DNA from: a virus
UHGV virus genome: UHGV-0332176
Strand: one strand, 5' to 3'
Length of the DNA: 64,000 nt
Shown here one piece after another: positions 1 through 64,000 of the stretch. The position numbers and the translations under genes were made by a program. Positions within the stretch are counted from its first letter, which is position 1. Each line of letters opens with the position of its first letter. The notes beneath the pieces are model-generated. The model was not told where the DNA came from and did no database searches. It saw only the letters and a list, made by a program, of their open reading frames with translations.

Positions 1-52
1 CTATTAAATCAGCAAATTATAAGGGTATAGTTTCTGAAATTTTTTATAGAAA

Positions 53-532
53 TTAGATTTCATAAACAATAAATTGTGGAGATTGTGCATATATATTCTC
101 TTCAGTAAATTGAATAATTCCATCACCTAAAACATATTTAACTTTAAAGGTATAAGTTCCACTTGGAATTATATCTAAATATTGTAATGAAAATGGATTA
201 TTTGAAGAAGCTGATGGAGAAACACAAGTTTGCTGACATAATAATGAATCATCTCTATAAAAATATATTTTAAACCAAGATGTACTATTGTTATTAGAAT
301 TGGCATCTCCACAAGTTGATAAAAAAATTGGTCTTCCTTTTGATGTTATAACAATTTCTTTGATAATTTCTGGATTTGAACTTGATAATGTTGAACCATT
401 TTCTAATTTAATCATATTATAATTGCGATTAAATTTATCATTTACATTAATTATATTACTTGTTAAATTATTTAATGTTTCTGTTAATTCATTAATACGT
501 GAAATAGGTAATTTACTTGTATCATTCATCAT
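53..532 (-). CDS. hypothetical protein; member of a 3-copy paralog family with conserved N-terminus M-x-DTSKLPISRV
   Basis: ORF of 159 aa. N-terminal motif is shared with 15601..16050(-) and 47411..48112(-). A conserved palindromic leader lies just upstream. Confidence 0.5.
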   Translation of the reverse strand: MMNDTSKLPISRINELTETLNNLTSNIINVNDKFNRNYNMIKLENGSTLSSSNPEIIKEIVITSKGRPIFLSTCGDANSNNNSTSWFKIYFYRDDSLLCQQTCVSPSASSNNPFSLQYLDIIPSGTYTFKVKYVLGDGIIQFTEENIYAQSPQFIVYEI

Positions 533-540
533 TTAACCCC

Positions 541-569
541 TTTGTTTGTATTTAATAAATACAAACAAA
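541..569. promoter_or_regulatory. perfect 29-nt palindrome tttgtttgtatttaataaatacaaacaaa in the 5' leader of the minus-strand paralog gene
   Basis: Read directly. The identical palindrome recurs at 16058..16086. A different palindrome with the same architecture sits at 48125..48153. Confidence 0.55.
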
Positions 570-599
570 TATTTTAGTTAAAAAATAATGGTATAAATA

Positions 600-1811
600 C
601 TAATAATCCCTTCTAAATTCATTTCCCCAAAAGTTATAATTACCACCAGTATTATAACCTTTAAAATATGATGCTCTGCCATATTTGTCATAAGTTTGAT
701 AAGTTTTTTGTGATAAACTTATTGCCATTGAAACATCGTGTGTTTTATTTTTTGGATATTTATATACTAAATAATAATTTCCTCTATTTGTATGAACATA
801 AATTCTATCATTTTTAGCATCATAAAATAAAGTTCCATTTAATTTTTGAGAATCTTTAACATTTTTACTATTTCCAACTCTAAATGTTGGAGCAACAGTT
901 AATATTGCATCACGAACAGCAATATCTCCAACTGAACCCATACCATTTTTAGGAGCTTCATCAAAATAATAGATAACATTTGATGTTGATTTCCATTCAT
1001 CATCTATTTTTTTATATAATGTTTGTAAAATAGCAACACTTGAATACATACCATTAGTAAAGGTATATTGGGATAAATTATCAGATTTTGTTAATTGGGC
1101 AGCATTTATAAAAATACCATATGAATCATTAATAGTTGAAAATATAGGGTTATTATTTTTATCTAACAATTTAATAATACATTTTAAAATTAATGATGTT
1201 TTAAATTTTGCTGTAACATAGACCCTATAAATATCATCGCTAATTTTGGAAATTCCGCCATTATGTATTTGAATTTCTCCAAAATCAGTATCAATTTTTT
1301 GAACTGTAGCATTATTTTTTGAAATATCACATAAAACATTTACACCAAAAATTTCTTTATTATCCATTAAACATACAGCAATATTTGTTAATTCAACTGT
1401 TTTAACATATAAACTAAATGTAAAAGTTGATGTTAAATCATTATAAAAAATATATTCTGCTCTATGTTCTGCATTAACTGTTGATGATGTCATTTTTGAA
1501 CATTGATTATATGGAAATAAAACTAATGGTTCTTTGGTTATTTTTGTATTTGTTTTAATCCAATTAGGAGCATTAAAATTTTCTGAATATTTAATATAAT
1601 TGTATAATCTTATATATTTTGCATAATAATCACCATTAATACCAATATCATTTGTTGGTAATTTTTTTTCATTTTTATATAAATGTTGATTAATTGATTC
1701 CCATTTTGTTGTATTTTTTACCCATAATGAACCATCAAATGAAGGGAAAATTAAATCTTTTTTATGGTCAATATTAATTGAATTTTGCATATTAATCCTA
1801 TATTTTAACAA
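600..1811 (-). CDS. hypothetical protein (403 aa), possibly structural
   Basis: Long ORF directly upstream (same strand) of 53..532. No recognisable motif. Confidence 0.5.
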   Translation of the reverse strand: MLKYRINMQNSINIDHKKDLIFPSFDGSLWVKNTTKWESINQHLYKNEKKLPTNDIGINGDYYAKYIRLYNYIKYSENFNAPNWIKTNTKITKEPLVLFPYNQCSKMTSSTVNAEHRAEYIFYNDLTSTFTFSLYVKTVELTNIAVCLMDNKEIFGVNVLCDISKNNATVQKIDTDFGEIQIHNGGISKISDDIYRVYVTAKFKTSLILKCIIKLLDKNNNPIFSTINDSYGIFINAAQLTKSDNLSQYTFTNGMYSSVAILQTLYKKIDDEWKSTSNVIYYFDEAPKNGMGSVGDIAVRDAILTVAPTFRVGNSKNVKDSQKLNGTLFYDAKNDRIYVHTNRGNYYLVYKYPKNKTHDVSMAISLSQKTYQTYDKYGRASYFKGYNTGGNYNFWGNEFRRDY

Positions 1812-1917
1812 ATTTATAATAATATTTACCCACTTATTAAAACAAAATAGTTATTGACTTTTTCATTTTGATAATATAAATTAAGTAAATAAATTTACAA
1901 CAACTTAAAAAGGTTAA

Positions 1918-2622
1918 ATGAGAATATTAAAAAAACTTGGGTTTGTTGTTTTGTTTTTATGTATCTTTTCAACTCCATTGTTGTATTCATCATCGTATGC
2001 ACATACTTTTAATGGGTTACAGATGGAAAGTAATATTCAAACAAGTGACCTTCAAACTCAAAAGAAAAAAGAAATATTAGATATTCTTGAAAAAGAAAAT
2101 TTAATATTAACCGAAATAAAGGCGTTGAGGAAAGATAAGCAGGAAGATGTGGTGTGTCTTGCTTTGAATATGTACCACGAAAATAGGGGTTCCTCACTTG
2201 AAGACCGAATAGCATCAACATATGTTGTTTATAATAGGCAATATGATAAACCTTCTAAATCGTTATGTGATGTTATTTTTGAGAAATGGCAATTTTGTTG
2301 GACAAATAATACAAAAATTCCTGTTCCTAAAGAATTACAAGTATGGAATAAAATACAACAAGATGCTTATAAAATGTATTTAAATCCTAAGTTTAAAAAT
2401 TTGGCAAAAGAATTTCGTTTAAAACATTATGTTGCATCATATATGATACCAATGAAAAATAAGCCAAAATGGATTGATAAAAGATTATTTAAAATAGACA
2501 TTGGTAAACATTCTTATATATCATTGAATAAAGAAGATATGAAATATAAAGGTTCAATGATAAAAATTGTTCAACAAGGTAAACATTTATTAGAAAACAA
2601 AATATATATTAAAAAGAGATAA
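1918..2622 (+). CDS. secreted SleB/CwlJ-like cell-wall hydrolase (Hydrolase_2 family), candidate lysin
   Basis: N-terminal signal-peptide-like hydrophobic stretch. Motifs NMYHENRGSS...VVYNR...QFCW match the SleB cortex-lytic hydrolase signature. RBS aaaaagg. Confidence 0.55.
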   Translation: MRILKKLGFVVLFLCIFSTPLLYSSSYAHTFNGLQMESNIQTSDLQTQKKKEILDILEKENLILTEIKALRKDKQEDVVCLALNMYHENRGSSLEDRIASTYVVYNRQYDKPSKSLCDVIFEKWQFCWTNNTKIPVPKELQVWNKIQQDAYKMYLNPKFKNLAKEFRLKHYVASYMIPMKNKPKWIDKRLFKIDIGKHSYISLNKEDMKYKGSMIKIVQQGKHLLENKIYIKKR

Positions 2623-2641
2623 AGAAATTTATCTCTTTTTT
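2613..2641 (+). terminator. rho-independent terminator (aagagataaa/tttatctctt + T-run)
   Basis: Hairpin plus a T6 run immediately after the stop codon. Confidence 0.5.
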
Positions 2642-2723
2642 GTTAATATAATACTTTATGCTTATACCTTTATAACACTTTATTTTTAAGTAAATATTTA
2701 AAGATATACTTAAAGGATAAAGA

Positions 2724-3038
2724 ATGAGTTTACAACAATATCAATGGAGAATTAAACCAAATAGATTATATGTTGTACGAAAATTAAATAGTTTAGTTTC
2801 TAACCAGCAAATAGAGCCAAATATAATGGTTAATGGTAAAGTAAATATTTACGGTTTGAATTCTGATGAAAAACCAACATTAATTGATGAAATGTGTTTA
2901 CCAATTGTTAATCATAATGTTTCTGGTTTTGCATCATTTGAAATTATACCAACATATTTATATTGTCGTGGAAATGCTGAAGATATTATTCTTACAGGTA
3001 TTGAAGTATTAGAAGATTTAGGTGAATTACAAGGATAA
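2724..3038 (+). CDS. hypothetical protein (104 aa)
   Basis: RBS aaagga 8 nt upstream; adjacent to the tail-fibre genes. Confidence 0.45.
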   Translation: MSLQQYQWRIKPNRLYVVRKLNSLVSNQQIEPNIMVNGKVNIYGLNSDEKPTLIDEMCLPIVNHNVSGFASFEIIPTYLYCRGNAEDIILTGIEVLEDLGELQG

Positions 3039-3040
3039 AA

Positions 3041-4219
3041 ATGGTAAAGTTATTCCAATACACAAATTATATAGATTATAATGAATTAATCAATAAACCA
3101 TTAATTAATAAAGTTGTTGTTGAAGGTGATAAATCATTAGCTGATTATGGTATTCAACCTGCTGGTAATTATGCTCATTTAAATGATAATGGAAAAGTAC
3201 CATTAGAAGAATTAGATGATTCTATTTTAGGTAATTTACAATTTCAAGATGTCTGGGATGCTAAAAATAATAATCCTCAATTACCATTAGTACCAACAAA
3301 AAAAGGTCAATATTGGATTGTTTCAACAGCAGGAGAACAATTTGGATTATCTTTTAATACGGGCGATTGGTTAGTTGCTGGTGATAGTGTATGGCAAAAA
3401 GTTGATAATTCAGATGCTGTTACTTCAGTTAATGGTAAAATTGGAAATGTTATTCTAACAGCTAATGATATTAATTATAATAATGAAACTGTTAGTGACG
3501 CTCTTGATTCTAAACAAAATCAATTAACAGCTGGTAAAAATATTAAAATTGAAAATAATATTATTTCTGCTGAATTTAATACAGCTATTATTGATTATAA
3601 TTTAACTTATAATAAACCATCAATTAATGGTGTTGAATTAATTAATAATAAAGCATTAGAAGATTTTGATATTCAAAGAACTATTAAAGCTGGAAATAAT
3701 GTTTATCTAACAAAATCTGAAACAGATAAAATGTTAGATACTATTAATGTATATGATGCAACTGAAACAAGAAAAGGTGTTTCTGAAATTGCAACTCAAG
3801 CAGAAGTAACAGCAGGAACAGATGATTTTAGATATATTACACCAAAAAAATTAAAAATTGTAACTGATGAAATTGATACAACTATACAAAATCAATATGA
3901 TACATTACATAGCGAAATAATTGAAGAATCACAAAGAGCAATTAGAGCAGAAAATTCTCTTTTATCTGAAATTCAATCAGAAGAACTAAGAGCATCAACA
4001 GCAGAAACTAATATTAATAATGATTTAACATCTCATAAAAATAATACAAATAACCCACATAATGTAACTGCTGAACAATTAAGTGTATATACAAAAACAG
4101 AAATTGATAATTTATTATCAACTATTAATACAAATTATCAAGAAATATTAAAAACAATTTCAGATTTAGATGCCCGTCTTACTAAAATGGAAACTAATAT
4201 TGATGGGGGCGGAGCTTAA
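3041..4219 (+). CDS. tail-fibre-like protein (392 aa) with DYNELINKP...GIQ.AGNY repeat motif and C-terminal coiled region
   Basis: Motif DYNELINKPLINKV...ADYGIQPAGNYA is shared with 4866..6152 and 6170..6925. Rich in N/T/S residues. Confidence 0.55.
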   Translation: MVKLFQYTNYIDYNELINKPLINKVVVEGDKSLADYGIQPAGNYAHLNDNGKVPLEELDDSILGNLQFQDVWDAKNNNPQLPLVPTKKGQYWIVSTAGEQFGLSFNTGDWLVAGDSVWQKVDNSDAVTSVNGKIGNVILTANDINYNNETVSDALDSKQNQLTAGKNIKIENNIISAEFNTAIIDYNLTYNKPSINGVELINNKALEDFDIQRTIKAGNNVYLTKSETDKMLDTINVYDATETRKGVSEIATQAEVTAGTDDFRYITPKKLKIVTDEIDTTIQNQYDTLHSEIIEESQRAIRAENSLLSEIQSEELRASTAETNINNDLTSHKNNTNNPHNVTAEQLSVYTKTEIDNLLSTINTNYQEILKTISDLDARLTKMETNIDGGGA

Positions 4220-4267
4220 CATTTAATAAATATTTTTATAAAATATATTTTATAAGGAAAAAGTAAA

Positions 4268-4855
4268 ATGATTCAAGGAACAAAAATTTATAGTGTATCT
4301 GTAGCTAATGCTGCTGGTTCTACAAATGAAGAAAAAGGATTTTTAGATAATAAAAAAGTATCTGATTATTCTGATTTTGATATTTCTACACAACCAGTTG
4401 AAGGTGAAACATTAGAACAATATAAAATTAAAGCTCGTGGATTGGTTAGATATAATCAAATGTGCTTAAATTTACAAAGAGGATTAGATTATTTAGGTGA
4501 AGTTGAAACAACTGGTGCAAATCATATTACTCCACCAACAAAATTAGAATTTAAAGTTGCTTATAGTCAACCAGATGGTTTATGTGTTCAAGTTGCTGAT
4601 TCTGATTATGAAGAAGATGAGGAAATTTTTAAAACACGAGATGGCAGAGTATTCTTTAAAGGAACAAAAGCAATTAAACGTTTAATTGCTATGGTATTAG
4701 TTGATGATTATACTGTTATTGCTAATTATTTTGATAATACTAAAACTCCATCAGGAAATCCATTAGGTTGGCAATTAAAAGAATTAGTAGTTAAAGGTCC
4801 AATTGCTGATTTAGAAACTGCTGAAGCATTAGTAACAGTAACTGAACTTTTATAA
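4268..4855 (+). CDS. hypothetical protein (195 aa)
   Basis: RBS aaggaaaaag upstream; between tail-fibre genes. Confidence 0.45.
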   Translation: MIQGTKIYSVSVANAAGSTNEEKGFLDNKKVSDYSDFDISTQPVEGETLEQYKIKARGLVRYNQMCLNLQRGLDYLGEVETTGANHITPPTKLEFKVAYSQPDGLCVQVADSDYEEDEEIFKTRDGRVFFKGTKAIKRLIAMVLVDDYTVIANYFDNTKTPSGNPLGWQLKELVVKGPIADLETAEALVTVTELL

Positions 4856-4865
4856 GGAGTAAATA

Positions 4866-6152
4866 ATGGCTAATGAAAATGCAACTAAAATTCAATTAAG
4901 ACACGATTCATCTGCAAATTGGTTTGCTAATAATCCAATTTTAGCTGAAGGTGAAGTTGGTATTGAAATTGATAAAAATAGAATGAAAGTTGGTAATGGT
5001 GTAAGTCATTACAATGATTTAGAATATTTTTCTGATACTGTTGATTATAATGAATTAATTAATAAACCACAAATTAATAGTATCGGTTTGATGGGTAACT
5101 TATCTTTACACGAATTAGGTATTCAAGCAGAAGGCGATTATGCAACTGTATTAACTTTAACAGAAGGTTTATCAGAAAAAGCTGATAAAGCTGATACTTA
5201 TACTAAAACTGAAATTGATACTGAATTTTCTTCACTTATTAAAGTTCCAGCTATTGATGGACACGATGGAGAATGGTTAACTAATAAAGATGGAGTAGTT
5301 AAATGGGAAAATCTTGGTGATTCAGTTGTTACTAATGAAGAATTAACAACTGCATTAGAACCATATGCTTTAAAAACTAATATACCTACAAAAAATTCTC
5401 AATTAGAAAATGATTCTGACTTTGTAACTTTAACTGAATTAGCAGAATCTGATTATGTAACAAATACAAATTTAACAACTAAATTAGGTGAATATGTTAC
5501 TAATACTGCATTAGCTGAAGAAGGATATGCAAAAAATAGTGAATTAGCTCAAGTTGCAAAATCAGGTTCATATAATGATTTAACAAATAAACCAACTATT
5601 CCAACTGTTCCTGAAAATATTACAACTCAAGGAAATACTTTTAACGGAGCTAATCAATTAGTAAAATTAGAAGCTGATGGTAAATTACCAGCATTAGATG
5701 GAAGTAAATTAACTGGAATAAGTTCTGGAACATCTGATTATTCTGTATTATCTAATAAGCCACAAATTAATTCAGTTGAATTATCAGGTAATAAAACATT
5801 AGACCAATTAGGAATTCAAGCTAAAGGAGATTTTGCAGTTAAATCAACTACATTATCTGGATATGGTATTACAGATGCATATACAAAGACTGAATCTGAT
5901 AATAAATATGCAACTCAAACTTCTTTGAATTCTTATTTAACAACTGCATCAGCTTCTACAACTTATGCTACTAAAACAGAATTAGTAGATAAAGCTGATG
6001 TTGAAGATATTCCACAAGGAAATCAATTAATGGCTGGACAAGCTCCTACTGTTGCCGATATTAGTGCAGAAACAGTTACAGATATTCCAGGTTTAATTAG
6101 TGCAATTAATGCAATTTTAGCTCAATTAAGAACACGTAATGTTATTGAATAA
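4866..6152 (+). CDS. tail-fibre-like protein (428 aa) with multiple (Y/S)xxLxNKPxIN...LGIQAxG(D/N)Y repeats
   Basis: Internal repeats. A 74-nt segment is near-identical to one in the next gene. Confidence 0.55.
   Translation: MANENATKIQLRHDSSANWFANNPILAEGEVGIEIDKNRMKVGNGVSHYNDLEYFSDTVDYNELINKPQINSIGLMGNLSLHELGIQAEGDYATVLTLTEGLSEKADKADTYTKTEIDTEFSSLIKVPAIDGHDGEWLTNKDGVVKWENLGDSVVTNEELTTALEPYALKTNIPTKNSQLENDSDFVTLTELAESDYVTNTNLTTKLGEYVTNTALAEEGYAKNSELAQVAKSGSYNDLTNKPTIPTVPENITTQGNTFNGANQLVKLEADGKLPALDGSKLTGISSGTSDYSVLSNKPQINSVELSGNKTLDQLGIQAKGDFAVKSTTLSGYGITDAYTKTESDNKYATQTSLNSYLTTASASTTYATKTELVDKADVEDIPQGNQLMAGQAPTVADISAETVTDIPGLISAINAILAQLRTRNVIE
5754..5827 (+). repeat. 74-nt direct repeat (73/74 identical to 6380..6453) spanning adjacent tail-fibre genes
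   Basis: aataagccacaaattaattcagttgaattatcaggtaataaaacattagaccaattaggaattcaagctaaagg. A second 32-nt repeat pair is 5856..5887 and 6629..6660. Confidence 0.8.
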
Positions 6153-6169
6153 ATTAAAGGAATAATTAT

Positions 6170-6925
6170 ATGACAGAAAGAATTGATATTAAATATGTAT
6201 TAAAAGATACAAAAGCAAATTGGACAAGTTTTAATCCAATTTTATCAAAAGGTATTATGGCTTATGAAACTGATACAAATTTAATTAAATTATTTGATGG
6301 TGTTTCTGATTATAATTCATTAGCATATATTGGTGGAACAGGTGGTTCATCTACACCAACTGATTATGCATCTTTATCTAATAAACCACAAATTAATTCA
6401 GTTGAATTATCAGGTAATAAAACATTAGACCAATTAGGAATTCAAGCTAAAGGTAATTATTTGGTTTCATCTGATTTAAATAATTATGCTTTGAAATCTG
6501 AATTACCTACAAATACAAGTGATTTAACAAATGATTCTGGATTTTTAACATCTATTCCTTCAGAATATGTTACTGAAACAGAATTAAATAGCAGTTTAGA
6601 AGATAAAGCTGATACTGCAACAACTTTATCTGGATATGGTATTACAGATGCATATACAAAAACTGAAGCTGATGGTAAATATGCAACAAAAACTGAATTA
6701 TCTAATAAAGCTGATACAAGTGCATTATCTAATTATGCAACTACATCTGCTTTAACAGAAGGATTAGCAGAAAAAGCCGATACAAGTGCATTACCTGCTT
6801 CAACTTCTTTAATGAATGGAACTGCTCCTTCTGTTGCTGATTTTGCAGGAGCTGATGCAGAAGGATTAAAAACAGAATTAAATGCATTTTTAGCCCAACT
6901 TAAAACTCGTGGTGTAATTGCATAA
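6170..6925 (+). CDS. tail-fibre-like protein (251 aa), paralog of the C-terminal part of 4866..6152
   Basis: Shares the SNKPQINSVELSGNKTLDQLGIQAKG and SGYGITDAYTKTE segments. C-terminal ...AQLKTRGVIA resembles ...AQLRTRNVIE of the previous gene. Confidence 0.55.
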   Translation: MTERIDIKYVLKDTKANWTSFNPILSKGIMAYETDTNLIKLFDGVSDYNSLAYIGGTGGSSTPTDYASLSNKPQINSVELSGNKTLDQLGIQAKGNYLVSSDLNNYALKSELPTNTSDLTNDSGFLTSIPSEYVTETELNSSLEDKADTATTLSGYGITDAYTKTEADGKYATKTELSNKADTSALSNYATTSALTEGLAEKADTSALPASTSLMNGTAPSVADFAGADAEGLKTELNAFLAQLKTRGVIA

Positions 6926-6948
6926 TAAAAATTTAAATTGTATAAATA

Positions 6949-6985
6949 AAAACACTTATGTTATATTTCATAAGTGTTTTTTATT
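6949..6985 (+). terminator. rho-independent terminator
   Basis: aaaacacttatg...cataagtgtttt hairpin followed by ttatt. Confidence 0.5.
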
Positions 6986-6997
6986 GGAGAAAAATAA

Positions 6998-8257
6998 ATG
7001 AAAAAAATTAAATGGTCAGCTTTAATAACAATGATTGTTTCATTGTTAATTTCAATAGTTTCTGGATATTGTACAGTTGTAGGTATGGGAAATGTTTTTA
7101 TTTCAGCTGCATCAGTAACAATGTTTATTGCATCAGTTATTGAATTGGGTCGTGTTGTTTTAATTTATGATTTACACCATTATTGGGATAAAATGAAATT
7201 ATATCAAAAAATTCCTGGTGTCTGTATGTTATTAGTTGCCATTACTTTATCTGCAATGGGTATTTTTGGTTTTATGTCTAATGCTCATTCTCAACGAACC
7301 CAAGAAATTATTCCTATTGAAATGGAAATAAAACAAAAACAAACTGAAATTAAAATTTTAAATGATGCTATTTTAATTAATAATCAACAATTAAATCAAT
7401 TTAATAACAAAGCATTAGACAAATATACAGAAATGGGTTATGTAACAAAAGCTGTTAATTTACAAAAAGAACAGCAAAAAATTACAGATAAATTATATGA
7501 TGATAATAGACAAAAACAAAATGAAATTACAAAATTAAATCAAGAAATATTAAATTTACAATTAACGGCTGAACAAAAAGCTCCAACATTAGCCCATTTA
7601 AAATATTATGCAAAATTATTTAATGTTGATAATGATACAGCCATAATAATTTTTATTGTAATGATAATGACGGTATTTGATACATTAGCAATGTATTTAA
7701 TGATTACTTCTGATTGGATTTCAAAATTAGATGATGAAATTAAAATTATAAATAATAATCAAATAAATTATGATACAAATGAATTAAATAAAATTGAAAC
7801 AAAACTTAATCAACTCTTGGATATGAAGCCAATAGAAAAAATTAATAATAATCAAGATATTGATTTTTCACCTGTTTTTAATGCAATAAAGCAAGATTCA
7901 GATTATCAAATTGATTCATTAAAAAAGGTTGTAAATGAAAATAGTAAAATAACTATTAATAAATTAAATGAAGAATTTATTAAATTACAAAATAATTTAA
8001 AAGATAATACACTTATTGATAAATTGACAACAATTGAAGAAAATTTAAAAGAAGTTCAAAATAAATCTAATAAAATTGAAGTTAATAATATTGACGAACA
8101 ACTTGATAATTTGATAAACTCCATTAATGATAATGATAGTATCATTGGAACAAACTCATTTAAAAAATATATTTTAGATAATCCGTTAGTATTAGATTAT
8201 TTAAAAGATTATTTTAAAAATGATAAAAAAGTATTAACAAAATTAAATAAATTATAA
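6998..8257 (+). CDS. membrane-anchored coiled-coil protein (419 aa)
   Basis: Two or three N-terminal hydrophobic segments, then long Q/N/K-rich heptad-like regions. Confidence 0.45.
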   Translation: MKKIKWSALITMIVSLLISIVSGYCTVVGMGNVFISAASVTMFIASVIELGRVVLIYDLHHYWDKMKLYQKIPGVCMLLVAITLSAMGIFGFMSNAHSQRTQEIIPIEMEIKQKQTEIKILNDAILINNQQLNQFNNKALDKYTEMGYVTKAVNLQKEQQKITDKLYDDNRQKQNEITKLNQEILNLQLTAEQKAPTLAHLKYYAKLFNVDNDTAIIIFIVMIMTVFDTLAMYLMITSDWISKLDDEIKIINNNQINYDTNELNKIETKLNQLLDMKPIEKINNNQDIDFSPVFNAIKQDSDYQIDSLKKVVNENSKITINKLNEEFIKLQNNLKDNTLIDKLTTIEENLKEVQNKSNKIEVNNIDEQLDNLINSINDNDSIIGTNSFKKYILDNPLVLDYLKDYFKNDKKVLTKLNKL

Positions 8258-8270
8258 TTAGTGAGGGAAA

Positions 8271-8492
8271 ATGAAAACATATAATCCAAAAAAATCTGGA
8301 AATGTCATTTATGTTATAGATAATGATATTACAAAAGCATTAAATAGATTACGTCACGAAACTGCACCTTTATTAAAAGAATTAAAGATGAAAAGATTTT
8401 TTGAATCAAATTCTGAAAAGAAAAGACGTAAAAAGAAAGAAGCAATTGCTCGTGAAAAAATGAGACAACGAAAAGCTGAAATGTTTTTTTAA
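8271..8492 (+). CDS. small basic protein (73 aa)
   Basis: RBS gagggaaa; K/R-rich C-terminus. Confidence 0.35.
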   Translation: MKTYNPKKSGNVIYVIDNDITKALNRLRHETAPLLKELKMKRFFESNSEKKRRKKKEAIAREKMRQRKAEMFF

Positions 8493-8503
8493 TATGAAAA
8501 AAT

Positions 8504-8536
8504 GATTCTTTTAAAAAGAATCATTTTTTATTTTTG
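8504..8536 (+). terminator. rho-independent terminator
   Basis: aaaatgattcttt/aaagaatcatttt hairpin plus a T-run. Confidence 0.5.
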
Positions 8537-8589
8537 CATACCTCTTAATGTTTGTGATATTATTCAAATATCAAGAAAATCCTTGATAA

Positions 8590-8700
8590 ATACGTATTGT
8601 GGGGATTTAGAAAAGCTAATAGAATTTTTACAGACAAGCATTTAGAAAAGCTAATAGAATTTTTTTAGAAACGCACAATAGACAAGCAAATAGACAAGCA
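8590..8700 (+). repeat. direct repeats in the gp32-like gene leader (tagaaaagctaatagaattttt x2; agacaagca x3)
   Basis: Read directly upstream of the 8715 start. Confidence 0.7.
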
Positions 8701-8714
8701 TTTAGGAGAGAAAA

Positions 8715-9845
8715 ATGAATACAATTGAAGAATTAAGAAAAAAAATTAACGCTAAAGTTGCAAAAGCAGAATCTAATACATCAACTCTTGGTGGTACAAT
8801 TTTCCCATTTAATACATTAAAAGCAGGTGATACCGTAACCATTCGTTTTATTAATGATGGTGAAGATAATGATGTGTTTTGGCGTGAACGTAGAACAAGA
8901 ACATTTGAATTTCCATCAGTAAAGCAAGCTAATGGTCAAGTAATATATAATAGATGTTTCGTAGATGTTCCAGCATTTAATTTAAAATATGATGAAGTAA
9001 TTTATAGTGATTTACCAGAAGATTATCTATATAAATCTGAAGATGATGTTATTCAAAAAAGAATTAAAGGATTTTGGGGTGAAACTGATGAAGAAAAAGC
9101 ATTATATTATAAATTTGCTAGAAGAAAATCTTATGTATTTCAAGGTTTTATAAGAAGTGGATATGAAAATAATAAAGCATTAGAACCAAATAAACTTTAT
9201 CGTTTTTATATTGGCGAAGATTTATTTAATGCTATTAAGACTTTCTTAAATCCACAAATGGGTATTAATTGTATGCCAACTGACCCTGAAAACGGTTTAG
9301 ATTTTATTTTATCAGTTACAAGTAAAAAATCTGGTAATAAAGAGTTTAAAGATTATTCAATTTCTCAATGGGCAAGAGCAAATTCTTCATTAACTAATGA
9401 TGAAAAAACTGCATTAGAAATTAATAAACCATTTGTATTAAAGAATTTTATTTTTAAAAGACCAACTGCTGAAGAAGAAAATGTTATGATGGAAATGTTT
9501 GAAGCATCATATAATTCTGAACCTTATGATGTTGTAAAATGGAGTAAATTTTTTAAACCAAATAATGTATTTTTTGATGCAGATGGTAATATTAAAGATT
9601 TAAAATCAAATACTAATGCTACTACTCAAGCAAGAGAAATACCTACAAGTCAAGTACAACAATTTGTTCAAGAAACTGTTAGTACAACAGTTCAACAACC
9701 TATTGTTCAACAAACTGTTGTTCAGCAACCAACTATGACTGCTCCACAAATTATTTCTCAACATACTGAAGCAGTAAGTGGTGAAAATCCAAAAGATGTT
9801 ATTAATAGTATTTTAGGAAAATATAATATTCAAACAAATAACTAA
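8715..9845 (+). CDS. T4 gp32-like single-stranded DNA-binding protein
   Basis: Segments YYKFARRKSYVFQGFI and LDFILSVTSKKSGNKEFKDYSIS align with the T4 gp32 core. Q-rich C-terminal tail. RBS aggagag. Confidence 0.65.
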   Translation: MNTIEELRKKINAKVAKAESNTSTLGGTIFPFNTLKAGDTVTIRFINDGEDNDVFWRERRTRTFEFPSVKQANGQVIYNRCFVDVPAFNLKYDEVIYSDLPEDYLYKSEDDVIQKRIKGFWGETDEEKALYYKFARRKSYVFQGFIRSGYENNKALEPNKLYRFYIGEDLFNAIKTFLNPQMGINCMPTDPENGLDFILSVTSKKSGNKEFKDYSISQWARANSSLTNDEKTALEINKPFVLKNFIFKRPTAEEENVMMEMFEASYNSEPYDVVKWSKFFKPNNVFFDADGNIKDLKSNTNATTQAREIPTSQVQQFVQETVSTTVQQPIVQQTVVQQPTMTAPQIISQHTEAVSGENPKDVINSILGKYNIQTNN

Positions 9846-9931
9846 TCAAAATTAATAAGTCGGGGAAAATAATATTGTTTTATTTTCCCGAAATAAATTA
9901 TAATTTAATTATTAACTAAGGAGAATATTAT

Positions 9932-11017
9932 ATGAGACCAATTGATATTAGTAAATTTCAAAAAAGTGCATTAAAAAATGTTGATGGTATTTCAGCAGGT
10001 TTTAGTAATCCAGATACTTGGATACATACAGGAAACTATGCTTTAAATTTTAGAGTTTCTGGTGATTTTTATAAAGGATTTCCGCTTGAAGGTAAAATGA
10101 CATTATTAGCTGGTGATTCTGGAACAGGTAAATCATATATTGCTATTGGTAATATTGCTAAATGGTGTCAAGATAATAATGTATTACCTTTAATTATAGA
10201 TACAGAAAATGCTTTAGATAGAGATTGGGTTGAAGCATTTAATTTTGACCCAGATGGATATTGTTTATATTATCGTGCATCTATTTTAGATAAAATTGCA
10301 GGTATTATGTCTGATTTTATTGAAGGATATAAAAAAGAATATTCAGATATGCCATATAATGAAAGACCTAAAGTTCTAATTATTATTGATTCATTAGGTA
10401 TGGCAATTACACCAACTGAACAAAAGCAATTTGAAGATGGAGATATGAAAGGCGATTTAGGTCGTAAACAAAAACAAATCTATTCAATTTGTCGTAATTT
10501 TATGGCTTCTTGTGGAGCAGAACCAATTGGTATGTTATGTACTCAACATACTTATGCATCACAAGATTTATTTAATCCTGATGCTGTTATTGCAGGTGGT
10601 AAAGGTCTTGAGTTCACACCATCTATTGTTATAGCAATGTCAAAAAATAAATTAAAAGAAGATGAAGATGGTAAAAAAACTACTGATGTTAAAGGTATTA
10701 AAGTAAGAGCGACTGTTAGAAAAACAAGATATACACAACCATTTCAAGATGTAAAATTTAATATCCCTTGGGATAGTGGTATGGACCCATATTCAGGATT
10801 ATTTGAATTATTTGCTGAACAATTAATGTTTAAAGGAAAATATATTCTTTCAAAAGAAGGTTCTTGGGTTGCATATTATTCACTACATACAGGTGAACAA
10901 ATTTTCAAAAAATATCGTAAAGATATTACCAATGAAGATTATGATATGATTATGAAAGATTATGTAAATGCCACTTCTTCAACTTTATTAGTTACAGAAG
11001 AAGGTAATAAAGAATAA
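9932..11017 (+). CDS. uvsX: UvsX/RecA-family recombinase
   Basis: Walker A GDSGTGKS. Motif IIIDSLGMA matches the T4 UvsX ...FIDSLGNLA region. 361 aa. RBS aaggaga. Confidence 0.75.
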   Translation: MRPIDISKFQKSALKNVDGISAGFSNPDTWIHTGNYALNFRVSGDFYKGFPLEGKMTLLAGDSGTGKSYIAIGNIAKWCQDNNVLPLIIDTENALDRDWVEAFNFDPDGYCLYYRASILDKIAGIMSDFIEGYKKEYSDMPYNERPKVLIIIDSLGMAITPTEQKQFEDGDMKGDLGRKQKQIYSICRNFMASCGAEPIGMLCTQHTYASQDLFNPDAVIAGGKGLEFTPSIVIAMSKNKLKEDEDGKKTTDVKGIKVRATVRKTRYTQPFQDVKFNIPWDSGMDPYSGLFELFAEQLMFKGKYILSKEGSWVAYYSLHTGEQIFKKYRKDITNEDYDMIMKDYVNATSSTLLVTEEGNKE

Positions 11018-11025
11018 AAAAGTTC

Positions 11026-11060
11026 TTGACAAATATTTTTTTCTAATATATCTTATACTC
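11026..11060 (+). promoter_or_regulatory. sigma70-type promoter (gttcTTGACA ... cttatact) with a downstream palindromic element
   Basis: TTGACA with an upstream A-tract. The -10 spacing is ambiguous. The element ctcatcaaagcaatttgatgag at 11058..11079 is conserved with 46375..46391. Confidence 0.4.
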
Positions 11061-11102
11061 ATCAAAGCAATTTGATGAGTTTATTTTTAAAGGAAATTAA
11101 TA

Positions 11103-11324
11103 ATGCCATTTAGTATTTTTTGTGTTCTTTTGACAATAGGTATCGTTAGTTTTGGTATCTGTCGTTATAAAAATTGGGTAACTAAAGAAAATTTTAATCA
11201 GAAGTTACTTGAAAATAAAAAATTTATGGATATGTATAAAGAATATGAAGATTTTGTATCAAAATATCCAGAATTTGAAAAAGAAAAAAATGTTATTGAA
11301 AAATTTATGAAAGGGAAAAAATAA
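11103..11324 (+). CDS. small membrane protein (73 aa)
   Basis: N-terminal TM helix; RBS aaagga. Confidence 0.35.
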   Translation: MPFSIFCVLLTIGIVSFGICRYKNWVTKENFNQKLLENKKFMDMYKEYEDFVSKYPEFEKEKNVIEKFMKGKK

Positions 11325-12478
11325 TGATTAAACAATTTGTGGGAATTTTTGGAATTATTGGAGCAGTAGTTGCAATTTTTTGTTCTGCTTCTTTATTTGA
11401 AACAAACACTTTTGGTAATTATCAAATTAAACAAGCAGCAATGTCTGGAACAATTTCAGTAAGAAATGATGCTGGTTTATATTGGCAAGGTTTTGGTTCA
11501 ATTACCACTTATCCAGTATCTGAAGATATTGATTTTGAAAAACAGAAATTAGAAGTTCGTTTTAATGATGGTTCAGTTGCACAAGTTATTGGTACTGTTA
11601 AATTTAAGATGCCTTCAAATCCTGAAAAACAAAAAGAATTACATAGAGATTATGGAAATTATGCGAATGTTGAAAGAGATTTAATTGTTCGTAATGTAAG
11701 TGAAGCTCTATCTAATACTGCAACATATATGGTAGCTGAAGATTCTTATGCTTCTGGTCGTGCTGTCTTTTCAGATTTAGCTATGCAACAATTAAAAGAA
11801 GGTATTTTTAAAACATCTACAAAAACTGTTGAAGTTGTTGATACTGATGGAACAAAATTTAAGAAAAAGGAAATTCGTGTAGTTTATGATGAAAATGGTA
11901 ATCCTGTTATCCAAAAACCTTCTTTACTTAAACATTACGGCATTGAAATTCTTCAATTTGTTGTTAATGACTTCAAATATGACGCAAAAATTGATGATTT
12001 GATTGCCCGTAAGAAAGACGCTGAACAAAATAAAGTTGTAGCTATGGCAAATGCCGAAAAAGCAAAGCAGGATGCTATTACAGCTGAAGAACAAGGTAAA
12101 GCAAAAATTGCTGAAGCTAAAGCCCAAGCAGAAGTTGCAAAAATTACCGCTGTTGTTGAAGCTCAAAAGAAAGCAGAAGTTGCAAAATTAGAAGCTGAAC
12201 AAGCAAAATATGAAGCTCAAAAGATTGCTGAAAAAGGTAAAGCAGAAGCAGAAGTTGCAAAACAAAAAGTTGCTGCTGGTTTAACTCCACTTGAAAAAGC
12301 AACTATTGAAAAAGAAACTGCCATCGGTGTTGCTCAACAGTTAGCAAATGTTAAATTCCCTGATACAATGGTTATTAGTGGTGGTTCAGATGGAAAAGCT
12401 AATCCTTGGGATGCGGTTGGTTTGAATCAAATGATGGAAATTACTTCTAAAATTAAAAATGCTAAAATGATTCAGTAA
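11324..12478 (+). CDS. SPFH/band-7 (prohibitin/HflKC-like) domain membrane protein
   Basis: N-terminal TM segment, SPFH-like core, and an A/E/K-rich coiled-coil C-terminal region typical of the HflK/C and flotillin family. Confidence 0.6.
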   Translation: MIKQFVGIFGIIGAVVAIFCSASLFETNTFGNYQIKQAAMSGTISVRNDAGLYWQGFGSITTYPVSEDIDFEKQKLEVRFNDGSVAQVIGTVKFKMPSNPEKQKELHRDYGNYANVERDLIVRNVSEALSNTATYMVAEDSYASGRAVFSDLAMQQLKEGIFKTSTKTVEVVDTDGTKFKKKEIRVVYDENGNPVIQKPSLLKHYGIEILQFVVNDFKYDAKIDDLIARKKDAEQNKVVAMANAEKAKQDAITAEEQGKAKIAEAKAQAEVAKITAVVEAQKKAEVAKLEAEQAKYEAQKIAEKGKAEAEVAKQKVAAGLTPLEKATIEKETAIGVAQQLANVKFPDTMVISGGSDGKANPWDAVGLNQMMEITSKIKNAKMIQ

Positions 12479-12482
12479 AATA

Positions 12483-12509
12483 AAGGTGGGTTATAACCCA
12501 CCTTTTTTG
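12483..12509 (+). terminator. rho-independent terminator (aaaggtgggtt/aacccaccttt + T6)
   Basis: Read directly. Confidence 0.6.
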
Positions 12510-12538
12510 TTGACAATATATTTTTTCTGATATATTAT
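12510..12538 (+). promoter_or_regulatory. sigma70-type promoter TTGACA-N15/17-TATATT
   Basis: Immediately after the terminator and upstream of the small ORF at 12567. Confidence 0.4.
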
Positions 12539-12566
12539 CATTTAACATTAAATAAAGGAGAAATTA

Positions 12567-12746
12567 ATGGGAATTAATGCTATAAAATTTATTTTAGAAA
12601 AATGTGAAAGAATGATTAGAGAAGCTGATTATGAATATGATTGTGAAAATGAATTAAAATCTTGGTGGGATGAATATACTAAAAAACCAAGCGTATATGA
12701 ACAATGGAAAGAACGGGCTTCAAAAATTCGGAAATATCAAAGATAA
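12567..12746 (+). CDS. small hypothetical protein (59 aa), not in the supplied ORF track
   Basis: ATG 7 nt after RBS aaaggag; ends taa at 12744-12746. Confidence 0.35.
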   Translation: MGINAIKFILEKCERMIREADYEYDCENELKSWWDEYTKKPSVYEQWKERASKIRKYQR

Positions 12747-12809
12747 TTATTTTTGATTTTTATTTAAAGTGATGATAAATTATTATGTGTTTATTATAGG
12801 AGATTTTTT

Positions 12810-13043
12810 ATGAGAGACGAAGATATATATTATATTTGGAATATTTTAAAAGAATTCATTCAAATTAAAGATAGAGAAGAAGCAGCATTAGCTATGCTTG
12901 AATATGTTTATAATAATGATGGAGATGTTGGATTAATTAAAGATACAGCTCAAGAAGAAGACGATGAATTTTTATCAAAATTAATTGAAAAACATCGTGA
13001 AGATTTATTAGATGAATATGATGAACCAGAGGAAGATTGGTAA
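12810..13043 (+). CDS. small acidic protein (77 aa)
   Basis: RBS aggag; D/E-rich. Confidence 0.4.
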   Translation: MRDEDIYYIWNILKEFIQIKDREEAALAMLEYVYNNDGDVGLIKDTAQEEDDEFLSKLIEKHREDLLDEYDEPEEDW

Positions 13044-13045
13044 AA

Positions 13046-13501
13046 ATGGAATATTTTAAATTAATTAAAAAAGATGAAACTAAATTAGAAGATGTATTAA
13101 ATCATTTTAATGAAGAATATGAAATTGCTCGTGAAGAAATTAAAATTAAAGGAAAATTAAATAGATGTATTGCAGAATTGCCATCATTATTTGAAATTAG
13201 ATTTTCTCAATTACAAGAATTAGAAGCAATTTTAGCTTATTTTACAAATAAATTAAATGGTTTAAGAGGTTCTATTTACAGACAACTTCAGGAACATTCA
13301 AAAAGACAATTAACATCAACTGATATAAAACAGTATGTTGATAGTGATGATAAAGTATTAGCAATGCAAACAATTATTAATGAAATTGCATTGGTTAGAA
13401 ATAAATTTATTTCTTTATCTAAAGGATTTGAAACAAAAAATTGGCAATTAAGTAATTTAACAAAATTACAATGTGCAGGTTTAGATGATATTCAAATTTA
13501 A
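13046..13501 (+). CDS. hypothetical protein (track start 13037 is a TTG; ATG at 13046 is preferred)
   Basis: RBS ggaag 10 nt upstream of ATG 13046. Confidence 0.4.
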   Translation: MEYFKLIKKDETKLEDVLNHFNEEYEIAREEIKIKGKLNRCIAELPSLFEIRFSQLQELEAILAYFTNKLNGLRGSIYRQLQEHSKRQLTSTDIKQYVDSDDKVLAMQTIINEIALVRNKFISLSKGFETKNWQLSNLTKLQCAGLDDIQI

Positions 13502-13513
13502 TTGTGAGGAATT

Positions 13514-13921
13514 ATGAAAGTTTATACAAAAGTTAAAACACATTATAATCATAGTGATGTTGGTATTGTTTTATTAAGTGATAAAAATGATATTTATTTA
13601 CAAGAAGGATTTAAAATACAAAATACTGATAATATTGAAGCACATACATATGGAATTAAACGAGCTTTAAGTTTTGTTAAAAATATGAAACCTTTATATG
13701 CAAAAAATGATTTAGAAGTATTAATACCTGAAGATGTAAATGAAAAATTATTTCAATCAAGATTAAAAACAGATTCTTATATTTCTTATATTCAAGAAAA
13801 TTTGAATATTAAAATTATCCCTCAACAAACCATATTAGAGAATGATGAATATTTCAAAATGATTGCAGGGCATCAATTATTAAATATGAATATTCCTTTA
13901 TTATCAACAAAAGAAAGATAG
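13514..13921 (+). CDS. hypothetical protein (135 aa)
   Basis: RBS tgagga upstream. Confidence 0.4.
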   Translation: MKVYTKVKTHYNHSDVGIVLLSDKNDIYLQEGFKIQNTDNIEAHTYGIKRALSFVKNMKPLYAKNDLEVLIPEDVNEKLFQSRLKTDSYISYIQENLNIKIIPQQTILENDEYFKMIAGHQLLNMNIPLLSTKER

Positions 13922-13945
13922 TAAATAACTAAAAAGGATATTTTA

Positions 13946-14182
13946 ATGAATAAAGAACAAGCATATTTAAGCATTATTAATGCAACAATAAAAACATTAA
14001 ATGAATGTATTCAACGTATGGATTCTCATATTAGAAATTATTCTCAAACCCATCAAGTTTCTTCTAAAGAAAGCGATGAACATATGACTTATGTTGAAAA
14101 TGTTGTAAAAGTATTAACACGAATTGCAAAAGTAATAAGTTCCAGAGCAGATACTGTTTACAAAGCTGGAAAATATGATTAA
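13946..14182 (+). CDS. hypothetical protein (78 aa)
   Basis: RBS aaaagga. Confidence 0.35.
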   Translation: MNKEQAYLSIINATIKTLNECIQRMDSHIRNYSQTHQVSSKESDEHMTYVENVVKVLTRIAKVISSRADTVYKAGKYD

Positions 14183-14248
14183 GTTAAATAAATATTTAAA
14201 GATAATAAAATAAATTGTTATCTGTATAATTTATTTAAGGAGAATTTT

Positions 14249-15010
14249 ATGGGAAGACCTCTTGCTGGTTTTGGATTTTTTAATGCCGAAAAAAGATTCG
14301 ATGCTGAAACAGAAAACTTTGAAAAAGTTAAAATTCACGCATTTTTAGAACAAGATGCTGAACCATCTGCTTGGGTTGCTAATACTCAATATAATGTTGG
14401 TGATAAAGTTAAAAATGGTTCAAAATATTATGTTTGTAAAACAGCAAATTCACAATCATCATTTTTAGCTGTTGAAGCTACTCCTGCTGCTTGGAAAGCA
14501 TCAACATTATATCACGTTGGTGATAAAGTTTCTAATGCTGGTTCAAATTATATTTGTAAAACTGAACATACATCAACTGATGATTTTTCTGCTGATTCTG
14601 CTAATTGGGATGCTTATACATTAATTACTTATTGGACAGAATATACATTAGGTGGTGGAGCAATTGAAGATTGTAAAATTATTAAACAAACAGGTTTTAA
14701 TAAATATTTAGTTTCTGCTTCTGCTGATGAAAATCGTCAAGGTATTGTTATGTTAGTTGACAAAACTGATGCAACAGTAGCTGGAACTGCTTATATTACA
14801 ATTACTAAGTTAGCAGATTCATCAACAAAATATGCAAGAAAAATTGTTAGAAATATTATTGAAACATTTGATGGTGAAGCATTAGCATATCAATATGATT
14901 TAACAGAAACAGATGGCGTTTTTGCAGGTGCATTTAATAAAGATAAAACTGTTACTGAATGTTATCCTGAAGTTTTTGCATCAGCTAAATCTAAATCAAG
15001 AAAAAAATAA
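14249..15010 (+). CDS. protein with two chitin-binding-type-3 (CBM5/12)-like repeats
   Basis: Two copies of AW..(S/N)T.Y.VGDKV.N(G/A)S.YY(V/I)CKT. RBS aaggaga. Confidence 0.4.
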   Translation: MGRPLAGFGFFNAEKRFDAETENFEKVKIHAFLEQDAEPSAWVANTQYNVGDKVKNGSKYYVCKTANSQSSFLAVEATPAAWKASTLYHVGDKVSNAGSNYICKTEHTSTDDFSADSANWDAYTLITYWTEYTLGGGAIEDCKIIKQTGFNKYLVSASADENRQGIVMLVDKTDATVAGTAYITITKLADSSTKYARKIVRNIIETFDGEALAYQYDLTETDGVFAGAFNKDKTVTECYPEVFASAKSKSRKK

Positions 15011-15083
15011 AAAATATTGAAATTATATAAAAATAAACCTATTATTAATTTAATAGGTTTATTTTTTATAAGGAGAAATATAT

Positions 15084-15575
15084 ATGACAATTAGAGTTGG
15101 TAAATTTGAAAAAATTAGTTTAAAACAATGGCATAAAGATTATCTTTCATTAGATGATAAAATGCTTAATGAAATCATTAAAATTCCAACAAGAGCAACA
15201 AAAGGTTCAGCAGGTTACGATATTGTAACTCCATTTGATATTGATTTAAAAGTTGGTGAATCTATGAAAGTTCCAACAGGATTAAAATGTAAAGTTGATA
15301 ATGGTTGGTTTCTTGGTATTTTTCCAAAATCAGGGCTTGGTTTTAAATATTCATTAAGATTGGGTAATTCTATTGGAGTTATTGATGAAGATTATTATAA
15401 TAATGAAAATAATGAAGGTCATATTTGGGTAAAAATTCAAAATGATGGTGATAAAGATTTTCATTTAGATGCAGGAAAAGCATTTTGTCAAGGTATTTTT
15501 TTGCCATATGGAATTACTTATGATGATGAATCAGAAGGCGTAAGAATTGGTGGGTTAGGCTCAACTAATGCTTAA
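15084..15575 (+). CDS. dut: dUTP diphosphatase (dUTPase)
   Basis: All five dUTPase motifs are present: SAGYDIV, PKSGLG, GVIDEDY, GIF, RIGGLGSTN. Confidence 0.7.
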   Translation: MTIRVGKFEKISLKQWHKDYLSLDDKMLNEIIKIPTRATKGSAGYDIVTPFDIDLKVGESMKVPTGLKCKVDNGWFLGIFPKSGLGFKYSLRLGNSIGVIDEDYYNNENNEGHIWVKIQNDGDKDFHLDAGKAFCQGIFLPYGITYDDESEGVRIGGLGSTNA

Positions 15576-15603
15576 AAAAGAGAGGATTAATCCTCTCTTT
15601 TTA
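15576..15603. terminator. bidirectional rho-independent terminator between convergent genes
   Basis: aaaagagaggatt/aatcctctctttt, flanked by an A-run and a T-run. Confidence 0.6.
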
Positions 15604-16050
15604 ATATCCACAAGCATACCAGTTAGCCATTTGGATTGATTCATTATAAGTGCTATTAATATACCAACGAATTTTAACACTATCATTTTTAAATGAATAA
15701 AATCCCATCATTGCTGTACATAAACCATTACCTTCATTATCTCTATCTGTTCTAAAAGGTGTAGCAAATATTTGATAATTGACATTTGAAAAATTAATTA
15801 AAAAATTAATATTAGCTCCACCTAAATCTTTAATAAATGAACCATAATTATATACTCCGCCTTGTTCAATCCATCCATCATTCCATTTACGATACCATTG
15901 AGTATTATTTTCATTAGAACCAGATTCAATAACATATTTCATTGAATCTAATTTATTATTAATAATATTAAAATTGTTATTAATTTCATTTAATTTATCA
16001 ATTAATTTATCAACACGTGAAATAGGTAATTTACTTGTATCTGCCATCAT
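15601..16050 (-). CDS. hypothetical protein; MxDTSKLPISRV paralog family
   Basis: N-terminus MMADTSKLPISRVDKL. Conserved palindromic leader at 16058..16086. Confidence 0.5.
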   Translation of the reverse strand: MMADTSKLPISRVDKLIDKLNEINNNFNIINNKLDSMKYVIESGSNENNTQWYRKWNDGWIEQGGVYNYGSFIKDLGGANINFLINFSNVNYQIFATPFRTDRDNEGNGLCTAMMGFYSFKNDSVKIRWYINSTYNESIQMANWYACGY

Positions 16051-16057
16051 TTATCCC

Positions 16058-16086
16058 CTTTGTTTGTATTTAATAAATACAAACAA
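16058..16086. promoter_or_regulatory. 29-nt palindrome identical to 541..569 in the leader of a paralog gene
   Basis: Read directly. Confidence 0.55.
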
Positions 16087-16144
16087 ACTTTATAAAGCAA
16101 ATCCAAAGGAATAAATATTATTATATTAATAGGAGAATATAATA

Positions 16145-16669
16145 ATGTTTGAAGAAATTGTTACTCAATATGGGTCATCAGAACCAATACAATCATCAAA
16201 TAATTTAATTATGTCAGATAAATCTGATAAAAAAATAGTTATCTCTTTCCCTCTTTTAATGAGAATAATGGAATGGTGTCACGAAGATGCTAAAGATGAT
16301 GTTGAATTACATAAAGTTATGGAAAAATTAATTGCATTTAATGATGGAATCAATCCGCTAACAATTGATGTTTATGATTGTTTAATTGATGGTGTTGAAT
16401 TATCAAATACATCTGAATTAAATGATTTAGTAGAACCAATGAAAGCAGGTTGTTTTTCAGAATATGATATGTCAGATGCTGTTAATACAGTAAAAAAATC
16501 ATATGATGAAATGAAACCTTTAGTTCCAACATTTTCTTGGGAACAAGGTTTAGATGATAATTCAACGATTATTAATTTAAATAATGAAGATTGTTCAAAC
16601 CAAGCACAAGAAATTGATTCAGATATGGAAAAAGAAATTCAAAATTTAATTAATTTAAGTAAATTATAA
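16145..16669 (+). CDS. acidic hypothetical protein (174 aa)
   Basis: RBS taggaga. Confidence 0.4.
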   Translation: MFEEIVTQYGSSEPIQSSNNLIMSDKSDKKIVISFPLLMRIMEWCHEDAKDDVELHKVMEKLIAFNDGINPLTIDVYDCLIDGVELSNTSELNDLVEPMKAGCFSEYDMSDAVNTVKKSYDEMKPLVPTFSWEQGLDDNSTIINLNNEDCSNQAQEIDSDMEKEIQNLINLSKL

Positions 16670-16681
16670 TTAGGATATTAA

Positions 16682-19420
16682 ATGGCAATTAATTGGATAA
16701 CTGCACAAGGAATTTTATTAAAAGATTATGAAGAAGCACCTGCTAATAATATTTTTATACAGGTTGAACCAACAACTTCAATAATCAAAAAAATAGCAGG
16801 AGAATATCCATTAAATATGGATTTAGTTTATGTTGAACCAGGAAAGTATCAATTAATAAGTACAACTGGTAAATTGCCAATTGTTAATGAAGAAACAACT
16901 TATTATTTTACATTAAGAGCTGAAAATGAAGATGAATATTCAGACAGATGGTTTGGAATAACTATTTTAAATAAACAAACTGATTGGGATATGCCAGAAA
17001 CATATTTTGAATATTCAGAAACATCTTATGTTTCATTACAAATGAAATTATTAAATGCTCAAGGAAATGAAGAATTTTTTAAAATATCTGGTGAAATGCC
17101 ACCAAGTTTATTAATTAATAAATCTGGATTAATTTATGGAATAGTTGATGAACAAGATAAAGAAAAAACATTTTATTTTACAATTGGTGTTCGCCGTGAT
17201 GATAACATTATCTTAACAAAAGATTTTAGTATAAAAGTTGTTAAATTATCATCATTAAATGAACCGATTTGGATTACTGAAGCAGGTTTTTTAGGTGTTT
17301 TAGAATATGATGAATCTTCTAATTTATTTGTTAAAGCGTATGACCCGAATGGTTTACCAATAACGTATACTTTATCAACATCAGGTAATGATAATTTACC
17401 ACCTGGTTTATATTTAGATGAAAATACAGGTAAAATTAAGGGTCGCTTATCAACTCGTTATACTGATACTTGGAATTTTACTATTAATGTAACTAATGGA
17501 GATTATACAGTTTCTCGTGATTTTTATATTAATACGAATGTAATTTCAGAAAATAATAAAATTGAATGGGTTTCTGAATCTTTATTAGGGAATATTGCTA
17601 TTGGAAATAATGTATATATTCAATTAGAAACTAATTCTAAAAAAACAGTAAATTATACTATTGTTAGTGGAAATTTACCAGCGGGTTTATCATTTTCATC
17701 AACTGGTTCAATAAATGGTGTTCTGGAATATCAAGAAATTAAACCTTACTCTTTTATTGTTGAAGCATCTAATGGTTCAAATGTTATTCAAAAAGAATTT
17801 ACAATTAATGTTATTAAAGGGTTAGGTCAAAATGCATTAAAATGTTTTTATTATATTAATAATGAATATATGGTTGAATATAATGAAATGAAAAACTCTT
17901 TTGATACAGAAACTGCTTATCAACCATTAAATAGCAAATATGATATTAATACAAAACCTCGTTTAGATATTTGTACATTAAATTGCTTTGATAAAATTTT
18001 ATTAAAACATATATTAAATTTTAATTCAACAGATTCTTATCATTGGAAACGAACTGTTAAACAAGATTTTAATAATATATATTCAGTTTATTATAAAGAA
18101 TTACAAGAAGTTAATAGTGATTCAAACACTTATCATATAAATGGAAATAAAACTTTTATTAAACAATCAGAAACTTCACCAACTGGTTGGGTTACTGAAT
18201 ATGGAAATACTCCAATTCAACCTAATTCAACATTAGGTAATGATTGGATAGATGGTAAAAAATATTATATTAATTCTTTTAATGAAAAAATTTATATAGA
18301 ATTTTTAAATGATTCAATGTATTATGAAATAGAAACTTTAAAAATTGTACCTTTTGGAACACCTATTTTTAAAGAACAAAAAACTTTTCAAAATGAATTA
18401 ATTGAATATCTTTATATTTTAAATAATGAAAATAAAATTTATGTAACACAAGCTGCTGATAATCAATTATTAAATATTGAAACACAAACAGTTTTATCAG
18501 ATACAAAAGAAAATATTGAAGTATTACAAGATGAAAGAACAAGAAGATGGTATTTTATTCCTGATAGTTCTTTAAATATTGTACCTGCATCAGTAACAGG
18601 TATTAGAGATGCTTTAAATACTCAAATTTTTGTTGAAAAGAATAATAATTTAAATGTTGTTTATGATGTAGCAACACAAGTTATTATAAATGGAATTGAT
18701 ACATCTAAAAAATTTATAATTAAATGGGATAATGAACGAAAAACTTATTATACAGAATTTAATGGGGAAGAAGTTTATTTAGATGTATATGCTGTATTAG
18801 AAACTGACCCAACAAAAACACCAATTCAAGTTGAAGGATTTATTAATGGTACAAATTATCAATTAGTTAGAGTATGGCAACAATTTAATAACACAGATGT
18901 TGATTATTTAAATTATTTGGTTTATGAAAAAGGTACTAATAAATTAGAAGAAAATATTATTTTTGAATTAGATTGGAATAAAGGAAGTGAATTCATTATT
19001 CAAAATGGTGTTGTTCATTTTATTAGTTATATTGATACTCCTTGGATGTATAAACCAGAATTAAATGAATCAGTTGGTTATGGTGAAGAAATAGTTTTAC
19101 CTTATATTTTAGATTATGATGTTAGAGATATAAATTCAAAGCCATATATCTATTTTTTTGATAAAGAAAATGAATCTTTAATTGAATGGAAAAATAGATA
19201 TTATCCAACACTTGATTTATTTTATTCAATACCAAATACAAATGTTGTATCATTATCTAATTTAAATCAACAAGAACGTGATGGAAAATATTGGACTGGT
19301 AAAAAATTTGTATTTTTTGAAGTAACATTTGAACCTATTTATAATAAAAATATTGACATTTTCTCAATACAATTTTACAATCATAATCAAGAATATTCAC
19401 CAGAATTTCAATTAATTTAG
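16682..19420 (+). CDS. large protein (912 aa) with three He_PIG/cadherin-like putative Ig repeats (LPxGL...TG.I.G)
   Basis: MPPSLLINKSGLIYGIV, LPPGLYLDENTGKIKGRL and LPAGLSFSSTGSINGVL, spaced about 100 aa apart. Confidence 0.5.
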   Translation: MAINWITAQGILLKDYEEAPANNIFIQVEPTTSIIKKIAGEYPLNMDLVYVEPGKYQLISTTGKLPIVNEETTYYFTLRAENEDEYSDRWFGITILNKQTDWDMPETYFEYSETSYVSLQMKLLNAQGNEEFFKISGEMPPSLLINKSGLIYGIVDEQDKEKTFYFTIGVRRDDNIILTKDFSIKVVKLSSLNEPIWITEAGFLGVLEYDESSNLFVKAYDPNGLPITYTLSTSGNDNLPPGLYLDENTGKIKGRLSTRYTDTWNFTINVTNGDYTVSRDFYINTNVISENNKIEWVSESLLGNIAIGNNVYIQLETNSKKTVNYTIVSGNLPAGLSFSSTGSINGVLEYQEIKPYSFIVEASNGSNVIQKEFTINVIKGLGQNALKCFYYINNEYMVEYNEMKNSFDTETAYQPLNSKYDINTKPRLDICTLNCFDKILLKHILNFNSTDSYHWKRTVKQDFNNIYSVYYKELQEVNSDSNTYHINGNKTFIKQSETSPTGWVTEYGNTPIQPNSTLGNDWIDGKKYYINSFNEKIYIEFLNDSMYYEIETLKIVPFGTPIFKEQKTFQNELIEYLYILNNENKIYVTQAADNQLLNIETQTVLSDTKENIEVLQDERTRRWYFIPDSSLNIVPASVTGIRDALNTQIFVEKNNNLNVVYDVATQVIINGIDTSKKFIIKWDNERKTYYTEFNGEEVYLDVYAVLETDPTKTPIQVEGFINGTNYQLVRVWQQFNNTDVDYLNYLVYEKGTNKLEENIIFELDWNKGSEFIIQNGVVHFISYIDTPWMYKPELNESVGYGEEIVLPYILDYDVRDINSKPYIYFFDKENESLIEWKNRYYPTLDLFYSIPNTNVVSLSNLNQQERDGKYWTGKKFVFFEVTFEPIYNKNIDIFSIQFYNHNQEYSPEFQLI

Positions 19421-19429
19421 GAGAATAAA

Positions 19430-19693
19430 ATGACAATGATTTTCTTTGAAGCAGATAAATTGAAAAATTTATCTAATATAGAGCTTATTAATAAAAGACA
19501 AGAATTAGAAGAACAATTATCTTCTGTTAAAAAAAATATAGTTTCATCTGATATTTTAAATTCAATGAATATGATACTTGAATATTATACTAATGAAATT
19601 GATGTAAGAATTGCATCGGGAACATTAGATATGGATGAAATTGAAGAATTAGAAGAAGAAAACTTTTTTAAGAAAATGAATGACAGAAAATAA
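19430..19693 (+). CDS. hypothetical protein (87 aa)
   Basis: RBS aggaga. Confidence 0.35.
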   Translation: MTMIFFEADKLKNLSNIELINKRQELEEQLSSVKKNIVSSDILNSMNMILEYYTNEIDVRIASGTLDMDEIEELEEENFFKKMNDRK

Positions 19694-20213
19694 AGTAATT
19701 AATTTAGGAAATAGAGTTATTGATAATGATGGTAATGTTGTCTATTGTGTAGATGCATTAATAGAATTATTATATAATGGAGAAATACCATCTGAAATCT
19801 TATTTCCATATAATAATGAAGATGTTTTATTATTTAATAAATTTTCTTATGAAAATTTTGATGATATACAATATACATTACCAAAAAAATTATTAAGTGT
19901 GGAAGAAAGAAAAAATTTTTGGTTTTATCCCGATAGATATGATAATATTAATTTAGAAGAATATTTTTTAAATCTTTGTCAAACAGATATTGAACGACAA
20001 CGAGTTAAAGAAGAATTAGAACTTTATAAAGAAAAAGGATTTGAAAAATTTTTAAGATTTTGTATCTTTTTTTCCGATAAAATTATAGAAAATGATTGGG
20101 TAATTGGAGTTGGGCGTGGCTCATCTTGTGCTTCATACTTATTATATCTATTAAAAATACATTTAGTTGATTCAATAAAATATAATTTAGATATAAAGGA
20201 ATTTTTAAAATAA
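19680..20213 (+). CDS. hypothetical protein (177 aa)
   Basis: ATG overlaps the previous stop by 14 nt. C-terminal GVGRGSSCASYLL has a weak DnaE-like look, judged not significant. Confidence 0.4.
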   Translation: MTENKVINLGNRVIDNDGNVVYCVDALIELLYNGEIPSEILFPYNNEDVLLFNKFSYENFDDIQYTLPKKLLSVEERKNFWFYPDRYDNINLEEYFLNLCQTDIERQRVKEELELYKEKGFEKFLRFCIFFSDKIIENDWVIGVGRGSSCASYLLYLLKIHLVDSIKYNLDIKEFLK

Positions 20214-20941
20214 TGATTTTATATAATGATGATTGTTTAAAAATATTACCAATAATTGAAAGTAAATCAATTGATATGATTTGTTCTGATTTACCTTATG
20301 AAGTTACACAAAATAAATCAGATATTAAAATTCCTTTTGAACCATTGTGGAAAGAATATGAAAGAATAATTAAAGATAATGGATGTATTGCATTATTTGG
20401 TCAAGGAATTTTTTATGTTGATTTAGTAAATTCAAATCGTAAATTATTTAGATATGATTTAATTTGGAATAAAGTTTTAACAAGTGGTTTTTTAAATGCT
20501 AAAAGAATGCCTTTAAGACAACACGAACAAATTGCAATTTTTTATAAAAAATTGCCAACATATAACCCTCAATTTATTCAAGGAAAACCATCTCACGATA
20601 AAGGAACTGCTTATAAAACAAAAGAAACAGTAAATCAAAATTATGGTTATTATAAAGCAGTTGACGATGAACGCAAAGGTTCAACAGAAAAATATCCAAC
20701 AAGTATTTTAAAATTTATTAAACCTCATCCAAGTATTGCTAAACATAGAACAGAAAAATCTATTGAATGCTTAGAATGGCTTATTAAAACTTATACAAAT
20801 GAAGGTGAAACAGTTTTAGATAATTGTATGGGAGCAGGTTCGTGTGGTATTGCTTGTAAAAATACTAATAGAAATTTTATAGGTATTGAGTTAGATAAAC
20901 ATTATTTTGATATTGCAAAGGAAAGAATAACTAATGGATAA
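20213..20941 (+). CDS. DNA N6-adenine/N4-cytosine methyltransferase (beta class; DPPY-like motif SDLPYE first, FxGxG last)
   Basis: Motif IV SDLPYEV near the N-terminus and motif I DNCMGAGSCG near the C-terminus. Confidence 0.65.
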   Translation: MILYNDDCLKILPIIESKSIDMICSDLPYEVTQNKSDIKIPFEPLWKEYERIIKDNGCIALFGQGIFYVDLVNSNRKLFRYDLIWNKVLTSGFLNAKRMPLRQHEQIAIFYKKLPTYNPQFIQGKPSHDKGTAYKTKETVNQNYGYYKAVDDERKGSTEKYPTSILKFIKPHPSIAKHRTEKSIECLEWLIKTYTNEGETVLDNCMGAGSCGIACKNTNRNFIGIELDKHYFDIAKERITNG

Positions 20942-21311
20942 AGAATTTTTAAATAACTTATTTTTATGGTTAGCTGAACAACATATGAAAGATGTTGGTG
21001 GACAATTTGGACATTGGAATGAACGAGAAATTTTTAGTGATACAGAAAAAGATGAATATGGTTGTCCAAAATTTTTGGGAGTTGAAGAACTTCCAATAGA
21101 AGAATTATATGAAATTGTTGATAACCCAGTAGGTGATAAACAAGAATATAATGATTTATTTTTAGAAGAAACACCTGATGAATATAAATTTATCACATAT
21201 GAATATGTTGACCAGCAGGTTAATGGTGGTTATTCTGGTGATGATTATGCTGGCTATATATATTATCCATTACCAAATGGTAAATTTATGAAAGTTTATT
21301 ATAATTGTTAA
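20934..21311 (+). CDS. acidic hypothetical protein (125 aa)
   Basis: Overlaps the previous stop (ATGGATAA). Confidence 0.4.
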   Translation: MDKEFLNNLFLWLAEQHMKDVGGQFGHWNEREIFSDTEKDEYGCPKFLGVEELPIEELYEIVDNPVGDKQEYNDLFLEETPDEYKFITYEYVDQQVNGGYSGDDYAGYIYYPLPNGKFMKVYYNC

Positions 21312-21320
21312 ATTTTTCTC

Positions 21321-21348
21321 TTGACAAGTAATTTTTCTATGTTATATT
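21321..21348 (+). promoter_or_regulatory. sigma70-type promoter TTGACA-N16-TGtTATATT
   Basis: Extended -10. Upstream tttttctc rather than an A-tract. Confidence 0.5.
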
Positions 21349-21384
21349 AACCTTATTAGAAACAAACAATGAAAGGTTAAAACA

Positions 21385-21843
21385 ATGGAAAAATATTTTA
21401 ATAAAAAACTTTATACAGATGTTCAATCTTGGAAAGTAATTGAACTTGATGAAGTTAAAGGTGAAGCAACAGTAATAGCTGTTGAAAAAGAACCTCAAAA
21501 TTTAGAATTTGTTGAAGGTGGATTTGCTGCTCATTGTGTAAACAATTATGAAGCATTTCAAAATGCTCCTATTGTTGAAGTTAAAGGTGCACAACCTTTC
21601 AAAGTTTACCGTAAAAAAGATGGTGTTTGGTATAAAAAGAACAAGGTTGGTTATTCTCTTGATAAAAGATTTGTTGATTTGGATGATTTAAAATCTAAAA
21701 TTGAAGATAATGAAGTAATTGAAGTTGATGAGTTCAGCGTTTACGTTTTAAAAGTTAAGAAAAATGGTCAATTACGAACAACTTTCACAAAATTTGGTGA
21801 AATGGAAGATGTTTGCCGTTATTTTTATGATTACAACTTTTAA
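21385..21843 (+). CDS. hypothetical protein (152 aa)
   Basis: RBS aaaggtt. Confidence 0.45.
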   Translation: MEKYFNKKLYTDVQSWKVIELDEVKGEATVIAVEKEPQNLEFVEGGFAAHCVNNYEAFQNAPIVEVKGAQPFKVYRKKDGVWYKKNKVGYSLDKRFVDLDDLKSKIEDNEVIEVDEFSVYVLKVKKNGQLRTTFTKFGEMEDVCRYFYDYNF

Positions 21844-21857
21844 GAAGGAGAATAAAA

Positions 21858-22253
21858 ATGACTTCTAAAATTGATGAATTAAAAAGGCAATATGATGAAA
21901 TTGGTTTACAAATTGAATCATTGTATACTCAACGAATGAATATTGTAAATGAAATACATAATATTATTTTAAAAAATCATTTATATGAAACTGATTCAAT
22001 AAAATATGCTGAAAAGCATTTAGAAGAAATATCATTAATAATTGATAATGGCACAAGTATTGAAGTTGAGCATTTTAGAAATGTTAGTGTTGATGATGAT
22101 GGACATTTTAGTGCATATGATTGGGGAGAAATGAGTCATTCTGGTTATCGTTGGAGTGATTTAAAAAATTCTTATGTTACTGATAATTGTTTTGGTGATG
22201 ATAATGTACCTGTAAAAATTATTGGATTTTTTGATGTAAAAGTTGAAGAATAA
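21858..22253 (+). CDS. hypothetical protein (131 aa)
   Basis: RBS aaggaga. Confidence 0.4.
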   Translation: MTSKIDELKRQYDEIGLQIESLYTQRMNIVNEIHNIILKNHLYETDSIKYAEKHLEEISLIIDNGTSIEVEHFRNVSVDDDGHFSAYDWGEMSHSGYRWSDLKNSYVTDNCFGDDNVPVKIIGFFDVKVEE

Positions 22254-22280
22254 AAAAATAAAAAAAATTAAAAAAAGTTC

Positions 22281-22309
22281 TTGACAAGTAAAATTATTTA
22301 TATTATATA
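22281..22309 (+). promoter_or_regulatory. early-type promoter aaaaaaagttcTTGACA-N17-TATATA, first of a cluster of four
   Basis: Read directly. The next roughly 220 nt hold no ORF longer than 3 codons. Confidence 0.55.
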
Positions 22310-22533
22310 TGTAAAAACAGAGAGGAAATGAGGTGAGATACCTTATTGAAAAAATTGAGTAAGAAGTACAATGAAAGATTTTTGATGGTGTATAAAAGCA
22401 ACACTCTGACAGTTATAAAAGTATTTTACAATATTTTTAATAGAGATATTATAAAATATTTTTAAAATTTTTAATTTATTATTATAAATATCTTATGAAT
22501 GAATAAATATTTTTGAAAAGAATAAAAAAAATC

Positions 22534-22562
22534 TTGACAATTAAAATAAATAAGTTTATAAG
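22534..22562 (+). promoter_or_regulatory. early-type promoter TTGACA-N17-TATAAG
   Basis: Followed by a 26-codon micro-ORF (22589..22669, MIHSNVENNRDYQMFAIKPASKRAYM) and a terminator. Confidence 0.5.
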
Positions 22563-22700
22563 AAAGTTATTAAAGGAAAAAAGTTTAAAATGATACACAG
22601 TAATGTGGAAAATAATAGAGATTATCAAATGTTTGCGATTAAACCTGCAAGCAAAAGGGCTTATATGTAACTATACATAGATATAAAAATAGATACAAAA

Positions 22701-22739
22701 TAAGCTCTAAAAAGAAAATCTTTAGAGCTTTTTCTTTTT
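22701..22739 (+). terminator. rho-independent terminator (aagctctaaa...tttagagctt + T-run)
   Basis: Read directly. Confidence 0.55.
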
Positions 22740-22763
22740 AATAAAAATAAATTAAAAAAGTTC

Positions 22764-22792
22764 TTGACATTAAAAAATAAATGATGTATAAG
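22764..22792 (+). promoter_or_regulatory. early-type promoter aaaaagttcTTGACA-N17-TGtATAAG
   Basis: The transcript starts in an 8-bp hairpin ttgaaaga...tctttcaa. Confidence 0.55.
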
Positions 22793-22860
22793 AACAAATA
22801 TTGAAAGAAATTGAAAACATAAGTTGAAAAAAATCTTTCAAAAATATTTAAAAAAAGTTC

Positions 22861-22889
22861 TTGACAAACAAAATTAAATAGTTTATAAA
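22861..22889 (+). promoter_or_regulatory. early-type promoter aaaaaaagttcTTGACA-N17-TATAAA
   Basis: Drives the ORF-free 22.9-23.4 kb region and then the tRNA cluster. Confidence 0.55.
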
Positions 22890-22924
22890 GAACACATAAG
22901 AACGAAAGTTCTTGTTATAAAAGA

Positions 22925-23380
22925 AAAAATGGAGACCTTGCTCCTTGATAAACTTTAAATAATCTAAATCACCAAGGGATAACCTGACGACCATATAGTG
23001 TAACAGCGGATATGGAGAACGGTTTGAGAGAGATAGCAAAAACCTCTCAATTTATATAAATTGTTAATATCTGAAAAGATGAGAACTTTGTTGTATAACG
23101 ATGGCAGTATCGGAGACTGGAAAAATGCTTCGGATTAACAATTTATATAAATTATTCAATTAAAAGAAAAATATTAAATATATCCGTGAAATACCTCCTT
23201 TTTATGTTTCCGAAAATTAAAAACATTGATTGAATAATTTAAATTATGTCTCGACTCTTGAAAGATAGAATATCGGGGCGACAATTTGAAATATAATTGT
23301 CCGTTATGGGTGATGTTGGAAAGGTTAGCGAATCCCGAATCATACGAAAATGATAAAATAAGAAAACCTTTCAATATTTA
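22925..23380 (+). ncRNA. candidate structured non-coding RNA(s) between the last early promoter and tRNA-Tyr
   Basis: About 450 nt with no ORF over 25 codons on the + strand. Multiple long-range complementary pairs: ccttg/caagg, ttgagagag/cctctcaa, gacaatt/aattgtc. Confidence 0.3.
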
Positions 23381-23382
23381 AT

Positions 23383-23466
23383 GGGCAGGCTGCGAAGTTG
23401 GAGAGTCGCCTTTGACTGTAAATCAAATCCCTTCGGGGTGAGTGTGTTCGAATCACACCCTGCCCA
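23383..23466 (+). tRNA. tRNA-Tyr(GUA), type II with a long variable arm; CCA encoded (to 23469)
   Basis: Acceptor gggcagg/cctgccc; anticodon loop ctGTAaa; T-arm gtgtg-ttcgaat-cacac. Confidence 0.8.
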
Positions 23467-23602
23467 CCATTTAAAATATATTATTTAATTAGTTAATTTG
23501 ATGAAATATATATTTAGTTAATATATAAAATAATCTATGAAAGAAGTGAAAATTCTTTCATATTATTTAACTAATAAACTTTAACTAATTAAATAATATA
23601 TT

Positions 23603-23676
23603 GGACATATAGCTCAGTCCAGTAGAGCACCAGACTGAAAATCTGGGTGTCGGTGGAGCGAAGCCACCTGTGTCCA
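23603..23676 (+). tRNA. tRNA-Phe(GAA) with an atypical T-loop (agcgaag); CCA encoded
   Basis: Acceptor ggacata/tgtgtcc; anticodon loop ctGAAaa; variable gtgtc. The T-loop lacks the TTC consensus. Confidence 0.6.
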
Positions 23677-23820
23677 CCAATTTTAAAAATATGGAACTCA
23701 TAAAAGTAATATTATTAGTATGCTATTAGCGATATAGACGAAAGTGAAAATAATATGAAATGAACGGAGTTTAAATTCCATAGACTATATTCGAAAAGAT
23801 AGGTATAGTCATTTATAAAT

Positions 23821-23894
23821 GGGCCAGTAGTTCAGCTGGGAGAACGCCTGCTTTGCACGCAGGATGTCGTGGGTTCAAGCCCCACCTGTGTCCA
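23821..23894 (+). tRNA. tRNA-Ala(UGC)-like, probably chimeric or a pseudo-tRNA: its 3' acceptor strand does not pair with its 5' end
   Basis: Body is nearly identical to bacterial tRNA-Ala through the T-arm. The 22-nt 3' tail ccacctgtgtccaccaatttta (23882..23903) is an exact copy of the tRNA-Phe tail (23664..23685). Confidence 0.45.
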
Positions 23895-23904
23895 CCAATT
23901 TTAT

Positions 23905-23977
23905 TCCTCGTTAGCTCAATGGTTAGAGCAATCGGCTGTTAACCGATAGGTTTGGGGTTCGAGTCCCTAACGGGGAG
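23905..23977 (+). tRNA. tRNA-Asn(GUU); CCA encoded
   Basis: Acceptor tcctcgt/acgggga; anticodon loop ctGTTaa. Confidence 0.8.
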
Positions 23978-24301
23978 CCACTTTTTAATAAAAGTTTTGT
24001 ATGAAAACTAGTGAGTAATACAAAAAGTTTAACCCAACTGTACTTCAACAGGGTTCTTACAGAAGAAATAATCTGTCGTAGGATAGAAAATGTCTATGTT
24101 ATGGAAGTGTACACCAAAGTTTTGGCGTTTGAGTGGTAGTTACCAAATAAAACTATAAACTACCATATTTACAGTTTTTAGCTTAACATTATGTTAAGTA
24201 TTACAGAAAAAGTCTTTTGGGTCTCTACCAAAAGCGTTGAACTGGACGGCTATGGGCAGATGGTTCTTATGTAGAATACGATAAATTCTACAATTTTATA
24301 T

Positions 24302-24377
24302 CGGGTAGTCGCCTAATCTGGTATGGCACTTGCTTTGGGAGCAAGAAAAATTGGCGGTTCAAATCCGTCCTACCCGA
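24302..24377 (+). tRNA. tRNA-Pro(UGG); CCA encoded
   Basis: Acceptor cgggtag/ctacccg; anticodon loop ttTGGga; 7-8 nt variable loop. Confidence 0.7.
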
Positions 24378-24429
24378 CCATATATTTAATAAATACTTGT
24401 ATAAATAACAAGTTAAGGATTATTAAGTC

Positions 24430-25011
24430 GTGATTAATAGATTTGAAAAGATAGAAAATGAAAAATTTATAGAAATATTTAATACTTCTGAAAGTAAAGG
24501 TGAAATTTGTCGTAAATTAAATATGCATAATAATGGTAAATCTATGAAATATATTAATGCAATGATTAAAGAACTTGGTTTGAATATAAATATTTTTAAA
24601 GAAAATCATTTCAATAAATATCATATAAAAAAGATTTGCCCTGTATGTGGTAAAGAATTTATTACAACAACAACGGAAAAAGGTAAGAATAAGGTATGTT
24701 GCTCATATTCGTGTGCTAATACTTATTTTCGTAGTGGTGAAAATAATGGAATGTATAAAAATTCTAATCTTTCAGGAAGAAATTCTTATTCAACTATTTG
24801 TTTTAGACATCATCCTCATAAGTGTTGTATATGTGGCGAAGAAAATATAGTTGCTGTTCATCATTATGATGGTAATCATAATAATAATGATATAAGTAAT
24901 TTAATTCCTTTATGTCCAACACATCATTGTTATATACATTCACGATTCAAAAATAAAATACAAGATAAAGTTGATGAATATAGAAATAATTTTATAAAAT
25001 CAAATAGTTAA
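24430..25011 (+). CDS. HNH homing-endonuclease-like protein with an N-terminal Zn-ribbon (GTG start)
   Basis: HNH motif HHYDGNHNNNDISNLIPLCPTHH. Zn ribbon CPVCGKEF...CCSYSC is shared with 27708 and 33183. Embedded between tRNA genes. Confidence 0.6.
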   Translation: MINRFEKIENEKFIEIFNTSESKGEICRKLNMHNNGKSMKYINAMIKELGLNINIFKENHFNKYHIKKICPVCGKEFITTTTEKGKNKVCCSYSCANTYFRSGENNGMYKNSNLSGRNSYSTICFRHHPHKCCICGEENIVAVHHYDGNHNNNDISNLIPLCPTHHCYIHSRFKNKIQDKVDEYRNNFIKSNS

Positions 25012-25285
25012 TAATTTTTCTAAATGGTGCTGAATTACCACAAGTACTTATTTCAGTTAAATGTAGTTGCAAAAAATATGGTCGCTCCATAAGAACTCAA
25101 GCCATTTAAACTTTGGGTTAATGCATACCAATAGTCCAAAGCATTCGAAGTCAGCCGCTTCGTAAAATAGGAGTATAGTTTTTTGAATATTTTGACTAGA
25201 CTATAAATATTCTCCATCTATGGAAGAAATAGTCGTGGATATTGACTAACCCGAAGTATTACGAGAAGATACTTCAAATTTTAAT

Positions 25286-25358
25286 GGTTCGGTGACAGAA
25301 CGATTAATGTACTCGCCTGCAAAGCGATGTTTAGTGGGTTTGACTCCCACCCGAATCT
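25286..25358 (+). tRNA. tRNA-Cys(GCA), weak D-stem; CCA encoded
   Basis: Acceptor ggttcgg/ccgaatc; anticodon loop ctGCAaa; T-loop tttgact. Confidence 0.5.
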
Positions 25359-25389
25359 CCAATTTATTTTTTAAGAATGGTGAGAAATT

Positions 25390-25483
25390 GATTTACATAG
25401 ACTGGAAATCCGTGTGTAGAAAGTTCGATTCTTTCCCCATCGACCATTTAACGGTGGGTAGCTCATTGGTAGAGCAACGTTAA
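25390..25483 (+). ncRNA. tRNA fragments: a 3' half (T-arm gaaag-ttcgatt-ctttc + cccatcg-a-CCA) followed by a 5' half (ggtgggt-a-gctc-attggta-gagc-a-acgtt)
   Basis: No complete cloverleaf could be folded by eye. The 5'-half motif tagctcat(a)ttggtagagcaacg recurs at 34146..34169. Confidence 0.35.
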
Positions 25484-25531
25484 ATGATAATCAATTGTTA
25501 TGTTCCTTCTTAATTTTTTATAAAAAAGTTC

Positions 25532-25559
25532 TTGACATTAAAAAATTATGTGTTATATT
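25532..25559 (+). promoter_or_regulatory. early-type promoter aaaaaagttcTTGACA-N16-TGtTATATT
   Basis: Read directly; upstream of the 25606 gene. Confidence 0.6.
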
Positions 25560-25605
25560 ACCATTATCAAATGATGATAACATTTTTTAATGAAAGAAAA
25601 ATAAA

Positions 25606-25839
25606 ATGGCAAATACAAATTCAAATTTAGAATTAGGTAAAATTGAAAACAAATGTGGATTTCATATTCATATGGTTCTTTTTGGTGTTAAAAGTGATAT
25701 TATTCGTTATGATATTACTCTTGAAGAAGCTAAAGATTTAATTAATAAAGCTAAAAAAGAATGCGAAAGAGCAGGAATGGAATTCCAATTAATTGAATTT
25801 GAGGAAGTCAAAGTTTCCGTAAAGAAACTTAAATTTTAA
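25606..25839 (+). CDS. small hypothetical protein (77 aa)
   Basis: Follows its own promoter. A hairpin ggaagttaag...cttaacttcc lies downstream. Confidence 0.4.
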   Translation: MANTNSNLELGKIENKCGFHIHMVLFGVKSDIIRYDITLEEAKDLINKAKKECERAGMEFQLIEFEEVKVSVKKLKF

Positions 25840-26432
25840 AAGTTTTGGTAGTTGGAAGTTAAGCTATTAGGGCAGGAGCAACTTAACTTCCATCTATTGA
25901 TACGAATCCTGATTTATTAATTACCTTCACGTGGTTCAGGATGTAAGTAAGAATTGCAGTTTATAACATAAGACAATTTCTGAAACTAAAAATTAATTTT
26001 TAAAATGATTTAATTGAATTATAGTAAATTAAATAAGTTGATTAAATACGTGAGCAATATAGAATCAACAATTGGTATAAAAGCAGATTATAACCGAACT
26101 ACTTAGGCTTACGGTAGACGTAGGGTATAACCACGATTAGGGCAATTTATTTTGAATCTTCATTATGAGTCCTCAACAAATATAATCGTTTTTAAAAAAT
26201 TCTGCATATTTAAATTTTTAAAATTATCTTTATGATGTCTTTCGTTCCTTTCATTGTTGTTACATAAAGATAATTTTGGAGAGATTAATCTCTCCACTTA
26301 TAGAAACATTAAAGATGTCAGTTCGAATCTGACCTGCCTGAATAAAAACTTTTAATATTAAATTGATATTAAAAGTCGGGTGGTAGTAATAACGGTAGAA
26401 TAGTAATGTTGCTATAAATGGAGAATTTTTAT

Positions 26433-26504
26433 GGGTGTATAAGTCAACGGTTAGACTAACAGCCTTTTAAGCTGTAGATGAGGGTTCGATTCCCTCTGCA
26501 CCTA
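26433..26504 (+). tRNA. tRNA-Lys(UUU); CCA encoded
   Basis: Acceptor gggtgta/tgcacct (two G.U pairs); anticodon loop ctTTTaa. Confidence 0.7.
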
Positions 26505-26873
26505 CCAATTTATATTATTGTAGTTAAATACTTTAATGTATCGTCTAATGGCAAGACACCCTCTGTTCGTGTTGAGGGAAATATAGGTTCGAATCCTAAT
26601 AATCATTAAAAATATATAAGAAAAATAACAAGTTTCTTTTTTGATAATTTGGTATTGGAAATTAATGCCCAATTATGACAAGTATTTAACAAAATTTCCT
26701 GACTCTAATCAAAGAATTAGTGATTGATAATTTAATAATTATCTGTGTGCGTGATATGACACCCTTTATCAACGCTTGCATACAAGACTGCATAAATCAA
26801 GATGGGTAGGTGGCTGTTTATCCGTTTCACCTTTCAAATGATAAACAAAACGTTAAAACGGATTGCATTTTAT

Positions 26874-26945
26874 TCTGGTGTAGCTCAATGGTGGAGCAAT
26901 CGGCTGTTAACCGAAAGGTTGTAGGTTCAAGTCCTATCGCCAGAG
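26874..26945 (+). tRNA. tRNA-Asn(GUU), second copy; CCA encoded
   Basis: Acceptor tctggtg/cgccaga; anticodon loop ctGTTaa. Confidence 0.7.
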
Positions 26946-27179
26946 CCAATTATAATAGTAATCATAATATTTAATTTAATAGGATTTTGGTAGCTAGATA
27001 ACCCAAGATATGAAAATTAATATTGATGATATGGTTTAAGATTTTGACCATTAACCGTAATGAAAATCCAGTTTATTTATTGTACTCGGTTAACAATAAC
27101 GTAGAATTGGTAATTCTTAGAAAGGTACGTTAAGCCTTTTATTAAATAAATATCTTATATAATTTATGAGGTATTAAAG

Positions 27180-27602
27180 ATGAGATTAATAGACATATTA
27201 GCATTATTTAAAGCTATTAAAAATACTGCTAAAAAATATCATTGGAAAACAACAGGTTCAACTTTTATGTCAGACCATTTATTATTTGATAGAATTTATG
27301 ATGATATTGATGATGACCAAGTTGATACAATTGTTGAACAATATTATATGGGTGTTGGAAGAAAAGATATTAATGATTTAGATAATTTAATTACATTATC
27401 TGCACAATATGAAGGTAAATCATTTTCTGCAACTTCTGAAAGTATAATTTTAATGTATCAAGAATTAGCAAGAATGATGAATACATTTTTAATTAATATT
27501 GAAAAATTAAATTTATTAAGAGGTATTAATTCTGAATTAGATAATCTTTCTTCAACTATTACACAATTATATGGTTTAGTAACTGCAAGATTATGTCAAT
27601 AA
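27180..27602 (+). CDS. hypothetical protein (140 aa)
   Basis: RBS gaggta; sits between tRNA genes. Confidence 0.45.
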   Translation: MRLIDILALFKAIKNTAKKYHWKTTGSTFMSDHLLFDRIYDDIDDDQVDTIVEQYYMGVGRKDINDLDNLITLSAQYEGKSFSATSESIILMYQELARMMNTFLINIEKLNLLRGINSELDNLSSTITQLYGLVTARLCQ

Positions 27603-27604
27603 TT

Positions 27605-27679
27605 GGGGCTGTGGGCGAATTGGTAGAGCCACCACCCTTTCAAGGTGGATTCTTGCCCGTTCAAGTCGGGTCAGTCCTA
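27605..27679 (+). tRNA. tRNA-Glu(UUC); CCA encoded
   Basis: Acceptor ggggctg/cagtcct; anticodon loop ctTTCaa (same as E. coli tRNA-Glu); T-arm gcccg-ttcaagt-cgggt. Confidence 0.7.
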
Positions 27680-27707
27680 CCATTTTTTATTAAGAAAGAA
27701 ATAAAAA

Positions 27708-28423
27708 ATGTATATATGTAAGAATTGTGGTAAAGAATTTTTAGAAAAATATAGCAAATGGTCAAATGGAGATTTTTGTTGTAAAGAATGTGCTAGAAGT
27801 TATTCAACAAAAAATAAAAGACAAGAAATTAATGAAAAAGTTTCTAAAACATTAAAAGGAAGAATTATTGGAAAAAATTCTTTATTAAAAAATATTAATA
27901 TTAAGCAACAATATGAAAAAGCTCCTTTATTATGTCCAATATGTAACAATATAATTTTATATGAAAGATATATTAAACATAGAAAAACTTGTAGTACAGA
28001 ATGTGGTAAAGAATTAGCAAAAAGAAATCATTCTCATCAAGGTGGTGGTTATAGAAAAAGAGCAGGAAGAAGTAAGCACGGATATTACAAAGGAATTTAT
28101 TGTGATTCAACTTATGAGTTAGCTTATTTAATTTATTGTTTAGACCATAATATTAATATTAAAAGATGTGAAGAAACATTTGAATATGAATATAATGGAA
28201 AAAACATAAATATCATCCTGATTTTATTGTTAATGATGAAATTATAGAGATAAAAGGTTATCATAATAATTTGGTCGATATTAAAATGAAATCTATTATA
28301 AATAGAAAATATAAAATATTATATATTAATGATTTATTTAAATCATTTGAATATGTTAGTAAAGCATATAATAAAAAATTTCATAATAAATGGAATAATT
28401 TTTATGAATTATATGATGAATAA
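27708..28423 (+). CDS. Zn-ribbon + Vsr-like PD-(D/E)xK endonuclease (homing-endonuclease-like), needs a -1 frameshift at slippery heptamer A_AAA_AAC (28199..28205); the 0-frame stops at 28247
   Basis: The 0-frame carries two Zn ribbons (CKNCGKEF..CCKEC; CPICNN..CSTEC). The -1 frame continues as HKYHPDFIVNDEIIEIKGYHNN... (Vsr/DUF559-like PDF...EIKG nuclease motif) to TAA at 28421. Ends 1 nt before tRNA-Asp. Confidence 0.5.
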
Positions 28424-28424
28424 T

Positions 28425-28501
28425 GGTGTGTGGGAGAGCTGGGTGTTCTCGCCTGCCTGTCACGCAGGAGATTCAGAAGGGTTCGAACCCCTTACACACC
28501 G
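28425..28501 (+). tRNA. tRNA-Asp(GUC); CCA encoded
   Basis: Acceptor ggtgtgt/acacacc; anticodon loop ctGTCac. Confidence 0.75.
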
Positions 28502-28709
28502 CCAATTTTTTGAGATATATGCCTAGCAGTTTTCGGTAAAAAATCAAGAAAACAAATGCCTGTATGGTTAAGACATATATCTATCGTCTGTGGAAAATAA
28601 TAGTCCGTAAGGTTCTGTAATACAAGATATTATAGGTTAAATGTTCAGCTATCGAACGGAGAATAGCCAAACCAGCAAATAAGGTGGAAAGCCTTATATT
28701 AATTGTTAT

Positions 28710-28782
28710 GGGTGTGTAGCTTAAATGGTAGAGAAACTGACTCTTAATCAGTATGATGAGGGTTCGAAGCCCTCTGCACCCA
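28710..28782 (+). tRNA. tRNA-Lys(CUU); CCA encoded
   Basis: Acceptor gggtgtg/tgcaccc; anticodon loop ctCTTaa. 3' half closely related to tRNA-Lys(UUU). Confidence 0.6.
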
Positions 28783-28798
28783 CCAAAAAAATAATTAT

Positions 28799-28871
28799 GC
28801 ACCCATAGGCTAATTGGACAAACCCAAAGTCTTCTAAACTTTTATTACAGGTTCGAGTCCTGTTGGGTGTG
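28799..28871 (+). tRNA. tRNA-Arg(UCU); CCA encoded; D-arm irregular
   Basis: Acceptor gcaccca/tgggtgt; anticodon loop ctTCTaa. Confidence 0.55.
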
Positions 28872-29252
28872 CCAGTTATAATTTTATTAAATAATTTGCC
28901 AGCAGGGAAAAGTGAAATGACGCTTCCACCCACTTATTAGGGTTAGATATAGCATCCTTTGCCGTGATGTTTAGTCAGCATCCTTGAAGTTTCATATTGA
29001 GGAAACTTGACATCGTGAAGGAAAGGTTAAACGTCAGACCATAAATAATGGAACAGTTTGTAAAAGAGCCTTTTAAACTGTGGAATAAGTGGCAAATTAT
29101 TTAATAAAATTTTTATGATGAAACGGTGTGGCGGTGTACATATCTGAAAGTAATAGACCTGGTCTTTTAATTTGAAAGTGAAAATTAAACAAAGGTATTA
29201 CCGTTAGAGGAAGTAAGAAGTCAATGGTTCAACTCCATTTTTCATCATTTAT

Positions 29253-29325
29253 GCTCGGTTAGTTCAGCTGGAAGAACATCGCTTTTACACAGCGAGGGTC
29301 GGGAGTTCAAACCTCTCACCGAGTA
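29253..29325 (+). tRNA. tRNA-Val(UAC); CCA encoded
   Basis: Acceptor gctcggt/accgagt; anticodon loop ttTACac. Confidence 0.75.
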
Positions 29326-29330
29326 CCAAT

Positions 29331-29401
29331 TTCGGGGTCGTCTAGTGGTAGGACATTGCACTTTGACTGCAATAACGTTGGTTCGAATCCAGCTCCCGAA
29401 G
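29331..29401 (+). tRNA. tRNA-Gln(UUG); CCA encoded; starts 2 nt after the previous CCA
   Basis: Acceptor ttcgggg/tcccgaa; anticodon loop ctTTGac. Confidence 0.7.
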
Positions 29402-29683
29402 CCAATTTTTAACTTGGGTTTTAACATTTTTATCCCTTTTCCGAAAAAGAAAATGTTAATAGTTGTAATTACAACTCGTTGAGGAATACTATCGTGAAAA
29501 AGTATTGGTTTATTGATTGTTTTTTATATGCTTTGGAACTCCCAGAGACCTGAAATCAATAAGGTATAATAAAGCATCTTAATTTAATAATGGGTAAGAT
29601 TGTAGAATCTCTGATATTAAATTTTAAAGTTTTATTCGTGAATACGGAAACAATGTTAAGTACGTTAATCTTAACAATTTTAT

Positions 29684-29772
29684 GGTGAGTTGGTAGAGTC
29701 AGGTTTAATACAGCAGTTTGCTAAACTGTCGCTTCCGAAAGGTTGCCAGAGGTTCAAATCCTCTACTCACCG
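29684..29772 (+). tRNA. tRNA-Ser(GCU), type II with a long variable arm; CCA encoded
   Basis: Acceptor ggtgagt/actcacc; anticodon loop ttGCTaa; variable arm about 18 nt. Confidence 0.7.
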
Positions 29773-29803
29773 CCATTAAAAATTAAAAAAATAAAAAAAG
29801 TTC

Positions 29804-29832
29804 TTGACAATTAAGAATTTAAAGAATATATT
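29804..29832 (+). promoter_or_regulatory. early-type promoter aaaaaaagttcTTGACA-N17-TATATT
   Basis: Read directly; precedes a structured leader and tRNA-Ile. Confidence 0.55.
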
Positions 29833-29864
29833 CTTTATATAAGGTGCTGATATGCCTTAAATCA

Positions 29865-29985
29865 AAATTATCAGTCCGAGTTTAAAGTTTGGGGTGAGAT
29901 AAACTTTGGTTTAAAGTAATCCAGAAACTTTGGTTTCAATATTTCGCATTAAAATATTGCGTTGGACTGATTATCCCAAAACCAT
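29865..29985 (+). ncRNA. structured leader or small-RNA candidate closed by long-range pairing atcagtccga / ttggactgat and containing two aaactttggttt repeats
   Basis: Read directly; no ORF. Confidence 0.3.
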
Positions 29986-30008
29986 TACGATAAGATGGTT
30001 TATTTAAT

Positions 30009-30082
30009 AGGCTCGTGGTGGAAGTGGTTAACACGTTGCTCTGATAAAGCAAAGATTCCCAGTTCGATTCTGGGCGAGCCTA
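30009..30082 (+). tRNA. tRNA-Ile(GAU); CCA encoded
   Basis: Acceptor aggctcg/cgagcct; anticodon loop ctGATaa. Confidence 0.75.
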
Positions 30083-30119
30083 CCAAATTTAAAATAATTT
30101 ATTTGTGGGAGTATTATAA

Positions 30120-30332
30120 ATGCCAATGGAAAAGAAAGTTTTAACTGATGCAGAAAAAGAATTAAAAAAGAAAGAACACGAATTTAATAAGAAAATTAAT
30201 CAAGTTTGGAAGTTAAGACCATATAAAATTAATGGAATTTCTAAAAATGTTGGTAAAGCTCCAAAATGCAATACAAAAGTTAAAACTGAAAAACCAGTAG
30301 AAATGGTAAATCAGAAAAAGAAAAAGAGATAA
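30120..30332 (+). CDS. small lysine-rich basic protein (70 aa)
   Basis: ORF between tRNA genes. Upstream gggagtattataaatg gives a weak RBS. Confidence 0.35.
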   Translation: MPMEKKVLTDAEKELKKKEHEFNKKINQVWKLRPYKINGISKNVGKAPKCNTKVKTEKPVEMVNQKKKKR

Positions 30333-30340
30333 AAATAAAT

Positions 30341-30413
30341 GCTCCGATAGGCTATGTGGTTAAACCAGGGAGCTTATATCTCTCAATGCACGGTTCGAGT
30401 CCGTGTCGGAGTA
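30341..30413 (+). tRNA. tRNA with anticodon UAU (Ile, AUA-decoding); CCA encoded
   Basis: Acceptor gctccga/tcggagt; anticodon stem gggag/ctctc with loop ctTATat; T-arm cacgg-ttcgagt-ccgtg. Confidence 0.55.
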
Positions 30414-30422
30414 CCATATTTT

Positions 30423-30495
30423 TCTCCGATAGCTAAACGGTTAAAGCTGTCCGCTCATAACGGAAAGATTGGGGGTTCGATTCCCTCTCGGAGAA
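30423..30495 (+). tRNA. tRNA(CAU), elongator Met or Ile2-lysidine type; CCA encoded
   Basis: Acceptor tctccga/tcggaga perfect; anticodon loop ctCATaa; three G-C pairs at 29-31/39-41. Confidence 0.65.
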
Positions 30496-30808
30496 CCATT
30501 TTTATAAAAGTTTTGGTTCAGACAATACGCACAAGGTGAAGATAGCACAACGGTGATGAACCATTGATATAAAAAGAATGATTTAGCGGTCATAAACTAT
30601 TATATTATAAAAGTGTCTGATGACTTTAGTTCTTTTCAATAAGGAAAAGAGTTGCAACAACCATTAATTTAAATGTTTGCTAACAAGTTCATTTAAATTA
30701 AGTATGGTAATAATGTTAGAGGAAAAATTTATTGATTTGACTATGTTAAAATCAATCGGTGAATTTTAATAATTCTCATAAATCATCTGTTAAGTGATTA
30801 TTATATAT

Positions 30809-30880
30809 AGCGGGATAGAGCAGGGGTAGCTCACTTGGCTCATAACCAAGAGGTCGGGTGTTCGAGTCACTCTCCCGCAA
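30809..30880 (+). tRNA. initiator-like tRNA-fMet(CAU): 1:72 A.A mismatch, A11:U24, 3' end CCCGCAACCA as in E. coli tRNA-fMet
   Basis: Anticodon arm cttgg-ctCATaa-ccaag; D-stem gagc/gctc with A11-T24; T-arm gggtg-ttcgagt-cactc. Confidence 0.6.
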
Positions 30881-30993
30881 CCATTTAATAGGTAGGTACG
30901 AAGATAGCTCAAATACCTCGTAAAACTAAATAGTCGTGCTATCCGCAAACTTTTGTAGAGTAAATGGCGATATAAGTAACTCTACATTTTAAT

Positions 30994-31066
30994 GGCAGAT
31001 TAGTGAAATGGTTTATCACGGCTGACTCATATTCAGCAATTACAAGTTCAATTCTTGTATCTGCTA
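30994..31066 (+). tRNA. tRNA(CAU), third CAU-anticodon tRNA (Met or Ile2); CCA encoded
   Basis: Acceptor ggcagat/atctgct; anticodon loop ctCATat; T-loop ttcaatt. Confidence 0.6.
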
Positions 31067-31094
31067 CCAATAATTTTTTTGTGGGAAATAATCA

Positions 31095-32249
31095 ATGACA
31101 AATTATATTGTAAATAATAATAATGTTAGAATATTTGGTGATGAAGAAGTTAATATTCAACCAAATTTGCCATTAGGTACATATTTAGTAAAAGAAAATC
31201 CTATGTCTGGTGAATTATATTTAGAAAAAACAGTCAATTTTACAAAGCCAACAAAAATTTATGGAGATTGTGAATTTCAATCTGAAAGAATTATTACAAC
31301 ATTTAAAGATAGACCAAAGAATACAGGTGTATTATTAAATGGTGCAAAAGGGTCAGGAAAAACATTTTTAGCAAAATATATTTCTTATAAGTTGTTAAAT
31401 GAAAATTATTCAACAATTGTTATTAATGAAATTTTTAATCCAACAAAATTGTCATTATTATTACAAACAATTTCTGAACCTTGTGTAATTATTTTTGATG
31501 AATTTGAAAAAATTTATCAACCAAGTAAAAATGATAATAATAATCCTCAAAATGGTTTATTATCATTATTAGATGGTTTATTTCAAACAAAAAAATTATT
31601 TATTTTTACTTGTAATGATGATAATAATATTTCTGATTTAATGAAAAATAGACCAGGTCGTGTTTATTATAAATTAGAATTTAAAGGTATTAACGATAAA
31701 GCTATTGAAGAATACTGTGAAGAAAAATTAATTAATAAAAAATATCTTTCACAAATTTTTAGTATCAAAAAAATGATTAAAGATTTTACATTTGATATTC
31801 TTCAAACAATCGTAGAAGAAGTTAACAGATATAATGAAACTCCATTGGATGCTGTTAAAATGTTAAATGTTACTCCACAATCATTATATACAAGATATAG
31901 TATTTCTGTTAAACCTTTACAAGGTCAAAAAATTATTAATTATGAAAAAACAATATGGATGAATCCTTTATCTTCAGATGAAGAATCAGTTTGGATTAAA
32001 CGTTATGGAACTGAATTAAATATTGATGATGAAGATAGTAAACGAAAAATTATTAGTGATATAGCAATAAATGATGATGACGATGATGAAGAAGATAATG
32101 ATGAAAAAACAACTGATTATGTCATTATTTCATTAGAAACATTAATATCCACAAATAAAAATACCTATGTTTATAATAGTGGTGGTTATCAAATTATTTT
32201 AACAAAAAAAGAAATTGATACAACTGATATGTGGAGATATGCTGTTTAA
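31095..32249 (+). CDS. AAA+ ATPase (classic clade)
   Basis: Walker A GAKGSGKT, Walker B IIFDEFE, sensor-2-like NRPGRVYYKLEF. Acidic C-terminal tail. Confidence 0.6.
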   Translation: MTNYIVNNNNVRIFGDEEVNIQPNLPLGTYLVKENPMSGELYLEKTVNFTKPTKIYGDCEFQSERIITTFKDRPKNTGVLLNGAKGSGKTFLAKYISYKLLNENYSTIVINEIFNPTKLSLLLQTISEPCVIIFDEFEKIYQPSKNDNNNPQNGLLSLLDGLFQTKKLFIFTCNDDNNISDLMKNRPGRVYYKLEFKGINDKAIEEYCEEKLINKKYLSQIFSIKKMIKDFTFDILQTIVEEVNRYNETPLDAVKMLNVTPQSLYTRYSISVKPLQGQKIINYEKTIWMNPLSSDEESVWIKRYGTELNIDDEDSKRKIISDIAINDDDDDEEDNDEKTTDYVIISLETLISTNKNTYVYNSGGYQIILTKKEIDTTDMWRYAV

Positions 32250-32268
32250 TTATTTTGTAAAAAAATAC

Positions 32269-32297
32269 TTGACATATAAAAATTATTATGTTATATA
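32269..32297 (+). promoter_or_regulatory. early-type promoter aaaaaatacTTGACA-N17-TGtTATATA
   Basis: Followed by about 750 nt with no ORF. Confidence 0.55.
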
Positions 32298-32299
32298 TA

Positions 32300-32830
32300 A
32301 TATTGTTCCTAATGATGAATTAGGTTAGATGAAAAATCTGTAAAAATTGTGTTTATTTTTAATAATTCAGAAAGGAGTTATATATCAGAATCATTCAATA
32401 ATTGGTATTATTAACCAATAGGAAGCCTTTTTAAGGCAATGAGAGTAACCAATCTTTCTTTTGATATATTATAATTTGTTGTTACTTGAATAATGGGTCG
32501 CCAGCCCATAAAAGTATACAGATGATAAACTGAAAAGTTTTGAAGGTAGTTGTGAGTAATATGAGCATAAGGTTGAAATAGCCACAGTTGGATAACTGTG
32601 AGTGACGTAAGAACCAGACAAATCGTGGTTGAAGAATCTGATGGCTGTATCTGGTTGGGAGTAATCAATCTCCCCATCTATTAAGCAAAGGAGTAATTAA
32701 CCTTTGTGGATGTGACTGAATAATGTGTGAATATGAGGGGCTTGTCGGTAGTCAGGAGTCCGACCAACAAATTATAACAGTTTGTGGCAGTCGTTCTGTT
32801 AAAAACTCTGCCTTTTTATTTAAATTGATA
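32300..32830 (+). ncRNA. promoter-proximal ORF-free region, candidate large structured RNA
   Basis: No + strand ORF longer than 40 codons. GC-richer islands (gggtcgccagccc, gaggggcttgtcggtagtcaggagtccgacc) in an AT-rich background. Confidence 0.25.
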
Positions 32831-32851
32831 GTAAGAAAAAGATTTACATAG
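32827..32851 (+). repeat. unit-start repeat, copy 6 (gatagtaagaaaaaGATTTACATAG)
   Basis: Family consensus TTGnnAATAGTGAG-N5-7-AGATTTACATAG. Other copies: 32912..32942, 33878..33902, 33975..33999, 34066..34090, 34218..34243. Confidence 0.7.
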
Positions 32852-32932
32852 ATTAATTTTTGGTATTAATAACAACAAATTTTTTTCAGGGTTCTTCAAT
32901 TTAAATAAAAATTGCGAATAGTGAGTTATTAG

Positions 32933-33006
32933 ATTTACATAGCTAAATTGGTTAAAGCATCAAATTGTTAATTTGAGTATTGTAGGTTCAATTCCTACTG
33001 TAAACA
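32933..33006 (+). ncRNA. tRNA-shaped RNA (Y-RNA-like unit 1): acceptor atttaca/tgtaaac with A1.C72 mismatch, anticodon-loop ttGTTaa, canonical T-arm gtagg-ttcaatt-cctac, no encoded CCA
   Basis: Immediately follows repeat copy 1. Every bona fide tRNA in the island encodes CCA; this one does not. Confidence 0.45.
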
Positions 33007-33041
33007 CAATCTAATAGAATGTTCTTTCGCTTTTTATTATT

Positions 33042-33070
33042 TTGACATTTTTAATTAAATGTTTTATAAA
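33042..33070 (+). promoter_or_regulatory. promoter TTGACA-N17-TATAAA about 10 nt upstream of tRNA-Ser(UGA)
   Basis: Read directly. Confidence 0.5.
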
Positions 33071-33079
33071 TAAATTTAT

Positions 33080-33162
33080 GGAAGGCAACTGGCTGGATGA
33101 AGACACCGACTTGAAATCGGCTGGGCAGAGATGCTTTGGGGGTTCGAGTCCCTCGCCTTCCG
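33080..33162 (+). tRNA. tRNA-Ser(UGA), type II with a long variable arm; CCA encoded
   Basis: Acceptor ggaaggc/gccttcc perfect; anticodon loop ctTGAaa; T-arm ggggg-ttcgagt-ccctc. Confidence 0.65.
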
Positions 33163-33182
33163 CCATTTTTTTGAGAAAAAAT

Positions 33183-33569
33183 ATGAAATGTTTAAATTGT
33201 GGTAAAGAAATATTTGATAAAAAACATAAAAATAGAAAATATTGTTGTAATAAATGTCAAAAAGAATTTGAATGGAAACAAACAAAACAATTAATTGAAA
33301 TTTATAATACATATCAATTAAAAAATTATAATGAATATACTGCAAGAAGGACAGCTAAAAAATATTTAATTGAAAAATATGGAAATAAATGTAGTATTTG
33401 TGGAACGACTCATTGGTTAGGAAAACCAATTTTATTAATTGCTGACCATATAGATGGAGATGCCACAAATAATTCAATAAATAATATTAGACTTATTTGT
33501 TCTAATTGTGATGCTACATTAGATACATATAAAGCTAAAAATAAAAGTACAAGAACAAGTCGTAAGTAG
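33183..33569 (+). CDS. HNH homing-endonuclease-like protein with N-terminal Zn ribbon (start at MKCLNCGKE; the track's upstream extension overlaps tRNA-Ser)
   Basis: HNH motif ADHIDGDATNNSINNIRLICSNCD. Zn ribbon CLNCGKEI...CCNKC is shared with 24430 and 27708. Confidence 0.6.
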   Translation: MKCLNCGKEIFDKKHKNRKYCCNKCQKEFEWKQTKQLIEIYNTYQLKNYNEYTARRTAKKYLIEKYGNKCSICGTTHWLGKPILLIADHIDGDATNNSINNIRLICSNCDATLDTYKAKNKSTRTSRK

Positions 33570-33574
33570 TTTTT

Positions 33575-33646
33575 GCCTTCGTGGCTCAATGGTACAGCAG
33601 TCGATTTGTAATCGACCATTTCCTCGTTCAAGTCGGGGCGAAGGCA
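33575..33646 (+). tRNA. tRNA-Thr(UGU); CCA encoded
   Basis: Acceptor gccttcg/cgaaggc perfect; anticodon loop ttTGTaa. Confidence 0.75.
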
Positions 33647-33667
33647 CCAATTTTTAAGAGCTGACAA

Positions 33668-33719
33668 GCTGTTCCGCTTCTTATATTAAATAATATATAG
33701 CTTCTCGAACAGCGTTTTA
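33668..33719 (+). terminator. terminator-like hairpin after tRNA-Thr (gctgttc...gaacagc + gtttt)
   Basis: Read directly; large loop. Confidence 0.35.
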
Positions 33720-33877
33720 ATAAACTCTCCCGCTAAAGATACTTTGTGTATACAGCGAATATGGATAAACGTTAAATCGTTTTAATAACTATAATATAAC
33801 ACGTGTGAAAAAGTTATTATGAGTAAAGAGTTTTCATCAATCTCTATAAACAAAATTGATGAAATTATTTAAATGGT

Positions 33878-34205
33878 AATAGTGAGAAATAGATTTACAT
33901 AGATACTAACATTCAAACTGTTACAATATTAAAGAATCTATTAATATGTTCTTTACCAATTAAATAATTTTGACAATAGTGATATAAAGAATTACATAGA
34001 TAACTGATTATTATCTGCCAGAAAATATTTCTTTATTATTATTCTTTGTCATATAAAAAATTAGCAATAGTGAGAGAAAGATTTACATAGGCTTGTAACC
34101 CGTAGGTAATTGGTTCGAATCCAATCAGATGAATGAAAATTCATTTGTAGCTCATATTGGTAGAGCAACGAAAAAAAGAATCTTTCAATATGTTCTTTGC
34201 TTAAT
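33878..34205 (+). repeat. tandem degenerate Y-RNA-like units 2 to 4, each repeat followed by tRNA-arm-like pieces (T-arm attgg-ttcgaat-ccaat at 34109..34125; D-arm/5'-half atttgtagctcatattggtagagcaacg at 34141..34169)
   Basis: Repeat copies at 33878, 33975 and 34066. Each unit ends near (a)tatgttcttt: 33019, 33946, 34190. Confidence 0.5.
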
Positions 34206-34234
34206 AAATTTTTTGGTGATAGTGATTAATTAGG

Positions 34235-34306
34235 TTTACATAGTGAAATGGTTAACACATTTGTCTTGAAAACAAAGAAATGCAGGTTCGAGTCCTGCTG
34301 TAAATA
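34235..34306 (+). ncRNA. tRNA-shaped RNA (Y-RNA-like unit 5): acceptor gtttaca/tgtaaat, type-I body with Ser-type anticodon loop ctTGAaa, T-arm gcagg-ttcgagt-cctgc, no encoded CCA
   Basis: Immediately follows repeat copy 5. The acceptor helix is nearly identical to unit 1 despite a different anticodon. Terminator follows. Confidence 0.45.
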
Positions 34307-34341
34307 ACACCTAATTTTTTGTTCTTCACCTAACATTTTGC

Positions 34342-34373
34342 AACCCAAGAACATATGTTCTTGGGTTTTTTTA
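34342..34373 (+). terminator. rho-independent terminator (aacccaagaacat/atgttcttgggtt + T7)
   Basis: Read directly. Confidence 0.6.
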
Positions 34374-34385
34374 TTAAATAAATTC

Positions 34386-34414
34386 TTGACATATTTTATT
34401 TAATATGTTATAAA
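34386..34414 (+). promoter_or_regulatory. promoter aaattcTTGACA-N17-TGtTATAAA for the TROVE gene
   Basis: Read directly. Confidence 0.55.
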
Positions 34415-34454
34415 CAGGAATGTAAATTAACCTTAACTTATGGAGTGTTGAAAA

Positions 34455-35744
34455 ATGAAAACAAATAAAGCAATTAAAAAAGACCCAGTATATACTTATG
34501 AAGGTGGTAAAGCATCTCATATTTCTGAATTAGAAGAACTTAAAAGAGCAACAATGTCTTGTTTGCTTTGGGAAGATAATTTCTATGAAGATGGAGTATC
34601 TATTGCAGATAGAATTACCTCATTAGTTAAGGCTTGTATAGATAAAGGTCATTATGATGATGTTATTGATATTTTAAAGAAAGTTAAATTTGATATGAAA
34701 ATTCGTCATTGTCCTTTATGGATGATTGTTGCAATTTATAAAGCTGGTAAAACAATTTCTAAAGATGTTATTGCATCTATCTTAACAAGACCTGATGATA
34801 TGGGTGAATTGCTATCTTTATATAGAAAAGATAATGAAAAATCTCCTATTCCAAATGCTATTAAGAAAGGTATGGCTATTGCATTACAAAAATTTGATGA
34901 ATATCAATTAGCAAAATGGAATCGTAATGCAAATTATAAATTAGTTGATATTGTTAATATTTGCCATCCAAAGGTAACTGAAGCTATTGATAAATTAGTT
35001 AAAGGTACTTTAGAAACTCCTAAAACTTGGGAAGTTTTACTTTCAGCAGCAGGTTCAGATAAAGAAAAGAAAAAAGATGCTTGGAATGAATTAATTGAAT
35101 CTAATAAATTACCAGATATGGCTTTATTAAAGAATATTCGTGGTATGCTAGAAAGCGGTGTATCAAAAACTGTTATTGTTGATAGAATTAATATGATTAA
35201 AAGTGGTCGTTTACTACCAATTGATTATATTAGAGCTGCAGAAAATAATCCATCTTTAGAAAATGAAATTGAAAAGAAATTTCTAAATTGCTTTGAAAAA
35301 CCATCATTATACGGTAAAACTGCAATTCTTGTAGATGTTTCAGGTTCAATGGATGGTGAACGCTTAAAATATGCAAATGCATTGGCAATGATTGGACGTG
35401 AAATGTGCTCAGAAGTTGATATATATTCATTCTCTGATTATGTTAAATTTGTACCAAATCGTAGAGGTTTTGCATTAGCAGAAGCTATTGATAAATCTCA
35501 AACTCATTGGGGAACTAATATGTGGGATGCTATTACTGAAGTTGAAAAAGGACGTTATGATAGAATTATTGTTGTAACTGATGAACAAACTATGGGTAGT
35601 CCTCATAATGCTAAAATTAAAAATGCATATATGATTAATGTGGCATCTTATTCAAAAGGTGTTGGATATAACAATGGTTATAAACACATTAATGGTTTTT
35701 CAGATAAAGTATTCAATTACATTTCTGAAATTGAAAATGTATAA
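34455..35744 (+). CDS. Ro60/Rsr-like TROVE-domain protein (helical N-terminal region + C-terminal vWA with MIDAS DxSxS)
   Basis: TAILVDVSGSMDG MIDAS motif about 130 aa from the C-terminus, downstream of an alpha-helical repeat region, matching the Ro60 (TROVE) architecture. Adjacent to the tRNA-mimic array. Confidence 0.55.
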   Translation: MKTNKAIKKDPVYTYEGGKASHISELEELKRATMSCLLWEDNFYEDGVSIADRITSLVKACIDKGHYDDVIDILKKVKFDMKIRHCPLWMIVAIYKAGKTISKDVIASILTRPDDMGELLSLYRKDNEKSPIPNAIKKGMAIALQKFDEYQLAKWNRNANYKLVDIVNICHPKVTEAIDKLVKGTLETPKTWEVLLSAAGSDKEKKKDAWNELIESNKLPDMALLKNIRGMLESGVSKTVIVDRINMIKSGRLLPIDYIRAAENNPSLENEIEKKFLNCFEKPSLYGKTAILVDVSGSMDGERLKYANALAMIGREMCSEVDIYSFSDYVKFVPNRRGFALAEAIDKSQTHWGTNMWDAITEVEKGRYDRIIVVTDEQTMGSPHNAKIKNAYMINVASYSKGVGYNNGYKHINGFSDKVFNYISEIENV

Positions 35745-35759
35745 ATATTATTAACAAAC

Positions 35760-36068
35760 CCGATAGGCTTCTTATTTAATTGAGTAGTATGGGTATATTA
35801 GATGACTTAATGCTCACTCCCCTCTGCTACTCTTTAAATTAAATATAGCACAATTATCTTTCTGGAATTGACCAGATAAGTTTATTAAAATTCCTAGGTT
35901 AAATTAATAAATGGGTAGATTTATAAAATTATCCTAAACACGCTCTGATACTTTAATAGTATTAACGCTTATTATATGAGATTACATATAACAATTATAA
36001 TTTCAGCTGTTCAGTTATAATTGGGATATTGGATTTAATCAATTTAACAAGAGAGATTAATTTCTTTC
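35760..36068 (+). ncRNA. ORF-free region downstream of the TROVE gene, candidate additional Y-RNA-like RNA
   Basis: No ORF. Terminal complementarity gagtag...ctactc (35784/35829). Hairpin aacaagagaga...tctttcttgtt at 36046-36074. Confidence 0.25.
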
Positions 36069-36320
36069 TTGTTAAATTATTTTTGTATAAAAGGAAATAA
36101 AATGTTAAATTTAAAAAGTATTTTAAATGATAATATGAGAGTAAAATTTGATTTTTATCGTGATGGTGCTTTATGGTATTCAACAATGAATGGATTTCAA
36201 TTTCCTGTTTCCGTAAAAACATTAGCTGGTACAACAATTTTAAAAGCTAATGATAAAGCATCAGCATTTAGTTATTATATTAAAAAATATTATAATGAAT
36301 TAAATAAAGATAAGGAATAA
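36069..36320 (+). CDS. hypothetical protein (83 aa)
   Basis: RBS aaaaggaaataaaatg. Confidence 0.4.
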   Translation: MLNYFCIKGNKMLNLKSILNDNMRVKFDFYRDGALWYSTMNGFQFPVSVKTLAGTTILKANDKASAFSYYIKKYYNELNKDKE

Positions 36321-36325
36321 TTTAG

Positions 36326-36742
36326 ATGAGATTACAATTTTATGTTCAAACAAAAGAAATATCAAAAAATAATCAATTATATGGTGTTATGACAATGATT
36401 GATGATAAGCCATTTGATTATTTGATTGGTAATATGGAAGGTGATAAAGAATATGTTATTGATAAAGTATCTAAAAATATTTTAATTAAAAATAAAACTG
36501 TTTTAAAAAATAATTATTATTCTTTTAAATATGATAATTTAGATATAACGAAAAAAATGTTATATAAATTTCATACTGAAGATTTTTATAAACAGTATTC
36601 AAAAGAACAACAAACATCATTAGATGCATTACCAGCTATTTTTCTTTCTGATTTGACTAAATTATCTAACTTAACAAAACGAATGAATAATTACGAACAA
36701 TTATTACAAAATAAATTTTATAATTCAAAAAATCGCATTTAA
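36326..36742 (+). CDS. hypothetical protein (138 aa)
   Basis: RBS aaggaataatttagatg. Confidence 0.4.
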   Translation: MRLQFYVQTKEISKNNQLYGVMTMIDDKPFDYLIGNMEGDKEYVIDKVSKNILIKNKTVLKNNYYSFKYDNLDITKKMLYKFHTEDFYKQYSKEQQTSLDALPAIFLSDLTKLSNLTKRMNNYEQLLQNKFYNSKNRI

Positions 36743-36765
36743 TGCGATTTTTTTGTTGACAAGTA

Positions 36766-36793
36766 TTTTTATTATGTTATATTAATATCATCT
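36766..36793 (+). promoter_or_regulatory. promoter TTGACA-N16-TGtTATATT (preceded by terminator aaatcgcatt/aatgcgattt at 36728..36756)
   Basis: Read directly. Confidence 0.55.
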
Positions 36794-36889
36794 TAAATGT
36801 TTTGGAGAAAAATAATGGTATATCTTTTCATTTTTTGTATTTTATATTTTATTATTTTTAATGATTCAATTAATTAATGGAGAAAAAAT

Positions 36890-37129
36890 ATGAAATGGTA
36901 CACACAAGCAGATATGCCTTATGGTAAAGAACCGATTGTTGTAAAAACTGTTGATAAACAAATTTATTTAGGAAATCATCAACATATTCATAATTCTAAT
37001 CTTAAACATACTTTTAAGAATGAAGAACAATGGGTATTAACAACTAATCAACAAAAAATTGAATGGTCAAAAATTAAAGAATGGCATTATGTTCGAAAAA
37101 TTGTTGATGTAATTGAAAGGAAATTTTAA
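36890..37129 (+). CDS. hypothetical protein (79 aa)
   Basis: RBS atggagaaaaaatatg. Confidence 0.4.
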   Translation: MKWYTQADMPYGKEPIVVKTVDKQIYLGNHQHIHNSNLKHTFKNEEQWVLTTNQQKIEWSKIKEWHYVRKIVDVIERKF

Positions 37130-37399
37130 ATGAAAAATTATTTGATAATGGTTTATAATTTTAGTCAATGGATGTGGGTTTATGATTTCCAAAATAAAAA
37201 ATGGAATAAATTTAATTGGGGTAATAATATTTCTCCTAAGCAATTTCTTGAAATTGCTGAAAAATATAATATGTTTTATTTTTCAGCTAAAGATGTAGAA
37301 GAATCATATTCTAAATTTGATAAAGATGAAATAGAATTTATGGGTTTTGATGACCCAAACTGGAAAGAAAAAGTGAGGATTATAAGTTATGTTGGCTAA
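37130..37399 (+). CDS. hypothetical protein (89 aa)
   Basis: Start overlaps the previous stop (TAAATG). Confidence 0.4.
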   Translation: MKNYLIMVYNFSQWMWVYDFQNKKWNKFNWGNNISPKQFLEIAEKYNMFYFSAKDVEESYSKFDKDEIEFMGFDDPNWKEKVRIISYVG

Positions 37400-37733
37400 A
37401 AAGAAAAATATTTTTAAAAAGATATTGTATTTTATTATAATCGTTGGTACTCTTATTTTAGGATTATCTATTAGTGATGCAAATGCTAAATATGTTATTG
37501 CTTCTCAATATTCTTTTGATACAGACACATTTGCACAAATTTTAGAGATATGTGAAATGAAAGGTTGTCAACTTAAAGGTAATTTGGTTTATAATTCTTA
37601 TGGAAAATATTTACAAGTATTAATGGATTGTCCATACATATTTGATTATGAATATATAACAGAAAAAATGTTTGAATATTGGTCACACGATATAGAAATT
37701 AAATTGCCACAAGATATATCTAAATTTCTATAA
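37389..37733 (+). CDS. hypothetical protein with an N-terminal TM helix (114 aa)
   Basis: Overlapping start; hydrophobic N-terminus. Confidence 0.4.
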   Translation: MLAKKKNIFKKILYFIIIVGTLILGLSISDANAKYVIASQYSFDTDTFAQILEICEMKGCQLKGNLVYNSYGKYLQVLMDCPYIFDYEYITEKMFEYWSHDIEIKLPQDISKFL

Positions 37734-37747
37734 ATATGAATACGAAT

Positions 37748-37833
37748 GGTGGATGTAGTCAAGTTGGTCGAAGACGTTAGATTGTGGCTCTAATACATAA
37801 GAAACATCGTGGGTTCAAATCCCACCATTCACC
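37748..37833 (+). tRNA. tRNA-His(GUG)-like with G-1:C73, an atypical 15-nt variable region, and no clean CCA
   Basis: G-1 + gtggatg / cattcac + C73; anticodon arm ttaga-ttGTGgc-tctaa; T-arm gtggg-ttcaaat-cccac; 15 nt between the anticodon and T-stems; 3' end reads CAC. Confidence 0.35.
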
Positions 37834-37925
37834 CACCTCAATAATGCAATAACCTTTACGAGGTTTGAGGTATAAGTAATTCAATAGTTGGATGAAACTA
37901 ATAATTGCAAAATATTGAAAAATTT

Positions 37926-37999
37926 GGCTCGTTAGGCGAATTGGCATAGCCGTCTGTCTTAGGTACAGAAGTTTGGGGGTTCGAGTCCCTCACGAGCTA
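37926..37999 (+). tRNA. type-I (short variable arm) tRNA with Leu anticodon UAG and Leu-like D-arm; CCA encoded
   Basis: Acceptor ggctcgt/acgagct; D region ggcgaattggcatagcc resembles bacterial tRNA-Leu; anticodon loop ctTAGgt; variable loop only 5 nt. Confidence 0.5.
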
Positions 38000-38006
38000 C
38001 CAATAT

Positions 38007-38080
38007 GGGCAGATGACGGAATTGGTATACGTGCTACACTCAAAATGTAGATTTTGTGAGTTCAAATCTCACTCTGCCTA
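38007..38080 (+). tRNA. type-I tRNA with Leu anticodon CAA; CCA encoded
   Basis: Acceptor gggcaga/tctgcct; anticodon arm ctaca-ctCAAaa-tgtag; 5-nt variable loop; T-arm gtgag-ttcaaat-ctcac. Confidence 0.5.
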
Positions 38081-38244
38081 CCAAGATAAATTAAAATTGT
38101 GGGGAAAAATGAGAACAGTTTATGAATATATAAAAGAATTTATTCTTCAAATTTGTTGGCTTTTTAAATAATTTTGTGGAGAAATAATATGTGCAAAGAG
38201 GAAAATGACATCAAGTAAGTTAATAACTTATAGGAGATGTCAAA

Positions 38245-38556
38245 ATGACAAAAGGAAAAGATGTTCGCATCTATAAATCTTACAAAAAAATAGTTCGCCG
38301 TTATAATCGTGATTCAGGTTATATTGAATTTTACGAAGAAGAAGACCGTTGGGATTTCCCTTTCATTCGTAGAAAAAATGGATATGCTAAACTCAAAAAA
38401 AATAATGTTACTTGTAAAGAATTTGGAGTTAAAGGTGTTCCTAATGAAGATGTTAGCAAATATGACCCTTATAATGATGACCGTGCCAGAGCTTATGCTG
38501 AAGCTAAGAGCTGGAAAAGAAACTCTAAAAGAAAGCATCAATGGAAGGAATTGTAA
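38245..38556 (+). CDS. small basic protein (103 aa)
   Basis: RBS taggagatgtcaaaatg; K/R-rich. Confidence 0.4.
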   Translation: MTKGKDVRIYKSYKKIVRRYNRDSGYIEFYEEEDRWDFPFIRRKNGYAKLKKNNVTCKEFGVKGVPNEDVSKYDPYNDDRARAYAEAKSWKRNSKRKHQWKEL

Positions 38557-38775
38557 TAGCAACATTAAGTAAAGATTCTAAATATTATGATATTTCTAAT
38601 GGTAAGAAAAAATATATAAAATACATAACAAAAAGAAAAGCCAGAAGAAATTTTAAAAAAGGATTGATGGAAATAAATTCTAAAAAATTAGGTTGCCAGT
38701 TATATTACTATGATAGATATTGGTAAATAAAAGAGATTAAAAATATTATTATGTCTAATTTAATTATTATAGGTT

Positions 38776-39066
38776 ATGGAAAATAAAGATAGTTTATTTT
38801 TTCAGATGTACCAGATACAAAATGGTAAAATATTTGATTCAAAGGATTGCATCCTGTTAATGGAATCAAAAGTTTATAAATATCCAGAAGAAAAATGTCC
38901 ATTTTGTAATAGTATATTGGAAGACGGTCATTCAAAAGATTGTATGATGTATGAATATCCAACTATTTCAATCTGGTGGTTTATTTTACCCATATTATTA
39001 CTCATTGCTAGTGGATATATATGGATAAAGTTTAAAATAAATGAATATAAAAAGCGAAAGAAGTAA
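38776..39066 (+). CDS. membrane protein with a CxxC...HxxxC zinc-ribbon-like motif and C-terminal TM helix
   Basis: CPFCNS...HSKDC; hydrophobic ISIWWFILPILLLIASGYIWI. Confidence 0.4.
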   Translation: MENKDSLFFQMYQIQNGKIFDSKDCILLMESKVYKYPEEKCPFCNSILEDGHSKDCMMYEYPTISIWWFILPILLLIASGYIWIKFKINEYKKRKK

Positions 39067-39145
39067 TGTTTTTACAATTAACTTTTTCATTTTTAGTGTA
39101 TTACTGCTTGTGAAAGTCGTATACACTTTTTTTATTATAAAGTTC

Positions 39146-39174
39146 TTGACAAATTGTATCTCCTTGTGTAGAAT
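39146..39174 (+). promoter_or_regulatory. promoter aagttcTTGACA-N17-TGtAGAAT with a 10-bp inverted repeat (ccttgtgtag/ctacacaagg) spanning -10 to the RBS
   Basis: Read directly. The 3' arm contains the RBS aaggag of the 39198 gene. Confidence 0.5.
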
Positions 39175-39197
39175 GACCTACACAAGGAGATTTTTTT

Positions 39198-39641
39198 ATG
39201 TTAAAAACATATGATAAAACAAAATTAGTTTTAAAACCAATGTTTGATACCATTAAAATAGATTGGTATGCAGATGTTTATTATGGTGATACTTGCATCG
39301 GAAGAATTACTGACAGAAATGAAAAAGATATTGGTTATGATATGTATTCTATTAATATTAATGAGCATCAATATGAATGGTTTGACTTTCCAGAAATGAA
39401 TAATGAAAATAAACCTGAATTTGTTTTAGAAGAATATCTTAAACTTTGGAAAGAAATCAATAAAGATATTTTAGAAGTATGTTTAGAACAATTAAATGAA
39501 TTAAATGAACCAACAATAACAGCTCATACTGTTACTAAAATAATGAAAGAAACTGATAGAGGTCTTATACCTGTTAAAGAAGCATTAAGAAAAACAAATG
39601 GCAATATTGAAGAAGCAATTGAAATATTGAAAGGAAATTAA
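39198..39641 (+). CDS. hypothetical protein (147 aa)
   Basis: RBS aaggag inside the leader inverted repeat. Confidence 0.45.
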   Translation: MLKTYDKTKLVLKPMFDTIKIDWYADVYYGDTCIGRITDRNEKDIGYDMYSININEHQYEWFDFPEMNNENKPEFVLEEYLKLWKEINKDILEVCLEQLNELNEPTITAHTVTKIMKETDRGLIPVKEALRKTNGNIEEAIEILKGN

Positions 39642-39645
39642 AACT

Positions 39646-40503
39646 ATGGCAACTTTTAAAAATCCATCTCCAAAAATTATTGTTAGGATAGCAAGAGAAA
39701 AATTATTAGATGAATCAATGAACAATGCAATAGTTTTTCTTATGGATTGTTTAGATGGTATGGATGTTCATACAGCTCGTCAAATTATTTTAGGTAATTG
39801 GAATATTACAGAAGATTTTGACTTAGATGAAACACCTGATAAAGATTGGAAAGAAGAATTATCTAAAAATTTTCAATCAGTTTATAAAGATGGGTCAGAA
39901 AAGAAATTTTTTGAAATTATAAGTATGCCATCTACAAAATTTAGTCAACAATATTTAGATAAATTAAGATATTGTATTGAAAAAGGTAATTTAAATAATT
40001 ATATTGAAGCTGAATGGTTTAAATCTGTTAGTAGAAAGATTACACATCTTGAATTAAAAGAAATTGGAGATGTTTTTAATAGTTCTGTTGTTATTGGATA
40101 TTTAGATATTCCATATGATGAAGATTTACCAGTTCATTCTTTTTCAGAATTTACTGATAAAATTAAAAAAAGACATAATGACATTTATCATAATTTTAGT
40201 TCTGATAATTCTTATTATAAAGAAAATGCTGATATAGAATTTTTTAAATGTTATTGGTTAAATAAAGATGGAAATTTAACAATGGTTGAACATTATTGTC
40301 ACGAAAAGTATTGTGATGAAGTTAAACATATTCCTATTGAAATCTATGAAAAAAATAATGTTCGTATTCATTATATGGATTCATACCCATTAGTCGGTAA
40401 AACTTCATATATTGCATTAACGGAACAAAAACGATATACTGATAAGCAATTAGAAGTATTAATGAAAATGCCGTGGGTTAAACTTGACCCTGAAAAATTA
40501 TAA
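39646..40503 (+). CDS. hypothetical protein (285 aa)
   Basis: RBS aaaggaaattaaaactatg. Confidence 0.45.
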   Translation: MATFKNPSPKIIVRIAREKLLDESMNNAIVFLMDCLDGMDVHTARQIILGNWNITEDFDLDETPDKDWKEELSKNFQSVYKDGSEKKFFEIISMPSTKFSQQYLDKLRYCIEKGNLNNYIEAEWFKSVSRKITHLELKEIGDVFNSSVVIGYLDIPYDEDLPVHSFSEFTDKIKKRHNDIYHNFSSDNSYYKENADIEFFKCYWLNKDGNLTMVEHYCHEKYCDEVKHIPIEIYEKNNVRIHYMDSYPLVGKTSYIALTEQKRYTDKQLEVLMKMPWVKLDPEKL

Positions 40504-40514
40504 AAGGTGATTAA

Positions 40515-40778
40515 ATGGTTAAAATTGAAGTCGGAAAATGTTATCTTGCAAGAGATGGAAGAAAATGTTTTGTTTATTCTAAACCAAAATGTTTAGTTGA
40601 TACTTTTTTATTTGCAAGAGTAGAATATGATACTGATGAATTATGGGAAAATAAATTACACCATAATCATTATATGTGTAATTCTAATGGACTTATTTAT
40701 AAAGATGGATTTGATGAAAATGACCAAGAAATAATGGAAATTTTATCTTGGTTTGATTTAGTTAAGGAATGTGATTAA
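40515..40778 (+). CDS. hypothetical protein (87 aa)
   Basis: RBS aaaaggtg. Confidence 0.4.
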   Translation: MVKIEVGKCYLARDGRKCFVYSKPKCLVDTFLFARVEYDTDELWENKLHHNHYMCNSNGLIYKDGFDENDQEIMEILSWFDLVKECD

Positions 40779-40948
40779 TGACAAAATATAAATGTATATA
40801 TGGTTTTACAGAAAAAATAATTGAAGCATCTGATGAAGATGAAGCCAGAGATGAATTTGCATATAATTTTATTGAAAATGAAGATGAAATAAATGATTTT
40901 TTATTACAAGATATAAAATTTTGTACAAAAGTTGAGGAATGCGAATAA
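40778..40948 (+). CDS. small acidic protein (56 aa), not in the ORF track
   Basis: ATG overlaps the previous stop (TAATG); ends TAA at 40946. Confidence 0.3.
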   Translation: MTKYKCIYGFTEKIIEASDEDEARDEFAYNFIENEDEINDFLLQDIKFCTKVEECE

Positions 40949-41424
40949 TGTATAAATGGGAAATGAATATTATTAATGATTTTAATAATGAAAAATATAA
41001 ATGGTTATCTAATTTTTATCCTTCAAAATTTATTGCTAATGGTAAGGAATTTTGTAGTGTTGAACAATATTACCAATATGAAAAAGCAATAGAATTTAAT
41101 GATTTTGAAACTGCTGATAAAATTCTTAATACTTCTTCACCAGGTAAAGCTAAATCATTAGGTCGAGATGTTAAAAATTTTGATGATTTAGTATGGAATA
41201 AGTATAAAATTAATATAATGAAAGATGGATTATATGCTAAATTTACACAAAATTCTGAATTATATAATTTATTATTATCAACAGGTTCTTCTATAATAAT
41301 TGAAGGTAATCTATGGCAAGATACTTTTTGGGGTGTTGTAAATGGTGAAGGGCAGAATAATTTAGGATTACTATTAATGTTATTGAGAAATGAATTAAGA
41401 ATGTTAAAGGAAAATGAATGTTAA
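40948..41424 (+). CDS. NADAR-domain (YbiA-like) protein, candidate ADP-ribose/N-glycoside hydrolase (track start 40939; ATG 40948 preferred)
   Basis: Motifs SNFYPS..F, EQYYQYEKA, GKAKSLGRDV, KFTQN..L...LL.TG...IIEG...D.FWGVV..G.G.N.LG..LM..R match the NADAR consensus. Confidence 0.55.
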   Translation: MYKWEMNIINDFNNEKYKWLSNFYPSKFIANGKEFCSVEQYYQYEKAIEFNDFETADKILNTSSPGKAKSLGRDVKNFDDLVWNKYKINIMKDGLYAKFTQNSELYNLLLSTGSSIIIEGNLWQDTFWGVVNGEGQNNLGLLLMLLRNELRMLKENEC

Positions 41425-41702
41425 AAGACGAATTTTTAATACATTATAAACAATTATATAATTGTAAATGGTATCATTACATTTATTATTGGTTTTATAA
41501 TTTTTGGCAGTTGCTAAATTTTAAACATAAGCAATGTGTAACCATCTATCTTTGTCTTAAAGAAGATGAGCCATCTTCTGAAATGTTTTATGCCCCATAT
41601 ATTCCAATAGCAACAAATGATTTAAAAAAGGAATTACCAAAAGGAGTAATAAAGATAAACGATTGTTTTACAACAGATGAAAATGGTAGAGTATTGTATT
41701 AA
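41418..41702 (+). CDS. small protein, KWYH(Y/F)IYYWFYN motif family (paralog of 42716..43045)
   Basis: Motif shared with the 42716 ORF, with DNA-level similarity. Confidence 0.4.
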   Translation: MLKDEFLIHYKQLYNCKWYHYIYYWFYNFWQLLNFKHKQCVTIYLCLKEDEPSSEMFYAPYIPIATNDLKKELPKGVIKINDCFTTDENGRVLY

Positions 41703-41713
41703 AGGAAGACATA

Positions 41714-42280
41714 ATGAAAAATAATTTAGAAGATTTAATTGAACAGCATAATTTATTAAAAGAGCATCCATTTAGATTAGGTAATGATGAAAAATATCTT
41801 GGAAATTATGCCACAGAATTTCAATCATTTTATAAAAATGTATATGAATATTTAAAAAATGGTAAAACTTATACTGAAGCATATAATGATAAAAAATTTC
41901 AAGCTATGAGTAATATGTATCACGATTTTATGAAAATAACAAGTGATTTAAGGCATCGTATTAATGATATACCATTAGAAAAGAAAACAAATATTATTTT
42001 ATATTTAGAAATGATTTTAGGGTCTATTCATTTTTATTTGGATAATGGTTATTTTAAATCATATTATACATTTTCAGTATTAGAACCTAATAAGTATATG
42101 GTTTATGAATTTAAATATAGTAATAGAAATAAGTGGTCATTATATATGCCGAAAGATAAATTAAAAAAGACTTTAGATTATTATCTTGCTAAACCTCACG
42201 AAGATAACATTTATACATATATTGTTGAATATTATCAAGATTTATATGATAATTATGAAAAGGATTGGAAAGATGAGTGA
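41714..42280 (+). CDS. hypothetical protein (188 aa)
   Basis: RBS aaggaagacataatg. Confidence 0.45.
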   Translation: MKNNLEDLIEQHNLLKEHPFRLGNDEKYLGNYATEFQSFYKNVYEYLKNGKTYTEAYNDKKFQAMSNMYHDFMKITSDLRHRINDIPLEKKTNIILYLEMILGSIHFYLDNGYFKSYYTFSVLEPNKYMVYEFKYSNRNKWSLYMPKDKLKKTLDYYLAKPHEDNIYTYIVEYYQDLYDNYEKDWKDE

Positions 42281-42713
42281 TTATGAAATAATTAAACAAA
42301 TTATGAAACCATTTATGTCAAGAATTCATAAAGGATTAATAGCTGAAACATTAATTTCTGTAAATAAAATTAATGGTTCTATGACCGACTTATTAGCTCC
42401 CCAAATTATTCCAACTTACTATCAACAAATTCTTGATGATATAAAATTATATAAGAATAATATTCAAGTAATATTTTATGATGAAAGAAGTAATAGTATT
42501 AAAGGTTATATTGATTTAAAAAATTATAAAACTTATACAACAGAAGTTGAAGTAATTAAAGAAAAATATTTTAAACAATATAAACAAGATTTAAAATATA
42601 TCAATATTGTTTGTAATAAATTTAATGCTAAATCAGAATTTACAATAGACCGATTACATTCATCTATAATGGGTTGGAGTAATACAATTAATTTTGAAAT
42701 CAAAGGAAATTAA
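42273..42713 (+). CDS. hypothetical protein (track 42186 start trimmed to ATG 42273, MSDYEII)
   Basis: RBS aaaaggattggaaag before ATG 42273; 8-nt overlap with the previous gene. Confidence 0.4.
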   Translation: MSDYEIIKQIMKPFMSRIHKGLIAETLISVNKINGSMTDLLAPQIIPTYYQQILDDIKLYKNNIQVIFYDERSNSIKGYIDLKNYKTYTTEVEVIKEKYFKQYKQDLKYINIVCNKFNAKSEFTIDRLHSSIMGWSNTINFEIKGN

Positions 42714-42715
42714 AA

Positions 42716-43045
42716 ATGGATTTTAAAGAATTTCAAACAATAGAATTTAAATGGAATAGTAAATGGTATCATTTCATTTACTATTGGTTTTATAATCGTT
42801 GGCAAAAATATATTAAAAAATCTAATAAATGGATTGGTTGTTGCAGAGGTGATGCTTCCCGACCATTAAAAACAAAATATACAGTTGAATTTATTAATGA
42901 TATTACTAAAAATCAAGTTTGTGAAATAGATAATCAGTTAGTAGATAATTTAGCAATAGATTTACAAAAATCTATTGATGATGCTATTAAAGATAGATTA
43001 AATATAACAGATAATTGTAAAAATTTAAAAATAAAGGAAAAATAA
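42716..43045 (+). CDS. small protein, KWYHFIYYWFYN motif family
   Basis: Paralog of 41418..41702. Confidence 0.4.
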   Translation: MDFKEFQTIEFKWNSKWYHFIYYWFYNRWQKYIKKSNKWIGCCRGDASRPLKTKYTVEFINDITKNQVCEIDNQLVDNLAIDLQKSIDDAIKDRLNITDNCKNLKIKEK

Positions 43046-43278
43046 TGAATTACTTAAATATTAAAATGCCTTATCCAATGCCAGATGATTATAATATAGA
43101 ATTGGAAATTGGTGATTATATTGTTAAAGATAAAAATGGTGAATTCTTTATTGATAGTTGGGTAGATAATATAATGGGATTTTATTGTTGGGAATTGGAT
43201 GCCTTATCAGAAATCGTATGTAAATTACCTTCTTGTGAAGAATTACTTAAAATTTTGGAGAAAGAATATGCAGAATAA
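43045..43278 (+). CDS. hypothetical protein (77 aa)
   Basis: ATG overlaps the previous stop. Confidence 0.4.
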   Translation: MNYLNIKMPYPMPDDYNIELEIGDYIVKDKNGEFFIDSWVDNIMGFYCWELDALSEIVCKLPSCEELLKILEKEYAE

Positions 43279-43717
43279 AATTTTAGATGAATATAAAAAA
43301 GCTGTCAAAGAAAATGATTTTTGGAGAAAGAAAGTTTTAACTACTTTACGCTCTGAAATTAAAAATATGGAAATTATGCTTCGTCCAAAAAATTTAACAC
43401 CAACTGATGCAGATATTCTTTGTGTTATTCAAAAAATTATTAAACAAGATAAAGAAGCACTTGGTATGTTTATTGAAAGTGGACGACAAGATTTGATTGA
43501 TGCAACTAATACTGAAATTACAATTCTTGAAGAATTTTTACCAACACAATTAACAAATGATGAAATTGATAATATCATCAAACAAGAAATTGAAAATAAT
43601 AGCTATTCATCAATGAAAGATATGGGCAAATTGATGGGATATTTTAAGAATAATTATTCTGGTCAATGTGATATGGGATATGTATCTAAGAAAATTAAGG
43701 AGATGTTAAATGGATAA
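43268..43717 (+). CDS. GatB/YqeY-domain protein (track 43199 start trimmed to ATG 43268, MQNKILDEY)
   Basis: YqeY-like pattern ...LR.EI...E.....PTDADIL.VIQKIIKQ..EA...F.E.GR.DLIDA...EI.ILEEFLP.QL...EI...... Confidence 0.45.
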   Translation: MQNKILDEYKKAVKENDFWRKKVLTTLRSEIKNMEIMLRPKNLTPTDADILCVIQKIIKQDKEALGMFIESGRQDLIDATNTEITILEEFLPTQLTNDEIDNIIKQEIENNSYSSMKDMGKLMGYFKNNYSGQCDMGYVSKKIKEMLNG

Positions 43718-43967
43718 TATATTTGCAGGATTATCTAAAAAGCAAATATTATTAATATTGATGATGGCATATAAATGTAGTACATTAGTATCTCCATTAG
43801 ATATGAAAAAAATTTACAATATTTCTTATGATAGAAATTTTTCAGAATTTTTAAAAGATTTATGTTATAAAATTGATAATAATGAAATAATGAATATTGA
43901 TAATGATTATTTTTATTCAAAAGTTTTAAATAATTTAGAAAATGAATTAATAAATGAGGAAAAATAA
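43710..43967 (+). CDS. hypothetical protein (85 aa)
   Basis: Overlapping start. Confidence 0.35.
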   Translation: MDNIFAGLSKKQILLILMMAYKCSTLVSPLDMKKIYNISYDRNFSEFLKDLCYKIDNNEIMNIDNDYFYSKVLNNLENELINEEK

Positions 43968-44454
43968 AATGTTTAAACTAATCGGTAATACTATTGATAA
44001 AATGATGTCAAGTTTTGATAAATGTTTCGATAAATTCGATAAATTGGATAAATGTATAGATAAATTTGAAAGTAATTTTGCAGGTGGTACATTTACAAAT
44101 TGTAACTTTAAAAGTTTTAGAATTTCAAGTAAAGAAAAAAATAATATTCAAATTGGTAATAAAACGTATAATGGTAAAAATATTAGAGGTGTTAATAATA
44201 AAATTATTATTGATGATAATATTGTGCTTGATTCTTCTGAAATTCCTATAATTATTATTAATAGTGATGTTGATGGTATAGATGCCACTTCTGTAATAGT
44301 TAATGGTAATGTTAATGGAGATATTGATTGTACATCTATTAAAGTAGCTGGAAATGTAAAAGGTGATATAGATGGTACAAATGTTACTATTGAAGGAAAT
44401 TATGAAGGCAATATTGATGGACTAAATGTTACAATTAATAACAAAGGAAAATAA
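43954..44454 (+). CDS. repeat protein with tandem (V/I)xGNVxGDIDGTNV units, beta-helix/bactofilin-like
   Basis: C-terminal half is built of about 11-aa repeats, with corresponding DNA repeats at 44280..44440. Confidence 0.35.
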   Translation: MRKNKMFKLIGNTIDKMMSSFDKCFDKFDKLDKCIDKFESNFAGGTFTNCNFKSFRISSKEKNNIQIGNKTYNGKNIRGVNNKIIIDDNIVLDSSEIPIIIINSDVDGIDATSVIVNGNVNGDIDCTSIKVAGNVKGDIDGTNVTIEGNYEGNIDGLNVTINNKGK

Positions 44455-44669
44455 TGAAAAACGAAAGTTGTATAATATCAGATGTTCTTGATTGTGATGG
44501 TTTATATCAAGTAACATATAATAGAAAATGCAATAATTGTGATTATCAGGAATTAAAAGATAGAAAATTTGTTCAAGTTTTAAAAAACGGAATTACTCAA
44601 GATATTGATAATTGGCATTGTCCGAAATGTAATATATTAAATATGACTCAAATTACTGTTGATAAATAA
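44454..44669 (+). CDS. small Zn-ribbon protein (CNNCDY...CPKC)
   Basis: Two CxxC pairs. Confidence 0.35.
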   Translation: MKNESCIISDVLDCDGLYQVTYNRKCNNCDYQELKDRKFVQVLKNGITQDIDNWHCPKCNILNMTQITVDK

Positions 44670-44699
44670 ATGAAACATATTAAGTAAAAGGAGTCTAAA

Positions 44700-44987
44700 A
44701 TGACATTTAAAGAAATTTGGTCATCATTTTGTGATAAAACAAAAGAACAAGGAATCAAGGCTTGGGAAGGTATTAAACAAGTTTGTTCATCATCTTTTTC
44801 AATATTAAAAAATACTGTAATTGGATTTTTTACAGGTATATATAATTGGTTAGTTGATATTATTACTGGTGTTGGTAAAGTTGTAATTGCATTAGTATCT
44901 TTTGTTTTTTCAGCATTAGGTTCAGCTATTTTTGCAACATTAAAATTATGTTTAGATAAATTAATTGAATGGGTTACTAAATGGTAA
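44700..44987 (+). CDS. small membrane protein (95 aa)
   Basis: Two hydrophobic helices; RBS aaaggag. Confidence 0.4.
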   Translation: MTFKEIWSSFCDKTKEQGIKAWEGIKQVCSSSFSILKNTVIGFFTGIYNWLVDIITGVGKVVIALVSFVFSALGSAIFATLKLCLDKLIEWVTKW

Positions 44988-45053
44988 TATAATTTAAATT
45001 AGACTAATCTATACTATATAAATAAATGCATAATAAGAGAAAGGATTTTTATT

Positions 45054-45722
45054 ATGCATTTTTTATTTTCAACAATAAGTGGATTTATTGAATCAATCTG
45101 GCGTAGATGGTATGGTGGTTGGGTAGAAGGAACAATGGAAAATAAGTTACCTAAATGGTTATATAAATTTTTATCTTCTCGTGGAACACAAACCATTTTT
45201 AATTTAATATTTTTATTTGGCATTTTTATGCTTAATCCAATATGGACAGCAACTCCATTATGTAATTGGTTAATTACTCACAGTATTGCAGATTGGTGTA
45301 TTGCATCAATTATGTCAATTATTATTCAATTTGAATTTTGGAGTAGAGGACACGGACCTGCTTTTGATGAAGGACGGGGTATTCCAACACAAGAAACCAT
45401 TGAAAGATACCAAAAAGTATGGTGGGTATTTATTCCTAATAAATTAATTCCTGAAGAACATTGGTATGGATTTTTATATGATTTCATATGGATGTGGACA
45501 AGATATACAATTGGTTTATTTTTAATGATACCATTTTTATGGTCATTTAACATTCTTTGGTTAGGATTAATCGCAACAAGTATATATGCATTGTGTTGGA
45601 CATTATATGAAAGAGAATCTTGGATATTTCCATTAATTCCTTGGCAAATGGCATCTGTTTCTACACAATTAGCTGAATTATTAGTTGGATTTATTGTAGG
45701 CTTTTGGTTAATGTGGTTTTAA
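45054..45722 (+). CDS. Trp-rich polytopic membrane protein (222 aa)
   Basis: At least four hydrophobic segments; many W residues. Confidence 0.45.
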   Translation: MHFLFSTISGFIESIWRRWYGGWVEGTMENKLPKWLYKFLSSRGTQTIFNLIFLFGIFMLNPIWTATPLCNWLITHSIADWCIASIMSIIIQFEFWSRGHGPAFDEGRGIPTQETIERYQKVWWVFIPNKLIPEEHWYGFLYDFIWMWTRYTIGLFLMIPFLWSFNILWLGLIATSIYALCWTLYERESWIFPLIPWQMASVSTQLAELLVGFIVGFWLMWF

Positions 45723-45744
45723 ATTAAACACTTGACTAATAATT

Positions 45745-45778
45745 AAAACTGGAATATAATAATTCCAGTTTTATTTTT
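45745..45778 (+). terminator. rho-independent terminator (aaactggaat...attccagttt + T-run)
   Basis: Read directly. Confidence 0.55.
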
Positions 45779-45789
45779 ATGAGGGTTTT

Positions 45790-46332
45790 ATGGAAGAATG
45801 GAAAGATATAAAAGGATATGAAGGTTTATATTTAATTAGTAGTTATGGTCGTTGTAAAACAACAAATTTTAGACCTGGTTATGGTCGTATACCAGAAAGT
45901 TCAGAATGTATTTTAAAAATTGAAAATCCTGATTATCATCAAGGATATGCTCTTGTATCATTATCTAAAAATGGAAAAAAGAAAAAATTTAGAATACATA
46001 GATTAGTTGCTGAAGCATTTATTCCAAATCCTAATAATTATCCGTGTGTTAATCATATTGATGGAAACAAATTAAATAATAATGTTAATAATTTAGAATG
46101 GTGTACAGAAAAGCAGAATATGGAACACGCTGCTAAATTTAATTTAGTTAATCGTGGAAAACGGCAATATGTTAAACAATTAACATTAGATGGTAAATTA
46201 ATAAAAATTCATAAATCAATCAGAGAAGCATCTCGTGAAACAAATATTTGTAGAGATTCTATTACTAAATGTTTAAAAGGTAAGCAAAAACAATGTGGTA
46301 ATTTTAAATGGGAATATGTAGAAAATAAATAA
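45790..46332 (+). CDS. free-standing HNH homing endonuclease (NUMOD4 + HNH_3 + C-terminal IENR/NUMOD1-like HTH)
   Basis: WKDIKGYEGLYLISSYGRC (NUMOD4); HRLVAEAFIPNPNNYPCVNHIDGNKLNNNVNNLEW (HNH_3); IHKSIREASRETNICRDSITKCLKG. Confidence 0.6.
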   Translation: MEEWKDIKGYEGLYLISSYGRCKTTNFRPGYGRIPESSECILKIENPDYHQGYALVSLSKNGKKKKFRIHRLVAEAFIPNPNNYPCVNHIDGNKLNNNVNNLEWCTEKQNMEHAAKFNLVNRGKRQYVKQLTLDGKLIKIHKSIREASRETNICRDSITKCLKGKQKQCGNFKWEYVENK

Positions 46333-46340
46333 TTTTTCTC

Positions 46341-46368
46341 TTGACAAATAAAAAATATATCTTATATT
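46341..46368 (+). promoter_or_regulatory. promoter TTGACA-N16-TATATT, followed by the conserved palindromic element tatcaaggcaatttgataag (46373..46392)
   Basis: Same promoter+element architecture as 11026..11079. Confidence 0.5.
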
Positions 46369-46420
46369 ACACCTATCAAGGCAATTTGATAAGTTTTTAA
46401 TTTTTTATTGGAGAAAATGA

Positions 46421-46771
46421 ATGCTTGATACTACTAAATACGAAAACAAACTTTCTTATCCTAAAAGTATTAGTGAAGAAAGAACAGAGTATAGAAACCT
46501 TTTGGTAAAAGATAATCTTTCTCCTGCTCAAAAACTTCGTATTGAAGAATTGAAACCTATTGTTGATGAATTTGATGCTAAACGGAAAGCATATCGTGAT
46601 GAAGATAAACGTTTGTATGAACAATTCAAAAAAGATTTGTTTGAAGAATATGGAGTAACTAATAATCCAAAAGTTGAACAAGCATATTCTTTGGCTTATG
46701 CATATGGTCATTCTTGTGGCTTGAATGAAATTCAAAACTACTTTTCAGAATTGGTAGATTTAATTATCTAA
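46421..46771 (+). CDS. hypothetical protein (116 aa)
   Basis: RBS ttggagaaaatgaatg. Confidence 0.45.
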   Translation: MLDTTKYENKLSYPKSISEERTEYRNLLVKDNLSPAQKLRIEELKPIVDEFDAKRKAYRDEDKRLYEQFKKDLFEEYGVTNNPKVEQAYSLAYAYGHSCGLNEIQNYFSELVDLII

Positions 46772-46797
46772 TTTTTTGAAAAAATATATTTTACCTC

Positions 46798-46825
46798 TTG
46801 ACAAGTTAAAAACTGGTGTTATAAT
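46798..46825 (+). promoter_or_regulatory. promoter TTGACA-N16-TGtTATAAT, embedded in a 13-bp perfect inverted repeat aagttaaaaactg / cagtttttaactt (46801..46841)
   Basis: Read directly; the palindrome arms flank the -10 hexamer. Confidence 0.55.
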
Positions 46826-46859
46826 GACATCAGTTTTTAACTTATATGGAGATGAACGA

Positions 46860-47399
46860 ATGACTATTTTAACAACTGTTTCTTGCTTAAATCCTTTCTT
46901 TATGAATGATAGGCAAATTACAAACATTATTTTTTATAATGATGAAGGAATTTTATTTGAAACTCATCACGGCTGGTTTGGAAATAGCAATAATGTTTTT
47001 AAATCATTTGACCTTGTTGATGAAGTAAAAGTTCGCAGAATTACAGCTTTAAATAAATTGGATAAAAAAGAAAACTTTGTTGTTTCTTCATCAATTGCTT
47101 ATTCAAATGATAAAGGGTATGATTTATATCTTTATATTGATGGTAAAAATATCAGTCTTGATAAAGAAGAATTTAAAGAAGAAAACTTTTCTTCTACACA
47201 AATTAGAAAATATGTTAATCGTTGTTTAACTATTTATAATAAAAAAATTGACTTGGAAGAAACTTTAAAATTTGTAGATACTGATTTTGGTCAAGAAGTT
47301 AAAAAGATTGAAGAAGAATTATCTTCATTGGGTATTAAAATTAATCAATATGATTTAACAAAACTTTTGAAAAATTATAATTTAGTAAAGCGGTCTTAA
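46860..47399 (+). CDS. hypothetical protein (track 46776 start lies upstream of the promoter; ATG 46860 preferred)
   Basis: RBS ggag 8 nt before ATG 46860. Confidence 0.4.
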   Translation: MTILTTVSCLNPFFMNDRQITNIIFYNDEGILFETHHGWFGNSNNVFKSFDLVDEVKVRRITALNKLDKKENFVVSSSIAYSNDKGYDLYLYIDGKNISLDKEEFKEENFSSTQIRKYVNRCLTIYNKKIDLEETLKFVDTDFGQEVKKIEEELSSLGIKINQYDLTKLLKNYNLVKRS

Positions 47400-47415
47400 T
47401 GACCGCTTTTTTATC
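47386..47415. terminator. bidirectional terminator (aaagcggtc/gaccgcttt + T-run)
   Basis: Lies between convergent genes. Confidence 0.55.
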
Positions 47416-48112
47416 TTTCACTCATTGGAACTTCTGAATTAGCATATATAAATCTATATTGAAAAATTTCAGTATTTGTTATGTTAGAATTTATTTTAAT
47501 ATAATCATTTTTAGATACAGGAAATAAACATCTCATAATAACATCTGCTCCATTATGATACCATCCCTGACCATAAATATTATTAGAAAATATTTCAATA
47601 TAATTTGTTGTATTAATATCCGTTTTTTTCTGTAATGATATATATCCATTTGCTATTGCTGTATAACCTGTCAATCCTTGATTCCAAGTATTATCAGTAA
47701 TATCAATATATTTTTTACTGGGCATATCTAAACCTGCACCAGAAATTTGATACCATTCTGTCCATACACCTGTTTCATTTTCATTATATGAATTATAAGT
47801 ACGAGCATAAAGATTTGTTCCAATATTTGTTGAAATTATACTATTTTGTGAGTGGGCATATTGCCAAATTGCCTTCCTTGTTGGCGATGATTTTTGCGTA
47901 TGAACTGTTATAAACCATACTGTTGAATTAAAATCAACAGGACAATGGGTAATATCAATACTTCCAAAATCAACAGGTACATAATATAAACCCGTCTCAA
48001 TTAATGTATCAAAATCAGTATTTTTATTTTTAATTATATAATTTGATTTAGAATTTAATATATCATTTAATCCATCAACACGTGAAATAGGTAATTTACT
48101 TGTATCAACCAT
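47411..48112 (-). CDS. hypothetical protein; MxDTSKLPISRV paralog family (233 aa)
   Basis: N-terminus MVDTSKLPISRVDGL. Leader palindrome at 48125..48153. Confidence 0.5.
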   Translation of the reverse strand: MVDTSKLPISRVDGLNDILNSKSNYIIKNKNTDFDTLIETGLYYVPVDFGSIDITHCPVDFNSTVWFITVHTQKSSPTRKAIWQYAHSQNSIISTNIGTNLYARTYNSYNENETGVWTEWYQISGAGLDMPSKKYIDITDNTWNQGLTGYTAIANGYISLQKKTDINTTNYIEIFSNNIYGQGWYHNGADVIMRCLFPVSKNDYIKINSNITNTEIFQYRFIYANSEVPMSER

Positions 48113-48208
48113 AATTTTATCCCCTTTGAAGTTATTTAATAAATAACTTCAAACCTTTTTAATGAGAGTTCAATGAATAAATATTTGTATAGTTTTAAAG
48201 GTTTTTAA

Positions 48209-50890
48209 ATGGCTGAAATTTTAGGAAATAAATTAAAAATAAATTCAATTGATATTATCCCTTCAACTATCAATCATAATGATGAATATTTAAAAGTTTC
48301 TAGTGATGAAACAAAATATGAATATGTTTCTAATGAAGAAATTAAAAATGAGTTAGATATTTCTTATAATAAAAATGCAACCGTTAATAAAGGTTATAAT
48401 AAAGCATATGATTTATGTTTAACTAATTTTTCAACTGGCTTATTAACATCAAATTGCAGTAATGGATTTGTTATTACAACAAATGGTTCACAATTAGATG
48501 GAAATTGGTCAGTATTAAATTCTTATCGGGGAATAATATTAGATGAATGGTATTCTGCAAAAGCTGATAACATATATCTTCAAATTCAATGCCCAATACC
48601 AATGGCATATACTGGTTTATTAAGAAAAGTTACTGATTGGTATGATAATGTTAGAGCTTATGAACCTTTAAATTTCATAGTTGAAGCATCAAATGATGGA
48701 CAAACCTTTAATGAGATATTTAATCATACAGAAACTGTTTTAGTGCCTCTTAATGTATATACCTATAATTTTAATGAAAACAAAGTAAAATATTTATATT
48801 GGAGATTTAGATACCCTACTGGTGGTGTATCTGGACAGCGTTTTTCTATGATGTTTCTTGGAGAGATTGAACCAAATATTTTTACTCAAACTGAATTTCA
48901 AAAAAATAACATTATTAAAATGCACCCATTTTGGATGCAGGAATTAATACCATACAGAACGACATATACTGATGCAGAAAATAATGGTACTGTATCAGGA
49001 AGTGAAAATATTACTGAATATAATGCTAATAATCAAATGTGGCAAGCATTCCGTGGTCGTGTAGATACTTCAAATCAAGGGTGGATGTCAGCAAATACTC
49101 AAGCAGTTCCTTGTGAGTTAAGATATACACCAACAAACATATATACACCTGGTTATTATTCTTTTTCTTTTAGAAAAGGTATATGGGGTGATACTTGGGG
49201 ATATACACCAATAAATGTTGCTATTGTTATTGTAGATGAAAATGATGTAGAATATCCAGTATGGCATAGAGTTATGCATTTAATTAATCCAGCTACATTT
49301 TCATCAGAAATTCTTTATATACCATTTTCATTTAAACAAGTAAAATGGAGAATTGATGCTAAGTATTCAACACGCGTTTCAATGGGTCATTGCCAAATTT
49401 TAAAATGTGAAAATATTGATTCTTATAATGCTGGTAATGTTAGAGTAGATTATAATATTTTTACTGCAACAAAAGGTCATAATATAAGAGCAGGTGGATA
49501 TTTCCATTTACCAACAATTGAATATAATGTTAGTGAAGATAATCCTTTAGAAGTTACTTTTCCTGATAATTCAAAGAAAACTTTTACATCATTATCTTCT
49601 ATTACAATAAAACCTCAAAAGAAATTTAGATTAATTACTCCAAAACATTTAGATTCAGAAACTTATAATCCAGCAACATTTGGAGAAGTAAGTAATAATC
49701 AAGATTATGTTAACATTGTACAAGGAACTTGTACAGGTATTGGTTCACAATTAGATTCATCAAGATATTTTTGGAAAGCTATTTGTACAGATGTACGAGC
49801 AGTTGATGATTGTTGGTTAACATCAAATAATGGTGCATTAGGTGGACCAATTTATACTTGGAATCAATTAAAACCAAAAGGTAGATATGTATTTAAATTT
49901 AATACTGGTTGGTGGCGAGATACAAATGGTTATTCAGCATCTGAAGTTAGAGTTCACGTAAGAAATGGTGATTCAGATAGCTGGAAAACTGTTTGGAATG
50001 TTGTTAATATTCCAGCAGCATATTCTACTTATTGGTGGTCACCTGTAATTGATATTGATTTTGAATTTAATCAAGTATATTTTGAAATGGTTTCACGAAA
50101 TCAAAGTTATCACGGTGGATTAGCTTGTTGTGCTGTTTTTCAAGAATGTGATTATGATTATCAAATTGGAACTGGTTGGTTAGTTTCTGATGATATTCGT
50201 CAAATTTATGAAAGAGCATATCAATATGCGTATGATTATCAAGAATCTCAAAATTTATATTTAAAAAAAGATGGAACAACTTATGGATTATCTAATTTAG
50301 TATATAGACAATCAGAACAACCATTAGAGCCAAAAGAAAATGATATTTGGTATAATAATAAACAAGAACCTTTAAGAGTTTATCAATATAAAAATAATGA
50401 ATGGGTTGCTTTTAATGATGTATTATTAGGTAATTTTAATTTAGTTAATGGTGTAATTCAATCATTTTATGATAATCCATATAATGATAATGGAACTTAT
50501 AAAAATTCAGATTGTATTTGGTCAAGTGAATTATCATTAACTGATGAAGCAACAATTGTTGATGGTGATGTTTTTACAATTACTAATTTAATATCTAATG
50601 TTTATCATAATTTAAATATTCAAGATACAACTAAATATAAAGCTGAATGCTATTTAAAATGTGTTGCTGAAGATTGTGGTTATGAACCAGGTGATATTGC
50701 TATGGGTACAATGATAGTTTTAACAGCAACTTTATTTGCTCAACCAATTCCATATTTAACAAAAAATACAATTGGTATTTGGACATCTAATTTAAATAAT
50801 GGTTGGAGAATTATTCATAAATGGTCAGGTCAAGTTGTAGAAGCAAATTGTAATAATTGGAGATTAGTATTTAAAATAAGGGAATTATAA
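48209..50890 (+). CDS. receptor-binding/tail-fibre-like protein, paralog 1 (893 aa) with a conserved C-terminal domain
   Basis: C-terminal YEPGDIA...IG(I/L)....N.G......W(R/K)(L/I)(V/I)F(K/R)I is shared with the next two genes. N-terminal regions differ. Confidence 0.5.
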   Translation: MAEILGNKLKINSIDIIPSTINHNDEYLKVSSDETKYEYVSNEEIKNELDISYNKNATVNKGYNKAYDLCLTNFSTGLLTSNCSNGFVITTNGSQLDGNWSVLNSYRGIILDEWYSAKADNIYLQIQCPIPMAYTGLLRKVTDWYDNVRAYEPLNFIVEASNDGQTFNEIFNHTETVLVPLNVYTYNFNENKVKYLYWRFRYPTGGVSGQRFSMMFLGEIEPNIFTQTEFQKNNIIKMHPFWMQELIPYRTTYTDAENNGTVSGSENITEYNANNQMWQAFRGRVDTSNQGWMSANTQAVPCELRYTPTNIYTPGYYSFSFRKGIWGDTWGYTPINVAIVIVDENDVEYPVWHRVMHLINPATFSSEILYIPFSFKQVKWRIDAKYSTRVSMGHCQILKCENIDSYNAGNVRVDYNIFTATKGHNIRAGGYFHLPTIEYNVSEDNPLEVTFPDNSKKTFTSLSSITIKPQKKFRLITPKHLDSETYNPATFGEVSNNQDYVNIVQGTCTGIGSQLDSSRYFWKAICTDVRAVDDCWLTSNNGALGGPIYTWNQLKPKGRYVFKFNTGWWRDTNGYSASEVRVHVRNGDSDSWKTVWNVVNIPAAYSTYWWSPVIDIDFEFNQVYFEMVSRNQSYHGGLACCAVFQECDYDYQIGTGWLVSDDIRQIYERAYQYAYDYQESQNLYLKKDGTTYGLSNLVYRQSEQPLEPKENDIWYNNKQEPLRVYQYKNNEWVAFNDVLLGNFNLVNGVIQSFYDNPYNDNGTYKNSDCIWSSELSLTDEATIVDGDVFTITNLISNVYHNLNIQDTTKYKAECYLKCVAEDCGYEPGDIAMGTMIVLTATLFAQPIPYLTKNTIGIWTSNLNNGWRIIHKWSGQVVEANCNNWRLVFKIREL

Positions 50891-52803
50891 TGACACAAAT
50901 TAATCCAAAAGTAGAATATGATAATTTAGAAGGATTTCCAACATATAATGGAAATGAAATTCATTATATTAAAAGTACCGATGATTTAATAAATTTAAAA
51001 GATGTTTCATTGGATACTGTAAAAACAGAAATGAATTTTAATAATCCACAAATATTAAATTATAATTATATTAAAGAAGCTCCAAAAAATATTTTACAAA
51101 ATATTCAAAAAGAAATTTTTACATTTCCTGTTATGACTGCTAATGAAACTGTTATTGGAGATTTAACATATATTGCATCAAGTTCATCACAATATAATGA
51201 TACTTATGCAGCGTGGAAAGCATTTACAGGTACATTTGCAGCTGAAACAGATGCTTGGCAATCTCAAGTATTACCAACAGTTGATGCACCACAATGGTTA
51301 AAAATTTATTGTGGTGGTCAAGATATATTTCCATTATATTGGATAATTGGAAATTGTGGTTCATATACTCGTTCAATGAAAAATTTTATTATTCAAGGCT
51401 CAAATGATGATTCTCAATGGACTGATTTAGTAACAGATATTAATTATTCTAATATAGCTAATGATACATTTTATGTTTATTCTACTATTAAAAATCAATC
51501 ATTTAAATATTTTAGAATTTATATTACAACAGGAAATGCTACTGATTTAGTAAAAGTTGGTAATTGGTCAATGGTTGGTTATTTAAATTCTTCTACAATT
51601 ACTATTCCTTCTAATATTAATGAACAAAACCCTTTAATTTATATTGATGATAATGGTGAATCTCATACAATTACAGATAATTTAACTATAAATGTTACAC
51701 CAACAAGTTATACAAATATTGTTCCTCATATGAATAGTAATGCTGAACAAGGTTGGACATTAACAAGTAATAGAATGAATGGTTATACTTATGCTCAACC
51801 ATATTATATGACAAATGGAATTAATACTCAAGGTTTCCATTGCAATACTGCAATTGCAACTAATAATATAAGTTATGTTTCATATACAAGAGATACATCA
51901 TTTACACCTGTTGCATTTAAAATTAAAAATAGATGGGATTATGGAAGTGATATTAGTTATGAAGCAATAGTTGGTTTTAATGTTAAAAATGAAAAATCAA
52001 ATGTTTTATATAGAACTAACCAACATTATCGTTTAGCTCAAAATACTTGGCAAGAATTTAGATTACAACGGATTGAACCTTGTATGTCATTTATAATTGA
52101 AGCATTTAATTCCGATAATACTAATGCTTATCATAATTATGGTAGAGGATTTGAAATTTTAGTAGAAGATAATAATGGTACAGATTTCTTAGAATGGAGT
52201 ACATCATATATCTTTTTAAATACAACTACTGAACAATTAGTAGAAGAAAAAGGTGATTTTATTATTTCTCAAGTAATGCCTTCAACACCTAAAAATAATG
52301 ATTTATGGTTAAGTATTTTAGATAAAGGTAGAGTTTATAAATTTAATGGTACTTCGTGGGATTTAACAACTTATATTCCTATTGCGATGATTGTATATAA
52401 CTATTATCAAATTTCATCAGTATATAATTATCCTTTAAATGCTAATTGGTATGATTTAACTACTAAATCAATGTGGAAATCTCCTGAATTAATGCCAGCA
52501 ACAAATAGTTGGATTATGTATCCTCATAATCAACAATTTCAAAATATTAAAACAAAATTTTATGATATGATTTTAATTAATAAAATTGCAGAATTTGGAT
52601 ATGAACCAGGTGATATTGCAGAAGGAGTGTCTATTGATTATGTAGCAACTGATAATCGTTATCCAACAGTATTTTTAGATAATAAATTTATTGGTATACA
52701 TACAGGAACATTAAATACAGGTATATCAATATTACAAAAAAATAGTTCAGTTGAACAATATATAACATTAGCCAATTGGCGTATAATATTTAGAATATGG
52801 TAA
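50890..52803 (+). CDS. receptor-binding/tail-fibre-like protein, paralog 2 (637 aa)
   Basis: Shared C-terminal domain (FGYEPGDIAEG...ANWRIIFRIW). ATGA start/stop overlap. Confidence 0.5.
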   Translation: MTQINPKVEYDNLEGFPTYNGNEIHYIKSTDDLINLKDVSLDTVKTEMNFNNPQILNYNYIKEAPKNILQNIQKEIFTFPVMTANETVIGDLTYIASSSSQYNDTYAAWKAFTGTFAAETDAWQSQVLPTVDAPQWLKIYCGGQDIFPLYWIIGNCGSYTRSMKNFIIQGSNDDSQWTDLVTDINYSNIANDTFYVYSTIKNQSFKYFRIYITTGNATDLVKVGNWSMVGYLNSSTITIPSNINEQNPLIYIDDNGESHTITDNLTINVTPTSYTNIVPHMNSNAEQGWTLTSNRMNGYTYAQPYYMTNGINTQGFHCNTAIATNNISYVSYTRDTSFTPVAFKIKNRWDYGSDISYEAIVGFNVKNEKSNVLYRTNQHYRLAQNTWQEFRLQRIEPCMSFIIEAFNSDNTNAYHNYGRGFEILVEDNNGTDFLEWSTSYIFLNTTTEQLVEEKGDFIISQVMPSTPKNNDLWLSILDKGRVYKFNGTSWDLTTYIPIAMIVYNYYQISSVYNYPLNANWYDLTTKSMWKSPELMPATNSWIMYPHNQQFQNIKTKFYDMILINKIAEFGYEPGDIAEGVSIDYVATDNRYPTVFLDNKFIGIHTGTLNTGISILQKNSSVEQYITLANWRIIFRIW

Positions 52804-52811
52804 GGTAAAAA

Positions 52812-54518
52812 ATGGCAAATAAAACAAGTTATACAAATGTAGAGGGTTTAGTACCATTAAAAAATAATGGAAATAAATTTATTGGTATTAAAAATAATCA
52901 ATTACAAGCAGTATCTAATGAAAATTTATTAGATTCATTTAATATTAGTCAAAGAATACCATTTAGTGTTAATACTTGTTCAGATACTTTTATTAAGCCA
53001 TATGGTATTATTTCAAGTGGAAATGAAATTATATTATATCCAATGAAATTAATGGATTCAAGTAATACTATTGAAATAAATTTAACTGAAACATTAACTA
53101 AAAATATGAATTTATTTGCTGAAGGAAATAATCAGGGTTGTAAAGATAATTCTTATACAAAATGGCAACAACCTGTTATGACTGGTGAATATACTCCTTA
53201 TGGTCATTGTTTTCAATCACAAGGAACAATGACATCAGCTCCTTATATGGCAATGGATGGTGTTATTGATTCTCCATTAAATCAATGGTTAGCATCTACA
53301 ATTAATTCAACTTGGATATATACAAATACTAATCCAATTATTGTTGAATCACTTTATTTACATAATACTAATACAGCTAATAGAAGTAGAGATTTAGATA
53401 TTTTTATTAATGAAGATATTAATCAAAAAATTTTAGAAAATTATGTATGTTCGCCAGATGTATATGATATTAATTATATTAATATTCCTGCTGAAAATAG
53501 AATTGAATCATCATCTATTGGTATTTTAGTTAAAACTGCTTTTGCAGGAACAACTGTTGGATTTACAGAAATTGAAATAAATGCTAAAACTAAATATGTT
53601 CAACCTAATACATACTACAATGTATTTTTAATTACAAATAAAGAACAAACTAAAGTTGATTTTATAATTACAACTGATAAACAACCAATTATGCCTTCTG
53701 GATTTGAAGATGGTTATTATGCTTATGTTAAACAAGTACAAACAGATTTAATTTATAATATTTTTGAAACATCTTTAGGTGATGGTTTAGTGTTTGATAT
53801 GAGTCGTCCATTAACTATTACAGATTGTAATAATCAAACAACCATTATTACAAATGAATTACCTATAATAAAATTTAATGATACTGATTTAACTAAGGAA
53901 ATTATTCATACTGTATATTGTAAAAGTGATGGAACAATATATGATAGAACCGCTAAATTTTATAAAAATTTAGATTCGTTACCAACTGCGTATCAAATTG
54001 GAGAAGTAGCTTTCATTACTGGTAATTATGCTAATGGAAAAGCATTTGAATGGGATGGAGAAAATTGGATAGACTTTAATGATGTTCCTATTTGTGAAGT
54101 ATATCGTTATAATAATAAATCCATAGCAATTAATCAATTTCCTTGCAATAACAATTTTTATATTAAATCTCTACAAAATGATGTATGGATTCACGAAGAA
54201 ACAATGAAATTAGGATTTAATTATATAATTCCTCATAATTTAAATATTGAAGATATTTCAGATTATAAATTTGATTGTCAAATGTTATGTATTCAAGCTG
54301 ATGCAGGTTATTTACCAGGTGAATTAGCAATGTGTCCAACATTAGTTTTTAATGCAACAAATAACATTCGTAATATTCAGCCATATTTAACAAAAAATTA
54401 CATTGGTTTAATGTCAGGAACAGTTAATACAGGTTTTTGGGTTGTAAACAAAACAAGAGGATATGCTTGGGATGCTAATCTTTCTTGTTGGAAACTCATA
54501 TTTAGAATTTGGAAATAG
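52812..54518 (+). CDS. receptor-binding/tail-fibre-like protein, paralog 3 (568 aa)
   Basis: Shared C-terminal domain (AGYLPGELAMC...SCWKLIFRIWK). Confidence 0.5.
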   Translation: MANKTSYTNVEGLVPLKNNGNKFIGIKNNQLQAVSNENLLDSFNISQRIPFSVNTCSDTFIKPYGIISSGNEIILYPMKLMDSSNTIEINLTETLTKNMNLFAEGNNQGCKDNSYTKWQQPVMTGEYTPYGHCFQSQGTMTSAPYMAMDGVIDSPLNQWLASTINSTWIYTNTNPIIVESLYLHNTNTANRSRDLDIFINEDINQKILENYVCSPDVYDINYINIPAENRIESSSIGILVKTAFAGTTVGFTEIEINAKTKYVQPNTYYNVFLITNKEQTKVDFIITTDKQPIMPSGFEDGYYAYVKQVQTDLIYNIFETSLGDGLVFDMSRPLTITDCNNQTTIITNELPIIKFNDTDLTKEIIHTVYCKSDGTIYDRTAKFYKNLDSLPTAYQIGEVAFITGNYANGKAFEWDGENWIDFNDVPICEVYRYNNKSIAINQFPCNNNFYIKSLQNDVWIHEETMKLGFNYIIPHNLNIEDISDYKFDCQMLCIQADAGYLPGELAMCPTLVFNATNNIRNIQPYLTKNYIGLMSGTVNTGFWVVNKTRGYAWDANLSCWKLIFRIWK

Positions 54519-54528
54519 TATAAATATT

Positions 54529-54536
54529 TTATATAA
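54529..54536 (+). promoter_or_regulatory. TATAAATA match (T4-type late-promoter -10 consensus) 18 nt upstream of the 54554 gene
   Basis: Exact octamer; a second exact copy is at 6944..6951, upstream of 6998. Confidence 0.3.
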
Positions 54537-54553
54537 GAAATGAAGGATTATGT

Positions 54554-55279
54554 ATGTCTACAATTTATGATATAGCTGGTACAAGTGCAAATTCATTTAA
54601 TTTAAATGGTAAGGTAACATTATTACAAGGTGATGAAGCTCCACAAATATATCAAGGAGTTGATGGTGATGTTTATTTTAGAACAAATGGTTTAATTTAT
54701 TCTAAACAAAATGGAACTTGGTTAAACTTATCATCTGCATCATTACCAGATGCTGCAACAGGTGATGGTAAATTTATTGTTTCTAATGGACAAAACTATG
54801 AATTTTATGATTTATCTGTTAATGATATTGCATTTTTATCAAGAAATAATGTATTTACAGGTAGCAATACATTTAATAATGTTGTTCAAGGTACAGCATT
54901 CAGAACTTATTGGGGTGACTTAGCTGAAATTTATGAAACTGATAAGGAATATCCAAAAGGTACATTGGTTAAATTTGGTGGTGATAAAGAAATTACAATA
55001 GCCGATACACAAGTTAATGCAGTAATTTCTTCAGAACCTGGTTTAATTTTAAATACTCAAAATAAAACAGGTCAAGCTATTGCATTAATTGGTAGAGTTC
55101 CTGTTAGAGTTATTGGTAATTGTAAAAAATTTGATTATTTAACATTATCAGATGTTCCAGGTGTTGCAACTGTATTAGAAGATAATGAATTTCCATTAAA
55201 TGTTATTGCAAGAGCATTAGAAAATAAAGATTATGTTGAAGAAGGTCTAGTTCTTTGTGTTATAAAATTTGATTTATAA
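54554..55279 (+). CDS. tail-fibre-associated protein (241 aa)
   Basis: Adjacent to the RBP paralogs; G/N/T-rich. Confidence 0.4.
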   Translation: MSTIYDIAGTSANSFNLNGKVTLLQGDEAPQIYQGVDGDVYFRTNGLIYSKQNGTWLNLSSASLPDAATGDGKFIVSNGQNYEFYDLSVNDIAFLSRNNVFTGSNTFNNVVQGTAFRTYWGDLAEIYETDKEYPKGTLVKFGGDKEITIADTQVNAVISSEPGLILNTQNKTGQAIALIGRVPVRVIGNCKKFDYLTLSDVPGVATVLEDNEFPLNVIARALENKDYVEEGLVLCVIKFDL

Positions 55280-55303
55280 TTTTTTATTTTTGCTTTCTTT
55301 TAT

Positions 55304-55338
55304 TAAATCCTCTATATTTGTATAGGGGATTTTTTATA
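55304..55338 (+). terminator. rho-independent terminator (aaatcctctata...tataggggattt + T6)
   Basis: Read directly. Confidence 0.55.
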
Positions 55339-55368
55339 ATAAATAATTAATATAATTGGAGAAAATAT

Positions 55369-56136
55369 ATGGTAAAATTTTCATATAAATTAGTAAAAAC
55401 AGATAAAATAGTTCGTAAAGATGAAAATAAACATAAAATAATTGAATTAATTCCTCATAATGATATTACAAAAGAGGAATTAATAGATTTATTAAAATAT
55501 GTTTATGATTTAGAAAATAATGAAAAATTTAAAGATAATATTTTATTAAAATTAAAAGGATTAAATACTGACTTAATTGAAGAATCTATTAAATATTCTT
55601 TGACAAGAGAAGATTTAAAAGACCCTTTAATGATTTTAAATATTATTAATTTAATTAAAATTTATAATAATTTAAATGATAATTTTTTCCAAGATGAAAA
55701 TATCTATATTGATTCAAAAAAGCAATTATTAGATATTAAAAAACATATTAAACAAGAATTAAAAGATTTTATTAAAAAATTAAGTATCTACTTTATTTCA
55801 ATAATTAAATCTTATAATAAAGTAACTTATACCTCTCTTGATACTTATACTGTTTTACCAAATATTTATAAAACAATATTTTTATCATCTGACTTTTTAA
55901 CATTAGCAGGTATTTTATCAGTATCAGATTCATTTAATACAGAAGAATGTGTTACTGTTAAGGATTCATTTACATATGTTTCTTCATTATTAACAAAAAA
56001 TTTATTAAGTATTAATTTAATGAATAACTTTTTTAAAGATTTTGATGAAAAAATAAAAAAGGATAAAAATGACAATAGCAACCAATCAAGTAATTGTTTA
56101 TCAAGATTTATTAGATTTTGTTTTAACAAATCTTAA
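55369..56136 (+). CDS. hypothetical protein (255 aa), K/N/I-rich
   Basis: RBS attggagaaaatatatg. Confidence 0.4.
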   Translation: MVKFSYKLVKTDKIVRKDENKHKIIELIPHNDITKEELIDLLKYVYDLENNEKFKDNILLKLKGLNTDLIEESIKYSLTREDLKDPLMILNIINLIKIYNNLNDNFFQDENIYIDSKKQLLDIKKHIKQELKDFIKKLSIYFISIIKSYNKVTYTSLDTYTVLPNIYKTIFLSSDFLTLAGILSVSDSFNTEECVTVKDSFTYVSSLLTKNLLSINLMNNFFKDFDEKIKKDKNDNSNQSSNCLSRFIRFCFNKS

Positions 56137-56689
56137 AGCAAAATGCTCAAATATTGATACTTTTGCAAGTAATGTTCCTGTTTCTTTACGAAATGGTTCA
56201 AGTTATGTATTAGCTTCTACTCCTGGCGGAAATGGAACAGTAACAGCAACTGGTACAGTTAATGATAGTTTATTAGTAACTGTTCCTACTGCAACAGTTG
56301 AACAACAATTGAATGATTTTTTAATTGCCAGAGGAATTAAAAACAAACCTGATAGAGTAGTTGCTTTTAAAGATATTATGAATTTTTATAATAATATTGC
56401 GTCATTTTTGGCTACAAAATTAATGTTTGTAAGTAATAGTTTTGGTAGTGGAACATTTATTTTTTATAATAGTGCAAATAATTCATATCCATCTGTAAAT
56501 TTAAATGTATCAGATATTAATTTTACTAATCCTGAAATTAAAACAAGCATTACAGATTTAATGAATGCAATTAATAATGTTTCAAATACTCACTATGCAG
56601 CAACAACTATTGTTTATACGTGTTCATCAAGTAGTTCATCAAGTTGTTCTTCATCAAGTTCAATGTTTATTGCATATATGGATATATAA
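56069..56689 (+). CDS. hypothetical protein with C-terminal poly-Ser/Cys tail (YTCSSSSSSSCSSSSSMFIAYMDI); paralog of the next gene
   Basis: RBS aaggataaaaatg. Overlaps the previous gene by 68 nt. Tail encoded by the DNA microsatellite tcatcaagt(n)t at 56624..56663. Confidence 0.4.
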   Translation: MTIATNQVIVYQDLLDFVLTNLKAKCSNIDTFASNVPVSLRNGSSYVLASTPGGNGTVTATGTVNDSLLVTVPTATVEQQLNDFLIARGIKNKPDRVVAFKDIMNFYNNIASFLATKLMFVSNSFGSGTFIFYNSANNSYPSVNLNVSDINFTNPEIKTSITDLMNAINNVSNTHYAATTIVYTCSSSSSSSCSSSSSMFIAYMDI

Positions 56690-57240
56690 TGGCTTTACAA
56701 AATATTACATACAACGAAATAGTTGAAACAGTTAAAAATTATATTAAAACAAATTGTATGAATATTGCAAATTTTGGAGCAATTCCAGCTGCCTTTAAAG
56801 CAGGTTATACATTATCAGGAAATATTAGTTCTTCAGGTGATAGATATACTTCTAAATATGTTGTAACAATTACAAGAGCTGTTACACAGGTTGCATCAAG
56901 TGTTGTTGATACAGATATGAATAATTTTTTAACAACAATTAATGTAACTAATAAATTAAATAATAATATTCCTGCAAGTGAATTTATTAATTTTATTAAT
57001 GATATAGTTAGTTTTTGTTCAACAAAATTATGCTTTGCAACTAGTCAATATGATGGAAATAGATATTTAATTTATTATACACCTAATACTTCATATTCTT
57101 CAATTGTTTCAATTAATACAAATGAAAGTAATAAAATTGTTCAAGCAAATGATGTTAATTCAATATTAAATATGCTTTTGAATGTTATTAAACAAAATAT
57201 CAGAAATGTCCCTTGTACATATAATATTGCATTATCATAA
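56689..57240 (+). CDS. hypothetical protein, paralog of 56069..56689 (track start 56644 trimmed to ATG 56689)
   Basis: Shared segments (NNFL..I...NK; F(L/C)(A/S)TKL.F...). TAATG overlap. Confidence 0.4.
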   Translation: MALQNITYNEIVETVKNYIKTNCMNIANFGAIPAAFKAGYTLSGNISSSGDRYTSKYVVTITRAVTQVASSVVDTDMNNFLTTINVTNKLNNNIPASEFINFINDIVSFCSTKLCFATSQYDGNRYLIYYTPNTSYSSIVSINTNESNKIVQANDVNSILNMLLNVIKQNIRNVPCTYNIALS

Positions 57241-57288
57241 TTTAATTGATATACTTTTCTTTAATAAAAATATTGAAGGAAACATATT

Positions 57289-58155
57289 ATGAATTGTAAA
57301 CCTGTTTATGAATTTTTATTATGGGATAATTGTAATAATCATTGTAAATTTTGCTGGCAACGAGAAAATCCTCGCTTATTTAATAAATCTCAACGAGAAA
57401 TCATTTTAAATAATGTAATTAAATTTATTAATAGTAATAAATTTAAAAAAGATAGTCATATTCTCATTGTTGGCGGAGAAATTTTTGATAATCCATCTGA
57501 TTTTGAATTATTAGATACATTTTTTTGCCAAATACTTGAATTTATGATTAATGGAACAATTGATTTATTATATATCAATACAAATCTAATATATAAAGAT
57601 TTAACAGGTATTATTCGTTTAATTAAACGAATAGAAACATTAAATTTATTTGATAGATTAAGATTTACAACATCCTTTGATATAGAAGGAAGATTTAAAT
57701 CAGAAGATGATAAACAATTAATGTTATCTAATTTAAAACTTTTAACAGGAATTTATGATAAATTGCAAGTTGTTACAAATATCATTTTAACTAAACCTAT
57801 GTGTCAAGCAATTATTAATGATAAATTTAGTGTTGGACAATTTATGAAAAAATATAAATGCTGGGTTAATCTAATTCCATATATTGTTTTAGATAATAAT
57901 TTAACAGCGGATAGAGAAGAAATATTTTCAACATTACAAAAAGTTGATGAAGAAAATAATGGTTATTTACAAAAATATATTACAAATTTAGATTTAGCAC
58001 AAGATAAGTTATTATATATGTATAAAGATAATAAATTTCAATTTTGTAGTTGTGAAAATTCTGAATGTGGACATTCAATAAACTTTAAGAAATATTCAGA
58101 TACTAATGATTGTTATATTTGTGATTTAAAGGAATTATTCAATGGAAAAATTTAA
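57289..58155 (+). CDS. radical SAM enzyme, paralog A (CNNHCKFC; GGE motif; C-terminal Cys cluster CENSECGH...CYICD)
   Basis: CxxxCxxC 14 aa from the N-terminus; IVGGEIF; C-terminal C..C..CGH...C..C. Confidence 0.6.
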   Translation: MNCKPVYEFLLWDNCNNHCKFCWQRENPRLFNKSQREIILNNVIKFINSNKFKKDSHILIVGGEIFDNPSDFELLDTFFCQILEFMINGTIDLLYINTNLIYKDLTGIIRLIKRIETLNLFDRLRFTTSFDIEGRFKSEDDKQLMLSNLKLLTGIYDKLQVVTNIILTKPMCQAIINDKFSVGQFMKKYKCWVNLIPYIVLDNNLTADREEIFSTLQKVDEENNGYLQKYITNLDLAQDKLLYMYKDNKFQFCSCENSECGHSINFKKYSDTNDCYICDLKELFNGKI

Positions 58156-59062
58156 AAATAAAAATCGTTTTATTCAATTTGAATTATGGAAAGACTGTAG
58201 TTTAGGTTGTAAATTTTGTTTTAATAAAAAACAAAAAGATGTTAATAAAATTGAATCTTTACAATTTGTTTTAAATAAATTAGATGATTCCGAAATGTTA
58301 GATTATAATGAAATTGGTTTTATTGGCGGAGAATTTTTTAATAATGAATTAAAAGATAATGATGTTAAACAACTTTTTTATAATTTATTTAAAAAACTTT
58401 CTACTATGCATTTTGAAAAAATATATATTACAGGAGCATTAATGTATGATATGCAACAATATCTTATCCCTTTTTTAAATTATTTAAAAAAATTAAAAAT
58501 ATTAGAAAAAGTTTTATTATGCACATCATATGATTTAAAATATCGTTTTTATACAAAAGAAAGAGAAGATTTATGGAAAAATAATATGTTAACACTTCAT
58601 AAATTATATCCAGAATTAAAATTACATACTGAAACAGTTATTACTCAATATTTTATTGATGCAGTTTTAAATGATGAATTTAGTATAACTGAATTTTGTA
58701 ATACATATCATACCAGATTAGATTATATTGAACCAACATCAGGATTATATTATAAAGATAAGCAAGAATGTATGAAAGATATTCCTGATTTTTTTCCAAC
58801 AAAAGATAGTTTTATTGATTTTATGATGAAAACAGGTGTAGAATCAAATGAAATAGATTTAAAAACATTTTTATCTATGGAAATACGTTCAAATAAATTA
58901 TATTATTTAGATGAAGGTATAAGATGTGTTTCAGCAAATAGACGTGAAAATGATGGAATGATTGTTCCAAAAGATAGTTCTATTAAATATGAAATTGGGT
59001 TTGCAGATTCTGATGATAATATGCCAGAATTAGTTAGAGATTTTTGTTTAACAGTAGGATAA
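58142..59062 (+). CDS. radical SAM enzyme, paralog B (CSLGCKFC), lacks the C-terminal CGH Cys cluster
   Basis: CxxxCxxC; IGFIGGEFF. Confidence 0.55.
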   Translation: MEKFKNKNRFIQFELWKDCSLGCKFCFNKKQKDVNKIESLQFVLNKLDDSEMLDYNEIGFIGGEFFNNELKDNDVKQLFYNLFKKLSTMHFEKIYITGALMYDMQQYLIPFLNYLKKLKILEKVLLCTSYDLKYRFYTKEREDLWKNNMLTLHKLYPELKLHTETVITQYFIDAVLNDEFSITEFCNTYHTRLDYIEPTSGLYYKDKQECMKDIPDFFPTKDSFIDFMMKTGVESNEIDLKTFLSMEIRSNKLYYLDEGIRCVSANRRENDGMIVPKDSSIKYEIGFADSDDNMPELVRDFCLTVG

Positions 59063-59066
59063 TATT

Positions 59067-60056
59067 ATGAATTTAATAGATTGGTGGATTAATTTAAATC
59101 CTTTAAATTATAAAGAAGAATTAGCATTATTATCTACACGAAATGATGAATATACTGGTAATGAAACAGATTTACCAAGTAATGAGGAATTTTTTAATCG
59201 TTTGCCAATGTGTAATTTATCTAAACCATATAGTGTACGTGTTGATAAATGTGCAACAACTTTAATTCAAGGTTTATTTGATACTTATATTGATGATGAT
59301 ACACTTGTTATATATACTGAAAATGAACATTATAAAATTAAAGAAATTCTTAATACGTTTAAAAATAGATTAGTATTAAGTTATGATGATATTCTTAAAT
59401 TAAATATGTCTAAAATAGCTTCAAGTCTATCTAAATTTAAAAAAGTATTTGTATACATTATTGGGACACAATTATCTAGTGGAGAAATTACACCTCAATA
59501 TTTTTTTATTAAATTAAAAGAATTATTAAATACTTATAAATGCCATTATAAATTAGTTTTAGATGACGTACACGGAATGTATTTTGTTCCTCGTGATTAT
59601 AGTTTATTTGATTATATTATTGGTACAACTCACGCTTTAATTCCAACATATCATATGGGAATTTTAATTGGTAAAGAAAATATGAATAAGTTTGGTAAAA
59701 ATGGTTATCATTGGATAATTGATTATTTTGAAGCATTAGATGTATTATTAAGTAGAAAAGAAAAAATTTATCAATTTAATTATGTATTAGAGCAAAGTTT
59801 AGCTGATATTTTAGCAAAAGGGAAATGTCATTTATTAACTCAAAAAGCTCCTCATTTATTTGCTATTAAAACAGACCAAATAAACTTTAATCAAGAATTT
59901 AAAAATGAAATGGATGAATATGGAATACGTTTAGAAGGAGTAAATAATGAATTAAAATATATTCTTCTTAGAGTATCACAATTTATTATTAATCCTCAAA
60001 ATTTAAAAGAAGGTATAGAAACTTTAAAAATAGCATTAGATTATATGTATGAATAG
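59067..60056 (+). CDS. non-rSAM protein embedded in the array (329 aa), possible PLP-fold enzyme (LVLDDVHG)
   Basis: No CxxxCxxC; the D-D-V-H segment resembles aminotransferase fold-I motifs only weakly. Confidence 0.35.
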   Translation: MNLIDWWINLNPLNYKEELALLSTRNDEYTGNETDLPSNEEFFNRLPMCNLSKPYSVRVDKCATTLIQGLFDTYIDDDTLVIYTENEHYKIKEILNTFKNRLVLSYDDILKLNMSKIASSLSKFKKVFVYIIGTQLSSGEITPQYFFIKLKELLNTYKCHYKLVLDDVHGMYFVPRDYSLFDYIIGTTHALIPTYHMGILIGKENMNKFGKNGYHWIIDYFEALDVLLSRKEKIYQFNYVLEQSLADILAKGKCHLLTQKAPHLFAIKTDQINFNQEFKNEMDEYGIRLEGVNNELKYILLRVSQFIINPQNLKEGIETLKIALDYMYE

Positions 60057-60065
60057 GAAAAACAA

Positions 60066-61001
60066 ATGGATAATAAGCAAAATATGGTTCAATTTGGTGT
60101 ATGGAGTAATTGTTGTAATGCGTGCGATTTTTGTTTACGTGAAGAAAGAATTCCATATAGTAAAGAAAAGCAATTATATTATTTAGATATGATTAAAAAA
60201 AATATTGAATATATTGATTGGAAAGATAAATTTTCTTATGGTATCTCATTATTAGGCGGTGAATTATATTATATTACTGATAAAGATTTACAAAAATCAT
60301 TTTTAGAATTGATTGATGTTATTATTGAAAAAATTTTAAAAGTTTCTCCAAATCCAGAATGCAAATATTCAACAGTAACTAATGGATTATACGACCCAAC
60401 ATTTTTATATCAAGTAATTGATAAAATTGTTAAAGAAGTAGGATTAAAAGCAATTGATGTTAATTTTTCATATGATTTAAAATATAGATTTAAATCAGAA
60501 GAAGATAGATTAAAAGTTCTAAAAAATATTAATGATTTTCATAAAAGATATAATTATAATGTTGGTGTACAAATGATTATGACACAATATGTAATTAATG
60601 AATGGAAAGCTGGCAGATTTGATGTTAATAAATTTATGGAAGAAGAAATTCCTGGTAATTATTTAACATTTTTATATCCACATCCTATTAGAACAGGTAA
60701 AAAATTAGACGATTTTAATTTTAACCGAACAGACTTTTTAGATTTTATTCAATATTTAAAAGATGAATGTTATAATGTATATTTGTCATTTTTACATTCA
60801 ACTAAAAATTCAGGAACATTTAAATATACTGGTTTACAAAATCGTGTACATCCTTCAGTAGATGCTCAACCAGTTTTATCAGATGGAAAAGAAATAATTA
60901 ATGAAAATTGCGGGCACTCAATTATATATAAATGTTATAGTGATTGTGATGATTGTGTATTATGTGATTTAAAAGAATTTGATGAGGAAGTATATATATG
61001 A
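60066..61001 (+). CDS. radical SAM enzyme, paralog C (CCNACDFC; C-terminal CGHSIIYKCYSDCDDCVLCD)
   Basis: Both motifs read directly; LLGGELYY. Confidence 0.6.
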   Translation: MDNKQNMVQFGVWSNCCNACDFCLREERIPYSKEKQLYYLDMIKKNIEYIDWKDKFSYGISLLGGELYYITDKDLQKSFLELIDVIIEKILKVSPNPECKYSTVTNGLYDPTFLYQVIDKIVKEVGLKAIDVNFSYDLKYRFKSEEDRLKVLKNINDFHKRYNYNVGVQMIMTQYVINEWKAGRFDVNKFMEEEIPGNYLTFLYPHPIRTGKKLDDFNFNRTDFLDFIQYLKDECYNVYLSFLHSTKNSGTFKYTGLQNRVHPSVDAQPVLSDGKEIINENCGHSIIYKCYSDCDDCVLCDLKEFDEEVYI

Positions 61002-61984
61002 AAAAACAAATGCAATTTGAATTATGGGATGAATGTAATTCTAAATGTACTTTTTGTCATTTATGTAATAAAAATAATATAACACCAAATGAAACAAAAC
61101 TTAATATGATTCAAGATACTTTAGATAAAATATCTAATTTATCTATATATGATGAGTATGATACAATAGGTTTTATTGGTGGAGAATTTTTTCAAGGTCA
61201 ACTTAATACTCCTGAAATTAAATCTAAATTTATGGAATTAATGGATAAATCAAGATGGTTATTAGATAATGATTATATTGAGAATGTATGGATTAATATA
61301 ACTTTAACAATTGGAAACCAAAATGACTTATATGACGTTTTAAAGCGTTTTGAAGGGCATAAAGGAAATTTATGGTTACTTACTTCATATGATACGTTAG
61401 GACGCTTCCATAGCCAAAAAATGCTGGATAATTGGGATTATCATATGAAAAACATTCATAAGTTATATCCAGAAATTAAATTTAATATTACAAGTATATT
61501 AACAGGTGACTTTATTGAAAAGTATTTAAATAATGAAATAAATTTTACACAAATGATGGAAGAATATCATTGTTCATTATTTTTTAAAGTTCCTGCATTA
61601 CAAAAAGAATTCTATAAATCCAATAAAGAAATGAATAATGCCATTGGTCATTTTTTTCCAACAAGAGATTTATTTTTAGAATTTTTAACTACTTTTCGTC
61701 AAACAGAACATCCTGATTTATGGAATAAATTATTTAATATTGCATATCGGGCTGATACATTGTATTGTCAAGAGAATGGGGATGATATAGAAATTACTCG
61801 TAATAAAGATAATGATTATATGGAAATTATTATTGATAATACAACAAATAAACAACTAATTAGAGATAAAGAAAAACAAATGGATTATATTATGGATTGT
61901 GGACATTTAAGTACATATAATTCATATGTTGATGAAGATGGATGTGCAATTTGTGATAAATTAATGATAGAAGAATTAATATAA
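60998..61984 (+). CDS. radical SAM enzyme, paralog D (CNSKCTFC; C-terminal CGHLSTYNSYVDEDGCAICD)
   Basis: Shares a 66-nt identical tract with paralog E. Confidence 0.6.
   Translation: MKKQMQFELWDECNSKCTFCHLCNKNNITPNETKLNMIQDTLDKISNLSIYDEYDTIGFIGGEFFQGQLNTPEIKSKFMELMDKSRWLLDNDYIENVWINITLTIGNQNDLYDVLKRFEGHKGNLWLLTSYDTLGRFHSQKMLDNWDYHMKNIHKLYPEIKFNITSILTGDFIEKYLNNEINFTQMMEEYHCSLFFKVPALQKEFYKSNKEMNNAIGHFFPTRDLFLEFLTTFRQTEHPDLWNKLFNIAYRADTLYCQENGDDIEITRNKDNDYMEIIIDNTTNKQLIRDKEKQMDYIMDCGHLSTYNSYVDEDGCAICDKLMIEELI
61178..61243 (+). repeat. 66-nt tract identical to 62184..62249 and 65/66 to 63618..63681, inside three rSAM paralogs (encodes GGEFFQGQLNTPEIKSKFMEL)
   Basis: Exact nucleotide identity inside otherwise diverged paralogs. 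Confidence 0.8.
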
Positions 61985-62003
61985 AAATTTTAAAGGATTA
62001 ATA

Positions 62004-62954
62004 ATGAGTAAACAATTACAATTTGAATTATGGCAAGAATGTAATTCTAAATGTAAATTTTGTTATTTAGGAAAAGAAAATTGTTATACGCCAAATGAAA
62101 TAAAATTACAATCATTACAAAATGCATTAGATAAAATATCAGATTTATCAATTTATAAAGAATATGATACATTATCATATTTAGGTGGAGAATTTTTTCA
62201 AGGTCAACTTAATACTCCTGAAATTAAATCTAAATTTATGGAATTAATGAAAAAAACAGCGTGGCTATATGAACATAACTACATTAAACACGTATGGATT
62301 TATGCTACTTTAACAATTGGTGACCAAAAAGATTTATATGAAACTTTAAATTTATTTAATAAAAAAGATGAATTATGGATTTTAACTTCATATGATACAA
62401 TTGGAAGATTTCATACACAAAAAATGTTAGATAATTGGGATTATCATATGAAAAACATTCATAATTTATATCCAGAAATTAAATTTAATATTACAACCAT
62501 ACTTTCTGAAGATTGTATAGACAAATATTTAAATGATAATTTATCATTTAAAAAAATGATGGAAGAATATCATTGTTCATTCTTTTTTAAACAATGCGGA
62601 AATGGACCATATTCAAAAGAAGAAATGAATACTATTCTTCCACATTTTTTTCCACCACGAGATAAATTTATAGATTTCCTACAAAAATTTCGTAATGAAG
62701 AAAACGATGAAATGTGGAATAAATTATTTAATATTCATTATAGAGCTGATAGTTTATATAGAAATTTTAATGATAAAAATCATCAAATGGAATTAAATGT
62801 ACGTCATAAGGATTCATTAAATGAAATTGAAAATAATAATAAAGATGAAATGGAAACAAATGATTGTGGACATTTAAAAGTTTATGCAGCTTATATAGAT
62901 TGTGATGATTGTGTATTATGTGATAAATTAATGATAGAAGAACTTTTAAAATAA
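62004..62954 (+). CDS. radical SAM enzyme, paralog E (CNSKCKFC; C-terminal CGHLKVYAAYIDCDDCVLCD)
   Basis: Read directly. Confidence 0.6.
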   Translation: MSKQLQFELWQECNSKCKFCYLGKENCYTPNEIKLQSLQNALDKISDLSIYKEYDTLSYLGGEFFQGQLNTPEIKSKFMELMKKTAWLYEHNYIKHVWIYATLTIGDQKDLYETLNLFNKKDELWILTSYDTIGRFHTQKMLDNWDYHMKNIHNLYPEIKFNITTILSEDCIDKYLNDNLSFKKMMEEYHCSFFFKQCGNGPYSKEEMNTILPHFFPPRDKFIDFLQKFRNEENDEMWNKLFNIHYRADSLYRNFNDKNHQMELNVRHKDSLNEIENNNKDEMETNDCGHLKVYAAYIDCDDCVLCDKLMIEELLK

Positions 62955-62964
62955 GGATTAATAA

Positions 62965-63441
62965 ATGATTACTATTGAAAATAATGATAAAGATATTACT
63001 ATTGAAAATGATAAAAATCAACCATATGTTAAAAAAATTATTTTAAATAAAGATTTAACAATTAAAGCTCAAACAAATACATCTTTTAATATTAATACAA
63101 TTTTTACTTTTTCAGATAATAATGATTTTGCATTTGTTGAAGGTGTTATTGTTGAAGCAAATGATTATTATATTGTTGGTGAAGTATATAGTTTAGACCG
63201 TGAAAATAATAAATTATCATTATTAATTGGGAATAATTCTAATAAATCTTATACAATTCCTGCTGGCACACATATTGGTAATATATATATTACATCAAAA
63301 AATTTGACAGGAAATGTTATTTATGATAATGGTAATTTAGCAGTTATTGATTATAATAATTTTTATAAAGTTGATAATACAACCTTAACTGAATATCCAG
63401 ATGGAAAAAAAGCTATTACTATTAACTTGGATAAAGAATAA
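62965..63441 (+). CDS. non-rSAM hypothetical protein inside the array (158 aa)
   Basis: RBS aaggattaataaatg. Confidence 0.4.
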   Translation: MITIENNDKDITIENDKNQPYVKKIILNKDLTIKAQTNTSFNINTIFTFSDNNDFAFVEGVIVEANDYYIVGEVYSLDRENNKLSLLIGNNSNKSYTIPAGTHIGNIYITSKNLTGNVIYDNGNLAVIDYNNFYKVDNTTLTEYPDGKKAITINLDKE

Positions 63442-64000
63442 TGAGCTTACAAATACAATATGAATTATGGCGAGAGTGTAATTGTAACTGTACATATTGC
63501 ACTCTTGGTTTTGATAATCATAAAACCGAGAATAAATTAAAACTTCAATCAATGCAAACCGCTATTGATGAAATGAAAAACTTTGAACCAAATGAACATC
63601 AAACAGTAGGTTTTATTGGTGGAGAATTTTTTCAAGGTCAACTTAATACTCCTGAAATTAAATCCAAATTTATGGAATTAATTAAAGTAGCTAATGATTT
63701 ATTAAATAATCATATTGTTAAAGATTTATGGTTAAATGCTTCATTATTAATTGGTAATCAAAAAGATTTATATGAAGCTATTGATTTAATTGATGATAAA
63801 ACAAAATTATGGATTTTAACTTCATATGATAGTATTGGAAGATTTCATACTCCTAAAATGCTAGAAACTTGGCAATATCATATGAAAAATATTCATAATT
63901 TATATCCAGAAATTAAATTAAACACAACGAGCATATTAACAGGTGATTTTATTGAAAAATATTTAAATGATAATATTGATATTAAAGAATTTAAAGCAAC
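63441..64000 (+). CDS. radical SAM enzyme, paralog F (CNCNCTYC), truncated by the window end
   Basis: CxxxCxxC and VGFIGGEFFQGQLNTPEIKSKFMEL. Confidence 0.55.
   Translation, partial: MSLQIQYELWRECNCNCTYCTLGFDNHKTENKLKLQSMQTAIDEMKNFEPNEHQTVGFIGGEFFQGQLNTPEIKSKFMELIKVANDLLNNHIVKDLWLNASLLIGNQKDLYEAIDLIDDKTKLWILTSYDSIGRFHTPKMLETWQYHMKNIHNLYPEIKLNTTSILTGDFIEKYLNDNIDIKEFKA

Follow-up and report, generated by a model that had tools for sequence, protein, structure and literature searches.

The 64,000-nucleotide stretch of DNA analysed here (the window), from the 288-kb genome of an uncultured gut phage, carries six intact genes of a previously undescribed radical-SAM (rSAM) family that fits no curated rSAM family. 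The six genes comprise four ancient, orthologously conserved types (R1, R2, R3 and D) and a recent triplication of the D type (R4, R5 and R6). All are on the plus strand: R1 (57289..58155, 288 aa), R2 (58142..59062, 306 aa), R3 (60066..61001, 311 aa), and the successive D copies R4 (60998..61984, 328 aa), R5 (62004..62954, 316 aa; the protein taken for structure modelling) and R6 (63441..64000). The window end cuts R6, which contig L001, 99.5% identical to the window (window position = L001 position + 52030), completes to 318 aa with a stop at ~64424, ~424 nt further on. A first-pass annotation had recognised at least six paralogs at 57289-64000 and expected the array to continue; instead, a 207-aa gene comes next and then the strand flips, leaving six copies here. 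Each paralog has the CxxxCxxC loop (residues 13-19) and the GGE motif (residues 60-64) ascribed to it, and both are invariant across the six paralogs and 37 homologs. A C-terminal cysteine cluster, reported for four paralogs, is present in R1, R3, R4 and R5 and is also encoded by R6 beyond the window, so that five of six possess the form CGH-x(11-13)-C-x2-C and R2 is the sole type devoid of it. The same gene order recurs on no fewer than 24 contigs assembled independently of one another (ENA, NCBI, IMG/VR and Logan; up to 289 kb), which rules out, for the array itself, an assembly artefact that might have refuted it.

The paralogs score 14-28 bits with Pfam PF04055, below its gathering score of 29.5 bits, and the PF13353 (Fer4_12) cut-off of 22 is reached by R2 only (23.2); the generic model does not capture so diverged a family. 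The family displays the partial TIM-barrel core fold of rSAM proteins, and its closest folds are the peptide-modifying SPASM/twitch enzymes, viperin and MoaA. In the predicted model of R5, to which the anSME structure aligns over 254 residues, a hairpin (residues 250-267) and a helix (280-283) precede the CGH...C..C motif; its residues C288, C303, C306 and H290 are the only ones conserved outside the SAM cluster. As already supposed, the paralogs are not QueE, NrdG or viperin: the QueE, NrdG and PflA activase equivalog models give 12-17 bits against cut-offs of 126-260, and the viperin model NF038283 gives 18-25 bits against 180, matching just the N-terminal 60 residues that hold the cluster loop. 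The window rSAMs matched no Pfam or NCBIfam SPASM model and lack the seven-cysteine SPASM motif, which binds two auxiliary [4Fe-4S] clusters (twitch domains, a shortened SPASM of beta-hairpin and helix, bind one through 3-4 cysteines), and the architecture of UPF0004 plus rSAM core (with or without TRAM) is absent from R1-R6 and from every window ORF.

The family is large in environmental sequence, with 819 clusters among 1.84 billion representative proteins, and all members with a visible source come from uncultured metagenome or MAG contigs. The MAG labels are inconsistent; "Bacilli" appears three times, which is a hint only. A tblastn search of 50,697 GenBank phages with R5 returned no match at E <= 1e-3, blastn found no close relatives among deposited phages, and R1 matched these at only 25-28% identity, to single rSAM genes of phiKZ-like and Campylobacter phages. 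Host or taxon placement through the 429-aa and 912-aa proteins yielded no informative relatives. The N-terminal extensions of long family members, some of which are methylthiotransferase cores, P-loop ATPase-like domains, a second rSAM domain or an intein, gave no homology match to the cassette proteins.

Surveyed loci usually hold ~3-9 rSAM genes per genome. The types R1, R2, R3 and D recur in ~30 loci of giant gut phages, often in the same order and in relatives as distant as 25-37% identity; neighbour-joining and best-hit typing recovered the order R1c-R2-R3c-Dc in L009, L028, L030, L031, L037, L039 and L042. The array is therefore neither a recent expansion nor, as pictured earlier, one diverging multigene family, but a set of four ancient types of which one, D, was recently triplicated.

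Among the D copies, the 66-nt tract GGEFFQGQLNTPEIKSKFMELM in R4 (61178..61243, plus strand) is exactly repeated in R5 (62184..62249, plus strand); the identical run does not extend beyond these 66 nt. The R6 copy (63618..63683, plus strand) is shared as well, but with two differences in 66 nt rather than the single one first counted, and a further common block, TTATGGATTTTAACTTCATATGATA, occurs at 62373 and 63807. In 20,000 codon shuffles within the first 200 codons, 8, 0 and 15 reached the longest identical runs observed for the three D-copy pairs. The 66-nt identity, originally offered as the sign of ongoing gene conversion, is weak evidence by itself, since in this AT-rich genome 86% of codons for the same amino acid match in any case; stronger evidence comes from related strains, which bear out conversion among the D copies. 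Synonymous variants are lineage-specific yet common to all D copies: the glycine codon of the tract is GGT in every D copy of the window, L001 and L018, and GGA in every D copy of L019, L024 and L025. In L018, R4 carries a ~230-nt patch of R5, and protein variants display all flank combinations. Copy number also varies among related phages, with seven copies in L019, including R6/R4 and R5/R6 hybrids, against six here; these hybrid genes come from short reads assembled at low coverage (~6x according to the contig names), where a repeat of 66 nt may be joined wrongly. Together, these patterns support exchange among the D copies by gene conversion and unequal crossing-over at the common tract, the recombination junction observed in other strains.

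Three genes on the plus strand lie directly upstream of R1. U255 (55369..56136, 255 aa) accompanies the cassette in ~30 loci and matched nothing in Pfam or the PDB, either as a single sequence or as a 22-sequence profile. S206 (56069..56689), the candidate substrate, consists of a ~185-aa domain followed by the tail C-SSSSSSS-C-SSSSS-MFIAYMDI. S198 (56689..57240) is its paralog (profile E 5.5e-46) and most likely starts at the ATG at 56689, with a one-base overlap with the S206 stop (TAATG). Both had been described as having Ser/Cys-rich tails, which is correct for S206, whereas S198 is untailed in this lineage and ends in ...NVPCTYNIALS; in distant relatives both copies are tailed. The tail consensus, [S/C]8-36 followed by (F/Y)I(A/V)(Y/F)(M/F)x(I/L), is kept down to relatives at 25-37% identity, and the tail stays conserved while the body falls to ~20-40% identity. 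The S206 serines are encoded by mixed AGT, TCA and TCT codons. Among homologs the tail holds 0 to 8 cysteines, so cysteine-dependent thioether chemistry is not the universal reaction. PDB sequence and profile searches with S206 returned nothing usable, and no signal sequence is obvious by eye. Six of 24 S-family members pointed to a baseplate wedge protein (phrog_232), but this assignment was ruled out, as the matches vanish without the poly-serine tail.

The unit [U255]-[S with tail]-[S]-[3-5 rSAM] was found in ~30 of 40 surveyed loci, including L044, L045 and L047 at 25-37% identity. Most loci without it are cut near the array; L009, L014 and L035 retain some flank and still have no S protein. 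All relatives belong to one phage clade, and the conserved synteny could partly reflect shared ancestry rather than function; against this, rearrangement, inversion and duplication have affected the cassette as a unit (it is duplicated in L008, L033, L046 and L026). Two interleaved genes, X329 and X158, previously described as unrelated, prove to be recurrent members of the same cassette, as are the upstream proteins. X158 (62965..63441, plus strand, 158 aa) recurs beside D-type copies in closer relatives and matched no family model.

Three members of the cassette are optional: a PLP-fold protein lacking the catalytic lysine, a protein that bears a TYW3-like motif, and a methylthiotransferase of the MiaB/RimO type. 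X329 (59067..60056, plus strand) is predicted to adopt a fold-type I PLP-enzyme fold closest to NifS/class V aminotransferases, with the pyridine-nitrogen-binding Asp in place in the model; the fold was found only by structure prediction, PDB sequence and profile searches having given nothing usable. The Schiff-base lysine (SxHK) is replaced by Ala or Ser in the motif T-(A/T)-H-(A/S), and no lysine is invariant or near-invariant among 46 homologs. A QueA joined to X329 (P0251) was judged to come from a chimeric contig. X207, the 207-aa gene directly after R6 (to ~65044), and both tested homologs match Pfam TYW3, with a best E of 4.8e-4 among the three; the copy of the window lineage scores 17.3 bits with PF02676, below 27 bits, over 28 residues around (T)xxSCxG, and is a lead only. 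Its top PDB match is the TYW3 homolog 2drv, at the SxCxG motif (E 0.03). An R2-type domain is fused to a MiaB/RimO-family core (TIGR00089, E 1e-65, with MtaB as the best equivalog) in three or more clusters at 50% identity, and stand-alone methylthiotransferase genes, one with a TRAM domain, lie within the arrays of L005, L006, L007 and L015; the window itself contains no methylthiotransferase gene.

The cassette genes are closely packed, with overlapping stops and starts, and would likely be transcribed in the order U255, S206, S198, R1, R2, X329, R3, R4, R5, X158, R6, X207. A terminator-like hairpin (55305..55332, plus strand; L001 3275-3302) with a 12-bp stem and a T-run, a consensus match only, lies between the last tail-fibre-like gene and U255 and is the likely upstream limit of this putative unit. 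A promoter scan was uninformative in this 25% GC DNA, with fewer matches than in shuffles. Further upstream, stop-codon recoding was ruled out as the cause of an ORF-poor stretch at 22-34 kb, which is an island of 25 tRNA genes.

We propose, with a probability of about 0.45, that the cassette encodes an enzyme set for the RiPP-like maturation of the S-protein serine tail. This reading is suggested by the layout, in which precursor genes immediately precede several maturases: in ~30 loci the S-tail genes come right before the rSAM genes and, as in RiPP clusters, combine a conserved core with a variable remainder. Each enzyme would cleave SAM at the [4Fe-4S] cluster held by CxxxCxxC, and the resulting 5'-deoxyadenosyl radical would take a hydrogen from the substrate, presumably the [Ser/Cys] run and FIAYMxI motif at the C-terminus of the S protein, whereas CGH...C..C in R1, R3 and D may carry a second metal site. 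The rSAM types might each modify the serine run or the FIAY motif in a different way or at a successive step, with anSME-like Ser/Cys oxidation, epimerisation, and thioether or cyclophane cross-links as candidate chemistries, and the lysine-less PLP-fold protein, the methylthiotransferase and the TYW3-like protein may elaborate the product. The position of the cassette directly behind tail-fibre-like genes makes an association of the matured protein with the virion or with infection most likely. Neither an RRE domain nor a leader peptidase or exporter could be identified, and an N-terminal RRE is absent from the rSAM proteins because they start at the cluster loop.

A bolder version, to which we give clearly less credence, would have the four rSAM types cooperate iteratively in turning the poly-serine tail of a tail- or infection-associated protein into a novel modified polymer, with the recombining D copies tuning specificity in an arms race with the host. 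Such a polymer might be poly-formylglycine, an amine derivative formed via the lysine-less PLP-fold protein, a run of alternating D/L residues, or residues bearing methylthio groups or cross-links.

Compared to rSAM peptide and protein maturases with SPASM or twitch domains (anSME, SkfB, CteB, SuiB and ChlB; sactipeptide, ranthipeptide and SCIFF clusters), the window rSAMs are only 10-14% identical, have three cysteines and one histidine in the extension instead of the seven-cysteine motif, and carry no N-terminal RRE domain. The candidate substrate here is a ~200-aa protein with a poly-serine tail rather than a short peptide, and the cassette combines four enzyme types in a virulent-type giant phage. 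In the HXS antiphage system, the rSAM pair HxsB/HxsC matures HxsA, which has His-Xaa-Ser repeats (PMC13128918). It resembles the proposed role of the cassette in that several rSAMs mature a folded protein with a serine-containing repeat in a setting of phage-host conflict. However, HXS is bacterial rather than phage-encoded, its repeat is HxS instead of a poly-Ser/Cys run, its effector is periplasmic with a signal peptide whereas none is obvious by eye in S206, and R1 and R6 match the HxsB/HxsC models weakly (12-16 bits against cut-offs of 268-370). The Campylobacter phages CP220 and CPt10 carry 11-12 rSAM genes, including an exchangeable five-gene module (Timms et al. 2010, PMC2853527), and like the window phage they are AT-rich gut phages with rSAM genes near a tail-fibre gene (PMC2853527). 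Their module differs in having an amidinotransferase, glycosyltransferase-like genes and a PAP2 phosphatase, and no Ser-tailed protein is annotated in an 18-kb CP220 stretch. Membership in the same family was ruled out: the family profile finds neither of the two CP220 rSAM proteins tested, gp087 and gp099, tblastn gives E ~0.5, and the Foldseek TM is at most 0.43.

Among the alternatives to tail maturation, the best supported, though unlikely, is the hypermodification of nucleic acid, in which the rSAMs, the methylthiotransferase and the TYW3-like protein would build a modified base in tRNA or phage DNA and the S proteins would be neighbours with another role. The MiaB/RimO-family cores fused to R2-type domains or standing inside arrays point this way, as do the TYW3 matches of X207 and its homologs (Pfam, 2drv) and the 25 tRNA genes of the window, the phage's own tRNAs being a possible substrate. 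PLP and rSAM enzymes also co-occur in known phage thymidine hypermodification pathways. A member of the MiaB/MtaB/RimO family is fused to, or lies inside, the cassette in many relatives; R1-R6 themselves are not methylthiotransferases and have neither UPF0004 nor TRAM domains.

Somewhat less probable still is a small-molecule pathway, with the rSAMs acting on a nucleotide, a nucleotide-sugar or an amino-acid-derived metabolite, as viperin, BlsE, MoaA and DesII do. The PMP/PLP-fold protein would then serve as in deoxysugar pathways, leading perhaps to an antimetabolite or to a sugar that modifies surface glycans. Yet X329 is optional, the cassette revealed no glycosyltransferase, nucleotidyltransferase or kinase, and the near-constant S-tail and U255 genes are left without explanation. 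Viperins are single-copy defence genes acting on NTPs; they lack the C-terminal cysteine motif of R1, R3 and D, and the low-scoring viperin match covers the cluster loop alone.

We consider it improbable that the S protein is a sacrificial precursor whose FIAY(M) is cross-linked or decarboxylated and freed as a cofactor-like molecule, after the models of PQQ (PqqA/PqqE) and mycofactocin (MftA/MftC). No other feature of the tail is as long or as conserved as the serine run, which would be only a spacer in that scheme, the ~185-aa folded domain would be unusual as a leader, at least four rSAM types exceed the needs of those pathways, and no peptidase or PqqD/MftB-like chaperone was recognised. 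That the array lacks any coherent function, as a decaying or neutral set of tandem duplicates or as an assembly artefact, is barely credible: although the paralogs share repeats able to confuse assemblers, all six reading frames are intact and keep invariant catalytic motifs, each type has conserved orthologs on dozens of independently assembled contigs, and one homolog contains an intein, an element that typically targets important genes.

rSAM enzymes carry out some of biology's most demanding chemistry, and the discovery of a new family often reveals new reactions. The candidate substrate is itself unusual, with up to 36 terminal Ser/Cys residues followed by a fixed seven-residue motif. If the link to the S tail holds, the cassette would define a new class of ribosomally made, enzyme-matured protein encoded by a virus rather than a bacterium; if the poly-serine conversion is true, it would be a new protein modification and the first phage-native multi-rSAM protein-maturation system. 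The recombining D copies offer a clear natural case of concerted evolution and copy-number change within a phage genome. Phages carrying the cassette are common in infant and animal guts, and it provides a testable handle on a question that has stood since 2010, namely why some phages have many rSAM genes.

The array on the plus strand comprises six open reading frames (ORFs) encoding radical-SAM (rSAM) paralogs, termed R1 (57289-58155, 288 aa), R2 (58142-59062, 306 aa), R3 (60066-61001, 311 aa), R4 (60998-61984, 328 aa), R5 (62004-62954, 316 aa) and R6 (63441 to the window end; 318 aa when completed with its 3' part from contig L001). R1 aligns over its full length with the other five at 21-25% identity. 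The CxxxCxxC and GGE motifs reported by the first-pass annotation were borne out by an alignment of the six, in which W12, the three CxxxCxxC cysteines, GGE and S129/D131/R135/F136 are invariant. The C-terminal cysteine cluster, CGH-x(11-13)-C-x2-C, had been assigned to four ORFs; it is present in R1, R3, R4 and R5, also in R6 once that gene is completed, and is missing from R2. The array was further expected to continue past the window, which holds for R6 itself; the next genes are X207 (207 aa, plus strand) and then tail-fibre-like genes on the minus strand, and thus the array stops at six copies. Overall, the tandem array is real and has more structure than reading the sequence alone had revealed. 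The window is AT-rich (GC 22-33%), and its region 52031-64000 matches metagenome contigs, the longest of 289 kb, at 99.5% identity (human-gut assemblies in ENA and NCBI; IMG/VR), which identifies the window as a piece of an uncultured giant phage genome.

The family had initially not been recognised as a known phage rSAM, and R1-R6 indeed do not belong to a known rSAM family. R2 barely reaches the Pfam cut-off at Fer4_12, whereas all other matches of the six to Radical_SAM and Fer4_12 are sub-threshold. PHROGs returned a generic entry (phrog_1802, "radical SAM domain-containing protein"), and the NCBIfam matches, mainly over residues 1 to 60-140, reach 9-25 bits with viperin, PapB, HxsC, NrdG, MoaA and many others, every score being far under the cut-off of its model. 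Fold comparison of the predicted R5 structure gave scores of 14.6 for anSME (254 residues aligned), 14.2 for SkfB, 14.0 for BlsE, 13.9 for viperin, 13.4 for ChlB, 13.3 for MoaA, 13.1 for SuiB and 12.7 for CteB, at sequence identities of 10-17%. Viperin is the top PDB sequence match (E 7e-4), and a search for a near viral predicted structure found none, with a TM of at most 0.48. R1-R6 therefore constitute a new rSAM family in the SPASM/twitch-viperin-MoaA neighbourhood. Among 1.84 billion representative proteins, a library that gives no source per protein, the family profile matches 819 clusters (256 with E <= 1e-30). Wherever the word-indexed search or the scans of genomes and viruses revealed a source, the homolog came from a metagenome or metagenome-assembled genome (MAG) contig, and cultured organisms contributed none. 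All hits among the species genomes were MAG contigs, with taxonomies that contradict one another; several are 245-283 kb long and are thus probably mis-binned phage genomes.

A neighbour-joining tree (48 family members, 11 loci) places the window proteins with orthologs of other phages, not among themselves. The clades correspond to R1, R2 (with a sister clade that has no window member), R3 and D, the last comprising R4, R5 and R6; R6 has an ortholog of its own in locus L008. When all members of 40 loci were typed, the order R1 (with the Cys motif), R2 (without), R3 (with) and D (with) recurred in L009, L028, L030, L031, L037, L039 and L042 at 35-60% identity, which shows that the paralogs are old and individually maintained, and represent four ancient types rather than six recent copies. 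Such a pattern is expected if the enzymes serve a multi-step pathway or form a hetero-complex. Several fusion proteins agree with this: P0370 has two family domains in tandem; in P0368, P0374 and P0379 an R2-type domain is fused to a methylthiotransferase core of the MiaB/RimO type, and in P0263 and P0266 a D-type domain is fused to a P-loop-like one. Physical complexes are predicted by the tandem P0370 and the methylthiotransferase fusion P0368. Inteins usually occupy conserved sites in important genes, and the D-type metagenome homolog P0269 carries one directly after the CxxxCxxC loop.

Comparison of the D copies supported the earlier proposal of gene conversion, here for R4, R5 and R6. The 66-nt tract is identical at all positions between R4 (61178-61243) and R5 (62184-62249), as first noted; the R6 copy, first counted as 65/66, is indeed near-identical but differs at 2 of 66 positions. 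This identity by itself is less striking than it seems, because 165 of the 191 R4/R5 codons encoding the same amino acid are identical, and the comparison with relatives is decisive. The stretch after GGEFFQGQ differs in amino acids among the D copies of other genomes. For the tract glycine, the window, L001 and L018 use GGT in each of their three D copies, and L019, L024 and L025 use GGA throughout their D copies; synonymous variants fixed over paralogs within a lineage are the signature of concerted evolution. In the 102-kb contig L018, the gene at the R4 position equals R4 except for a patch of ~230 nt, flanked by the two shared blocks, that matches R5 at 95% identity or more. The 78.8-kb contig L019 has seven rSAM genes compared with six in the window: its extra gene (327 aa) resembles R6 on the 5' side of the tract and R4 on the 3' side, and its last gene resembles R5 on the 5' side and R6 on the 3' side, an arrangement that two unequal crossovers at the tract would give; both hybrid-bearing contigs are low-coverage short-read assemblies (~6x by their names), in which a 66-nt repeat can be mis-joined. 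Protein variants of other samples present every flank combination. These patterns show that the D copies recombine.

The array belongs to a conserved cassette. We surveyed 40 loci (12 from species genomes and 28 from IMG/VR and other metagenomes) with a profile for each neighbouring protein. In about 30 of them, the rSAM genes are preceded by a homolog of U255, a 255-aa protein, and by one or two genes of the S family, at least one of which encodes a Ser/Cys-rich tail; this layout reaches the most distant relatives (L044, L045 and L047; 25-37% identity). Most loci without it end close to the array, and in L009, L014 and L035 the S protein is absent despite some upstream flank. The tail consists of 8-36 Ser/Cys residues, one further residue, the motif (F/Y)-I-(A/V)-(Y/F)-(M/F)-x-(I/L) and 0-4 additional residues, with 0-8 cysteines. 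Both upstream paralogs had been described as tailed; S198 is indeed a paralog of S206, and its ATG overlaps the S206 stop, but within the window only S206 has the tail (56621-56689). Its serine run mixes AGT, TCA and TCT codons, which shows selection at the protein level, and a nine-residue indel (SSSSSSSCS) separates strains that are ~99% identical (206 aa versus 215 aa). The cassette unit occurs twice in L008, L033, L046 and L026. In L026 the enzymes are divided: one S pair goes with R3 and D, the other with R1, R2 and a methylthiotransferase. In the 237-kb IMGVR_UViG_3300045988_171990 (L026, L022 and L023), each S pair belongs to a separate sub-module: R3, D and X158 (158 aa) make up the first, and the second holds R1, the PLP-fold protein X329, two genes of the R2 type, one divergent rSAM gene and the methylthiotransferase. 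This split suggests two separable enzyme sets.

In the 40 loci, X329, X158, X207 and the methylthiotransferase are optional. X207 and two homologs match TYW3 weakly around (T)xxSCxG, and searches of Pfam, PHROGs and NCBIfam gave no family for X158 or U255. Some strains carry an extra 242-aa ORF between X329 and R3 (L002 7334-8062, L019 3892-4620), absent from the window at ~60057-60065; it resembles HNH_5 weakly (E 0.009) and is probably a polymorphic insertion of a homing endonuclease within the cassette. The metagenome protein P0251 has a QueA-like N-terminal half (PF02547), and its last 100 residues match X329 at 76% identity; its most likely origin is a chimeric contig rather than a true fusion.

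The genes from U255 on overlap or are tightly packed, and a terminator-like hairpin lies between U255 and the last tail-fibre-like gene; in many relatives the cassette directly follows tail-fibre-like genes. In the window, three mutually related proteins of this kind (893, 637 and 568 aa) occupy 48209-55279, the 893- and 637-aa ones with sub-threshold matches to F5/8 type C (galactose-binding-like), followed by a 241-aa protein whose homologs directly precede the cassette in many relatives. A dispersed repeat of ~115 nt (15978-16094 and 48056-48145; 86-90% identity) may have a regulatory or promoter role; downstream of the array it also occurs reversed, beside a "Collar" gene (L002 18441-18555). 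The few long ORFs at 22-34 kb, where no sign of stop-codon recoding was seen, are explained by a tRNA island (23383-38083), whose 25 genes serve most amino acids and include tRNA-Ile(UAU), three tRNA-Met and three tRNA-Asn. Within this island lies a 429-aa protein (34455-35744; phrog_850 "RNA-binding protein"); unrelated Ralstonia, Xanthomonas and Bacteroides phages have homologs of it at 39-42% identity.

We tentatively propose, at a probability of roughly 0.45, that the S tail is the rSAM substrate, because the genes are arranged as in a RiPP cluster, the tail stays conserved whereas the rest of the S protein diverges, and the top fold matches modify peptides, among them anSME, an enzyme that oxidises precisely Ser or Cys. 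Judging from the tail sequences, cysteine-dependent thioethers cannot be the universal reaction, since some tails have no cysteine. The main alternative is a nucleic-acid modification pathway, to which the methylthiotransferase fusions with R2-type domains, the TYW3-like motif and the tRNA island would be suited; we consider it unlikely, as the methylthiotransferase and TYW3-like partners are optional, whereas S and U255 are almost always present. A pathway for a nucleotide or a sugar appears somewhat less likely still, and a sacrificial S precursor, as in PQQ or mycofactocin, is the least probable of these.

A full-text literature search found no account of this rSAM family, the serine-tailed proteins or the cassette. 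CP220 and CPt10, the first known phage genomes with many rSAM genes, have 11-12 of them, five of which form a module of unknown function (PMC2853527), but their rSAM proteins are not detectably related to this family and the module partners differ. The nearest functional analogue is HXS, a bacterial defence system in which two rSAM enzymes mature a His-Xaa-Ser repeat protein (PMC13128918); like the cassette, it combines several rSAM enzymes with a Ser-containing repeat protein. Altogether, the system would represent an rSAM-based maturation cassette that stands out by its unusual candidate substrate, its occurrence in a virus and the active recombination among its paralogs.
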